In this document: in pieces, positions 1 through 64,000 of the stretch
How positions within the stretch are numbered: position 1 is the first letter of the stretch
How the letters are laid out: every line of letters starts with the position of its first letter
NCBI GenBank assembly: GCA_043228905.1
Contig: JBHGNT010000022.1
Location: 5,766,001 to 5,830,000, forward strand
Direction: 5' to 3'
Length of the DNA stretch: 64,000 nt
DNA from: Azolla caroliniana
Lineage: Eukaryota; Plantae; Polypodiophyta
The notes under the pieces: model-generated
What the model saw: only the letters and a program-made list of their open reading frames with translations
Database searches by the model: none
Told to the model about the DNA's origin: nothing
Position numbers and translations under genes: made by a program

Positions 1-3000
1 AGATCTTCTGATAGTCAAAGATCTGTACGAACCCATAGACAGAAGTGAAATACCCACAGGGGTATTGGAGTCTGATTGGAAACTCCTAAACAGGAAAGCA
101 GTGGCCACCATCAGACAATGTGTAGACATGAGTATCCTACATCACATGGCTAACGACACAAACGCCTATGAAATGTACCACAAACTATCAGGGTTGTATG
201 AGAGGAAGAATGCCCTCAACAAAACCTCTATGATGAGAAAGATCATGAGACTGAAGTACAGAGATGGAGAAAGCATTGTGGTACACATTAACACCTTCAT
301 GGGGTTGGTGAATCAACTTGCAGCAGCAAAGTTTCCATTAGATGATGCTATGCAAGCCTTGTTACTACTATGTACCCTGCCGGATAGCTAGGAGAAGCTA
401 GTGGTGTCTCTCAGTACCGCGTGCCAAGAAAAAAACTTATCCTTACAAGTGGTAAAGACAAGTACCCTAAACGTGGAGACAAGAAGGAAGGACAAGGGTG
501 TCTTGTCCCAATAGGAGGCAAATGTGACAACATTCAGGCAGAGGAAGAAGCAAGCAGAGAAGTCCACAGAGGAGAGACAAGTCTCATGCCAAGTCCAAGT
601 CCAGAGGAAAGCTCACATGCTTCTACTGTGGAAAGCCTGGACATTTCCAGAAGGACTGTCGACACCTTAAAAAAGACAACGGTGTTTCAAACAATATCGA
701 ACCCAGAAAGATTGCTGAGGGAAGGGCATTTCAGCCGTGGCTACAAGTGAAGAAGACCTTTTGTTCATTTGCAAGCAAGCGAGTGTAAACCTCGCAAATA
801 AGAGTGCACTTGGGTGATAGACTCTGCTGCATCGTTCCATATAACTCCCTCGAGAGAATGTTTTTCGTCTTACACAGCCGGTGACTATGGCTGTGTAAAG
901 ATGGGAGATAATGGAGCATGCACGATAGCCAGCATTGGAAGTGTATGTCTAACAACATCAACAGGTTGTAGACTGATCCTACGGGATTTTCGACATGTGC
1001 CCGATATGAGGCTGAATCTGATATCGACTAGAAGATTGGACGATGAAGGCTACAGTGGTAGTTTTCAAAATGGTACATGGAAGTTTTACAAGGGAAGTCT
1101 CATAGTGGCTCGAGCACAAAAACAAGGTACATTGTATGTGATGCATGCCAAGCTGTGCAAAGATGAGGCGAATGTGACAACCGACTCATAGGGGGAGTTA
1201 TAGCATAAGAGGCTTAGTCACATGAGCGAGAGAGGCATGCACATCCTAACCGACCAGAAACTTCTTCCGGAAGTAAAACGAGTGCACTTGGAGAGATGTA
1301 TTGACTGCCTGGTCGGAAAGCAAAATAGAGTTGTGTTCCACTCAAGACCACCAAAGAGAAGAGAAGTTGCATTGGAACTTGTACACACAAACTTGTGCTA
1401 CGTGAATGCTCCATCGCATCGTGGTGGACAATACTTCGTAACGTTCATTGACGACTACAGTCGAAAGTTGTGGGCTTTCGTACTAAAGTCGAAAGATCAA
1501 GTATTGTCGTTCTTCAAAGAGTTCCAGGCCAGAGCTGAAAGAGAGTTGGGTCGGAAGCCGAAGGCTATCCAAACTGACAATGGTGGCGAGTACAGAGGAC
1601 AGTTCAAAGAGTATTGGAAGTCCCAAGGTATTCAACTCCAATAACCAATGCCTAAGACCCCTGAGCTGAATGGGCTTCTAGAGAGGATGAATCGAACTAT
1701 CATGGAAAGAGTGAGGAGCATGTTGTCGCATGCAAGTTGCCGAAATCGTGTTGGGCTGAGGCAATGTACATGGTTGTTTATCTGATCAACGGGTCTCCCT
1801 CAATGCCCCTGAAAGGTGATGTCCCACAGAGGGTGTGGACAGCTAAAGATGTCTCCTATCAACACTTGAAGGTGTTCGAATGTCTGGCATATATGCATGT
1901 ACCAAAGGATCAGAGGTCGAAACTCGACAGCAAGTCGAAACCATGCATATTCCTGGGATACTCGGAGGATGAATTCAGCTACATGCTGTGGGATTTACAC
2001 GACAAGAAAGTGGTGAGGAGTCGGGACATTGTGTTCTTAGAAGACAAGACAACGGGTCTCCCTCAATGCCCCTGAAAGGTGATGTCCCACAGAGGGTGTG
2101 GACAGCTAAAGATGTCTCCTATCAACACTTGAAGGTGTTCGAATGTCTGGCATATATGCATGTACCAAAGGATCAGAGGTCGAAACTCGACAGCAAGTCG
2201 AAACCATGCATATTCCTGGGATACTCGGAGGATGAATTCAGCTACATGCTGTGGGATTTACACGACAAGAAAGTGGTGAGGAGTCGGGACATTGTGTTCT
2301 TAGAAGACAAGACAACGGGTCTCCCTCAATGCCCCTGAAAGGTGATGTCCCACAGAGGGTGTGGACAGCTAAAGATGTCTCCTATCAACACTTGAAGGTG
2401 TTCGAATGTCTGGCATATATGCATGTACCAAAGGATCAGAGGTCGAAACTCGACAGCAAGTCGAAACCATGCATATTCCTGGGATACTCGGAGGATGAAT
2501 TCAGCTACATGCTGTGGGATTTACACGACAAGAAAGTGGTGAGGAGTCGGGACATTGTGTTCTTAGAAGACAAGACAATGGAGGATTGGAAACAGCAGAA
2601 GTCGGAACAGGCTTCCCAGTCGACTCCCACTACTATCGACTCAACCCCAATCGATCATACATTGTCGACTGAGAGAAGACAGCCAGTCAGAATAGCCGAA
2701 TCTGAGTTGGTAGACCCAGAGCAACCGACAAATACAAATGAGTCAGAGTCGACTGACCTTCAGAAATCGATAGAGGCATACGAGTCGGAGTTGGTCGACC
2801 TTCAACAATTGATCGACATATATGAACACGAGCCGAGTGAAGAGTCACCAGAGACATCCGAACCTGAGCTGACTACGGGAGGTGGAAGATATCCACTCAG
2901 ACAAAGGAGAGCACCCTCACGATACGCCAGTCAATATGTTTTATTGATTGATGAAGATGAGCCAGAATGCTATGAGGCCATGGAAGACGAGCGCAAGGAG

Positions 3001-4495
3001 CAATGGCAGAGTGCAATGCAAGATGAGATAGATTCCTTGCATGAGAACTACACTTACGACTTGGTGGAACTACCGAAAGGTATGAGAGCCCTGAGAAACA
3101 AATGGGTCTTCAAGCTAAAAATGGGAAAGATGGCAACTCACCCAGATAGAAGGCTTGAATCGTAGTAAAGGGGTTTCAACAGAAGAAAGGGGTCAACTTT
3201 GATGAGATCTTCGCACCAATCGTAAAGACGACATCCATTCGAACAGTGCTAGGTATTGTTGCCGGTAGGAATCTGGAGATAGTGCAATTGGATGTCAAAA
3301 CAACATTCTTGCATGGGGAATTAGACAAAGAAATCTATATGCAACAACCCAAAGGCTTTGTGGAGAAAGGAAAAGAGAATCTGGTGTATCGACTAAGGAA
3401 AAGCTTGTATGGTCTGAAACAAGCTCCACGCTAATGGTACAAGAAGTTCGAATTCTTCATGCTGGAACATGGGTTCCATAAAATACAAGTTGATCATTGT
3501 GTGTTTGTCAAAAAGTATGATGAAGGCGACTTCTTGATTCTCTTGCTATATGTTGACGACATGTTGGTGGTCGGACAAGACACCAAGAAGATAGCAAGCT
3601 TGAAGAAAGCACTAGGCAAGTCGTTTTCCATGAAAGATCTTGGACCAACAAAGCAAAAATTGAGGATGCAAATAGTTCATGACAGAACTAAGAACGTGCT
3701 ATGGTTGTCACAACAAAAGTATGTGTCAAAGATCTTGGAAAGATTCAACATGTCGGAAGCAAAACCAATCGGGTCTGCATTGCCAACCAATTGCAAGTTG
3801 AATGCTAGGCAATGTCCAAAAGGGGAGAAGGACAAGGCCGAGATGAGGAAAGTACCATATGCCTCGGTTAATGTATGCTATGGTCTGTACGAGACACTAC
3901 ATAGCATTTGCAGTCAGAACGGTGAGCCGATATATGAGTAATCCGGGTCGAGAACACTGGGCAGCAATAAAGTGGCTACATAGGTACTTCAAAGGCACCT
4001 CAAGGGTGTGCCTTAGGTATGGTTTCAGAAAACCTACGTTCAAAGGTTTTACTGATTAAGACATGTCGGGGTTTGTAGACTTAGGCCGATCCATATCAGG
4101 TTATGTGATGGCCTATGCAAGGGGGGCAATGTCATGGCAGTCAAGACTGCAGAAGACTGTGGCTTTGTCGACCACAGAGGCAGAATACATGGCTGTTGTA
4201 GAGGCTGGTAAGGAGCTGATATGGATGAGGATTTTTCTCAATGAACTGGGAATGAAGCAAGGAGAATTCTTGCTCCATTGTGATAGTCAGAGTACCATAC
4301 ATCTAGCCAAGAATACTGTGTATCACTCTCGGACCAAGCACATACAGAGAAGGTATCATTGGGTTACGCGAGATGGTGGATGAGGGAGTGTTTACCTTTG
4401 TGTGGATCCGACATGCTTACAAAACCACTACCTATGGAAAGACTCAGAGTCTGTCGACAAAAGACAAGACTAGCCGACCGTGCCCATAGGAGTGA
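1..4495 (+). pseudogene. Copia gag-pol pseudogene with many stops and frameshifts
   Basis: Fragment ORFs 65-391, 814-1191, 1222-1644, 1737-3165, 3246-3434, 3459-3941 and 4063-4383 are collinear with the near-intact polyprotein at 50456-54529. Confidence 0.95.
1787..2578 (+). repeat. 263-bp tandem triplication inside the integrase C-terminal region
   Basis: CAACGGGTCTCCCTC recurs at 1787, 2050 and 2313; the copies look identical; CAA microhomology at the junctions. Confidence 0.95.
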
Positions 4496-4505
4496 GGGGG
4501 GAGTT

Positions 4506-5108
4506 TGTTAGGAATTTGCCTCTCCTATGGAAGAAGTCGACAATCAAAGTCGAGGAAGAAGTCAGAAGTAGAATCGACAAGCAAAATACAAGATGGTCGG
4601 TCAGATCGACCAACGAGTCGATCGGGTGGTCGACTGCTTTGAAGGAGATAGAGAGTCGACTATGACAGTCGACTGCATTGGATGGATGCTCCAAGTCATA
4701 GACAAGGCCGACAAGTCAAGCCGATTTATTATTATTATTAAGTATATAATAATAATAACATATCACTCCTATAAATAGGAATAGCTAGGGCAAACTTATG
4801 TAGTAGTGAACAGACGCGAGCGTAGCAGAGAGTAGGAAGAGATGTAAGAGTGCGCGTGAGAGAGACAAGCATAGTTTCGTGTAACTAGCCAAAACCCTAA
4901 GTGGGTATTAACTGATTTACAGATATTTGTAATCTTTTCCCTTCTCTGTACCTCTGTTTTATAGTGGAAGATCTGTTGCCCGTGGTTTTCCCCTGTTTTA
5001 GGGTTTCCACGTAAAAACCTGTGTACCGTGTAGTATTTTTGTTTCTTGTTTTCGGTTTTGTACAATTTCAGTCTATCTTTCTCGTCCATCTACGGTCTTA
5101 GCATAACA
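4506..5108 (+). repeat. 3' LTR of Copia A
   Basis: TGTTAGG...CATAACA directly after the PPT; TATA-like CTATAAATA near 4769. Confidence 0.85.
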
Positions 5109-6245
5109 TATTTTACCTGGCATTGATGTTAGAAGTTTAAATAATGAGATATTGGCAAGTTGTTTAAGGAGAAAGATAGACACCATGATTAAACCAACAG
5201 ATATTAGTTTAGAAAGATGCCTTATGCTTGAAAGTATCAAAAACCTAAACACAAAGGAAATAAACTTGTGTTTCCAAATTCATCGATTTTTTCCAATTTT
5301 GCAATATCTTATATTAGGCATTGTATTGGACTTTCACTCAGAAGTCTAATTTGTTGATAGATTAAAATTCAGGATTGAAAACTTATATTACTTGAGGGAA
5401 ACCTCAATATGAAATGAGAAGATTATGGAGCATATTATTCATGAATCATATTCCCCAGCTTTTCCATATGTGGAACCATATGTAGGGAGATATGCTCCAT
5501 ACAAACAAGTAGGAATTTCAGTAGGAACACGTAAAGAGACTCTAGACATATTTACATGTTTGGCTGTAAAATATTTATGAAAATTGCAAATAAAATAAAA
5601 TCAGTTTTTGATCCCACTTCAAATGGGCATGGTATCATAGTTACTGATATGAAGGAAAGATACATGCATACATACATCCATGCATTCATACATACATTAT
5701 TTATAGATATATTGCACGGACAGAGTTGCATGTATTTATTGTGTTGCCGCATTTGTCTCCAGTGGGAATCAAGTTGTGCACAATTTAATATTGAATAGAA
5801 ATGCAGTCATACACCATGAGGTAGTTCCCCTCCCCCTTGCTCTCGTTTATGATTATCAAATCTTGAGGTGACTTCATCCTCATTGTGTTGTTCATACATC
5901 ACCGCAAGGATGTAGATGCTGTCAGACAGCTTTATTCCCAATTAACTGAAGCATCATTTTTTACCGAAGTAAAAGCAAAACAAAAATCATGAAAAACATT
6001 TTCAAAGGTGTCCTTATGTAGGTGTTGGGATATCATTACACATCTGATTATGCAAAGATACAAGTAACCACAATAGAAAAATACGATGACATCCGCAAAC
6101 ATCTGGTTATCCAAATAAAAAAGTGACCATGATCAAAAAATACTATGATTTGTCAAAGGGACCGTGTCATACCATAAAGAATAGAATATTCTGAAAATTT
6201 TACTCATAGCTAAGTGAGAATTGAAGGAATATAAAATCATCATAC

Positions 6246-6428
6246 CTCTTCACATTGTCGATCTTCTTCAGCCAAAATGATAGTTGATGCAACAGATGAG
6301 CCAGCTGACCTCACTGTAGAAGCCAAGCTGCTTGCACTTCGGATGATGGATCGGAAACTTGGCAAGAACCGGCTGCTGCTCTTGCCACTTCTCGGTGACA
6401 AGGCAGTATATGCAGTATCACTCATCAT
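6246..6428 (-). CDS. ATG18: First coding exon of an ATG18f/g/h-like (BCAS3/PROPPIN-related) autophagy protein
   Basis: MMSD...FLPSFRSIIRSASSLASTVRSAGSSVASTII..EDRQCEE matches the N-terminus of plant ATG18f/g/h (LPxSF..I..AS.VASxVRSAGxSVA.SI...ED.DQ); it ends at a phase-0 donor GAG|GTATGA where homologues continue V-x-W-A-G-F. Confidence 0.75.
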
Positions 6429-7900
6429 CCCTGGGAATCCCAGTGAATCAATCCAATTCAGTTTGAATTTTATTTTATTTTATTGGGTTGAACTAGATTG
6501 AATTCAGTAATAGGACAAAGAAGTTTTACAAGTCGCAGTAGCCCTAACCCTAATTTCCCATTAGAGCAAAAAAGACTTGATTCTGTCACGTGTCTAGATC
6601 TTTTTTTCCCTTCAGATTCCTTCTGATATGATTCAGGCTTCCCCTTCGCTTTGATTTGTTTCAGAGCTGAAGTAGTTTCCCATGTCACGGTAACCTAACT
6701 CCAATTTCCCATTTCTATAAGGGGAAATGGATTTTGAGTTCAGCATATATCTTCTTCTTCCACTTGCATTTGATTTTATTTGAATCAGTTAGTTAATTTA
6801 GTGGATTTCCACAAGAAGGAAATCTTAACCCTAATTTCCCATTTCTAAAAGAGGGAAAGGATGTCAAGTGTTTCTCAGATGTTTTCTTATTATTATTATT
6901 ATTATTCTTTGCTTTATTTTTATGAGATCAGTTAGCTGAGGAACAAGATTGCCATAGCAATACCTTAATCCTAACCCTAAACATAGCCCTAGTTTCCCAT
7001 GTCTAAAATAGGGAAAAGTTTTTTAGTCTTTCTTGATTTGTCTTCTTCTTCTTCTTTCTTTTATCTTTGATTTGAATCAGTTAGCAGAAAAAATAGCAGA
7101 TTTTCATGTCGAAAACCTAACCCTTATCTTTAAAAAAAGGGAGATTTAGATTTATTTTTGTCTTTCACGGTCTTTCTTCTTCTTCTGATTTTGTCTTGAT
7201 TCAATTATCTGAAGAAGTTAACCCTAACCCTAACCCTAACCTCAACCTTCATCTTAACTATAACATCCCACTACTTTTGGGTTTTTGATCAGGATCAATC
7301 TTTCTTCTCCTTCTTCTTCTTCTTCTTCTTCTTCACGGGCTACTCAGATTTTCATATATAGATAGATTGACCTAGAAGTTGACTGTTCGTCAGAATCTGA
7401 TGTTTCACCTGTTCAGGTCTACGCAATACAGAAGCGTGAGAAAGAAGAAAAGCAAAAGGGTTAGGGTTTGCAGAGAGAATTTGGGGTCTTGCTGATTCAA
7501 GATACAGAATCTATGAATGACATACATATATATATATATGTGTATGTATGTGTGTATATGTATATATAAGATTGGGAAGAGAGGGGGGGGGGGGAAAGAA
7601 TTGAAAGAATTTTTGTTCGGCAGTCAGAAAGGAATCGAGAGAGGGGAGGGATGTTTTAGGGTTTCGGCAGAGATGGGGAAATCGGAGAAGGAAGCAGAGG
7701 AAGGAGAAGGAAGGCCAAAGACAGAGACAGAGACAGAGACGAAAGAGAGAGAGAGAGAGAGATGTGGCCCTGATTCTCGTTGTCCAGATCGTATACATAC
7801 TCACAGAAATTCAGAAAAATATTTAAAAATATTTATTTTGAGTGATGTACGTTTCCAATATGTATGTATGTACATACATACATAATAACACAGCCCCAAA
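6429..7900 (-). promoter_or_regulatory. Putative 5' UTR/promoter of the ATG18-like gene
   Basis: CT-rich tract on the minus strand (7720-7762), many telo-box-like AACCCTA motifs, candidate donor CAG|GTGAAA near 7405 and acceptor CAG|GGATG at 6431. Confidence 0.5.
6500..7330. repeat. Degenerate ~130-155-bp tandem repeat, about 6 units
   Basis: CCCTAATTTCCCATTTCT-like motif near 6548, 6699, 6829, 6987, 7116; TTGATTTGAATCAGTTAG-like motif near 6775, 6920, 7068, 7197. Confidence 0.6.
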
Positions 7901-8001
7901 AATAAACATATGATGCTTTTTTTTGTGATTTGAGATATTAAACAACATATGCTTCTACGATGTCTATGCATTTGTATGTATGTCACTCTCTTCAGACTAC
8001 G

Positions 8002-8006
8002 GTGTA

Positions 8007-8067
<61 letters not shown>
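8002..8067. repeat. (GTATGT)n microsatellite
   Basis: About 11 direct copies. Confidence 0.95.
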
Positions 8068-8449
8068 GGCTCATGTCTAACTGCTACCAAATATTAAAGA
8101 GGGTATGCGAGGGAATCGCGAGCACGGACGATGCATGTCGCTCAGCTAAGGGCGCGTGCGATCTACACTGTCCGATGTGAATCAAAAGCTTACAACGTCT
8201 GTCACCAAGAACCCGACTCAGAAACAGCCATCAAAAACTCCAAAAAATTGCCATTAAAAATGTTACATAAAAATTACTCAAAAAAACCCTAATCTTCCGA
8301 TTGCACAAAACTTAAAACTTAAAACTCAAAAATCATACAAAATGTCTTCAAGTTTCAAATTACACTTACATTTACAAGGGCAATTGTCCTTTATGCTATT
8401 TACAGTAATAGCCTATACTAGTTTGTACAAGAGGTTAATGTGAATATGT

Positions 8450-10557
8450 CAATTAGACGATTGCATTCGACACTCCATCAAATGTAGCAATCAAAAGTGC
8501 TTTAATGCAACTTATAGAACCGAAATGGTACCGGTCGGTGTATTACGTCAACCAAAAGCTACCTAGAGCGGAGCAAAATTACTCTACAATGGAAAGAGAA
8601 GCCCTAGGTATGGTCTACAACATCAATAAGTACCGACACTATTTGTTAGGCCGAAAGTTTTCATTCCATGTGGATCACTCCACGCTGGTCTATTTGGTGT
8701 CCAAAGCTTCGTTGATAGGCAAATTAGCCTCGTGGACCCTACTCCTCCAAGAATTCGACTTGGGAGCACAACACGCTGACGTCGATCACTTGAGCCAACT
8801 AGATTCGGAGGAAGCAAGAAACAGAGGGGAAGACGACTTTCCGAACGGCCAATTATTCTGGATAGTAGTGATCGAACCAGTTGACCATTACGGTATAGAG
8901 CTAGAGGACAAGTGGCTCATTGATAACTCCTCGTTCCTAGGTATTGGACTGCCACTGAAAGGGTTAAGTCAAGATCAGAAGAAAAGGTTGGCAGTTAAGA
9001 GTTAGAATTTCTGCTTAATAAAAGACTTGTTATATCATAAAGGAGTGGACAGGATCTAGAGGCGATGCGTCTAGGCAGATGAGAAGCCCACTCTATTGCG
9101 GGAAGCACATTGTGGGATCGTTGGCGGGCGTTACGAAGTGGCAACGGATAAGGAGAAGCTGCTAGAAGACGGGGACCGGATGATTGAACGATTCAGAGAA
9201 GTGTTGACGAAGGTACAAACCATGTATCAAACTCAATTGATGGCATGTTAGGTCCAAGCAGCAGCACCAATGCAATAGATTAAGCGGCTAAAGCAAGAAA
9301 AACAGGCCATGGAAGGGAAGATGGAGATGGGAATAAAAATAATCTGGATAATTGTCCAAAACCGGTGACAACAGATGAAAGAGAAGCTTGAGGAATGTTT
9401 GGTTGCGATATGGAAGGAATGGTTGGTGCATGTAGTAGAACTACAAGTGTTCTTTGTTGATGCAGAGAATAGGGCAAAATCCGAAGAAATTTTTTACAAG
9501 ATGGATGAAGAAAGCATAATCACAATCCGGGAAGAATTATCCAAGGATTTTCAAGCTATGGCTAAAGTACAAACCGATGAAATACGAAAAATCTTGGAAG
9601 AGTGTGAGGATGATCAGTTGCAGTTAATATTGGACTTGGAAACTTACGAGCGAGAGAGAGTTCAGCGGAAGAAGCAACACATCAGGTAAAACCAAGCCGA
9701 TCAGATAAATCTTAGTGATGAAGAATGATCAGAGGAGGAGCCAGAACAAACACATACGGAGGAAGAGCTGGAACATACACGCATAGAGAAGGAACAACTA
9801 GAGCAACAAGCGGAACATCTGAAGGATCAAGCACCGAGGCAACAGAGGACTGAAGATGAGGAACTGCCACAACAGATGGAAACTCAATAAGATAGAACAC
9901 AGAGAAGGAACAACTAGAGCAACAAGCGGAACATCCGAAGGATCAAGCACCGAGGCAACAGAGGACTAAAGATGAGGAACCGCCACAACAGATGGAAACT
10001 CAATAAGATAGAACGATGGACAAACAACAAAGCATTTTGGATATTTTGGAAGATTGCTGAGGGTGAGTGGGTTCAACGTGCAAGGCACTGTCCCACGAGC
10101 ATGCCATGTGTTGCCCAGTGAAGTAGTGATAGGATTGGTGTCGAAAAGTCGGAGAACCGGAGAGCCAAACGAGTGAAGACAGAGGGACCAAAATCCAAAA
10201 GGATACAGACAAAGTGTGAAAAGCTAGGATGAATAAATAAATAGATTTGAGTGTTGGTATTAATTAAGGATAAGAAGCGTTGTGATAGAAATAGATTAGA
10301 AGAGATATTATGTTAAGGGGTGTTGGATCTGGAAGGATGTACTGATCCGGAGGAACACCGTTTTGTATCAGAACCAACTACCTATATAAGGAATCCAGAT
10401 TGTATTGTTTGGGGTGCAAGTAATATATTATATTGGGAAGATCTATGTACTTGCTGTCATATGTACTTGAATGTCTAATCTTATGTATGTATTATCGTGT
10501 GTTGTTGATTGTTGATTGTTATACAGATTGACCATCCCTCCAACTACACCTTTGGAT
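8450..10557 (+). mobile_element. Truncated Ty3/gypsy relic: RNase H, start of integrase, then a Glu-rich coiled-coil accessory ORF remnant
   Basis: ORF 8505-9005 (EQNYSTMEREALGMVY..KYRHYLLGRKF..VDH); EAHCG..GG integrase zinc-finger start near 9100; acidic ORF 9375-9689; possible LTR from TGTTAAG at 10311. Confidence 0.7.
9785..10014 (+). repeat. 116-bp tandem duplication
   Basis: AGAGAAGGAACAACTAGAGC at 9785 and 9901, with few mismatches. Confidence 0.9.
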
Positions 10558-13500
10558 TGTATTCCGGTGAGGAGTACGACTGTGTTTGTGGCTAAGTTCT
10601 AGTCCAGGATAAACAATCACTATAGTAGGAGAAAATACACATGATACTCTAAGGCAACAACCTTAAGCTCCTCTTCATCTAGGGACGGTTATAGAGTACG
10701 ACACTCACATACTCTCTAATTACACACTCTTATACACTAGTTACAATGCTAACACTCTCACCATAATGATTTTCCCTAGATGTATTTATACTAATACATG
10801 ATGTGGGCTTTTTACAAATATGGTCTACCTTAGGCGCACCAAAACATATTTACAAATATGTTCACTTCCAGATACCTCTCCGAATCCAACCGGATGCCTT
10901 CTGGCCGGTCTGGCTCCAAGTCTGGTCTCTATCTCCTTCGGACCTATCCGATCCAGTTCTCAAACTTCGGACTCCAATCCGCCTCATGCTCACCCCATCT
11001 AGAGGGACCTATTTCCTAACAAACTCCCCCTTCACTCCGGTGTGGGGTACTTCGTAAATCCGGTGTGGGTTAAACGAGAGTGTAAAGAAGGGGATGATTA
11101 CTTTTTGAAAGACAGATATGCGTAGAAACGTATGTGAGGACCTGTCGGTTATGCTCAGCAAACAACACAGAGGGAAGGCAAGAAGATATAGACAAATGAT
11201 AGATACACACAGATAAAGCTTTAATGTAAGCTCTCTTTATTTCTGTTCTCTATTCTCTTTCTCTCTCTCTCTCTCTCAGAGACTCGATGTACAGGATGAT
11301 CAAGTGATCTCTCATTTACAACGTTAGGTTATTGCTTATATACTAAGCCCTAACTATATGGACGAGTTCACACTAGGATACAAAGTGGAAGGAGTCGGCC
11401 TTTTATGCCAACAAACTCCCCCATAAAAGGACTACTCTTTCCTACATGTAGATGTGTTTGGGATTGTCTCCCCCGTAAACCTAGATTACAACACTAATCT
11501 AGATTTATGTTACAAGTCGGTCGGCATAGGTGAGATCCGTGTCGATCCTAGCATGAGTCATTATCATGATTGATTCTGTCGACTCTTACCTTTTGCTCCT
11601 CATTTGGCTTTCTTCTGCTCAGTTGCTTGTTGCAGTCCCATCTTTGTCCTTAGTGCTCCGAAGCGTTGATCTGGGAGTAACTTTGTCAGGCAATCAACGA
11701 TGTTCACCTCAGTGTCGATCTGCCAGACTTCAAGCCTCTTCTCAGTTATAAGCTCCCGGATGTGATGATACCGTACCTCAATGTGCTTCATCTTTGCGTG
11801 ATAGACGGGATTGTTAATGAGGCGAATTGCGCTCTACGAGTTGCAATAGATGGTCACCGTTGGTCAGTCGATTCGGCTTGTAGATGAGAAGTTGCTAGAC
11901 AGTCGGTGCAGTTAGATCGCTTCCTTCGCTGCCTCCGATGTTGCTTATACTCGGCCTCTGTGGTCGACAGGGCCATGCACTCTTGAAGCTTCGACCTCCA
12001 TGATATCGCACCGCCAGCATAGGTGAAAATATAGCATGATGTTGACTTCCGATTGTCCGTATTTCCGGCATAATCAGAGTTAGTGTAGCCTTCGCTTTCG
12101 GCTAAGGTTGTCAAACCGAAAGTCAGTTGTGTATCTTCGGTCCCTCTGAGGTACCTGAAGATGTGCTTGACAACCTCCCAATGCTTCTGCCCTGGGTTTG
12201 ACATGTACCGACTGACCACTCCTACGGCATAGGCTAGGTCGGGTTGGGTTGCCACCATCGCGTACATGATACTTCCTATGGCCGATGCGTAGAGCATCTT
12301 TCCATTAAGCTCTCTCTCCTTGTCCGTTGAAGGAGAGCCTCTGTTCGATAGTCGGATCGATGTCGGAAGCGGTGTTGGTGCTGGCTTCGCATTCTGCATG
12401 TTGAAGTGCCTCAACACCTTCTGGATATAGTCGGACTGGGAGAGTCAGAGAGTCCTGGTCGTCCGATTTCGCTCGATCCTCATGCCCAGTATGTGACGGG
12501 CTTGACCGAGTTCCCTCATCGCGAACTTGTCGTGAGGCTCCGCTTTAGCTTTCCGATCTCTGCTCGATTGCTTCCTGCAATCAACATGTCGTCGACATAT
12601 AGGATTAGATAAATCCTAGACTCATCGGCCAATTGTCGAACATACATACATGGGTAGGAGTCGGATCGACAATATCCAAGTTGCTTGATGTAGGAGTCGA
12701 ACTTCTGGTACCAAATCCTCAACGCTTGTTTCAAGCCATAGAGACTTTTCTTCAATCGACATACAAGGTGACTTTCCTCCCCCATGCCGTGAAGCCTGCC
12801 GGTTGAGACATGTAGATATCTTCTTCAAGATCTCTGTGTAGGAATGTTGTCTTTACATCCAGCTGCTCTAGCTCTAGGTCTTTTGTCGCCACAACTCCTA
12901 GTAAGAGTCGGAGGGTGGTCATCTTGACTATTGGTGAGAATATCTCGTTGTAGTCGACCTCATGTTCTTGTTTGAACCCTTTCATGACAAGCCGAGCTCG
13001 TCCAGTTCTATTGGCCTTCAAGCTAATCCAGATCTCTTGAGTGCCGAGATAAGTGGTTCAGATTCTTCGATCGGCTCTATTGGGTGATCAGTATTTGTTG
13101 AACCATTTGTGTCATGAGTCTTGTTAGGTGACTTGCCCCCAAGTCGGGATTTCGGTGGTGTCACATTGTCCTCCCCCATGGACTCTGTCGACTTGGTTCT
13201 GTTTCCTACTCGCATCTTGTAGACTTTTCCTTCTTCGACTCTTGTCAAATTGGCTCTGTCTTTGATGGATTTGTCTTTGAGTTTGACTAGTGGACTTCCT
13301 ACTGATTCGGAGTCAGCAGGTATGTTGTCGGCTTGGTCGAGTTCGACTGTTTGTCGAATCTCTGAGTTGGCCCAGTGGGTCGGTCCTTCTGTTAGACAGG
13401 TATTGCTTGAAGGCTTTGGAGGTATATTCGCCTCTGTTGTTAGATCAGAGTGTCTTCACTCTAGGTCTCGACCAGTTCTCCAATTCAGATGTCCATCGAG

Positions 13501-14602
13501 TGAAGACCTCGAGCACTTCGTCTTTGGACCTGATCAAGTAGGCCCAAACCTTCCGTGTATAGTCATCTACAAAGGTGATGAAGTATCGGGAGCCTCCTAG
13601 TGATCGCTTTGGCATGGGCCCACATATATCTATATGCATGAGCTCTAGGGGCTTTCGTACTGTCTCGTAGTGGAGAGCGTGTAGACTTCGGGTCTGTTTC
13701 GCGTATCGACAATGCTCGCAGAAGTCCGTCTTTGCTTGGAGTTTAGGGATGTAGCCAACCGCCATCAGCCGATCAAGTTCGGCTTGAGACATATGGCCAA
13801 GTTTGCCATGCCATGGGTTTGGGTCAGTCTTTTCAGCTACGTTCACGGCCCCTTCTGGATTGATCACCATTAATGGGTACAAGTTATTGTACTTGTGCCC
13901 GCCTCCTATCTGTTAGGAAGATGTCCCTCTAGTGGGAGGAGCCGACTGTTCGGGCCAAGCACCGATGGTTGAAGATTCCACTGCAAGGAAATCGATTGTG
14001 AGAGTTGACCGGGTGAGTCAACAGAAAGGAGATCTAGGTCAAAGACGCAACCGACTAGTTGGGCTGACTAGATGGTCGATGACCAGGCTAACTAGTCGGA
14101 CCGACTGGACAGTTGATCCTAGAGTCGGTTGATAGCTACTTATTATTATTATAGATAATAATAGTAGTGATGTATAGTAGGGGCTACATTTGTAAATAGA
14201 AAATATTGTGTATTAGTATAAATACACCTAGGGCAAACGTTATAGTGTGGTTACGAGAACAGTTTGTGATTCTCTATTGTAGCGAGCGATAGAGAAGTAT
14301 GAGAACAAGAGGAGAGAGAGTGAGCGGCGCCATAGTTGTGTTTTGTAACAACATACTCCAAGAGCCCTACGAGGTTGTTTACACTCTGTAGAGAGTGTTG
14401 TAATCTGATATCATTGTTGTATATCCATTGTATAGTGAAGTTCCGTTCTCCGTGGTTTTTCTCTCGTTTTAGGGTTTCCACGTCAAATCTGAGCACCACT
14501 ATTTTCTTGTGTTACCTAACTATGTATTTTAGCATATCTCTTTTTCTTGTGGATTGACGATTCATTTCATAACAAATTGGTATCAGAGCTTGAGGTGCAA
14601 GC

Positions 14603-17600
14603 ATGGAAGGAGGTGTGAGTGGCTTCCTAGGAATGATAGTTCTAAAACTCTCAGAACTATGCATACTGGAAGATAAAGATGGAGGACCTTCTCAAAGTCA
14701 AAGACCTGTACGAGCCGATCGACAGAGCAGAAATACCCATAGGGGTATTAGAGTCGGAATGGAAACTTCTTAAAAAAAAGGCGGTGGCCACCATTTGATA
14801 GTGCGTCGATGTAAGTGTCCTTCAACATGTAGCGAACGACACAAATACCCACGAGATGTGGTAGAACCAGTCAAGTCTATATGATAGGAAGAACACCCTC
14901 AATAAAACCTCACCGATGAGAAAGATTGTACGACTGAAATACAGAGACAGTAAGAGCATCGTCGAACACATCAACACATTCATGGGGTATGTAAATCAAC
15001 TTGTTGCAACCAAGTTTCCCCTTGATGATGCAATGAAGGCCATCTTGTTGATGTGCACACTACCAGATAGCTGGGAGAACCTGGTGGTTACTCTCAGCAC
15101 CTCCTGTCAAGAAGAGAACTTGCCTTTACAAGCGGTGAAGACAAGCATCCTGAATGAGGAAGTGAGAAGGAAGGACAAGGGTGTCCTAGTCCAGTCGGAG
15201 TCAAATTTGACTCAACAAATCGGTAGAGGAAGGAACCGACAAAGAAGTCCACCAAGGAGAGAAAAGTCTCAAGCTAGGTCAAAGTCCAGAGGAAAGCTCG
15301 TGTGCTTCTATTGTGGAAAACTTGGACACTTCCAGAAGGACCGCCGACACATGAGGAAGGACAAAGGTGTCGGTAATGGTGTCAAACCCAGGAAGATTCC
15401 TAATGAAAAGGGCACTTCAATCATTGCTACAAGCAATGAAGAACTTCTATTCATCTGTGAATAGACAAATGCAAACCTAGCGAGTGAGGAATGCACTTAG
15501 GTGATTGACTCTAGTGCATCTTTCCATATAACTCCGTCGAGAGAGTATTTCTTGACTTACATAGTTGGGGATCATGGTTATGTAAAGATGGGTGACAATG
15601 GGGAGTGCAAGATAGTCGGAGTCGGAAGTGTTTGCCTGACGATGTTGACAGGGTGTCGGTTAACTCTAAAGAATGTTTGACATGTCCCCGATATCAGACT
15701 GAACCTGATATCTACTGGAAGACTAGATGACGAAGGCTACAATGGTATCTTTCGGAATGGTAAGTGGAAGTTCTGCCGTGGAAACCTCATAGTGGTCCGA
15801 GCACAGAAGGAAGGCACATTGTATATGATGCAAGCCCAACTGAGCAAGTCGGAGGTGAATGTGGCAGCTGACTTGGCAGGACAGATATGGCATAAGAGGC
15901 TAGGCCACATGAGTGAGAAGGGACTGCATCTGTTGGCTGACTAGAAGCTTCTACTAGAAGTAAAGGGAGTGCACCTGGAGAAGTTCCTCGATTGCTTAGT
16001 CAGAAAGCAGAATAGAGCAGCATTCCACACACAGCCACCAAGAAGAAGAGAAGCTGCACTGGAACTAGTACACACAAATGTGTGTTATGTAGATGCTCCG
16101 TCACATCGAGGCGGACAATACTTTGTGACTTTCATTGACGACTACAGTCGGAAGTTGTGGGCTTTTGTACTAAAGTCAAAGGATCAAGTATTGTCATTTT
16201 TCAAGGAGTTCCAGGCAAGGGCTGAATGGGAGTCAGGTTGGAAGTTGAAGGCTGTCCGAACTAACAATGGTGGCGAATATAAAGGGAAGTTCGAGGAATA
16301 CTGCAAGGACCAAGGTATTTGAATTGAATACACAATACCGAAGACCCCTGAGTTGAACGGGCTTGTAGAGAGGATGAACTAGACAATCATGGAGAGAGTA
16401 AGGAGTTTGATGTCGCATGCTAAACTACTGAAAATATACTGGGTTGAGGCGATGTACACGGTTGTTTATCTTATCAACAGGTCCCCCTCAGTATCGTTGA
16501 AAGGTGATGTCCCACAAAGGGTGTGGACATGAAATGATGTCTCCTACCAACATCTAAGGGTGTTCGGATGCCTAGTGGCTAAGCATCAGATGTCAAAGCT
16601 CAACAATAAGTCGAAAGCATGCATATTCATGGGATACTCGGAAGATGAGTTCGGTTATAGGCCATGGGACCTAGTCGACAAGAAAGTAGTGAGGAATCGG
16701 GATGTAGTCTGCTTGGGGTCTGGAAGCAACAGAAATCGGAATTGACTACCTAGTCAACCCCTACTACTGTCGACTTGAGGCCAAGCGAACCGACACAGTC
16801 GGTTGTTCGGAGATAGTCAGTTGGCACAACCGAATCCTAATCGGTTGACTCAGAGAAACCGACTGACTATGAGTATGATTTTGCTGAGTTGTTAAGATCG
16901 ATCGAGGAATACAAGCAAAGAGGAGAGTCGGTAGAGACGCCCGAATGAGAGTCGACAACGAGTGGAAGGAGATACCCACTCAGAGAAAGGAGAGCACTGA
17001 CAACATATGCCAGTCAATACATCCTCTTGACTGATGAAGGTGAGCCAGAATGCTATGATGAAGCCATTGCCGATGAACACAGAGAGAAATGGCTGAACGC
17101 GATGCAAGATGAGGTGGACTCCTTGCACGCAAACTACACCTATGACCTAGTAGAATTATTGAAAGGTAAGAGAGCACTCCGAAACAAATGGGTCTACAAG
17201 GTGAAGATTGGAGAAGTCGACAATGCATCTAGGTATAAAGCCCGCATTGTGGTGAAGGGTTTCCAACAGAAAAAGGGCGTCGACTTTGACGAAATATTCG
17301 CTCCAATTGTGAAGATGACATCCATTAGAACTGTTCTAAGCATAGCTGCCAGCAAGGATCTAGAGATCGAATAGTTGGATGTCAAGACAACATTCTTGCA
17401 CGGGGAGCCGAATGAAGAAATTTACATGCAGCAGCCGGAAGGCTTTGTGGAGAAAGGGAAAGAGAATCTGGTGTGTCGACTTAAGAAAAACTTGTATGGG
17501 CTGAAACAAGCTCCACGCCAATGGTACAAGAAGTTCGAATCCTTCATGGTGGAACATGGGTTCCAGAAAACACAGGCTGATCATTGTGGGTTCATCAAAA

Positions 17601-18639
17601 GGTACGACGAAGGTGACTTCTTGATTCTCTTGTTATATGTAGATGACCTCGGGTGTGTGTCTTAAGTATGGTGTCGAACGGACATGTCAGGGGATGTAGA
17701 CTCAAGACGATCCACGTCAGGGTACGTGATGACCTATGCAGGGGGAGTAGTGGCGTGACAATCACGACTGCAGAAGTTTGTGGCCTTGTCGACCACAGAG
17801 ACAGAGTATATGACAACGGTAGAGGCCGACAAGGAGCTGATTTGGATGAGAAACTTTCTCAGCAAGTTGGGGATGAAGCAAAAGGATTTCTTGCTTCACT
17901 GTGACAGCTAGAGTGCCATACATCTGGCCAAGAATGTTGCATACCACTCCCGAACCAAGCACTAGCAATGGGCACAGTTTCAGTTCAAACCGAACCGAAC
18001 TGTTAAGCCATGGTTTAATGGTATATTGGTTCCAAAAATATTTAATGGTTTGGATTTTCGATAAACGGTTCTGTTTCGGTTCGGTTCGGTTCTAAAACTC
18101 GGGTTTATAGGTTTATAGGTTTATACGTTTTTGGTTAACTTTTGTTTTACTTTAATAGTTTATTGATTTAATGGTTTAATTAATGGTTTTTTATTGATTT
18201 AATAAATTTATCTTAAATGCTTATTTAATTTAATGTATTTTTGTTTATTTGGATGTTTAATTAGTTTTATTTAAGTGGTTAGGTTTAAATTTTTTATTAA
18301 ATGGTTCGGTTTGGTTTCAACTTTTCCTTAAACGGTTTGGTTTAAAATGGTTTGGTTTCAATACTGAGAGTTCATAAACGGTTTGGTTTGGTTTTTGTTT
18401 TAAATAAACGGTTCGGTTTCTTTGCCTTGAAATTGAACCGAACCGCACCCATTGCTACCAAGCACATACAGAGAAGGCATCACTGGTTGCGGGAGAAAGT
18501 CGAAGAAGGATAGTTTACCCTCATGAAGATTCATACTGATGACAATGGATCTGACATGCTGACAAAGAACCTACTGATGGACAAGCTCAGAGTCTATCGA
18601 CAAAGGACAGGAATAACGGACTCCTCCCCACAGGAGTGA
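14603..18639 (+). pseudogene. Copia B gag-pol pseudogene (RT deleted after YVDD; MITE in RNase H)
   Basis: ORFs 14916-15464 (Gag + CCHC), 15969-16322 (INT), 17027-17665 (RT); many TAG stops. Confidence 0.92.
17963..18457. mobile_element. Non-autonomous hAT-type DNA transposon (MITE), 495 bp
   Basis: TIRs TAGCAATGGG...CCCATTGCTA extending imperfectly to ~25 bp; 8-bp TSD CCAAGCAC (17955-17962 and 18458-18465); subterminal AACCG/CGGTT repeats; AT-rich core. Confidence 0.93.
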
Positions 18640-21600
18640 AGGGGGATTTTGTTAGGAAGATGTCCCTCTAGTGGGAGGACCTGACTGTTCGGGACGAGCA
18701 CCGATGGTTGAAGAGTCAACTACGAGGAAATCGAATGTGAGAGTTGATTGGGTGAGTCAACAGAAAGGAGATCCAGGTCGAAGATGCAACCAACTAGTCG
18801 AGCCGACCAGATGGTCAATGACCAGGCCGACTAGTGGGTTTCCACGTCAAATCTAAGCACACTATTTTCTTGTGTTACCTAATTGTGTATTTTAGCAATC
18901 TCTTTTTCTTGTGGATTGACGATTCATTTCTTAACACTATCTTCTGGTTTCCTTGGTTGATCATCCATACCGACTCACTTAGAGTCGTTTTGTACCCGTC
19001 TTCAGCTAGCATGCCGATGGAGACCAGACTCCTTTGCCGAACTCGGTGGAGGGCAATCATGTTGCCATTGGGCAATCGAATGGGAACTTCTCCGGTCCCT
19101 ACGATTTTGCACTCCTGACCGTCACCTGGTCAAACTGTGCCGTTGGCATCAGCTGAATAGTTCGCAAACCATTCAATGTTGGGGGTCATGTGGAAGGTGG
19201 CACCGGAATCCAGTAGCCACGTGTGTGCATCATGTGCAATGTAGAGGACTTCTCCGATCATCGAGTCCTCTAAAGAAAGGATTTCTCCTGATCGGGTGTT
19301 GGCAACGTTGATTTGGTTGCCTACTAGAGAGTGGTCTGAGTCGGGTCGTCCTCTATTTCGCTTGGATCACTCACCACTCTCTTTCCTCTTGATTGACCAG
19401 CAGTCGAAAACATTGTGGCTAGCTTTTCTGCAGTGTGTGCAGAATTTGCTGGATCAGCCTGTTCTCGACTTCGACCGTTGTCGGTCTCCCCTCATTTTTG
19501 ATCGGTTGGTATTCCGACCGGTTCTGTCGGCTTGTTCTCTTGTTCAACTTTGTCGGTCGAATGACTCGATTGAGTGATGGGCTTCTGCCGATTCATCAAT
19601 GGTAAGGCCCATCGATTTTCGCCGAATGTCCTCGGTGAGGACTTGGATGATCGTCTCATCCAGATTTACGATCGGTCGGCTATTGGCATATGTCTTGCAG
19701 AATACCTCTCAACTCGCCAGCAAGCTTGATAGGAGGGCAAGGGCTTTCACTTCTTCTTCGAAGTTGATCCCTTGTGAGGAGAGTTCTGACAACACCCGAC
19801 TGAAGGTGTTGATTTGAGAGGTAGCCCGATTAGTCTCTCTCATCTTCATGTTGAACAATTGTTTGATCAAGTTCAGTTTTGAAGATGAGGACTTTTTCTC
19901 GTGCACGGCTTGTAGTGTCTCCCATAATGAGAATTTTGTCGTCTCTTTTGCCATGTTGAAGTAGACGTTTTCGACTAGGTGCATTCGAATGGTGGAGCGT
20001 GCGATTTCATCCATTGATCTCCACTCATCGGTTGACATTGAAGCAGGCTTTTCGGAGTGTCGAATGGCCTCGGCCTGTCTTCGAATAATCAGTACATCCT
20101 GCATCATCTCCTTCCATAGGGCAAAGTTTTTGCTGTCGAATTTTTGGATCTCAACCCATGTACCGGATGTTGATGCCATGATTCTTTTGAAAGTGAGATT
20201 TGCTAGCCTGGTCTTTTTTTTTTTCTTTCAACCCTTTTTTTTTGTTGTTTGTTGCCGCCGAGCCGCGGATCACTCTGATATGGGCGGAAACGTATGTGAG
20301 GACCTATCGGTTATGTTCAGCAAACAACACAGAGGGAAGGCAAGAAGATATAGACAAATGATAGATACACACAAATAAAGCTTTAATGGAAGATCTCTTT
20401 ATTTTTGTTCTCTCTCTCTCTTAGAGACTCGATGTGTAGGATGATCAAGTGAACTCTCCTTTACAACGTTCGGTTATTGCTTATATACTAAGCCCTAACT
20501 ATATGGACGAGTTTACACTAGGATACAAACTGGAAGGAGTCGACCTTTTATGTCAACACTTTGAATCCTCGGGATTGAGACAACCCATTAGGCCAAGTGT
20601 GAACTTGCCTGGGGGCCTTGGGTCTCGCTATAAATATGAGGCCTACCTACCCCCATTTCATAATCTCTTGACTACGTCGAGACTCTGTTTCGTGGTGGGT
20701 CAACTCTTGTCGCGAGTGTGCCAACACCTGGTACGAGTCAACGGCACAACGGTGGTATGGGACACCGATTGAGGCTTAAGTCTGTCTTGATCCCTTCGCT
20801 CGGGGGAGGTTGAGTGGATCGGCACCCTTCTTTCTCTCTCTCCTTTCTTATTTCATATATATTATATCCTTATCATATGCTTACATTAGATCATCACTCT
20901 AACATGTATCTCCTCTGGATATGCTTACTCCTAGAGTGGTAGGATGCATTATTTGCAAGGTGGATGGCACTTTGGCAGAATTCCTCTTGCTAAATCCCTA
21001 AGTCACCGATAAAGTCCTTCATCCAAATGATCTCCTTGCTGGCTTCCATAGCAGCCATGTACTCCGCTTCTGTGATCAACAACGCCACAACCTTTTGCAA
21101 CCTCAATTGCCATGAGATGACTCCCCCTACATATTTCATTACATACCTAGACGTGGACTGGCTGGTATTTGTGAAGATTTAGATCGTAGATCTGTGAGAA
21201 AGAATGACTAAAAACACAGAATGCATAACAGAAAACAACGAAAGACACAATACACAATATTTTATGTGGAAACCCTAAATGGGGGAAAACCATGGGCATC
21301 AGAGAATCACTATATCATAGATATACAAGAAGGAACATATTACAACACTCTATGTATAGAGTGTATCAGCCACATAGGGCTCTTGGCGTCTGCTATCACA
21401 CAACTATGGTGCCGCTCACTCATGTGCTCTCACGTCTCTCTCTTCCACTCACTCTGTTGTGCTCACACATCTACAACAACACACACTACATCGCACACAC
21501 TATGTTTGCCCTAGGTGTATTTATACTAATACACAATATGGGCTATTTATAAACATATGTTATTATTATTATCAATAATAATAGTAATATGTTAATCAAC

Positions 21601-22054
21601 CGACTAATTGACTAGTCGACTCCTATGCTAGCTATCCGATCAGCCCGACTAGTCGACCTTGTCTTCAACCATCCGGTTGGCCCGACTAGTCATTCTTGTC
21701 TTCAACTTGGATCATCTATTTCCTTATGTTGTCGACTCTCCATGTCCAGTCTTTCTTCATCATCGACTGTCTGCTCCTCCTTGGCCCGATTAGTCAGCTC
21801 TCGACTGTCGGATCCTCCTTGGCCCGACTAGTCGGCTCCTCCCATTGGAGGGACATATTTCTAACAAACTCCCCCTTCACTCCTATGGGGAGGAGTTGAT
21901 TGTTCCAGCTTTCTATCGACAGACTCTGAGTCTATCCATAGGTAGGTTCTTGGTGAGCATGTCGGATCCATTATCATTAGTATGTATCTTCATGAGGGTA
22001 AACTCTCCTTATCCACTTTCTCTCGCAACTAGTATTACCTTCTGTGTATGTGTT

Positions 22055-22224
22055 TGTTATAGGTTTAGGGTTAGGGATGACGATTATGATGATAATAGCG
22101 TAGTGATAGGGATGGAGATGGCGAAGATGTTGAGAAGCATTGTGGGGTGGGGTGGTGCCTAGAATGGCTCCACCCCCCTCCCAAGGGGGTTCAACATAAG
22201 GGAAGAGAGAGAGAAAGAGAGATG

Positions 22225-22278
<54 letters not shown>

Positions 22279-23176
22279 TATTTCTTTTTTTCATTCATTC
22301 CCCATAAGGGGTTAAATAGTTACAAAAGGGTAGATACATAGGGGTGCAAGCCCCCTTGGTCATTCACACTAATCACTCACTCACACCTCTTCTTATCTGT
22401 CCACATGCACACACGTGTGCATGTGTTCACATACATATCTACTCACACTCACAATTACACTTACACATTGAAACATACACATCAACAACATTATAGTCTT
22501 CCACCCTCGCTCATCACACTCGACTCTCCGTACATGTCGTTGTCGTGAAGATTTTCGGCAACGGTGTGAAAATAGTGTGGAACAAACAAAATCAAGAAAG
22601 TGTAATGTGTACTCAAACATTTGTAAATAAAATAAGACTAAAGCCTAATAACCTTTGAGTCCATACAAAGGGGTGCAAGCAAGGCTTGAACCTTGCACCT
22701 CCATGATAAGAGACGAATTAACTTACCACTAAAGCCACTACTAAGTGCTTTAGATTTTGTATATTTTCTTTTGATATTCAATATTTCGTAGGAAGCAAAC
22801 ATATAAAAACCGTGGGCACAAAACCATGGTTTTAACCCATGGTTTTAGCCCATGGTTTTTGCATGGAGAGACCTATAAAAGCCTATAGTGGGGCTTGTGT
22901 AAGAGGGAAGTGATGTAAGTGAAAAAAAAACTTTTAATCAAAGATTTGAGTTATCCTAATGGTGATGTATCTTGTCTCGTAAAACTAAAGTCAAGGGTTC
23001 AATCTCTATCTAAATCACTTTCTCTCTCTCTCTCTCTCTCTTCATCCATATATCTATCTTCAATACTTTCTCGCTTACGCTGCTAAAAACATCGAATCCT
23101 TCCGGTCCAGGACCCCAGTGGTCCCGCTTCATTTCGCAAACACATGAGGATTTCCTCGACATCGTACGGTAATAAC
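22055..23176. repeat. Probable solo LTR containing a (GA)n tract, inserted into the RNase H of Copia E
   Basis: Ends (T)GTTAT...ATAAC; GTTT duplicated on both sides; removing it restores TKHIHRR; (GA)n at 22204-22276. Confidence 0.55.
22541..23161 (-). repeat. Solo LTR (TGTCG...CGACA family) with a 4-bp TSD
   Basis: TCGT on both flanks; reverse complement resembles 46327-46963 (GACCAC.GGGGTC.TGGAC, AACCATGG repeats, GCCGAAAATC.TCACGACA). Confidence 0.85.
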
Positions 23177-23561
23177 GTTTGGTCTGGGAGTGGTAAGTAG
23201 TGTTCTTGGCATAATGAAGTAAGAATTCTTTTTGCTTCATTCCCAACTCACTGAGAAATTGTTTCATCCATATCAGCTCCTTGTCGGCTTCTACTGGGGC
23301 CATATACTCTACCTTTGTGATCAACAAGGCCATAGAATTTTGCAGTCTTGACTGCCATGACATTGCTCCCCCTGCATAGATCATCATGTAACCTGATGTG
23401 GATAAGCTTGAGTCTACATCCCCCAACATGTTTGAGTTGGTAAACCCTTTGAGCATAGGTTTTCCGACACCATACTTGAAGCACAACCCTGAGGTGCCTT
23501 TCAAGTACTTGAGTATCCACTTGACTGTTGCCCAGTGTTCTCTTCCTGGATTACTCATGTA

Positions 23562-24426
23562 TTGGAGGGAGGATACTGGGAGTCCGTCAACTATTTCCAA
23601 GGTACCCGAAACAGTGATGGATGATCTTATCAAAGGTATAAAAGATCTTTCATTACATGTTGCAAAGCTATAAGAAGAAAAATCCTCGTGGCCCCAAAAA
23701 GATTATGAAAGAAGATGCATATGGTGTGATAGCGTCGACCATTCAAGAGGCGGGTGTGATAACTATCAAGAAGCGATAAACAAAGGGGTGATATTCTTCA
23801 AATATGGTAAGATTCATTCTTCTAAAACTAGATTACCTCTCCGAACTAACTTTAGAAGAGGTGGTATGAGAAGGATCATTGAAGATGCGGAAACAACTAG
23901 GACGCAAGTTGTCTATCAACCAACAGCTACAGTCATCCATTTTGGTGAAGGAGGATCCGAATCTGAATTTTGGCCGTGTATTTTGAAAGCTGCAAGAAAG
24001 GGTAAAATCGAGTTTGAAAAGTTGAAGTTTGGAGGTGATGTTGTCCGAAGCAATATTGGTTGGGAAGACCCAGTGGATGGCCTCTCAGCTTTCGCAAAGG
24101 TTGCAACAAACCAAGCCCATGAAGTGATCATGGAAGAGAAACGGAAATGGGCGGAAAATTAAGATAACAAAAAGAGGGAACTAAGAAGCGCTAAAAAGAG
24201 GGAGACAGAAAGTTTGAAAGTGGTAACCCTTAACATTGAAAAAGGTAAGGAAAAGAAGAATCCCTCATTCAAATTATTATCTAATATTGAAGCTTCAACT
24301 GATTTAAAAAATGTATTGGAAGAAAGAATTTTAGATAACAAAGTGGAGCTTTCCTTGAGGGAACTTTTAGGCATAGCTAAAAAGGAATTTCATGAAGCAA
24401 TAATAGATGGAATTAAAAGAAAATGG
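23562..24426 (+). pseudogene. Ty3/gypsy gag fragment related to the element at 57729-63360
   Basis: RRCIWCDSVDH and KLLSNIEASTDLKNVLEERILDNKVELSLRELLGI match YRCVWCDSVDH and KLRSDIEQTTSLRKVLEERVLNSRIDLTSRELLGI. Confidence 0.8.
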
Positions 24427-24544
24427 TGTCGTGAAAATACGTCACTATGTGCGGAATCGTGAGGCGGAACCCTCGGGGTTATGGACGGGAAGGAAATAGA
24501 GCTCACACACACAACACAAGGAAGGCTTACACAAACAAGGCACG

Positions 24545-25345
24545 AGTATTCGAACATGTTTGCGAAAAGGCGAGGTCCATGGGCAAGTCCGAATCAACCC
24601 CTAGTCACAAGGCGAACGAATGCACGTGAGGAAGCCTTACACACGGACACACGAGGAAAATGCTTACTTACACACACGAGAGACAAAGTTTCGAATGCCT
24701 TTGTGAAAAGAGAGGTGCATGGGCAAAGCCCGAATGCTCCCTTGTTACAAGACACGCGAACACACAAGCAAGGTTTACACACGAGAGACACAATTTCGAA
24801 CGCCTTTGTGAAAGGAGAGGTGCATGGGCAAGCCCGAACGCTCCCTTGCCACAAGTCGCACGAACACACAAGCAAGATTTACAATAACACGCAAGACACG
24901 ATTTCGAACACCTTTGTGAAAGGAGAGGTGCATGGGCAAGCCCGAACGCTCCCTTGCCACAAGTCGCACGAACACACAAGCAAGATTTACAATAACACGC
25001 AAGACACGAAATTTGAATGCCTTTCTGAAAGGAGAGGTGCATGGGCAAGCCCGAAACGCTCCCTCGTCACAAGACACACAAACAGATAAGCACAAATGAC
25101 AATAACGTATAAGACACGTAAGTTTGAATGCCTTTGTGAAAGGAGAGGTATATGGGCAAGCTCGGAACGCTCCATTGTCACAAGACACACAAACAAATAA
25201 GCACAAATGACAATAATATATAAGATACGTAAGTTTGAATGCCTTTGTGAAAGGAGAGGTGCATGGGCCAGCCCGAAACGCTCCCTTGTCACAAGACACA
25301 CAAACAAATAAGCACAAATAACGATAACATATAAGACATGTAGGT
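24545..25345. repeat. ~105-135-bp tandem repeat inside the LTR, 7 units
   Basis: GCCTTTGTGAAAGGAGAGGTGCATGGGCAAGCCCGAA core near 24561, 24697, 24802, 24910, 25019, 25130, 25241. Confidence 0.92.
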
Positions 25346-26378
25346 GAAACCAAACATTAGTTTATTACAATATAATAGATTCTTTTATAAAATAAGAATC
25401 TATTTTACAATGGGTTTGACATGATAATGAGAGGTAATTTATAGAGGAAGGGGGAAGAAAGAGAGAGGTGGAGGAAAGAAGAGAGTGGAATATAGAAGAA
25501 GGCGATTCTTTGTTGATGATGCCTCTTGATGTTGTTGATCCTTCTTATTTTCCCTCAATTGAGTAGAGCTTCTGCATTCCTTCTTCCTCTCCCCCTTCTT
25601 CACTAGAATAGACTCTTAATTATAGGTTTAGGATTGCTTGCCTTTTTCCCCTAAAAAAAAGCTTATCTATATGAGTCGACTTTTCTTTTCCTCACCGTTA
25701 CGGGCATGACCATATAATATCCCGTGGTCAGAATTTACCGTAGTATTCTAGACACGTGAATAAGTGTGAGGGTTAAACAAGAGTGTAAAGAAGGGGAGGA
25801 TTACTTTTAATCCTCGGGATTGAGAAAACCCATTAGGCCAAGTGTGAACATGGCTGGGGCCCTTGGGTATCTCTATAAATAAGAGGCCTAGCTACCCTCA
25901 TTTGATCATCTTGTTTACTACGTCGAGACTCTGTCTTGTGGTGGGTCAAATCTTGTAGCAAGCACGCCAGCACCAGGTACGACTCGACGCCACGACGGTG
26001 GTATGGGACGCCAATCGAGGCTCGAGTCCGTCTCGATCCCTTCGCTCGGGGGTGGTCGGGTGGATCGACACCCTTCGTTTTCTCTCTCCTTTCTATCAGA
26101 TCTATATTCTATCCTTATCTAATGCTTACATCAATCTATGTCTCTAAAAGTTGGTATCAGAGCTCATTTTCTAATGTTTCTTTTGTTGTATTTTGTGTTC
26201 TTGATTGATGGCGATCGATCTACGTGCCGTCGGCCTTCATGTAGACAAGGATAAGCAAAGGAACTTTGGTAATCTTTCTTGTTTTTTTTTGTCTATTTTT
26301 TCGTCTCCCATCTAATCATGTGTATGGTTAATATGTAGATTTTTTTCATTAATTCAATGATGTTTTAGTGGTAATTCA

Positions 26379-27123
26379 TGTTAGGAAACAGGTCCCTCCG
26401 GATGGGAAGTGAGAAGAACAGTGTTGATATTGGCCTCGGCCGAAACCGGATGTGGAGTACCCGGCAACGGAAGACCCGGTAAGAACCGGATGTGGAGTAC
26501 CCAGCAACGGAAGACCCGGTAAGAACCGGATGTGGAGTACCCGGCAACGGAAGACCCGATAAGAACCGGATGTGGAGTACCTGGCAACGGAAGACTCGGT
26601 GAGAACTGGATGACGAGTACCCAGCAAGGACGACCCGGTGAGAACCGGATGTTGCAGGCCCGGTGAGAACTTCTCACCGGATGAAGGGACATATATATGT
26701 AAATATGTTCCAGAGAGCCCACTGGGGCTATATTTTGTAAATAGCCGAAAGTCATATTAGTATAAATATGACCTAGGGCAAACTCTGTTGTGGTGTTGTT
26801 GTTTTTGTGTGTGTAACGACTGTACAGAGAGAGGACAAGAGAGGAAGAGGTTGTTGCCTTTGTTGTAACCGCCTGGTGGCGAAGCGAGGGAGCAAGAGGT
26901 CGTTGCCTATGTGCCCCATTGTTGTAATCTTGATATAGTGATATTTTGTAGTCTGAGGGCTGCCGTGGTTTTTCCCATGTTTGGGTTTTCCATGTTAACA
27001 TCCAGTGCACTCTCTTCTTTACTGTTTCGTGTGTAGATACATCTCTCCACATCCCTGTTTTCTGTGATTGATCCGACGTCTCGGTTGTGGCCGAGCATAG
27101 CTTAGGGGAGCGTATTACTATCA
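26379..27123 (+). repeat. Copia-family solo LTR
   Basis: TG...CA ends, perfect TSD ATTCA; TATAAATATGACCTAGGGCAAA motif shared with the Copia LTRs at 49822 and 54540. Confidence 0.92.
26446..26652. repeat. 40-bp tandem repeat (~5 copies) in the U3 region of the solo LTR
   Basis: CCGGATGTGGAGTACCCGGCAACGGAAGACCCGGTAAGAA units. Confidence 0.93.
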
Positions 27124-27149
27124 ATTCATTGGTTGTATAAAACGTTTAC

Positions 27150-27405
27150 ATATGTGTATGAGGTCAATACCTCATTTGACGTATATTGAATATGTGATGA
27201 GTGTCGTATGCGCACGAGGTTAATACCTCAATTGCGTATTACGTTCACAAACATATGTTACGTTTGCGTATGAGGTCAATACCTCGCTTTGTTGTAAATG
27301 ATATGTGTTTGGTCTCGTATGCGTAAGAGGTCAATACCTCAATTGCGTATTACGATTAACCCTTATTTTTGGATATCTTGTGTGCGTAGAGGTATATGCC
27401 TCGAT
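27150..27405 (+). repeat. Five ~56-bp-spaced stem-loops in the chromovirus 5' UTR
   Basis: GAGGT-(C/T)AAT-ACCTC at 27160, 27216, 27272, 27327 and variant GAGGTATATGCCTC at 27389. Confidence 0.8.
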
Positions 27406-28583
27406 TACATCATTTTTGGCTATTAAATATAACGATTTGTTTAATATAGGCATATGTGGTCACGTGTATACGTAGTTGTTCGTATATATGTGATAATATA
27501 CATATGTGTATATAAGTTATTACATGATTTTAAATTGAATGTTTTCCTTTACGAGGAAAGGATCTTGGTGGCCGTCCTCACATTTTTGTGAGAATAGCGT
27601 TGTCACCATCCCTTTTTTCAACAAGTTTTTATTGTTGAAATCCCCGTTGGTGACTTCGATATTTCGTTACGTAAAGAAACTCCTATAGCCATAATGATGT
27701 TGAGTACGTAGGTCTTGACCCACTTCATGTGAGGTCGCTCCTATGACACACATATCCAACATCCCTCCCTCGTTACATGGATACGATGCCACCATGAGAT
27801 CATTCTTACGAGAGGCATTCGTAATGACGTAACCATGTGATGGGCCACATGGGCCTACTACGAAAAGAGGGCTCATTTGGCTTGACCATTAGGTTGCACT
27901 TTGGCGTATGCCATCGTAATTACGAGACTTGAGGTTAGGTAACGTACCAACATATTTTGTAGTAAACAAGGGGGAAATAAGGACTCTTGACATATATGTT
28001 TCTTTTTAAAAAATATTCATAGGCAAATGCCTCGCATATCTCTTATACGCATGGAACATTAAACATTCAAGAAGAGCAACCTACTTGGTTGGCTAAAGTG
28101 TTTAATGCATTTGTTCTTGAGGGCTCGAGTTCAAATATGACTAAGACCATACAAGATCATTGATACATATCACTATAACACATGTTTAGACTTGAGGTCT
28201 AAGTGCACTTCGGGGTCCTCGTAATAGGACTTAAAGAGTCGAAACCACATATGTGGGCATCGAAGCATAGTTTATTGTTAACATTTTTTTCGTGTATAAA
28301 CTATTCATGACGCGAACATACATGGTTGAGCCTCGGGGAGCCGCCATGAAAAAATCAATATAGAGATAAGGGAAAGCCATTAATTTGTCACCCCCATGGT
28401 TTTTAAAACACCTTTGTGTTACCATAGTAACTTGATCTTGAACCTCATCTCATATGTCTAGAGGGGTATTGACGTGAGATCATGATATCGATTAATGTTT
28501 CCCATGATATGTTTACATCAGGACATGATGTTATGACTATTTCTTTGACCTTATCCTATTTCTTTTCCAGAAATAATCATTTA

Positions 28584-29300
28584 ATGGCTCAAAATAACGA
28601 CCTGATGTCATCCGCTCAAGCGGAAGGAACTCAAGGGAATCCTCCTGGACAAATGTCCATTGAGATGTATTTTTCACAAATAAGCCAATATCTTAGTTTC
28701 ACCGCTCAGTAGATGACCAAACTTCGGCAATCTCAAAGTGCTCTTGAGGCATGTGTCATTAGTTTACAACGTGAGACTAATAAACCTGATGAGTGACAAG
28801 GTGAACCATCGTTTGTTGTTAAGCCATTTACGGGATACAAAAAGGAAAGAACCGAAGAAGCAATCTACACGTGGCTGGGCCGATGGGAGTCTCATTTTGA
28901 GCTCTATCCCACGCCAGATAGTACGAAGATTGCATATGTAGGCTGAGAACTAGGGGGTATGGACGCTGCCTGGTGGCGTGGGTTCCGTACTTTGGGGAAA
29001 TTGCCCGATACCTGGACAAATTTTGTCACAGTTTTCAAGGGCCAATTTCTGCAACCTCCCTCTCGAATCGAGACAACACAAGATTTAATGAACCTCTCTA
29101 GGAGGAAGTTTTCCTCGCTAGAAGATTATGTCCACCATGCTAGAACCCAAATCCAAAAGTCGGGTCTAGAAGGGGACAATAGGTTAATAGCTTGTTTTGT
29201 CAATGGCATCCCCAATTCGGACTATCACTAGATAGTGCACGATAAAGATCCAAAATCCTTCGAAGAGTTTGTTGAAATAGTTCTTCGCTATCAACACACT
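28584..29300 (+). pseudogene. Chromovirus gag, N-terminal part
   Basis: DAAWW...TWTNFVTVFKGQF...SLEDYV...FVNG retrotransposon-Gag pattern; cut by the insertion at 29301. Confidence 0.8.
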
Positions 29301-30074
29301 TGTGAAGGATCTATGTATCAATGGAGTAAGCTCCTCGATGTCGTGGCAGGATTCGGACCGGCGTACACCCTCTTGATGGCGAATCGGGTAGAGATGGCTG
29401 TCGGATACCTCCGAGCCTCACACTCACTTAACGATTAGTAAATGATTGAGCACGATATCTCTCTCACTCTCTTAAGCTCTCTCTCATAGACAATTGGTTA
29501 ATAGATATAGACAATAAGAAGGAAGAGTATGTTTATTAACCCTCTTTTCTAAGAGGTCTAGCACCAACAAGGCGAGAGATTAGTGTTCTCTATCTAAACA
29601 CCTCACTAATCTCTCTTAAGCTCAAAGGTTACAAGAAGGAGGAGAGGAAGCTCTAGCTCTAATCAATAGGAGATCTTAACAAATGGGAGAACCTCCACAA
29701 AGCCACTACTATGTGGTTTATATAGCTTTCATGTTTAGGGCATGTGCCTTTCACACTTGAACGTCTCTTTGCATTCTTTTCCTCTTGCCGTTCCCTCTTC
29801 GTACTACGTCCTTGTTGATGTGCTCTTATTCGTGATTGGTTGTGTTGTTATCCCAACGCTTAACATCCCCCCCAACCTAATGAGTGCACACTCCTGGGTG
29901 CACTGTGGGAGGGGAGCTTCGGGCATCGGGGGTGAGTAGGATTGAGTAGGGGGGTTCTTCGGGGGGCGGGTGGCACCGGAGATGATGGCGAAGACGGCAG
30001 ATGTTAAGTGGTGGTAGCCGGATTTCCTGTAGTTGGTCGGTTGTTGTGGAGAAATCTTTCTTGGGGCCGGTGAG

Positions 30075-33000
30075 CTAGGTGCAGGTGTTGTGGCCAGTGA
30101 AGGGAGAAGGGGGGTTTCGACTAAAGCTTATGTAAGAGGGGGAAAAATGTGTGTCAATCATGGTTTCAAAATCTCGTTTGTAGGTGGCGGGGAGTACGTT
30201 GACGCGGGTCCAAAGGCCGACTAGTTGGCGGCGAGTTGGACCTTTATTCAAATTAAAGGCGAGGCCCCACGCTGGGTGGTTGTGCCGTTGGAAGGGGGGG
30301 GCTTCGTATGGGCCAGAGTCAAGGAGGATGAGTAGAAGTTGTAGAAAGCGAAGGCTCGCTTGAATGTCGGGGTCCGAGACGTCGAGGTATGTACGTAGGA
30401 ATCTTCGCATGACCCGGATCATGCTGGGTTCGGTCGGGGATGTGCGCGGGGGTCGGGGGAACAACGACCAATTGAATTGAAGAGTGGGTAGGCGTGCCTG
30501 GGCGGCTCGAAAGTCGTGCCATGGCCAACGACAAGGGAGGGGAAAAAAGGTGGGCTGGTGCGCAACTCGGGGGGTTGGAGGGCGAGCCATTCACGGAAGG
30601 ATGTGTGTGCGAACCAAGGGAGACGCCACGTGGGTTGGGTGCCGGGTGGTTCGAGGAGGGGGTCGGCGACGGGGTGGTGCCACCCCCGAGTGGGGGTGGG
30701 GTTTGCGGCCGCCCAAGTAGACATCTTATCGCGGTAAACATGGGGGTAAAGGAAGATGTTGACTTGGGGTTCGGAGGCGACTTCGGAGTAATAGGTGTAG
30801 AGGCGAGTGAGGAGTAGGGGGGTCTCGCAGAAGTCGAACTCCCAGGGGATGGGGGCGGCAGATTGATTGTCAAGGTGAGTTTCCCAACCGGTACCGCTTT
30901 CGATGCAAACAAGGGCAGTTTGGAGGCCGTGGGTGAGTTGGTAGCGGTTTGGAGACCGCAACGTTGAATCGGGCGCTCGGGGCGTGGAGTAGAGGAGGTG
31001 TAGTGAATATGGGGGGGGGGGGGGGGGGTAGTTGTTGGTGGAGCATGAGGTGGGCAAGGGGGTGGTTGAAAGGGAGAGCTTTGCGGAGGATGACCTCGGT
31101 GAATGTTCGACCGGGGTGGGTGACGACCCGTGTGTGGAGGGGGAAAGGGTCGAGTGGTGGGGGGGGGAAAGGGGTGGGCCGAGGGGGGTGTGCGAAAGGG
31201 GTTGTCACCGAACATGGGATGTGTGTGGTCGGGGACGTGGTGTTCGCTGAGGTGAGGGTGTGGAGTTGAGTGGTGAGGGGGGGAGGGAGGAGGTGGGCTG
31301 GTAGGTGGGGGAGGTGGTGGGGGTGGTGGGGAGGGAGGGTGAGGGCGAGGAGGCAGCTGGGTGTCGGGTCCATCAGGTGAGTCGTGGTCCCACCCTAGGT
31401 CAATCTCCAGTGGGGGGGAAGGGGGGTGCGGGGGTAGGAGGGCACGAGCACGAGCCTCGTCGAATGTCATGAGTTGATACTCACGAGAGACGTCGAGGTA
31501 TAGGGCTAATTCTGGTATGTCGTCAGCCTCGAGGTCGGTGGGCCAGTTGAATGTGGCGTATTCGATGTTGAATATGTGAGTACGAACCCCGACGTCTTAG
31601 GCGGTTTGCCAAGCGCGTATTAGCCAGAGGAAACCGAAACGGGGTACGGAGGTCGTAGTGTTCTCCAACAGGGTGCGGGTGAGGGTGTTGGCGATGTGGT
31701 GTAAGCGCACCAGTGTTGCGAAGAGGTGGGCTAGCTTGTCTTCGGTGACTTGCATCGTGACATCAAAAGGGTAGGTGAAATAGATCAGGTCGGAGATGTC
31801 TAAGTCGGGGGTGAGGGCGGTGTGAAGGTAGGCCATACCTTCGAGGAACAAAATAGGGAGGTGTTGGGGGAAGAGGTCGCCGGCTGGCGGAGAAGGTTCT
31901 TCGGTGGCTTCTTGATACAACATGAAGAGGGCAAGGGTGTGGTTGTCTTCGGGGAGTACTCGGATGAAGGTCTGCCGGTCTGGGGGTGTGGCGTCGTCAA
32001 AGAATACGCGACGCGTGGTGGCCAACGACCGAAGGACGCACGTGGCTTCGATGAGGAGGGTGCGCGGTGTGCATGGTGCAGTGAAAAGTTTGGAGAGCAG
32101 GGATGTGGAGGTCACGTACTCCGAGAGTGCCTGAATCATATTCGGAGAGCCAGTTGGGGTAAGGAGAGGTGTCTGAATGGTGGAGGGGTCCGTCACGCCG
32201 GGGATGAGGGCATGTTCAAGGGCGGCTTTGGACGTGCGGAGTTTGAGGATGTCCTTTTCGAGGTCGGCACACTGACGACGATGTTTGATGAGGAGACATT
32301 GGTTCTGTTCATTGGCGACTTCGACTTGGTGGACCATGGCGTCACGTTCAACCTTGAGGGTGGTGATCTTGCTCGTGAGTTGGTGAGTTGTGGCCATGGT
32401 GGTGGCCAGGGCCTCAAACCGTTCAGAGAGATCAACCGTCACGGCTGCGAAGCGGGCCTTGGTTAGATGGTGTTGGGTGGTGAGGCGGACATACTCGGCC
32501 GAGAGTTTGGCATGTGTTTGTGTTGCGCGTTCCTGGTTGTGGTGCCAGGTTGTCCGAGCTTGTTGGAACTCGTCAGCGAGTTGTTGGTGTCGGGTTTGCG
32601 TCGCCAGGAGTTCTTGCTTGAGGAGGTCATGGGCGGCCGCTTGGCACGCGTTGGTTTGGAGGGTGCTCCGTACCTTGGCGGCCAATATCTCGTTTCGTGT
32701 AGAGGTCTCATGTTGGTTGGTGGCGGCCTGTTGGGCCTGTGCATGAACTTGAAGTAGACGACGGTTGACGACAGCAGTCATCTTGAGGAGGTCGGCCACC
32801 ATGTCGGTTAAGGGTTTGGAGGGGACGGCGAGGGAGGGGGTAGGGTGGGTAGTAACTGCAGTGAGTGGGGTAGAGCAGGGCACGGAGGTCGGGTGGGGTG
32901 GTGGCGGGGTTGTCATCTGGGCGAGGGTGATGGTGGGTTGAAGGGGAATGGCCGGGGTTGCGGGCGATGGCCGGTCGGGGGTTTCGGTGTCGGGAGCGTT

Positions 33001-34190
33001 GTGGCGGGCGAGTTTATGGGGTCGAAGTTGCGGGGTGTCGTCGATGGTGGTGGGCAGGAAGGGCTAGGTAGTTGCGGCTGGGGTGGGGGGTGAGGATTCG
33101 TGGGGTAGAAGGGTTGGCGAGGTGGGGGCTGGCGGGTTCCGTTGGTTACGCAAGATTGAATCAGTTGTGCAGTTGCGGGTATGCGGAGTCGTGGTTGTGT
33201 TCTGATGTGACACATAGTGGAAGGTAGTGGACAAGGCCTGGATTTCGGTGAGGGTGAACTCATGCGTTTGGAATTCCTTGACACGATTTGTGATATCCTC
33301 AAGGGTGTTGAGGTTAGCTTCGGTTGACACGTGGGTGATCGGGGGTTGTTTGTGCGCCGATGGCCGTTCCTATTCGCCTTGGTGTACCTATCGTAAGAAG
33401 TCGCATTTGGGGAGGCGAAGGCGCTCGGGTTGGCCTGGAATAGTTATCTTGCGAAAGTGTTCTTGGCAGCGTATGAAGGGAGGGGCGGGGGGTCCGATGC
33501 TGAACTTTGCGCACAAGTAGCGGGTGAGGAACCACGCGAAATTGACAATCGATTTGGGCCGTGTGTGCCATTCTCGGACCCGGCAGACAAGCTCATGAGC
33601 CCACTGGACCGGTTGCAGATCATGTGCCCCCTTGAGGTACTCGCCGGTGATACGGGCAATGGCATCGGTAGATGCAGTGTCGCCGATTTGGGCAATTGCG
33701 CTACAACGATCGTGGAGATGGAGAGGGATTTCGGTGTAACGCCAACCTTCGCATTTAGAATATTCGGCGTAGGTGGCAGGAATGATGCCAAGGACAACTC
33801 CAGGGTTCCTCGTGGTGCAGAAGGGGGCGTCATTGAGTGGTAAATGCAGCGTAGCGCAAACGTTGGCCGCAGTGAACTGGAATGCGATGGGGGGAGGGAA
33901 TCCGCAAAAGCTTGCATATCGACATGGCCCGTGTCGGGTTTGTACCTGATGAGGAAACGGTTGACCAACTCGGGTAGGACGCCCCACGGTCCGATCCTGA
34001 GGAAGAACTTGAGGTCAAGTCGTGAGAGGGTGATGAACACGTTGGGTTCGAGGTACTTGAGCTACGTGGCGGCCGTGGGGACCCGGTAAGTACATTGGGT
34101 GTTGTTGAACACCACTGGAATGACTAAGGAACCGCACCCTGTGTCGGGGTAGTACGCGTGGAGGAGTTTGACGAATTGGGGAGACGTCAT
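30075..34190 (-). pseudogene. Accessory (eORF) polyprotein of the 15.7-kb Gypsy: Athila-ORF/plant-transposon-like N-terminus, Pro-rich linkers, coiled coil, unknown C-terminus
   Basis: ATG at 34190 is in frame with ORF 33444-34040 (LPELVNRFLIRY); then 33388-33987 (IVNFAWFL), 33064-33330, and 31597-32916 reading through one TAA into 31470; then 30419-31057 and 30075-30590. Confidence 0.65.
31597..32916 (-). CDS. 439-aa open segment of the accessory ORF (coiled-coil protein of unknown function)
   Basis: Longest uninterrupted non-pol ORF; Q/A/L/E-rich heptad-like region followed by a globular-looking segment. Confidence 0.6.
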   Translation of the reverse strand: MTTPPPPHPTSVPCSTPLTAVTTHPTPSLAVPSKPLTDMVADLLKMTAVVNRRLLQVHAQAQQAATNQHETSTRNEILAAKVRSTLQTNACQAAAHDLLKQELLATQTRHQQLADEFQQARTTWHHNQERATQTHAKLSAEYVRLTTQHHLTKARFAAVTVDLSERFEALATTMATTHQLTSKITTLKVERDAMVHQVEVANEQNQCLLIKHRRQCADLEKDILKLRTSKAALEHALIPGVTDPSTIQTPLLTPTGSPNMIQALSEYVTSTSLLSKLFTAPCTPRTLLIEATCVLRSLATTRRVFFDDATPPDRQTFIRVLPEDNHTLALFMLYQEATEEPSPPAGDLFPQHLPILFLEGMAYLHTALTPDLDISDLIYFTYPFDVTMQVTEDKLAHLFATLVRLHHIANTLTRTLLENTTTSVPRFGFLWLIRAWQTA

Positions 34191-34320
34191 CGTTTGCAAC
34201 CTGCGGGGAAAATATTATTATAGTTAAATTCGGTGACGAATCCCGATTGGCGGGGTGGGGGAATTTGGGTTCGGAAGGGTAGCGGGAGAGATATTGTTCG
34301 AGGTAAGCGGGAGGGATTTT

Positions 34321-35124
34321 GTTCAAGGGATTAGCCCCCTTGAACATGTGTCCTTCGAGGAGTTGGGCTCCTCGGACAATGTGCGGGTTGAGGATGTGGG
34401 CTCCGCGAACCTGTGCGGTTCGAGGAGTTAGGCTCCTCGAACAATGTGTTTTATTTATTATTTTCCTTCAATTCCTGCTATTTAATTTATTTGTATTTTA
34501 TTTACATTACTTTTTTTACAAATTAATCTGAATGTAATTTTCCCTCGTTTCCTAGTTTTGGGAAGGAAGATATTAATGTCTGTTTGGAGGCGCTATCTAT
34601 TTAATAATTATGTCCAATTATCCTACCTCCTCGAACAATGTGCGGTTCGAGGTGTTAGGTTCCTCGAACAATGTGTGGTTCGAGGGGTTAGACTCCTTGC
34701 ACGTGTGTGGTTCGAGGAGTTTGGCTCCCCAAACAATTTGTGGTTCGAGGAGTTTCTAGACTCCTCGCACGTGTGTGGTTTGAGGAGTTAGGCTCCTCGA
34801 ACAATGTGTGGTTCGAGGAGTTGGACTACTTGCACGTGTGTGGTTCGAGGAGTTAGGCTCCACGAACAATGTGTGGTTCAAGGAGTTAGACTCCTCGCAC
34901 CTGTGTGGTTTTAGGAGTTAGGCTCCTCGAACAATGTGTGGTTTGACTCCTTGAACAATGTGTGGTTCGAGGAGTTAGACTCCTCGCACATGTGTGGTTC
35001 GAGGAGTTGGGCTCCTCGAACAATGTGTGGTTCGAGGAGTTAGACTCCTCGCAGATGTGTGGTTCGAGGAGTTAGGCTCCTCGAACAATGTGTGGTTCGA
35101 GGAGTTAGACTCCTCGCACGTGTG
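34321..35124. repeat. Array of ~18 palindromic 32-33-bp hairpin repeats
   Basis: TTCGAGGAG-TTAG(G/A)-CTCCTCG(AA/CA) units joined by CAATGTGTGG or CGTGTGTGG; an AT-rich gap at 34450-34625. Confidence 0.93.
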
Positions 35125-35489
35125 TGACAACGACGTGGCGGTGGCCATGGCCGTTGCAGAGGAGTGAAGTGCAGGTGTGGCGAAACGAGAGGGAAGAGGG
35201 AAGGCCTACCCGAGGCGTGGGTAAGCAGGGCGTGCAGGAGACGAGGTGGCCGCTGGGGCAGGTGACTGATGGAGTAGGAACAGGAACACCGAGGGTGGGG
35301 ATCCAAGGGCACCGAACAGAGAGAGGGGTGAGGGGGTGGAGGGGAGGAATGGTGTGAGGGAGGAGGGAGAAGAGTGCTACAGAGAGGGTAGCGAGAGGGA
35401 AGGGGACAAGAAGAAGGAGAGCTAAAAAAAGAGAGAGGGGGGGGAGGGTAGAGAAAAGAAGAAGAAAGAAGAAGAAGAAGGAAAAAATA

Positions 35490-35567
35490 AACCGTACAAA
35501 ATAACTAAATAAATAAAATAAAAAATAAAAAGAATACTAAAAAATAAAATAAAGAAAATAAATAATG

Positions 35568-35634
<67 letters not shown>

Positions 35635-35724
35635 GAAAATAAAATAATAAAAATCATAAAAATAATAAAAAATAAAATAAAAATAAATAAATAAAATAAA
35701 ATAAAAATGAGAATAATAGACATT

Positions 35725-35756
<32 letters not shown>

Positions 35757-35775
35757 TATTAAAGAAAAACAAAAA
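35490..35775. repeat. A-rich low-complexity tract with (AAT)n microsatellite
   Basis: About 20 AAT copies at 35568-35630. Confidence 0.95.
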
Positions 35776-36183
35776 CCACGACAACGAGGAGACAACCGAA
35801 GGGAACATGAGGCCGGGAGGGCAAGGAGTAATTGATGAAAAAGATTCGGATACCGACGATAATTAAGAAACTGCGAGGTGGCTAAGGTTGGCATATGGGT
35901 GGCAGGGCTGAACAGGGGTCCACGGGGGATGTGGTGAGGGATTGGGGAAATTAAGAGCTTTTGGGAAACCTTGAGGGGGCGAATGTGGGGGGAGTGTCAC
36001 TCGGGTATTGTGTGAGGTTCTGGGCCCGTGACTTTTAAGGACCCAGACCTGTGGCATGTTTGTTAAGGGGATGGGGAGGATTTGTGAAGCCTTTCTATGG
36101 GGTGTTCGGCCTCTCAGTTGTTTAGGCTTGTTGATTCCTATGGCTTTAACCTGGGCAGGATACTAGACTGATGTGTGTGATTT

Positions 36184-36770
36184 TCAAGTGTCCCATGCGG
36201 GCGTGGTATGATTGTGACTGGGGAGCCGGCTTCGTTTCGGGACCCAAAAGCTAGTGGCGCCTTTGTGCCAACCTTGTGTGGTTGTGAGTGTTTTTTTGAC
36301 TCGCCAAATGGCAGGTTCTCCACAGCACTGTCCGTCTGCAAAAACATCGTGAACGTTCACCCATTCCTGTGGTTTGGGTGTCTGCGTTCTAACATTAGCG
36401 TCGCGCTGGTCCTGGATGGCCGATGGGTGTTGGCATTTTGTTTGGTTGAGAGACTCCGCACCTTGGGGTTCATTGAGGTCCCATGTAGGGGTGGTCCGAT
36501 TGCGAGTGAGGAGCCGGTTTCGTTTCGGGACCCAGAAGCTAGTGGCGCCATTGTGCCAACCTTGTGCGGTTGTGAGTATTTTTCTGACTCGCCACACACC
36601 ACGTTCTCCGCAGCGTGGGCCGTCAGCGAAAATTGCCTGGACTTTCACCCATTCCCGTGGTTTGGGTGTCTGTGTTCTAATGTTAGTGTCGCGTTGGGCA
36701 TGGACGGCTAGTGGGTGTTGGTGTGCTGTTTGTTTGGGTAACTCCACGCTTTGGGGATCATCGAAGTCAG
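36184..36770 (-). repeat. 288-bp (96-codon) in-frame duplication after the second protease
   Basis: GACCC..AAGCTAGTGGCGCC at 36241 and 36529; ORF 36184-37074 repeats QHP.A...QRD.N.RTQTPKP.EWV...WRV.K...QGWH.GATSFWVPKR. Confidence 0.9.
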
Positions 36771-36812
36771 CGAGATGTGATTCAAGTGTTGTTGCAATGA
36801 GGTCCTTAGACT

Positions 36813-39299
36813 TCAGTCCATCTCCTGTTTGGAAGGAGACAATGTGTTTGCTGGGAGTACCCGAACTTGGATTGAGTGCGCACTGTATTCTGTCTTGATG
36901 ATACACACGAAAGTTCCCAGGCAGCATGATGTGGACCCATCGAAGCCACGGAAGTTGTCGTTGCACACTTCGAGGTCTGGGCAACCTAGACATCTCCATG
37001 TTTCGAAGGAGAAAAGGGTTAGTGATGCTCCTGTGTCGATTACCGCCGTCAAAGGCATGTTGTCGACGCAACATCGTAGTTGTATTGTTCCGTCATTAGA
37101 GTTGGCCGCCTTAGCCATGGCTGCCAGATGGGTGTGTCCTTGTCGCTTCAATTTCGCTTGCGTATTGCATAGGTCGGTTTCGAGCTGGGCTATTCGGCCT
37201 TCGGAGGCCTTAAGTTTGGCCTCTACCTCTCGTTGCCGAGCCGTGAATAGAGCCTCGAGTGTGAGGGGTCCATAGTAACATTTGAGCTTGCTCCCATTGA
37301 TGAACCCGGGGATGTCAAAACCTTCGAGGGTGCGTAGGTGACATGCTCCTGTCTTGGTAATCTTTGAAACCACATACGAGCCTTCACCCCGTAACTTAAG
37401 CTTCTTCTTGTGTTGTTGAGAGGAGAATTTGAGGGCCATGTCACCTTCAACGAGGTCTTTGTTCTTGATTTTATTGTCGTGCCACACCTTTCTATTGGCT
37501 TTCTCTACCAAGAGTGCCTGGAATGCGAGAAGGCGGGGGTACCCATCCCATTGTTCTTGTACGGCGATCCTGAGGCTGGGGACAAGGAACTCAATGGGTA
37601 ATACTACTTCTTGCCTGTGCACTAGTTTGAATGGTGTGTGGTGAGTTGTGACTTTGTAGGAAGTACGGAAAACCCATAATGCTGCTTGGAGTTTGGTGCT
37701 CCAATCAGACCGTGAGGCGGCGATTATCTTTGTGAGCACTGCACATAACACCTTATTTGTGCTTTCTGCTTGTCCGTTGCATCGAGGGTAATAAGGAGAA
37801 CTTTTGCAGTGTGTCACCATAAATTTGCCTAGTAAATGTGCTATCACTTCGTTGAGGAAATGTGAGCCTTGGTCACTAATGATTTCGAGCGGACATCCAA
37901 ACCATACTATGACATTTTCATATAGGAATTTGGCGGTACTACGCGCGTCGGCGTTAACGCAAGCTTTAGGTTCGACCCACTTGGTAGCGTAGTCGATGGC
38001 GGTTATTATGTATTGGTTGAGGTTGGAAGCTGGCCTGATTGGGCCGATAAAGTTGATACCCCATTTCTCGAATGGTTGCCATGCCACCACCGAGTTTAAT
38101 GTATTGAAATCCGCTTTTAGCGGGTGTTTGAAACGTTGGCACTCGTCACAACGGCGTACGTACTCGTATGTGTCTTTGAAGAGTGTTGGCCACCATAGGC
38201 TAGACTGGAGGATCTTACGTGCAGTGGTCTCGTGATTGAAATGACCACTTCCGCTCCCGCAATGAGCTTGTTCGAGGGTGGCGATGACGTCGTGGTCTGT
38301 TACACACCTCCGAAGTAGATCGTCGTTACCCTGACAGTACAAGTTGCCACGGAGTATCGTGAAGGGGCCACATTTCTTTAACAAGACACACACGTGTGCC
38401 CGTGGTAGTTGTTTTAGGAAGGACGCTCCTTCAGTTAGGACGTGAATGATGTCTGATGCCCATGCTGGTATGGTGTCGATCGTGAATAATGCTGCATCTG
38501 GTGTTTCATCGTCAACCCTAGTGGCTTCTTCTCCGTTGGGTATCTGGGAGAAATGATCGGCGAGTACATGGTCTTTCCCTTTTCTCACCTCTACCTTGAA
38601 GTCGAACTCGAGTAACGTTACGATCCATCGTGAGATGCGTCCGGTGGCGTGAGTTTTGTTTACTAAGTAGAGTAGGGCTTGATGATCTACAAAAAACGAG
38701 AACCGGGACGCCAAAAGGTAGTGGCGGAATTTCTTTACGCTGTAAACCATGGCCAAAGCCTCCCGTTCTGTCGTGGAGTAATTTTGTTCCACGGCGTTCA
38801 GTTGGCGACTAGCAAAGGTGACCAGTAGGTCGAGTGCCCCTTCATCGGGTTGAGCTAGCACTGCACCAATCGCGAAGGCAAAAGCATCGGTGTGAACGTG
38901 GAATTCTTTGGTCCAATCTGGAGGCCGAAGGATGGGGGCCTTAGTTAGGCACTCTTTCAAGAGCTTGAAGGAGTGTGTGCATTCTTCTGTCCACACGAAC
39001 TGCTTTAATAGGGTGTAGAGCGGTCTAGCCTTGTCTGCGAACAACTTAATGAAGCGACTATAGTAACCCGCGTATCCCATGAACCCTTGTAGTTGTTTCT
39101 CATTTGTGAGGGGTGGCATGTCGCGGATGAGTTTTACTTTTGCCTCATTGGTCGAGATCCTGTGGCGGGACATGACGTGCCCTAATATTAATCCATGCTT
39201 GACCCAGAACTGACACTTGAGTGGGTTGAGAGAGAGTTGATAGGTCTTGCATTTTTTGAACGTCAAACGGAGTAGCCCCAAGGGGTCATGCCATTTCAA
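36813..39299 (-). CDS. Pol segment: RT C-terminus, RNase H, integrase, coiled coil and a second aspartic protease (828 aa open)
   Basis: FHVHTDA, NYSTTEREAL, HHCC (H..G.GH..C..C), KWGINFIGP, SDQGSHF, NGQAE, then VIDTGAS...FRGFDG..CLG. Confidence 0.9.
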   Translation of the reverse strand: MKWHDPLGLLRLTFKKCKTYQLSLNPLKCQFWVKHGLILGHVMSRHRISTNEAKVKLIRDMPPLTNEKQLQGFMGYAGYYSRFIKLFADKARPLYTLLKQFVWTEECTHSFKLLKECLTKAPILRPPDWTKEFHVHTDAFAFAIGAVLAQPDEGALDLLVTFASRQLNAVEQNYSTTEREALAMVYSVKKFRHYLLASRFSFFVDHQALLYLVNKTHATGRISRWIVTLLEFDFKVEVRKGKDHVLADHFSQIPNGEEATRVDDETPDAALFTIDTIPAWASDIIHVLTEGASFLKQLPRAHVCVLLKKCGPFTILRGNLYCQGNDDLLRRCVTDHDVIATLEQAHCGSGSGHFNHETTARKILQSSLWWPTLFKDTYEYVRRCDECQRFKHPLKADFNTLNSVVAWQPFEKWGINFIGPIRPASNLNQYIITAIDYATKWVEPKACVNADARSTAKFLYENVIVWFGCPLEIISDQGSHFLNEVIAHLLGKFMVTHCKSSPYYPRCNGQAESTNKVLCAVLTKIIAASRSDWSTKLQAALWVFRTSYKVTTHHTPFKLVHRQEVVLPIEFLVPSLRIAVQEQWDGYPRLLAFQALLVEKANRKVWHDNKIKNKDLVEGDMALKFSSQQHKKKLKLRGEGSYVVSKITKTGACHLRTLEGFDIPGFINGSKLKCYYGPLTLEALFTARQREVEAKLKASEGRIAQLETDLCNTQAKLKRQGHTHLAAMAKAANSNDGTIQLRCCVDNMPLTAVIDTGASLTLFSFETWRCLGCPDLEVCNDNFRGFDGSTSCCLGTFVCIIKTEYSAHSIQVRVLPANTLSPSKQEMD

Positions 39300-42200
39300 A
39301 TTTCAGCATAAGTCGTCAACATAAGACTCCACTCCTTGTCGTAACCTTGTTGCGAAGATATGGTCCGCCGCTCTTTGGTAGGTGCTTAAGGCGCTCGTGA
39401 GTCCGAAAGGTATCTGTTTATACGCGAACGTACCAAATTCGGTGGCGAAGGTTGTCTTGTGTTGATCCTCAGGGACCACCGAGATTTGGTTGTACTCGGA
39501 GAACCTGTCGATGAAGCTATAAGCTTCTGCTCTCGTGGTTCTTTCGAGTAGATGCTCGATGTAGGGTATCGGGTAGTTGTCCTTGATAGTGGCTTCGTTA
39601 ACTTGGCGGTAGTCGACACATATGCGGATCTAGCTGTTTTTCTTCTGGACGACTACAATCGGGGAGACCCAAGTAGTTTTGTTGATCGGGTAGATAATGC
39701 CTACAACCAACATTTTGTTGATTTCGGCTTTTACTCCTTGGGCGTAGTTAGGGTTCATTGGGCGTGGCCTTTGCCGGATTTGGCGGGCGTCAGCTCGCAT
39801 GGGGATACTATGGGTGACGACCTCGGCTGGGACTCCCTTCATGTCGACGTACGACCATGCAAACACGTCGCTAAATTCCGTGAGGAGGGTGATCAAGGAC
39901 GTCTCCTCGTCGGACTGGAGATTTGCAGCTATGAATACCGGTTTGGAGTCTATCCCTTTCCCGAGGTTGATTTCTTTCACCCTTGCCAGTCCATCATAGA
40001 CTTCTCCTAGGCCTTGGGGGGTGCATTGTGGTCTCTTACAAGCCACTGCCCTATTCCCTTGTTCATAGAGTTTGAAATGCTCTGGGAAGTTCACTTCCAT
40101 CGTAGTCTTCTGAGTGGTCGTGGTGTCACCTGGACGTGTGACTTGTTGTACCAGTTCTTCGTCCTTTATGTCTACTTCTTTTCGCCGGGGTCCCAGGGTG
40201 GTGACGTTGAAGCAAGAGATTGTTTCTCCGTCCTCTTCACAACACTTTGTACCTATAGGGTACATTGCGTCGGTTGTGGTGAGAGCATGTACCCAATTCA
40301 TCTCTGACGTCTCGGAAGTGACAGATTGGTCGTCTCTCTCACGTACGTTCCCCTCTTTGGAACTGGCGAGTCTTTGGGGAAACGGTTGGCCTCTGGTCAA
40401 GAGTTGAACTGTCTTTGTGGGGTTGCACGCTAGGAGGTTGGTCTCGAACTCAGTGGTTTCTGACCAATCGTCTACGAGAGGGCTGCCTTCTTGTTCATGC
40501 ACTTTTTGTGTGTATGGTTTGATGCGGAAGGTTTTGTTGTCTTTACGCATATAGATTATATCGTTCCCGAAATCCATTACCAGACGGCTTATACGTAGGA
40601 ATGGTCTTCCTAGTAAGCACTCATAGGCCACATGGTTGGACGATCTTGTGACGACGAAGGTGAGATGGAACTCCATTCTGTGGATAGTGAAGTGATGCGC
40701 AGGGATCATGCCTTCTAGCCTTTGGATGGACCCATCTGCCATTCGTAGTTTGACATCTGAAGGAAGCATTCTTGGGCTCCCCCACTTACACCAACATTTG
40801 TAACTGACGATACTTACCCCTGCTCCGGTGTCAATGATTGCGTCACACGTCTTACCATTGACGCAGATTGCCAGAGTGAAACTAGTATCGTCACTCTCAA
40901 AGTGAGCTTCGTGGACATCGACTGGCGGTCCTTCGGGTTGTTTGAGGACCGTGGACGTGTGAGGAATGTGGGTGTGTATCCTTTCACCATATCCTGCTGA
41001 TAGGCCACCATTGAGGCGTCAGAGGACGTCATACAATGGTTGAATGTCGAGTTTGAGTAGTTCTTCGAGTGTGAACTCTATTTCCTTGGCAAGTAGAGGT
41101 TGTAGCAGGGGGTTGTCCGTGACAAAGGTGCCAGTGTAGCTTTGCACTTCGCGTAATGTGAGTCGCAATCTTAAATTTTAAGATTTGCTGGAGTAGGGCT
41201 GTGTTGACCTCTTTGATCGGGGTAGGATGGCAAGTGGGGGTGTCGGTTAGTGTGACGACGGGGGGAGGTGGGGGGTTTACCCATTCTTCTAGTTGGTCGA
41301 AGTTTAAGCTCGGGAGACTAAGTGATTTTTCAAACTTTTCGTGGCGTATGAGCTTGATGTATTCTTCTACCGTTTGTTTCTCAGCTATTGGGTTTGGGTA
41401 TTATGCCGCTAGGTGTGCCGATAGTTCTTGATTTGGATTGACAGGTAATGTTTCTATGTCTCCCTCCGGTTCTTGATCTTGTTTTGAGGTCTGCATGGAA
41501 TTATTCTTTCTAGATTTTCGTCTCTTACATGTGGTCGCGGGGAGACCTTGATCTTGGTATTTTAAATTGTGCGCTACTCGTTGAGCCCGTGTGATGACAT
41601 TGGCACCGATTGTGGATGGTACAATGGACAACAGATTTGTGCCGACCCTTTTCTTCTTTTTTGGGCAATCAGGTACTAAGTGTTCCTTACCACACCCTAG
41701 GCATGATGCTTCTATTTGGAACCATTCGATAAGGTCCTGCGACTGTTGGGTGAGACCTTGCGTTGGTGGTTGTGGGGGCGTGTCGAGTGGGAGGTGTCGT
41801 GGTCGTTGGGCCATCCGGTTGTAGTATTCATGTTTGGTTGGGCACTCGCTAACCATATGTGGGCCTTGGCAGTTGAAGCATTTCAATTCTTACCTCCTTA
41901 GACCATTGTTGTTGCGGTATCCCATAGGGGGTCCACGTTGTTCCCCTCTCAGGACGTGCACTAGTATTTGGTCACCTTCAAAGTCCACGAAGTGGGACAA
42001 CACCTCTTCTTCAATGCCATACTCCCGGTACGAGTCTTCATATTTGGGGGTGCTCACCTCGACCTGGGTTTGGTTATCTGTGGTATATTCCAGTTCGGCG
42101 AGGCGGGCGCCGATGCACGATAGTGGGGGTTGTTGAGGGAGTATTGTTGGTAGTGGTGGGCGGCTAAGTGGTGGAGGTGAGCGTGGGTGTTCCACCATTG

Positions 42201-43669
42201 GCATTTGGCCGTACCTTCCAGTGGGGGCTTGCCAACAGTTCTCTTGCGTATGCATCATGAAAGCTTTGCACCACTTACAATATTGATGTCGTCGTTGATG
42301 GAGGAGGGGACACTCATGTCCCGTGTGGTGGCCGTGGCATACTAGGCACCTTACATTTTCTCATTGGGCGTATGCTTGGGGTCTTTCTATACGGGGTGTT
42401 CGCGGTGGTGTGGGTAGAGTAGGGGTGGGGTTTGAGGATTTCTCGCGGTTGTTCGTAGGTGCTTGAGTGGGTATCAGTAACCCACACATTGAATCTTCAA
42501 AGATCATCACTACTGTGTAGTCTTCAGCGACCGATCGACACATCCTGACAATCAGGAAATTTTGGAGTGTCGGATTGAACAACCCATTAATGAAACGGCT
42601 CATCAACTTGTCATATGACATCTTGTCGCTTGAACTACAACGATGATGCAGGCTTTTCATGCGATGTATGTAGTCCCTGACCGTTTCGTTCGCTTCTTGT
42701 TTGAGGGCGAAAAGTTGGTCAATCGGGTTCCATTTATTCCCTCGGCGAGCGAAGTTTATCAAGAAATCCTCGATGACATACTCGAAATCGGCGGCGATGT
42801 CTTCATTCAAGGTTCTAAACCAAATTCCGGCTTGGTCATCAAGTGTAAGTCCAAACGCAGCTGGCTACCTTGGTGATCTCTGTGAGGGGTTCATAAGCGC
42901 GACAAATCTGTTTGAACCTCTCGACGTGATCATAGGCATCACCGAAACCGAGGAAACGGGGTACTAGTTTAGAAATGGAAGCACTCTTCCCACTGTCATT
43001 TGTGAGGTTTCTCGGATGGTTTGTGGGTGCTTGCTCTTTTTCCATCAATGCTACAAGAGTTTGGATGGATTGTAGCGCTAGTGCGAGTTCAACGTTTGGA
43101 GGTGTAGGGGTAGCTTGGTTAGGTGTAGGGAATGTGCCCATGCGTGGTGGTGTCGGGTGTCATTGTGTGCGGGCTTTGTTCGGGCTATCGCCTGTTGTGC
43201 TTGAATGTGGTACAGGGCTGTGCTCCTAACCTCGGCGGTGCATGTGCGACGATGTTTCTAGGAGGTGAAGTTTTTGTTGCACTCGTGCGAATCTATCCTT
43301 CCTTTCTGCCAAAGGGGCTTTGATATCTCGAGTGGTGCTTTCCGGTTGTCCTCCTTTCGCTAGCTGTACCATCCATACATTGATTTCGTGTTCTATCACC
43401 CATAACTCTTGCGCTGCGTCTCGTATGTGTTGCTCTACACTGAGTGGGTCTGCCATTGGGCTCTCTTGTAGTGGGGGTGTGTTGAGAGGTGCTTTAGTTC
43501 CTGGGCTCGATGGAAGGTTCATGTTTGGTAGCATCCCTGGAGTTAGCCACCCTCTGTGGTACTGAGTCGGGTTAGGTGGGATGACATCGTGGGTTTGGTT
43601 GGTTTGTGTGGACTCCTCTTGGCGTGCGGGTCGGGTTTTGAACATCTCTATCCATGAGGATCCGGCCAT
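39300..43669 (-). pseudogene. Gag, protease and RT of the 15.7-kb Gypsy (disrupted)
   Basis: Gag LKQEANETVRDYIHR...FINGL; CCHC motifs; PR AIIDTGAG at 40818-40845 with LLGRPFL; RT DVFAWSY..WVSPIVVV. Confidence 0.9.
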
Positions 43670-43694
43670 GTTTTCTAGTCAAGCTTTTATAGGT

Positions 43695-44010
43695 TCGTCA
43701 AAGGATGAATCTTCGTTGAAGGATGAATATTCGTCGAAGGTTGAATCTTCGTCGAAGGGTGAATCTTTGTTGAAGGTTGGATCTTCGTCGAAGGGTGAAT
43801 CTTTGTTGAAGGTTGGATCTTCGTCGAAGGTTGGATCTGCGAGGTGGATTGAATCTTCGTCGAAGGATGAATCTTCGTCGAAGGTTAAATCTTCATTGAA
43901 GGGTGAATCTTCGTCGAAGGTTGAATCTGCAAGGTGGGTTGAATCTCCGTCGAAGGATGAATCTCCATCGAAGGATGAATCTCCGTCGAAGGTTGAATCT
44001 TCGTCGAAGT
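43695..44010. repeat. 18-bp palindromic tandem repeat (~17 copies) just upstream of gag
   Basis: GAATCTTCGTCGAAGG(A/T)T units; core CTTCG-T-CGAAG. Confidence 0.92.
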
Positions 44011-44149
44011 TTGCGTCGGAAATTCAAACTTTTTGGCGCCAACGGTCGTTTCGTGACCCGTGGGATGATCGTAAGCCGCGAGACTCGCGGTGGTTACGCT
44101 TGCCCTGTAACGGCTCAATCTCCACAATGTTTAGTGTTAACCGAGCGAA

Positions 44150-44368
44150 TGAACAAAACATCGACTTAATTAAACTATGAAATAGAGAGGAAAAACAGAA
44201 AATCAACTTAATTAAACTATGAAATAGTGAGAAAAAACAGAAAATCAACTTAATTAAACTATGAAATAATAAGAAAAACAGAAAATTGACTTAATTAAAC
44301 TATGAAATAGTGAGGAAAAACAGAAAATCCACTTAATTAAACTATGAAATAATGAGAAAAACTGAAAA
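44150..44368. repeat. 42-bp tandem repeat, 5 copies, in the 5' UTR
   Basis: ACTTAATTAAACTATGAAATA at 44164, 44206, 44248, 44289, 44331. Confidence 0.93.
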
Positions 44369-45051
44369 TGGTGGTTCTCTTGCGATTTCTTCCTTCGTTA
44401 AGTCGTTTGCCTCCGAGTTTTTGACTACTCGAAAATAGGCTTCAAGCGTTGGTCGTATCCCCGGTAACGGCGCCAAATAGATGTGAAGGATCTATGTATC
44501 GATGGAGTAACCTCCTCGATGTCGTGGCGGGATTCGGACTGGTGTATACCCTCTTGATGGCGAATCGGGCAGAGATGGTTGTCGGATACCTCCGAGCCTC
44601 ACACTCACTTAACGATTAGTAAATGATTGAGCACGATATCTCTCTCACTCTCTCAAGCTCTCTCTCATAGACAATAGGTTAATAGATATAAACAATAAGA
44701 AGGAAGAGTATGTTTATTAACCCTCTTTGCTAAGAGGTCTAGCACCAACAAGGAGAGAGATTAGTGTTCTCTAACTAAACATCTCACTAATCTCTCTTAA
44801 TCTCAAAGGTTACAAGAAGGAGGAGAGGAAGCTCTAGCTCTAATCAATAGGAGATCTTAACAAATGGGAGAACCTCCACAAAGCCACTACTATGTGCTTT
44901 ATATAGCTTTCACGTTTAGGGCATGGGCCTTTCACACTTGAACGTCTCTTTGCTTTCTTTTCCTCTTGCCATTTCCTCTTCGTACTACGTCCTTGTTGAT
45001 GCGCTCTTATTCATGACTGGTTGTGTTGTTATCCCAGTGCTTAACAACACT

Positions 45052-48000
45052 TCGAAGAAGAACCACAACAAACCCAACGAAGCGCCCTGGACTAAGCAGT
45101 TGCAATTCGTTGAGAAATGCAAGACACCCAACGAATTCATGGATCGCGATTGTAAGCGACAACATCCTTTTTGCGTATTCTACAAAAAGAAGGGTCATAC
45201 AAAAGAGCAATGTCGAAAGCTCCAACAGAAAGAGCACGAGAGCAAAGCTAAAGCTGCATACCATAAAGGTCAGATTCCTAATGTCCTTCAGGTCTATACA
45301 CATCATTTAAGTAATTGTCAATGTTCTTTCCCTCACTATGTATTGGGTCCCAATGATTTACTACGTACAAACGGGTATATCAATGGATCTCCCGTACAAT
45401 TTTTGTTTGATTCGGGAAGCTCACACAACTTTGTGAATGATCGTTTGGTTCAGATATGGGGAATCCAACCCACCGTACGTGATCACACCTATACGGTGCA
45501 CTTGGCTGATGGAAGAGTACAATACATCAACGAGGCGATTCATTCATTAGGAATTTCTATTGACACTTATATAGAGGAAGTTGACTTCTAGGTAATGAAT
45601 ATTTGTACCACAGATGTAATACTAGGATATCCCTGGTTCTATAATAAAAACTCTTCTTATCTATCGATTGGGTTCATCATTCAATTACATTTGTACTAAA
45701 TGATTGTACTCATTTTATTCAATGTGTAAAAAAACAATCCCTCTCGATTGTTTCCTCTCCATCAATATCTGAGTTGTCTTGTTCTACTCTATTTTATTGT
45801 GTACTTGATCTGGACATTCACGTTTACAATATGGATAATGTCTCGGTTCAATTAACATATTTTGAACAACAACAACTTGATGAAATCTTAAATGATTTTC
45901 GTGATGTTTTTCCGAGTGAACTACAAGATGGGTTACATCCTAAACGTAATATAGACCATCATATAGATATTGTACCTGGCGTTGCACCAATAAGTATACC
46001 TCCTTATTGCTTAAGTTGATCCGAAGAGGATGAGGTATCTAAGCAACTCAAGGACTATTTACGAATGGGTTACATACATTATAGTAAATCTCCATGGGGT
46101 GCACCAGTTCTCTTGATTTAAAAGAAAGAGGGCACATGGCGTATGTGTATTAATTACCGACGATTGAATAAAGTGACGATCAAGAATTCGTATCCATTGC
46201 CCTGACCTGATGATCTAATTGACCGTCTCCAGGGAGCTCGGTATTTTACGAAACTTGATCTCCGTACTAACTACCATCAAATTCGTATAAGTGAGGACGA
46301 TGTTCCTAAAACGGCATTTCGTACGCTGTCGCGAAGATTCGCGCGTGCGTGTGCTACTCGAGCGACCACCGGGGTCTTGGACTGGGGAGGATGTTTGCAG
46401 AATTGTCGAAGAGATGACGATCAATGTAAGATTAGATGAAATTGGTTTACTTGAGAAGAAGAAAGATTGTACACTTGAGAAGTAGAAAAAAATGAAGAAG
46501 ATAAAGACAAATATAATTATATTGATCATAATGGTGTTGGTGATATCACATATTGAGCCCCCCTTACACAAGCCCAACTGGAGGCTTTTATAGGTCTTTC
46601 CATGCTTGTGACATGCACAAAACCATGGGCTAAAACCATGGTTTTGTGCACACGGTTTTGCTTATGTCATGCACAAACCATGGGTTTAGAACCATGGTTT
46701 TGTGCATATGGTTTTCTATGGTTGTTTCATCTATAATTTGTAAGGAAATACATAAAATCCACACTATATGATAGTTGTCCTAATGGTAAGGCAATCATCT
46801 TGTATCTTAGAGGTGCAAGGTTCAAACCTTGCTTGCACCCCTCTGTATAAACTCAAGTGCCACTAGGCCTTACGTTTATTTGCTAAGTGCATGTGCAATG
46901 TTGCACATCCTTGGTTTATTCGTCTCACTCGGTTTCACACCGTAGCCGAAAATCGTCACGACATCGCGCTATGGCCATTATGAGTTTTTGGTTATGCCTT
47001 TTGGTTTGACCAATGCTCCGACTACATTTCAACAAGAAATGAATGACATTTTCCGAGAACAACTTGGAAAATTTGTCGTTATTTTCTTGGATGATATTTT
47101 AGTTTATAGTCGTACATTACAAGAACATGCTAAACATGTTCGCTTTGTTTTACAAACATTGCGTGACAAACAATTTTACGCGAAGATCTCAAAATGTGAG
47201 TTCTTCAAGAAATCAATTACTTATCTTGGACATCTCATAACCGAACGAGGAGTTGAAATTGATCCTTCTCGCATCGAGGAAATCAAGCTTTAGGCCCACT
47301 CTTCGGAACATTCGAGAAGTTCGATCATTCCTTGGTTTTGTCAGGTTTTTGCGAAAATCCCTTCGTAATTACTCCCGATTGCCGACACCGTTTTACTGAT
47401 CTTCTAAAAGCTCAAACGTGTAATTCTACAAAACCTATTGTCTGGAATGCTACACTAGACCTCGCCTTTAAGGAACTCAAGGACCTGGTGTGGAAGTCTC
47501 CTTCACTTCATTTACTCGATCCTTCAAAACCTTTTGAGGTTGAAACCAATGCAAGCGATTATGCTATAGGTGCTGTCTTATATCAAGATGGTAAACCAAT
47601 AGCATTCGGGAGTAAGAAACTTGATTTTGCTTAATGTCGGTATACTGTTCAAGAAAAGGAATTATTTGCAGTTATACATGCGCTCAAAACATGGCGCCAT
47701 TATCTTTATGGAAATTTCTTTGTGGTAACTACGGACCACGAGTCCTTGAAATATTTTTGTGACCAACAAGACCTGAAAGGTTGTAAGGCACGATGGGCTG
47801 ATCTCATCCAGGACTTTGATGTTTCCATATGATATCGTAAAGGTTCCATGAACACTGTCGCTGATGCACTAAGTCGCATCCGTGAAGGTAACATGCTTAG
47901 CTTCACTGAATTATCATAAGATCTTTATGATAACCTTCCAGGAAAGTATATTGATCACAATTATTTCGCAAAATACGGCAAGAGTTGAGTCTGGAACAGA

Positions 48001-49391
48001 AACCACCACATCCTCGAAGGAATACTTCCACATTGCTAACGGTCTGCTCTACCGTAATGGGAATGTTTGTGTTCCAAATTTGCCTGAGGTAAAAAAGAGA
48101 ATTCTTTTTGAAGGCCATGATGCACCCTCAGCAGGGCTTCCTGGAATACATCGTACACTCGTTCTCATCTCCACTCAATTTTATTGGCCTAAGATGCGTC
48201 CTGACATACATAGCTATGTGACTAAATTTCACCAATGTCAGGTTAACAAAGCCAAGCGACTTAAAGCCGCAGGACTTTTACATCCCTTGGACATTCCCAA
48301 TAATAAGTGGGAAAGTATATCCATGGATTTTATTGTTATCCTTCCTCGCACCCAAAAAGGCCATGATGCCATCTGGGTTGTGGTTGATAGACTAACTAAA
48401 ATGGCCAGATTTATTGCTACTAAAACCATGGTAATAGCTCCTGAATTGGCTTACCAATATGTTGACGAGTTATTTCGTTTTTATGGGTTACCGATGGATA
48501 TCATGAGTGATCGAGATCCGAAATTTACTAGTGACTTCTGGACGCAAGTCTTTAAGAAGTTAGAAACTACGTTGAGCATGAGCTCCACGGATCATCCTCA
48601 ATCCAATGGACAAACAGAACGAGTAAATCAAATTATTGAGGACATGCTTGGAGCATACGTTCGTGCAAAACCAACAAAATGGGAACATTATCTCCCAATT
48701 TTGGAGTTTTCTTATAACAGCTCCAAGCATACGTCGACGGGATATAGTCCTTTTATGTTGATGTATGGTTTTCAGCCACGAGCCCCGATTGATGTTAATA
48801 TACATCATGATGAGTTGCGAAGTACGCAAAACTTTCTTCGGGATATGCAAGATATGTTGCATATTGCACGAGATAATATAAAAACAGCTCAAGATAGAGT
48901 GTGTTTTTATGCCGATCATCATAGGCAACCTCGTGTATTCAACCCTGGACAGTAGGTATTTTTACGTGTACCTCAAAATTCTAAGACATTGTCTAAGGGT
49001 AAGTGCGCTAAGTTAGCCCCATGGTTTTATGAACCTTTTACAGTCCTCAAACGCATTGGGTCATCAACCTATTGTCTCTCTCTTCCCAATGGTGTTGGAA
49101 TTCATCCGGTCTTTCATGTGAGTCGTATAAAAGAACTTCTAGGTTCTGACGACAATACAGTTACAACTGAAACTCTGGTTACTTCTGAAGATGTATCTTC
49201 TAAACCACATGTACCAGAAAGAATTCTTGATATTAAAACAAAAAAATTATGTACTACAGAAATCCGAGAATTTAAAATAAAATGGATGGATAAATCAATA
49301 AAAGATGCCACATGGGAACGCGAAAGTACTCTAAGAACTAACTTCCCTAACTTTCCATTGCAAGAGTGCAATGTTTTAAAGAGGGGGAGTA
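45052..49391 (+). pseudogene. Chromovirus gag end, PR, RT, RNH, INT and chromodomain (disrupted)
   Basis: ORFs 44923-45591, 45774-46019, 46988-47293 ([16 protein letters not shown]), 47332-47634, 47882-48955, 48989-49405. Confidence 0.93.
46327..46963 (+). repeat. Solo LTR inserted in the chromovirus RT, with a 4-bp TSD
   Basis: TGTCGCG...CACGACA; flanks ACGC/TCGC; removing it plus 4 bp restores KTAFRTRYGHYEF. Confidence 0.9.
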
Positions 49392-49821
49392 TGTTACGGG
49401 CATGACCATATAATATCCCGTCGTCAGAATTTACCGTAGTATTGTATACACGTGGATAAGTGTGAGGGTTAAACAAGAGTGTAAAGAAGGGGAGGATTAC
49501 TTTTAATCCTCGGGATTGAGACAACCCATTAGGCCAAGTGTGAACATGGCTGGGGGCCTTGGGTATTGCTATAAATAAGAGGCCTAGCTACCCTCATTTG
49601 ATCATCTTGTTTACTACGTCGACACTCTGTCTTGTGGTGGGTCAACTCTTGTAGTGAGCGCGCCGGCACCAGGTACGACTCGACGCCACAACGTGGTATG
49701 GGACGCCGATTGAGGCTCAACTCCGTCTCGATCCATTCGCTCGGGGGTGGATCGGCACCCTTCTTTCTCTCTCTCCTTTCTATCTAGATCTATATTCTAT
49801 CCTTATCTAATGCTTACATTA

Positions 49822-52800
49822 TGTTGGGATTTCGGTTCCTCCGGATGGGATGGTCGGATGTCCGGAGATGAATGACGACAAGCCCGGTTGCGGTTTCGGA
49901 ACCGGATGATGAAGACCCCGGCTTCGGAGCCGGATGACGAATGTACCCGGAGAGAGATCCGGATGCGGGGACATATCTGTGAATATGTTTGCCAAGGGCC
50001 CTTGAGGCTATAGTTGTAAATAGCCCTAAAGTCATATGTGTATAAATATGACTTAGGGCAAACAGTTTTGATGTTGCTACTCATTTTTCTGTTTTTCCAC
50101 TCAAGAGGAGTGAAGAGAGAGCAGCCGTGAGAGAGATAGAGCGTGAGAGACGAAGAGGTCGACGCCTCTGTGTAATTCCGCCGCCTGTGGCGAGGACAGC
50201 GAGCTCAAGGTCGTCGCCTTGCAGCTCGCCATTGTATATTTCTCTGTGCATAGTTTTGGTTCGGAGTCTTGTACTCCCGTGGTTTTTCCCGTACAGGGTT
50301 TTCCACGATAAATCGTGTGTCCACTTATTTACCTTTGCATTTCCCATTTTCTGCAACAACGATTCGTGTGTTTCCTTGGTTGTGGCCGAGAGGTGAAGTT
50401 TGGAAAGTGTCGTTTATTTCCATCAATTTGGTATCAGAGCGAGCTGCTGCAGAAAATGGAAGGCGGCGGCAGCGGGCAGCCGCGGATGATGGTGCTGAAT
50501 GCGCAGAATTACGCCGACTGGAAGATCAAGATGGAGGATCTTCTGATTGTTCGGGACCTGTACGAACCGATTGACAGGTCGGAAATACCGAAGGGGGTAC
50601 TTGAGTCGGAATGGAGGCTTCTGAACCGGAAAGCCGTTGCAACCATTCGGCAATACGTCGACGTGAGCGTTCTACAACATGTGGCGAACGACATCAACGC
50701 ATATGAGATGTGGCGGAAGCTGTCGGGCCTCTACGAGAGGAAGAATGCGTTGAACCGGACCTCCCTGATGAGGAAGATAGTGAACCTCAAGTACCGGGAC
50801 GGCGAGAGTATGGTGGAACACGTAAGCACGTTCATGGGATTCGTGAACCAGCTTGCGGCGATCAAGTTCCCGCTGGAGGATGCAATGCAAGCCATCATTC
50901 TGATGTGTACATTGCCGGAAAGCTGGGAGAACTTGGTGGTGACTCTCAGCACCTCCTGCACGGAAGATAACTTGTCCCTACAAACGGTAAAGACAAGTAT
51001 TTTGAACGAAGAAGCGCGTCGGAGAGATAAAGAACCGGCCTCCGACTCGAAGGCGCTGCTTACCGAATCGGAACGGGGAAGACAATGGAACCGGAGTCCG
51101 CAAAGACGGGAGAAGTCGGGGATCCGGTCGTAGTCAAGAGGAAGACCCACATGCTTCCACTGTGGGAAGCCGGGGCACTTTCGGAAGAATTGTCGGCATT
51201 ACCGAAAGGACAACGGAGCCGACGACACCGATTCGAAGAAGTCACCGGAGAGAAATGGTGCATACCGGGGAGCCACGGACCGGAGAGGTCCGGATCGGCG
51301 AGGGCAGGACCGGAAAGGAACGACGGCACTCGCGGCAAGTGAGGAAGAAATCATGCTCATCACCGAAGAAGGTGAACTAAATATTGCCGGCGATGAGACG
51401 ACCTGGGTGGTCGATTCCGGAGCATCGTTCCACCTGACCCCGGAGAGAAGATACTTCTCATCCTATACAGTCGGCGAGCATGGCTGTGTTCGGATGGGAA
51501 ATGAAGGTACGTGCCGGATTGCCGGCATAGGAGACGTGTGGTTGACAACCTCGACCGGATGCAAAATGCTGCTGAAGGATGTCCGACACGTTCCGGAGGT
51601 TCGATTGAACCTGATTTCGGCCGGGAGGCTAGACGATGAAGGCTACACAGGTAGCATCCGGAACGGCGTAATGAAGTTCAGCAAGGGGAGCCTGATAGTG
51701 GCTCGGGCCCGGAAAGTCAACACACTGTACCTTATGAATGCCTGGTTGTGTCCGGAAGAGTTGAACGTGGCAGCCGACACTGCCGGTGAGCTGTGGCACA
51801 AGAGACTGTGCCACATGAGTGAGAAGGGGATGAAAAGGCTTGCAGAAGACAACCTTATTCTAGTGAAGCATGTGCACCTGGAGAAGTGCACCGATTGCCT
51901 GGCCGGTAAGCAGAACCGAACCTCCTTCCACTCAAGGCCACCGACGAGACGTAGCGCACCATTGGAGTTGGTGCACACTGATGTGTGTCAGGTAGAAACG
52001 AAGTCACATGGAGGAGCCCAGTACTTCGTAACATTCATTGATGATCACAGCCGGAAGCTGTGGACGGCACCGTTGAAGACAAAGGACCAAGTGTTGTGCG
52101 TCTTCAAAGAACTCCACGCGAGAGTGGAAAGGGAATCCGGCAAGAAGCTGAAAGCGATACGAGCGGATAACGGAGGGGAATACCGGGGGCAGTTCGCGGA
52201 GTACTGTCGCTCGAAGGGAATCCGGCTCGAGTTTACTGTGCCGAAGACGCCGGAACTGAACGGGCTGGCCGAGAGGATGAACCGGACCATAATGGAGAGG
52301 GTCCGGAGTATGCTGGCGCATGCGGAATTACCCAAGGGGTTTTGGGCTGAGGCGATGTCAACGGCGACATACGTGATAAACAGATCACCCTCAGTACCTT
52401 TGGAAGGAGACACGCCGCAGAGAGTGTGGACCGGTAGGGAAGTATCTTACCGACATCTGAAGGTGTTCGGGTGTGTCGCATACGTGCATGTGGCAAAGGA
52501 CCGGAGAGGAAAGCTAGATCCAAAGACCCGGCCATGCATATTCCTCGGTTACGGCGATGACGAGTTCGGCTACCGAGTATGGGACCCGGTCGACAAGAAG
52601 ATATTCCGGAGTCGTGATATCATCTTCATGGAGAACAAGACACTCGCCGACTGGGAGTTGGAGAAGAAGATGAAGAGCTCCAAGTCGACCGGTGAGGATA
52701 AACTCTACGAGGAGCAGTCCCGACCGGCAAGGGACCGGTTAACACTCGAAGATCCGGCCGAAGACGGTGAAGAAACAGAACCGGCCGAAGAAGATGAAAA

Positions 52801-55159
52801 TGATACCGGAACCGGCCCCGATCCCGAAATGGATTCGGATGAAGAAGAATCGGAAGAACCGGTTACCGAAGCTCCGGAACGGAGATATCCTCTAAGAGAG
52901 AGAAGGGCACCCCGGAGATTTCCGGAACCAGAGCACGTGCTGCTAACCGACGAGGGGGAGCCGGAGAGCCTTGAAGAAGTGAAGCATGACACCCATAGCC
53001 GCAGGTGGTTAAGTGCCATGCAGGAGGAGATGGATTCCCTGCATGAGAACCACACATATGAACTTGTGGAGTTGCCGAAAGGAAAACGGGCACTCCGTAA
53101 CAAGTGGGTGTTCAAGCTGAAACCGGGAGATGCCGAAAACCCCCCGAGATACAAAGCCAGGATCGTGGTGAAGGGGTTTCAGCAGAAGAAGGGCATCGAC
53201 TTCGACGAGATATTTGCCCCGGTAGTGAAGATGACCTCCATCCGGACGGTGCTGAGCATAGCGGCAAGCATGGACCTCGAGATAGAACAGATGGACGTGA
53301 AGACGGCATTCCTTCACGGTGACCTCGAAGAAGAGATCTACATGCAGCAACCGGAAGGATTCGAGAAGAAAGGGAAGGAGCACCTGGTATGCCGGTTGAA
53401 GAAGAGCCTTTACGGTCTGAAGCAGGCTCCCCGCCAATGGTACCGGAAGTTCGACTCCTTCATGACAGACGAAGGGTACCACAAAACGCAGTCCGATCAC
53501 TGCGTGTTTGTGAAGAAGTTCGAAGGAGGAGACTTTCTAATACTCCTCCTGTACGTGGACGACATGTTGATCGTCGGACGAGACCAGGTCAAGATACGGA
53601 TGCTGAAGAAGGCTCTTCACCGAACCTTCTCAATGAAGGACCTGGGTCCGGCGAGGCAAATACTAGGGATGCACATCATCCGGGACCGGAAGAAGAAGTA
53701 GTTGTGGCTGTCACAGGAGAAGTACGTGACAAAGGTGCTTCACCGGTTCAACATGTCGGAAGCAAGGCCGGTCGGGTCAACACTCCCGGCAAACTGCAAG
53801 CTGTCCAGCAAGCAGAGCCCCAAGACAAAGGCTGAGAAGGAGGACATGATGAAAGTACCATATGTCTCTGCCGTCGAGAGCTTGATGTACGCAATGGTGT
53901 GTACCCGACCGGACATAGGATATGCAGTCGGAGTGGTGAGCCGGTACATGAGCAATCCCGACAAAGAGCATTGGAACGCGGCCAAGTGGATACTCCGATA
54001 CCTGAAGGGCACGGCAAACGTGTGCCTCCGATTCGGCTCCGGTAAGCCCGAACTCGACGGCTTCACCGATTCGGATATGTCGGCTGATGCAGATACCAGC
54101 CAGTCCACATCAGGGTATGTGATGACGTATGCAGGGGGAGCTGTTTCATGGCAGTCGAGGCTGCAGAAGACGGTTGCGTTGTCAACCACGGAGGCGGAGT
54201 ACATGGCGGCTGTTGAAGCCGGCAAGGAAATAATATGGATGAAGGACTTCATTAGAGAGCTCGGTATCCGGCAGGAGGAGTACCGACTCTACTGCGACAG
54301 TCAGAGTGCAATCCACCTTGCGAAGAACGCGGCCTATCACTCCCGGACGAAGCACATCCAGCAAAGATATCACTGGATCCGGGAAAGGATAGAAGACAAG
54401 GAGTTCGTGCTGACGAAGATCCACACGGACGAGAACGGGTCGGATATGCTGACCAAGGTGCTCACACCCGACAAGCTGGAAGCATGCCGGAAGAGGATCG
54501 GATTGGAGAGACATCCCATGCCGAAGTGAAGGGGGAGTTTGTTGGGATTTCGGTCCCTCCGGATGGGATGGTCGGATGTCCGTAGATGAATGACGACAAG
54601 CCCGGTTGCGGTTTCGGAACCGGATGATGAAGACCCCGGCTTCGGAGCCGGATGACGAATGTACCCGGAGAGAGATCCAGATGTGGGGACATATCTGTGA
54701 ATATGTTTGCCAAGGGCCCTTGAGGCTATAGTTGTAAATAGCCCTAAAGTCATATGTGTATAAATATGACTTAGGGCAAACAGTTTTGATGTTGCTACTC
54801 ATTTTTCTGTTTTTCCACTCAAGAGGAGTGAAGAGAGAGCAGCCGTGAGAGAGAGCAGCCGTGAGAGAGATAGAGCGTGAGAGACGAAGAGGTCGACGCC
54901 TCTGTGTAATTCCGCCGCCTGTGGCGAGGACAGCGAGCTCAAGGTCGTCGCCTTGCAGCTCGCCATTGTATATTTCTCTGTGCATAGTTTTGGTTCGGAG
55001 TCTTGTACTCCCGTGGTTTTTCCCGTACAGGGTTTTCCACGATAAATCGTGTGTCCACTTATTTACCTTTGCATTTCCCATTTTCTGCAACAACGATTCG
55101 TGTGTTTCCTTGGTTGTGTCCGAGAGGTGAAGTTTGGAAAGTGTCGTTTATTTCCATCA
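49822..55159 (+). mobile_element. Young, near-intact Ty1/copia element; LTRs 49822-50425 and 54540-55159
   Basis: TSD CATTA; PBS-Met at 50429-50440; PPT GAAGTGAAGGGGGAG; LTRs differ by about 5 substitutions and a 16-bp duplication. Confidence 0.98.
50456..54529 (+). CDS. Copia Gag-Pol polyprotein in one frame with two in-frame TAG stops (51131, 53699)
   Basis: Gag, CFHCGKPGHFRKNC, WVVDSGAS, HHCC, DNGGEY, LYVDDM, TTEAEY, SDMLTK. Confidence 0.95.
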
Positions 55160-55259
55160 CATTAGTCTATGTCTCTAAAACTCACTATTTCTATTTTCTA
55201 GCCCCAAAATTCACATGCAATATATTCTTGGAAAGACCTTTGAGTTAGCTTTCTTATGC

Positions 55260-56164
55260 ATCACACCATACACATCTATATGGGTCTTTCCTTTTTGGCC
55301 CTCTACGACTCATATTAGCTAACGAAACCACTTTGAATTTTTGTGCCAATTCTTCAATGACAGAGTTCTCCATCGCTCTTTCGATCGGCTCGCTTTACTT
55401 TGTCATCTCAATTGCTATTGGAGCCTTCCTTCTTTGGACTACCGGGCCCGCCATGTCCGAATCATCTAGCCATCGACAATGTTTGTCAAATAGATCACAT
55501 GATCTTCTTACCGCAACCCAATCCGTTATGAGAGACCATTGGGTTGTGCTTCGTCCTCTAATAGACTACCTAGTTCTTGTCTATCTTTTGCATCCACTGC
55601 CTTTAAGAAGTACAAAACTTTATCTCCATCAAGAAGTGTTTGGTCGGTTCTCGGGAGACGGTTGTACATTTAGTCAAATTCAGTGTACACTCCCCATGTG
55701 TTCATGTTCTTCCCCTTCTTCTCGATCCACTTCATCAATGTATGATGAGTCATCCTCGACGCATTTTCAAGCATATATTCAGCCAAAAGCGCCCTTTCAA
55801 ATCCCAACCATGGGATTTGGGTGGCTTGAATCTCCCTTATACGGCCTTGTAACCCAATTGCTACGACATGCTTGAAGCTTGATATTTGCTTCTCTTCGAT
55901 GACATCACGTTGTTGCATCTCCGTCTTGTATGTAACGAGAAAATCCGTAATGTTTCTTCCACCAAATTGGCATGTTATCTCAACAGTTCGGTCGATGGCC
56001 TTGTCTAAGCTTGCATCATTATCTCAAGCCCTCATCAAATGCTCGACAATAGCCACCAACTTTGCCACTTCGTTAGCTTGGGTGTTTGTTGAAGAAGCCA
56101 TCTTCTAACCTTCTATTTCAAGCACTTGATCCTGCCTCTTCACGTCGGGTTCACCACTTTATTA
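55260..56164 (-). mobile_element. Internally deleted Gypsy unit: tRNA-Trp PBS plus gag 5' part
   Basis: PBS TGGTGAACCCGACGTG at 56141-56156 (complement of the plant tRNA-Trp 3' end); 55260-56118 is nearly identical to 62507-63360. Confidence 0.85.
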
Positions 56165-57728
56165 TGTCATGAAAGTCCGTCACTATGTGTGGATCGTGAG
56201 GCGGAACCGCCGGGGTTATGTACGGAAAGGAAATAGGGCTCACACGCACAACACAAAGAAGGCGTACACAAACAAGGCATGAGTATTCGAACGTGTTTGC
56301 GAAAAGGAGAGGTGCATGGGCTAGCCCGAATCAACCCCTAGTCACAAGGCGAACAAATGCACGTGAGGAAGGCTTACACACGGACACACGAGGAAAAGGC
56401 TTACTTACACACACGAGAGACAGAGTTTCAAATGCCTTTGTGAAAAGAGAGGTGCATGGGCAAGCCCGAACACTCCCTTACCACAATTCGCACAAACACA
56501 CAAGCAAGATTTACACTAACACGCAAGACACGATTTCGAACGCCTTTGTGAAAGGAGAGGTGCATGGGCAAGCCCAAACGCTCCCTTGCCACAAATCGCA
56601 CGAACACACAAGCAAGATTTACAATAACACGCAAGAAACAAAAATTTGAATGCCTTTGTGAATGGAGAGGTGCATGGGCAAGCCCGAAACGCTCCCTTGT
56701 CACAAGAAACACAAACAGATAAGCACAAATGACAAGAACATATAAGACACGTAAGTTTGAATGCCTTTGTGAAAGGAAAGGTACATGGGCAAGCCCGAAA
56801 CTCTCCCTTGTCACAAGACACACAAACAAATAAGCACAAATGACAATAGCATATAAGATACGTAAGTTTGAATGCCTTTGTGAAAGGAGAGGTGCATGGG
56901 CAAGCCCGAAACGCTCCCTTGTCACAAGACACACAAACAAATAAGCACAAATGACTATAACATATAAGACACGTAGGTGAAACCTAACATTAGTTTATTA
57001 CAATATAATAGATTCTTTTATAAAATAAGAATCAATTTTACAACAGGTTTGATATGATAATGAGAGATAATTTATAAAGGAAGGGGGAAGAGAGGTGGAG
57101 GAAAGAAGAGAGTGGAATATAGAAGAAGGTGATTCTTTGTTGATGATGCCTCTCGATGTTGTTGATCCTTCTTCTTTTGCCATCCAATTGAGTAGAGTTT
57201 CTGCGTTCCTTCTCCCTCCCCCCCCTCTTCACTGGAATAGGCTCTTAATTATAGGTTTCGGATTGATGGCTTTTTCCCCTAAAACAAAGCTTGTCTATAT
57301 GAGTCGACTTTTCTTTTCCTCACTATTTCTTGTTTCTAGCCCCAAAATTCACATGCAAGATATTCATGGAAAGCTGTTTGGGTTAGCTTTCTTATGCATC
57401 TTTTCGTTTCTAATTTGGACATCTAACGAGGAAATTATGAGCTTTTTTCTCTACTGTGCTCCTCATATCCACGCGTGCTTTTTCTTTTCTCTCCATCTTT
57501 TTCTATACTTTTGTCTACTTTTGAAAACGGCCTCTAACTTAATATTCATCATTATTTATTGTAAGATTCAATCCTTTGACCTTTTATTTATAAGGTATTA
57601 TCTTTGGCAAAATGAAAAAGTATTTTTTGCTAGCAATAAAGTTGACTTCACAATACCACTTTATTTAAGCTACTATTTTGCTTCTTTTCAGGGGTGGTTT
57701 CATACTATGTGTTAGAAACATCACGACA
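56165..57728 (-). repeat. Complete 1564-bp Gypsy LTR shared by two tandem units; 6 internal ~110-bp repeats (56285-56975)
   Basis: TGTCATGA...TCACGACA; PBS on one side and PPT (TCCATCCCCACC, 57729-57740) on the other. Confidence 0.92.
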
Positions 57729-60700
57729 TCCATCCCCACCAAACCTGTACATCCTCCGATATGTGCCAATGATTGTTAGTTTAAACCTCGAAGTCTAGAG
57801 GTTCGATTTCAGGATTTGTGGTCTCTCTTCTCTTAAAGATCTTGATTCTCGTCCTTGCAATCGGCAAAGCAAGTCGAATTCTATCTAACTCCGCTATAAA
57901 ATAGGTTGCATTTTTTTCTATTTCCTTAACCACGTATGGGCCAAACCATCATTTCACGAACTTTCGAGTAGTGCTATGCTGATTTTCAAGGCTGCTATCA
58001 TAGATAAGTACCCAATCTCCTTCAATTTTTCTTAGATGAAGATGATGCTTTTTATCAAAATTCTCCTTTTTCCTCAATCGAGTCTCACGTAACCGTTCTA
58101 TTGCAAACTCAACATCTTTGGGTCTCCGCTCTAATTGTTGGATCCTTGTATCTAGCAAGTCTTCTCGACTCATCTCCTCTTGCTATGGCAAAGCCGTCCA
58201 TGAGGTAACACTTTGCTCGGTAGACATGATTGGTTTTTGCCCTAATATGAGCTTAGACGACATATATCTAGTAGTTGTGCTATGTGTAGTTCTATCAGCC
58301 CACAATGCATATGGTAATAATCGTGGCCAGTCAGTCCCCCATCTTCCCATCGCAAGCCTTTGCTAGAGGTTTTACAATCGGGCTATGTCCCCGCTCCACC
58401 TTTCTATTTGCCTCCAGGTTGTATGCCATGGTAAGTGATAATTTGACGCCTATCCTTGAGAAAAACTCCTTAGCTTCATTTGCATCTAATTCTCCTCTAT
58501 TGGCTACTATTTTGCTGACACATACGTATCAACAAATAACATCTTCAAGAAGAAACTTGCAAACCGCCAAAGTTGTTTTATTCCTTAGTGCCCGACCTTC
58601 TACTTGGTTGGTGAGATCCTCTCTTGCTAACACGAGGTATCTCATTTGCCACAATCCCATTGGCATAACCACTATGTCTACCAACCACTTATACTGCATT
58701 GATAATGGATATGTCAGATGAAGTTCTTCCCTATGTTGAACATTTGAGTATAATTGGCATTGCGCACATGTTTCAACATAGCTTGCTACATCTTTGTAAA
58801 CACCCGACCACCAATACTTCTTCTTGAGGTTTGCAAAAGTTGCCCATATACCTCGATGACCTGCCCACACACTATCGTGAAATTCAGCAATTAGTGTTTG
58901 TTGATCTTGTTTCTTGCACACCACTCGAAGTGGAGTTCCATTCTTCCTCTTTGGAAACTTCCATAGATGTCCTTCTTTGAGGAAGAACTTGTAGGCCTTC
59001 TTCCTAATTCGGTAGAAGTCTTCCTTTGATCATGATTCATCCTTTGTAAGAGAGCTTAAGTACTTGCCAATTTCAATGAATTCACCCTCATAATCTTCTA
59101 CTTTAAACACTGCTAGCACCCGAGCACAAGAAACCGTAAAGAAGTTTAGGCCAACATCCTCTTCATCGGAGCACGGATCTTCTTCACCCTCGTACCTTGC
59201 CATTGACAACATATCGGCCACCACATTATGTTTGCCAGTTATATGTCGAATCTCGGGGTTGAGCGACTTGATATAGGAAATCCATCGTAGCACAACCAGA
59301 TATCATCCCGAGAATAGGTAGACAATCGGTTTCAATTATGACTTCCGTTCCGATAAGGTAGTCACGATCGGTTTTAACTGCGGATACTATCCCCCATAGC
59401 TCTCTCTTTACTTGGGCGTACTTTCTTTTTCTTTCGGTCAATACCTTTGCACCGAATCGGTTTGCATACCGATTTTTGTCGTTGTCTTCTTGGTTAACCA
59501 CCCATTCAATGCCGGTTGGGCTCGTATCCACTGCCACATATATCGGGGTATCTTCGGTGTAGTCGGCTTTGCGCAATGCTGGAGCTTCCAATAATAGCTT
59601 CTTCAACTTTTGAACCGCGTAGGTATGCTCGTCTTCCCATTCAAACTTCTTCCTTTTCTTTAGTAGTCCATACAATGGTTCAACGACATGGGCATAGTGT
59701 GGAATCCATATGTGGTAGAACGCACATGCTCCCAAGAATCTTGTCACCTATGTTTGGGACTCACACTCCTCTTTCATCTCTTGGATAGCATTCACCTTGG
59801 ATGGAGATGGCTTACGGCCATAAGATCCACACAAGTGTCCTACTACCAATATTTCTGGTTGACCAAATGTAGGCTTCTCTCCCGAAAACGTGTGATTTGC
59901 ATCCTCAAGCTTTTGCAACACCTTCTCACTATCCTTGATATGATCGATGATGAATCTTCGGCAACCATCTTCATCTTTTGATTCATCTTTTTCTTCCACC
60001 AAGCATCCTTTGATCGGAATGTCATCTAAGAAGGGAATTGTGATATCATGAATACAATCCTTTAACACTTTGTTCATGGCATTCACCATGTGAGCTACGA
60101 AATTTGTCGCACCTTGGGGTATGGTGCACATCCTTACCAGCCTAATCAGTGTCCTCATTGTTGTAATGTCTCTACTATCGACTGAAAATTAAAATTGATC
60201 ATAGCCCGAGTAGAGATCACCAATGGAATAGATTGATCTTCCCGCGAAGGCTTCAACAAATTCATCTACGCTTGGACCAATTCTGGCATTTCGGATCGTC
60301 ACCTTGTTGACGGGTTGGAGATCTTGAATAAAACGTAAGGACCCATTCTTCTTCGGTACCATAAACCATCTATTGGATTTGGGAGCATTGGATGACTCAA
60401 GAATTCCCATCCTAACCTTTTCCTTTAGAAGCTTAATCAACTTTGGAATGTGAGCTCTTGGAACTGGTATCGGCTTGAGGTTCCAAGGTACATGTGGCAC
60501 TGTAAATATCACCATCAGCTCTATCATCTTTGGGTCGGCACATCCGATTTCTTGTGGAGAGAAGGCAAAGGCTTTCCCATGTCTCTCAAGCATCATCCTA
60601 AACCTTTCTTCTTCTTCGGGGAGAAGGAAGTCATCCTTCTTGACTTGGAGTTTCCCTCTTGATTCATTGGAAAAGGTATGTCCTATCCCTTTTGGGTCTC

Positions 60701-63360
60701 TGAGACTTGGATCCTTGGTAACTTCTTTCATCCTTTGCCAACTATCCTCTGGTAACGGAATAACTACTGGCTTGACCTTCTTATCTACTGGCTTATATTT
60801 TGTGTTTACTTTGGCCAACTCCTCCATGACCCCTCGTCGACATTCGTCGATGGCGGTATACATGTTGATGGAGTTGACTTGAATCATATGTTGATCATGA
60901 GGGCTCAAGTTCACGATACTCTCTATTTCTCCGATTGTATCGTTAAATGAGGCTTCCTCCATGACCCATGATATGTTGTCTTCTTCTTCTAATATTCCTT
61001 GTTCTTTTAGCCAATGTTCAAAGTTTTGAACTTGGCGCTTCTCTCTCTCATTGAGTGTAGTCATCCCACACACACCATTAGGTGCTAAATATAGTTTTCC
61101 TTCTTGCTTCTTTCTTCTTTTTGAGGACTTACTTTTTCTCGAACTATCTCTGCCCCATTCTTCAATAGTCAGTGTTAAAAATCCGAGGCCTCATCTCTAA
61201 GGCTATCTCGGTTCCTCTCATGATTAGCTCATACTGTCAAGAATTGAACCGACTTTTGACCATCAAGACTCTTCACCCGAGCGAATGCTGCTCCACTATC
61301 GAACACCTTAGTCTCCATCCTTGATGATGTTATGTAGGGTTGTCCAAGAATCACTAAATGGGAAGACAAATCTTGCACAAAAAAGTGTTGGTCGATCTCT
61401 ACATCCCCGATTGTTACTTGAATGTTGGGACATGCTCTATAAAGATCTTCTGTTGCCTTCGTCGCCGCACGAATCTTCCATCCATGGTTCGTGTTGATAG
61501 GCCATCTTCCCTTCTTGTAGAAATCCGTCGACATGAGGTTAATCTCTCATCTATGGTCTATAAGAGCCACAACCGTCTCTTTCTTCTCTCCAATGTTCAC
61601 CGGAGTTTCCGTTGCCACCCTCGCCCAATGGGGTCGTGTATATTGATTGTCCACTAGATCTTCTTCTTTCTCTTCTATTCTTGCCATAGTTATAGCATTG
61701 GTTGTCACCTTTGTTGAAATTCCCTCTTCCTCATCCACTTGTTGTCTTTTACGTTTGATAAGATCGACGATGGTCTCATGGAACTCCTTCTTTTAAATTC
61801 CAAGTAGTTCTCTCGATGTAAGGTCAATACGGCTATTGAGCACTCTTTCTTCAAGAACCTTCCTTAAGCTAGTTGTTTGTTCAATATCCGACCTTAATTT
61901 GTATGTTGGCGTCGATATATCCTTCCCCTTCTTGGCATTCTCTTCAATGGGTTGAGTCGGTTCCTCGACTCTCTTGTTTGAGCTTCCATCTTCTTGACGT
62001 GTGGTCTTGCTCATCTCTTCCTTCTTTTTAAAGCTTCTTGTGTCATGTTTCTTAGAAGGGCCTTCATCTAGATCCGTCCTCTTCCGCTTCACATCTACAA
62101 ACACTTCGCATCTGACCTCTATAGAGATCGTGTTGTTATCAACCGGATCCGCCCATCCCGGTAAGGTCTCGTACATGAAGGTTGGCTAGCTTTGCATCAT
62201 CCGAATTAATCTTCCCTTTCTTTTTTCGTATTCGAGGATGGTCGACCAAAACCCCATTCCCGGTTTAATCATTCCAAGCTTCTCCTTCCTGATTCTTATA
62301 CCGGCGGATGCCAGCATAGTGTATAGCTTCAACATGGCTTGCATCGGCCTCATCCATGTTTTTCTTTAGACCCCCCCCTACCAAACTTCACTTGCAAGGG
62401 CTTTCAAGTATCCCTTGAGTGTATAATGTTGCCTTCCATATAGACGAAGTTTTGTCGAATTGCCTCTTGGTGGCTAGCACAATCTTTCCTTACATGATCA
62501 ACACTATCACACCATACACATCTGTATGGGTCTTTCCTCTTCGGCCATCTACGACTCATATTATCTAACGAAATCGCTTCGAATTTTCGTGTCAATTCTT
62601 CAATGACAGAGTTCTCCATCGCTCTTTCGATCGGCTCGCTTTGCTTTGTCATCTCAGTTGCTATTGGAGCCTTCTTTGGACTACCGGGCCCGCCATGTCC
62701 GAATCATCTAGCCATCGACAACGTTTGTCAAATAGATCATATGATCTTCTTACCGCAACCCAATCCGTTATGAGAGACCATTGGGTTGTGCTTCGTCCTC
62801 TAATAGACTACCTAGTTCTCGTCTATCTTTTGCATCCACTGCCTTTAAGAAGTACAAAACTTTATCTCCATCGAGAAGTGTTTGGTCGGTTCTCGGGAGA
62901 CGGTTGTACATTTAGTCAAATTCAGTGTACACTCCCCATGTGTTCATGTTATTCCCCTTCTTCTAGATCCACTTCATCAATGTATGACGAGTCATCCTCG
63001 ATGCATTTTCAAGCATATATTCAGCCAAAAGCGCCCTTTCAAATCCCACCCATGTTGTTTGGGCGGCTTGAATCTCCCTTATACGGCCTTGTAACCCAAT
63101 TGCTACGACATGCTTGAAGCTTGATATTTGCTTCTCTTCGATGACATCACGTTGTTGCATCTCCGTCTTGTATGTAACGAGAAAATCCGTAATGTTTCTT
63201 CCACCAAATTGGCATGTTATCTCAACAGTTCAGTCGATGGCCTTGTCTAAGCTTGCATCATTATCTCAAGCCCTCATCATATGATCGACAATAGCCACCA
63301 ACTTTGCCACTTCGTTAGCTTGGGTGTTTGTTGAAGAAGCCATCTTCTAACCTTCTATTT
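57729..63360 (-). pseudogene. Ty3/gypsy gag-pol (non-chromovirus, seed-free-plant/fungal-like RT), degenerate
   Basis: Gag CVWCDSVDH; PR IDH(R*)EINLM..ILGQP; RT PHVPWNLKPIPVP..NRWFMVPKKNGSLRFIQDL..PQGATN..PFLDD; RNH VDTSPTG; INT HDSVWAGH..C..C. Confidence 0.92.
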
Positions 63361-64000
63361 TGTTAAAGATTGCTTGCGAAAGCGTTAGAAAGAACAGTAC
63401 ACAAAGAGAGAGAGAGAGAGTACTTGGGAGAGACAGAGAGAGAGAGACACACACACACTATTTTCCAAAATTATATGAATACTCTGTGCTCTATGTATCT
63501 ACAACGCGCTCATCAGTGCTATTTATACAAGTCCACACGGGACTATTAGAAGTACGATGTACTTCAATGCTCACACGAGCATCTGACACTAACTATGAGA
63601 CTATGAATGCCTAGTAGTCTAACCTATACTAGGCTTCCAGTTACGGATTGGATCCGGCATACTGGCTCCCCAGCTCACCGGTCCTTACTGTTTACTGGCT
63701 CAGTTGCTCACCGGCATACCGATTCATCTCGCTTACTGGCTCAGGCTTATTCAGCCGATCCGGCTCCGGTTGAGCTTGCCACTCAACACTCCCCCTCAAG
63801 CTCAACCTGAGGTAGAGTCGTAGTGTCAACCTCTGTGGCAGCCGGTTCTTCCAACCGACTTCTCCTAGTGTCGCTTCGCCTAGCTCGCGCTCCTTGTCCG
63901 GTCCGGTCCCGTTTGCCACGAACCCTTTGGTTCTGTGCACCTCGACCTTCGGCATGTCAGCTCAATAGGCCCATCTCAGCTCCTTCGCTGCTATGACTCC
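63361..64000 (-). mobile_element. 3' LTR (63361-63788) and 3' end of another LTR element, probably Copia, running off the window
   Basis: TGTTA...TCAACA followed by CTCCCCCTCAAG (reverse of PPT CTTGAGGGGGAG); interrupts the Gypsy leader relative to 56110-56125. Confidence 0.8.

Follow-up and report, generated by a model that had tools for sequence, protein, structure and literature searches.

In Ty3/gypsy retrotransposons (Metaviridae) the protease is canonically located between Gag and the reverse transcriptase (RT), and we know of no retrovirus or LTR retrotransposon with two proteases. Extra enzymatic domains do occur in retroviral pol, e.g., the dUTPase of some lentiviruses and betaretroviruses. 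In plant LTR retrotransposons the catalogued pol add-ons are only aRH, CHD and CHDCR (PMC6317226). Chromoviruses carry a chromodomain, an extra selected module in frame on the C-terminus of the integrase, and the Tat lineage provides a precedent in which an enzymatic domain of pol is doubled, by the archaeal-type RNase H (aRH), throughout the lineage. Tat elements are also long, and additional ORFs and tandem repeats lie in the interval from pol to the 3' LTR (PMC6317226; PMC11963269). Among host genes, the single-copy DDI1-like ones encode a dimeric retropepsin fold that has a helical segment in front of it.

Here we analyse a Ty3/gypsy element in which, ca. 1200 residues past the canonical protease (PR1), a second retropepsin-like domain (PR2) follows the integrase. 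PR2 shares with the canonical protease its fold, its signature motifs and its best Pfam families (PF13975, PF00077), and differs from it in this position and in carrying the motif hh-G-x-D/x-W instead of the LLGRPF of PR1. Like the chromodomain, the addition is a selected module in frame on the integrase C-terminus (with a W-rich module in the place of the targeting domain), but it contains an enzyme-type fold; and as in Tat an enzymatic domain is doubled, although the duplicated activity is here, by prediction, the protease and not the RNase H. The retroviral dUTPase, also a lineage-specific domain inside Gag-Pro-Pol, has a different fold and activity. Pfam detected no Chromo domain in the window ORFs, the pieces from sister copies or the polyprotein of an intact sister (contig L011). 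Neither the window nor L011 gave an aRH match, RT-linked RNase H families alone being recognised in them, and the UBL and UBA domains that flank DDI1 had no Pfam match in the window ORFs or L011. We consider it probable that PR2 is a genuine second retropepsin domain and the middle part of a conserved extension of pol, seen in the window in a dead copy. An earlier note on this DNA had supposed the architecture to be undescribed, and we also found no description of it, nor of any second protease in an LTR retrotransposon, in the literature covered, which was open-access full text only, so that this absence is no proof of novelty.

The element in the Azolla window

The window, i.e., the whole stretch of 64,000 nucleotides of Azolla caroliniana DNA that was analysed, contains a 15.7 kb LTR retrotransposon on the minus strand (Table 1). 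Its LTRs (TG..CA), its primer binding site and polypurine tract, the order PR-RT-RH-INT and a 5-bp target duplication (ACACT on the plus strand, at 45047-45051 and 29296-29300) place it in Ty3/gypsy. The primer binding site may resemble the 3' end of tRNA-Asp. It is not of the tRNA-Met type, which is reported by REXdb for most chromoviruses (PMC6317226). The gag region is colinear with the Gag of the intact ORF in L011 and holds a Pfam Retrotrans_gag match (E 8.7e-11, at 42364-42810) and CCHC-like knuckles within 41404-41886. PR1, which the earlier note had rightly placed ahead of RT, matches Pfam gag-asp_proteas over profile positions 3-91 of 92 (38.4 bits, E 2e-9), and the rest of pol gives matches to a fragment of RVT_1, RT_RNaseH_2, RT_RNaseH, Integrase_H2C2 and rve. 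With its LTRs ca. 5% diverged, its gag-pol fragmented and PR2 deleted in part, the window copy is a dead member of its family. A long stretch with further ORFs separates pol from the 3' LTR.

Table 1. Features of the element, in the 5' to 3' order of its sense strand
Feature	Position in the window	Strand	Remarks
5' LTR (TG..CA)	44482..45046	-	ca. 95% identical to 29301-29865
Primer binding site, sense TGGCGCCGTTACCGGGGA	44458..44475	-	seen in the sequence, 6 nt past the 5' LTR
gag region, several ORFs in the window copy	41401..43669	-	Retrotrans_gag domain and zinc knuckles
PR1, canonical protease	40593..40874	-	D-T-G at 40832-40824; LLGRPFL
RT (fragmented), RNase H, integrase zinc finger, core and SH3-like C-terminal domain	37266..40100	-
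Helical (coiled-coil-like) linker	37099..37265	-	translation; directly after the integrase, same frame
PR2, N-terminal three quarters of the retropepsin domain	36853..37098	-	D-T-G-A at 37037-37026
Junction of the 73-nt frameshifting deletion, private to the window copy	36852..36853	-	sister comparison
Out-of-frame tail (..ANTLSPSKQEMD) and stop codon of the 828-aa ORF	36813..36851	-
Last PR2 strands (..PSKHIVSFQTGDG..) and linker	36690..36852	-	second frame, ORF 36184-37074
W-rich module, two copies from a 288-bp tandem duplication	36187..36689	-	stop at 36184-36186
Polypurine tract, sense GGTTGGGGGGGA	29866..29877	-	seen in the sequence, ahead of the 3' LTR
3' LTR	29301..29865	-	repeat search, paired with 44482-45046

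A second retropepsin in frame behind the integrase

An ORF of 828 aa (36813-39299, minus strand) encodes the RNase H, the integrase zinc finger and the rve core and, past the SH3-like end of the integrase (..LKCYYGP, ca. 37266), runs without a stop through the helical stretch into the retropepsin-like piece. The earlier note had described this continuous frame, and both D-T-G triplets are where it had located them, that of PR2 (37037-37029) in the context AVIDTGAS (37046-37023). It was mistaken about the end of the ORF, where it had read EMD and the stop as plausibly a GMDW motif decayed by a TGG>TGA change. The last 12 codons are in fact out-of-frame sequence, and the hh-G-x-D-W motif is gone because of the frameshifting 73-nt deletion: the site measures 75 nt in all the sister contigs that cover it vs. 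2 nt in the window. The missing nucleotides, which in the sisters encode ..PKVLYTPCLLGLDWCHISECLLS.., took with them the C-terminal quarter of PR2, with this motif, a helix and some of the predicted dimer interface, and Logan contigs of two organisms have loose ends at 36852 and 36855. The original frame resumes in a second ORF that matches the related sequences P0001, L004 and L007 over the last PR2 strands and linker and then runs through both copies of a tandem repeat (36190-36765, 288-bp unit), itself coding, of which the sisters have a single module. In other words, a complete domain, with the hh-G-x-x motif, the helix and the C-terminal strand, is missing from the window and present in all the sisters covering the site. 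A profile search, which the earlier note had proposed as a check, was divided in its outcome: with Pfam gag-asp_proteas the window piece alone reaches 20.3 bits (E 8.7e-4), short of the gathering score of 28.2, and the PR2 of L011 exceeds this score (30.1 bits), that of L003 scoring 28.1. PR2 had no tblastn match among plasmids, a collection without bearing on such an element.

Conservation in sister copies and diverged families

All 20 sister contigs (L001-L009, L011-L021) were colinear with the element, and in all of them the integrase C-terminus, the helix, PR2 and the W-rich module lay in one frame wherever they were covered. The comparison enlarges the feature originally noticed, in which PR2 was real, but only the middle of an overlooked extension of ca. 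430 aa that consists of a coiled-coil-like helix, PR2, a variable linker and one to three W-rich modules. L011 carries both proteases in one ORF of 2457 aa without interruption, and L012, from another sample, is 99.8% identical to it over the 430 aa compared. Four further contigs (L015, L016, L017 and L021) represent other subfamilies (70-72% amino acid identity) and are stop-free across the stretch that each covers. At larger distances, P0149 is an uninterrupted polyprotein of 3270 aa with PR1 at residues 1302-1395 and PR2 at 2878-2975, the latter scoring 29.2 bits with Pfam RVP (gathering score 20.7), and the same domain order was found in P0027, P0121/L010 and P0143, the last being NCBI MCO5559123.1 from the fern Adiantum nelumboides. 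The extension is present in at least four diverged families, between which PR2 is only 17-27% identical. The long intact ORFs were read from metagenome contigs (20-57x coverage) into which the assembler may have collapsed many copies, and an ORF of this kind does not necessarily represent one genomic copy. On another contig (L022) no LTR pair was visible. One putative RNA run matched the element with no more than a 59-nt piece. The sequences indicate that Gag, PR1, RT, RNase H, integrase, helix, PR2 and W-rich module make up one giant polyprotein in the intact members, and that possession of the extension characterises a deep Ty3/gypsy lineage.

The helix, PR2 and W-rich module might still be a separate accessory protein, translated from an RNA that is spliced or initiated internally, in which case their common frame with the integrase would be incidental; the long stretch after pol and its further ORFs could be seen in this light. 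However, the passage from integrase to helix is free of stops and frame changes in every diverged family (the 2457-aa and 3270-aa ORFs included), no start codon is conserved at this junction, and the junction has a conserved motif of its own (..Y-x-(G/E/D)-P-L-(T/S)-x-E..), all of which makes a separate protein very improbable.

Selection on the extension

Over the full PR2, dN/dS between five lineages (NG86) had a median of 0.25 (range 0.17-0.43), compared to 1.04 and 1.05 when the frame was shifted either way, and bootstraps of the true frame never reached 1. The intact copies gave 0.20-0.26 for PR2 and 0.23 for the integrase C-terminus. The helical linker was similarly constrained (0.15-0.19 in the true frame vs. 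0.85 and 1.48 in the shifted ones), as was the W-rich module (ca. 0.2-0.3), and the linker between PR2 and this module varied more freely (ca. 0.5-1.0). Close pairs were near 1, which is what decay after insertion would lead one to expect. From these substitution patterns, PR2 appears to be under purifying selection about as strong as that on the integrase C-terminal domain. The earlier note had proposed to test for a conserved fusion with dN/dS below 1, and both are borne out, the fusion in the sister contigs and the low dN/dS in the comparisons of lineages and of intact copies.

A repeat search of the window brought up the outer pair of LTRs, internal tandem arrays and nothing else, which agrees with the lack of flanking LTRs or target duplications that had been noticed before; an independent nested element was rejected, as PR2 has neither LTRs nor a target duplication to itself. 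If only the window copy were available, its truncated domain, the sub-threshold Pfam score and the downstream repeats could suggest a fragment of the gag-protease region of another element that came to lie in frame behind the integrase by chance. The sister copies already refute this: a domain that is present in every one of them and in several diverged families, under purifying selection, within giant uninterrupted ORFs and with no termini of its own leaves such an accident practically no probability. The three findings that answer the refuting conditions named in the earlier note (PR2 in all sisters, selection as on the integrase C-terminus, no own termini) all fall on the side of its proposal.

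Fold and predicted dimer

In spite of its divergence, PR2 keeps D-T/S-G-A, the flap glycine and hh-G-x-x-W. The active-site sequence is DTGA in L001, L003, L004, L008, L011 and L015-17 and DSGA in P0149, P0027, P0143, P0015 and P0016, with D, G and A invariant in the alignment among families; decayed copies have C>T or G>A changes at the catalytic site (DIG, DTR). An AlphaFold2 model of the helix and PR2 of L003 had a mean pLDDT of 78.8 (88-97 in the core, ca. 95 in the helix, residues 2-30), and its best Foldseek match in the PDB was the RVP domain of human DDI1 (3s8i, E 1.4e-7), the other leading matches being the proteases of FIV, M-PMV, EIAV and HIV (E 1e-7 to 1e-4 for all of these, DDI1 included). 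PR2 is therefore predicted to fold as a retropepsin, as the earlier note had anticipated. DDI1 structures are the top matches of the model (3s8i, 4rgh, 7d66), and both have a helical segment before the retropepsin fold, which in PR2 is dimeric by prediction. However, the two are only 15-23% identical, PR2 lies inside the polyprotein of a high-copy LTR element and not in a single-copy host gene, and with PR2 the DDI1-type Pfam family Asp_protease scores far below the retrotransposon types.

A homodimer of PR2 predicted with ESMFold2 scored 0.65 vs. 0.00 for the best of three controls, a value that may be recall of solved retropepsin dimers. The dimer mark was reached by 21 of 30 microbial proteins solved as same-chain pairs and none of 23 solved as single chains; for eukaryotes it was 17 of 29 and none of 30. 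The runs shared at least 49% of contacts, with a partner pLDDT of at least 72, and the symmetric interface was made of the D66/T67/G68 contact, the flap and the N- and C-terminal strands, the helix remaining outside. By this model, PR2 may form a canonical retropepsin dimer. It is also conceivable that PR1 and PR2 pair, within or between polyproteins, into a pepsin-like asymmetric site that would let a single-ORF Gag-Pol activate itself without a high local concentration; in the intact members both are in one uninterrupted ORF, and they are homologous beyond the domain proper. Such a pairing seems highly unlikely to us, given the confident symmetric homodimer predicted for PR2 alone and the ca. 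1200 residues that separate the two domains. We know of no natural retropepsin heterodimer.

Origin of PR2

PR1 and PR2 are homologous over the protease and ca. 50 upstream residues with 24-27% identity (even the window piece finds its own PR1 by BLASTP, E 1e-9, 27% over 91 aa), and PR2 evolves faster. As the earlier note had supposed from the window alone, PR2 is not a recent copy of PR1. It would be old, arising before the split of at least four families, either by an ancient duplication of the segment comprising the pre-protease region and the protease or by capture from another retroelement. In a protease tree, built without REXdb or DDI1 sequences, the PR2 sequences are grouped on the same side of a weakly supported split (54/50), and the tree cannot decide between duplication and capture.

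What the second protease may do

The W-rich module of the extension is as constrained as PR2. Its consensus is ..EWVxVxxxFADGxxCGExxxWRVxKxLTTxQGWHxGATSFWVPKRxRL.., for which Pfam had no match and a look-up in the ESM Atlas gave nothing usable. Profile matches in the PDB were to artificial alphaRep proteins only (E 5e-4 or weaker) and were taken as chance, and a fold of the PR2 tail, linker and module from a 7-row alignment was unusable (pLDDT 36).

It is tempting to see PR2 as a second processing protease that homodimerises and serves the C-terminal polyprotein, a tentative reading to which we would give somewhat less than an even chance. When two polyproteins meet, PR2 would dimerise as any retropepsin does and would cut the C-terminal part, e.g., freeing the integrase, PR2 itself and the W-rich module, with PR1 handling Gag, PR and RT. 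The earlier note had thought instead of a captured protease that might process the accessory protein or host targets. A more ambitious version, possible but more doubtful, is that a deep plant lineage (ferns at least) keeps two catalytically active retropepsins that divide the labour, PR1 maturing Gag, PR and RT, and the helix with PR2 controlling the release or exposure of a W-rich module that directs integration or nuclear entry.

The motifs themselves leave room for another role, as the "fireman's grip" of retropepsins (D-T/S-G) is structural as well as catalytic; since it is also required for the dimer fold, its conservation is no proof of catalysis. PR2 could then be mainly a non-catalytic module for multimerisation, a scaffold that stays on the integrase with its helix and dimeric fold, joins the protomers and presents the W-rich module as a signal for targeting or import. 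The symmetric predicted dimer would suit it, as would a W-rich module that is conserved across families, under constraint equal to that of PR2, and located at the extreme C-terminus, where other Ty3/gypsy lineages such as the chromoviruses have their targeting domains. We still find this unlikely, because all the protease signature motifs have been retained in spite of the very deep divergence between families, and to our knowledge no integrase assembles through a retropepsin fold.

Implications

A second protease kept under selection by a whole lineage would be a third kind of pol add-on, beside chromodomains and a second RNase H, and, if truly so, the first extra protease domain among those that define lineages. 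It raises the question of why an element would have two proteases, be it for staged maturation, for integrase assembly or to regulate a targeting peptide. In practice, software that classifies elements on the assumption of one protease each will divide these elements wrongly, give them the wrong orientation or report nested insertions, and this matters in genomes of the size found in ferns, where the PR2 family is highly repeated. If the reading with two active proteases is true, it would add a new regulatory layer to the maturation of LTR retrotransposons.

The second protease in the window and in sister copies

On its minus strand, the window contains a complete LTR retrotransposon (see the feature table), and within it lies PR2, a retropepsin-like domain behind integrase, in addition to PR1, the protease between Gag and RT. 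The integrase in the 828-aa ORF closes with the usual SH3-like ..GSKLKCYYGP and, as the earlier note had read it, no stop precedes the helical stretch and the retropepsin-like piece, which carries AVIDTGAS. That note had also seen no LTR or target duplication flanking PR2, and a repeat search of the window likewise found nothing resembling separate termini around it, as a nested element would have. Against gag-asp_proteas, the window PR2 piece taken alone scores 20.3 bits, under the gathering score of 28.2.

Features of the window element and other repeats of the window, with domain limits in the uninterrupted sister copy L011
Feature	Window position	L011 (aa)	Remarks
LTR pair	29301-29865 and 44482-45046		minus-strand element; ~95% identical; TG..CA ends
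Target duplication			ACACT (+ strand), 5 bp; flanks both LTRs
PBS			6 nt from 5' LTR
18-nt tandem array	43658-44057		between PBS and gag
Gag		148-237	fragmented in window; first in downstream order; Retrotrans_gag, zinc knuckles
PR1	40832-40824 (D-T-G)	810-902	after gag; gag-asp_proteas 38.4 bits
RT		1215-1372	fragmented in window; after PR1
RNase H		1434-1563	after RT
Integrase		1671-2023	after RNase H; zinc finger, then rve core
828-aa ORF	36813-39299		integrase end, helical stretch, retropepsin-like piece
Helix		2024-2085	coiled-coil-like
PR2	37037-37029 (D-T-G)	about 2086-2200	then linker
Resumed ORF	36184-37074		original frame
W-module		2250-2305	tryptophan-rich; then proline-rich tail
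288-bp duplication	36190-36765		tandem, coding
A/T-rich stretch	35400-35900		low complexity; after pol
Hairpin-repeat arrays	34332-35191		also L011:8211-8496
Coiled-coil-like ORF	31597-32916		minus; 439 aa; between pol and 3' LTR
Proline-rich ORF	30319-31470		minus; between pol and 3' LTR
Polypurine tract			G-rich; directly before 3' LTR
Other family, ~4 kb or more	2-4341, 14685-17962, 50537-54355		three diverged copies
300-bp repeat pair	49822-50413 and 54540-55147		4.7 kb apart

The element family is highly repeated: over a 3.4-kb stretch, 2357-2911 contig pieces matched with at least 80% identity in two organisms, A and B. All 20 sister contigs (L001-L009, L011-L021) were colinear and, where covered, kept a single frame across the integrase C-terminus, helix, PR2, linker and W-module, so that PR2 is not missing from sister copies and the integrase-PR2 fusion is a feature of the family. 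The stops and frameshifts that the contigs do contain are scattered, each confined to its own copy. The 8.9 kb contig L011 (20x coverage) holds a single uninterrupted ORF of 2457 aa, to which L012, from a different sample, is 99.8% identical across the 430 aa compared. Four contigs from other subfamilies (L015, L016, L017 and L021; 70-72% aa identity) are stop-free across the stretch that each covers. One sister (L001:1-1322) is an internally deleted derivative, in which the gag zinc-knuckle region (~window 41821-41561) runs directly into the C-terminus of integrase (from window 37376 on); it retains helix, PR2 and W-module and has lost PR1, RT, RNase H and the integrase core.

Outside the domains, the array between PBS and gag has at least 15 copies of its unit, and a comparable 18/36-nt array is found in L012 (1015-1437). 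The hairpin-forming short-repeat arrays (TTCGAGGAG..CTCCTCGAA type) follow pol and the A/T-rich stretch; as they are present in both the window and L011, they are also a family feature. At window 30075-33987 are further minus-strand ORFs, the coiled-coil-like one and the proline-rich one in a G+C-rich block (0.58-0.59), neither with a Pfam match at threshold. The rest of the window (1-28000, 49000-64000) consists of other repeated elements.

A deletion in the window copy

The 150-aa PR2 piece matched 20 proteins in an exhaustive HMMER search; the close ones are all small ORFs from metagenome contigs, in which PR2 goes on as ..RVLPPKVLYTPCLLGLDWCHISKCLLSPSKNMVSFQTENG.. to a complete retropepsin. 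When nine contigs were aligned with the window at the DNA level, all copies that span the site proved to have 75 nt there against 2 nt in the window, and the window copy therefore carries a 73-nt frame-shifting deletion; loose ends of Logan contigs from the two organisms at 36852 and 36855 agree with it. The terminal EMD*, previously taken as a plausible decayed GMDW motif (TGG>TGA), is thus out-of-frame sequence, and that explanation has to be abandoned. The original frame resumes in an ORF with the last PR2 strands, the linker and the tandem duplication, and the missing PR2 residues include part of the predicted dimer interface. The duplication doubles the W-module, which is single in close sisters and present as two or three diverged copies in distant families. 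At 36 of the 40 listed best-supported variant positions (window 35900-39300), A or T in the window stands against G or C in most other copies of organisms A and B, a pattern consistent with C-to-T decay in a copy that is methylated and silenced.

Selection on PR2

Nei-Gojobori dN/dS was obtained for five lineages and for intact copies of three subfamilies. PR2 is constrained as much as the integrase C-terminus, far from the neutral decay that the earlier note had set against its reading, and codon bootstraps never got up to 1 (seven pairs). The values near 1 in very close pairs are as expected with neutral decay after insertion.

dN/dS along the integrase C-terminus and the pol extension
Region	Five lineages	Five lineages, shifted frames	Intact copies
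Integrase C-terminus	0.16		0.23
Helix	0.19	0.85 and 1.48	0.13-0.42
Full PR2	median 0.25 (0.17-0.43)	1.04 and 1.05	0.20-0.26
Linker	0.56		0.5-1.0
W-module	0.30		about 0.2

Predicted fold and possible role

All folded and searched sequences were natural translations of contigs. The model of a 181-aa piece of sister L003 (helix plus complete PR2; 24-row alignment) had a mean pLDDT of 78.8, with 88-97 in the protease core and a confident helix at residues 2-30. Against the PDB, Foldseek returned retropepsins only: human DDI1 RVP (3s8i, E 1.4e-7), further DDI1 RVP domains, and FIV, M-PMV, EIAV and HIV proteases. By sequence and modelled fold, PR2 has all the features of an active retropepsin.

Predicted as two copies, PR2 scored 0.65 against 0.00 for the best of 3 controls, passing a mark that 21 of 30 one-chain pairs of known structure reach, as against 0 of 23 proteins of known single-chain structure (17/29 and 0/30 on eukaryotes); at least 49% of contacts agreed between runs, with pLDDT of at least 72. 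The interface (symmetric D66/T67/G68 contact, flap and terminal strands; helix outside) matches the canonical dimer of retropepsins; the score may thus reproduce solved structures of that kind, and the prediction supports a PR2 homodimer rather than showing it.

PR1 and PR2 lie within the same polyprotein. The likeliest role, which we put forward tentatively, is that PR2 would dimerise upon polyprotein assembly and cut the C-terminal part, releasing or exposing integrase and W-module. The predicted dimer could also belong to a scaffold that stays on integrase, which we consider unlikely. Pairing of PR1 with PR2 as a heterodimer is less probable still, and so is a separately expressed PR2. Processing of the downstream accessory protein, which the earlier note had proposed, would be a further candidate role; contigs of the other families are too short to reveal such a gene.

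Origin and wider lineage

PR2 and the ~50 residues before it align to the same element's PR1 and upstream spacer at 24-27% identity (in the window copy, ungapped over 91 aa, 27%, E 1e-9). A tree built from 28 protease domains places every PR2 on one side and, on the other, PR1 together with other retroelement proteases (split support 54/50). A recent copy of PR1, already doubted in the earlier note for its divergence, is excluded; PR2 may have had a single old origin, by either duplication or capture.

Among RT-RH-integrase relatives at 39-55% identity, several have long tails past integrase (P0074/P0149, P0027, P0121 on contig L010, and P0143, annotated as "hypothetical protein" in the fern Adiantum nelumboides, NCBI MCO5559123.1). 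In each tail, a helix rich in K, E and R and a D-S-G-A retropepsin bearing an hh-G-x-x-W motif are accompanied by one to three W-modules, roughly (K/R)xW(V/I)PKxxLxAQG(Y/W)xxGxxxxW(V/I/L)PK. P0149 is an uninterrupted polyprotein of 3270 aa with PR1 at 1302-1395 and PR2 at 2878-2975, the latter matching RVP at 29.2 bits (gathering score 20.7); L010 begins within PR1 (..ILGRPFM..) and has integrase, helix, PR2 and two W-module-like pieces at its end. Ferns, conifers and liverworts supply the best named RT/integrase relatives. Judging from these sequences, the PR2 extension is older than the family of the window element.

The ORF of P0149 has ~500 residues ahead of the Gag capsid domain (residues 1-500, L022:2150-3650). 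P0147, a 97-aa NCBI entry named [quoted passage not shown], falls into the same 90% cluster as the fern-type retrotransposon polyprotein P0074; contamination of a bacterial assembly with plant DNA probably explains it. Five of the HMMER matches to the 150-aa piece (P0004, P0009, P0010, P0013, P0017) have two or three tandem retropepsin-like domains (P0004 at 356, 1033 and 1700; P0017 at 311, 557 and 685) in a context unrelated to the window element.

As extra domains of the polyprotein, only aRH, CHD and CHDCR are listed in the REXdb survey (PMC6317226), and a second protease is mentioned neither in the review on additional ORFs (PMC7264820) nor in the one on Retand elements (PMC11963269). Targeted full-text searches of the open-access literature found no description of one in LTR retrotransposons and, within that literature, the architecture appears to be undescribed; the earlier note likewise knew of no description. 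The elements described here represent a lineage of LTR retrotransposons whose pol carries an apparently new extension under selection.
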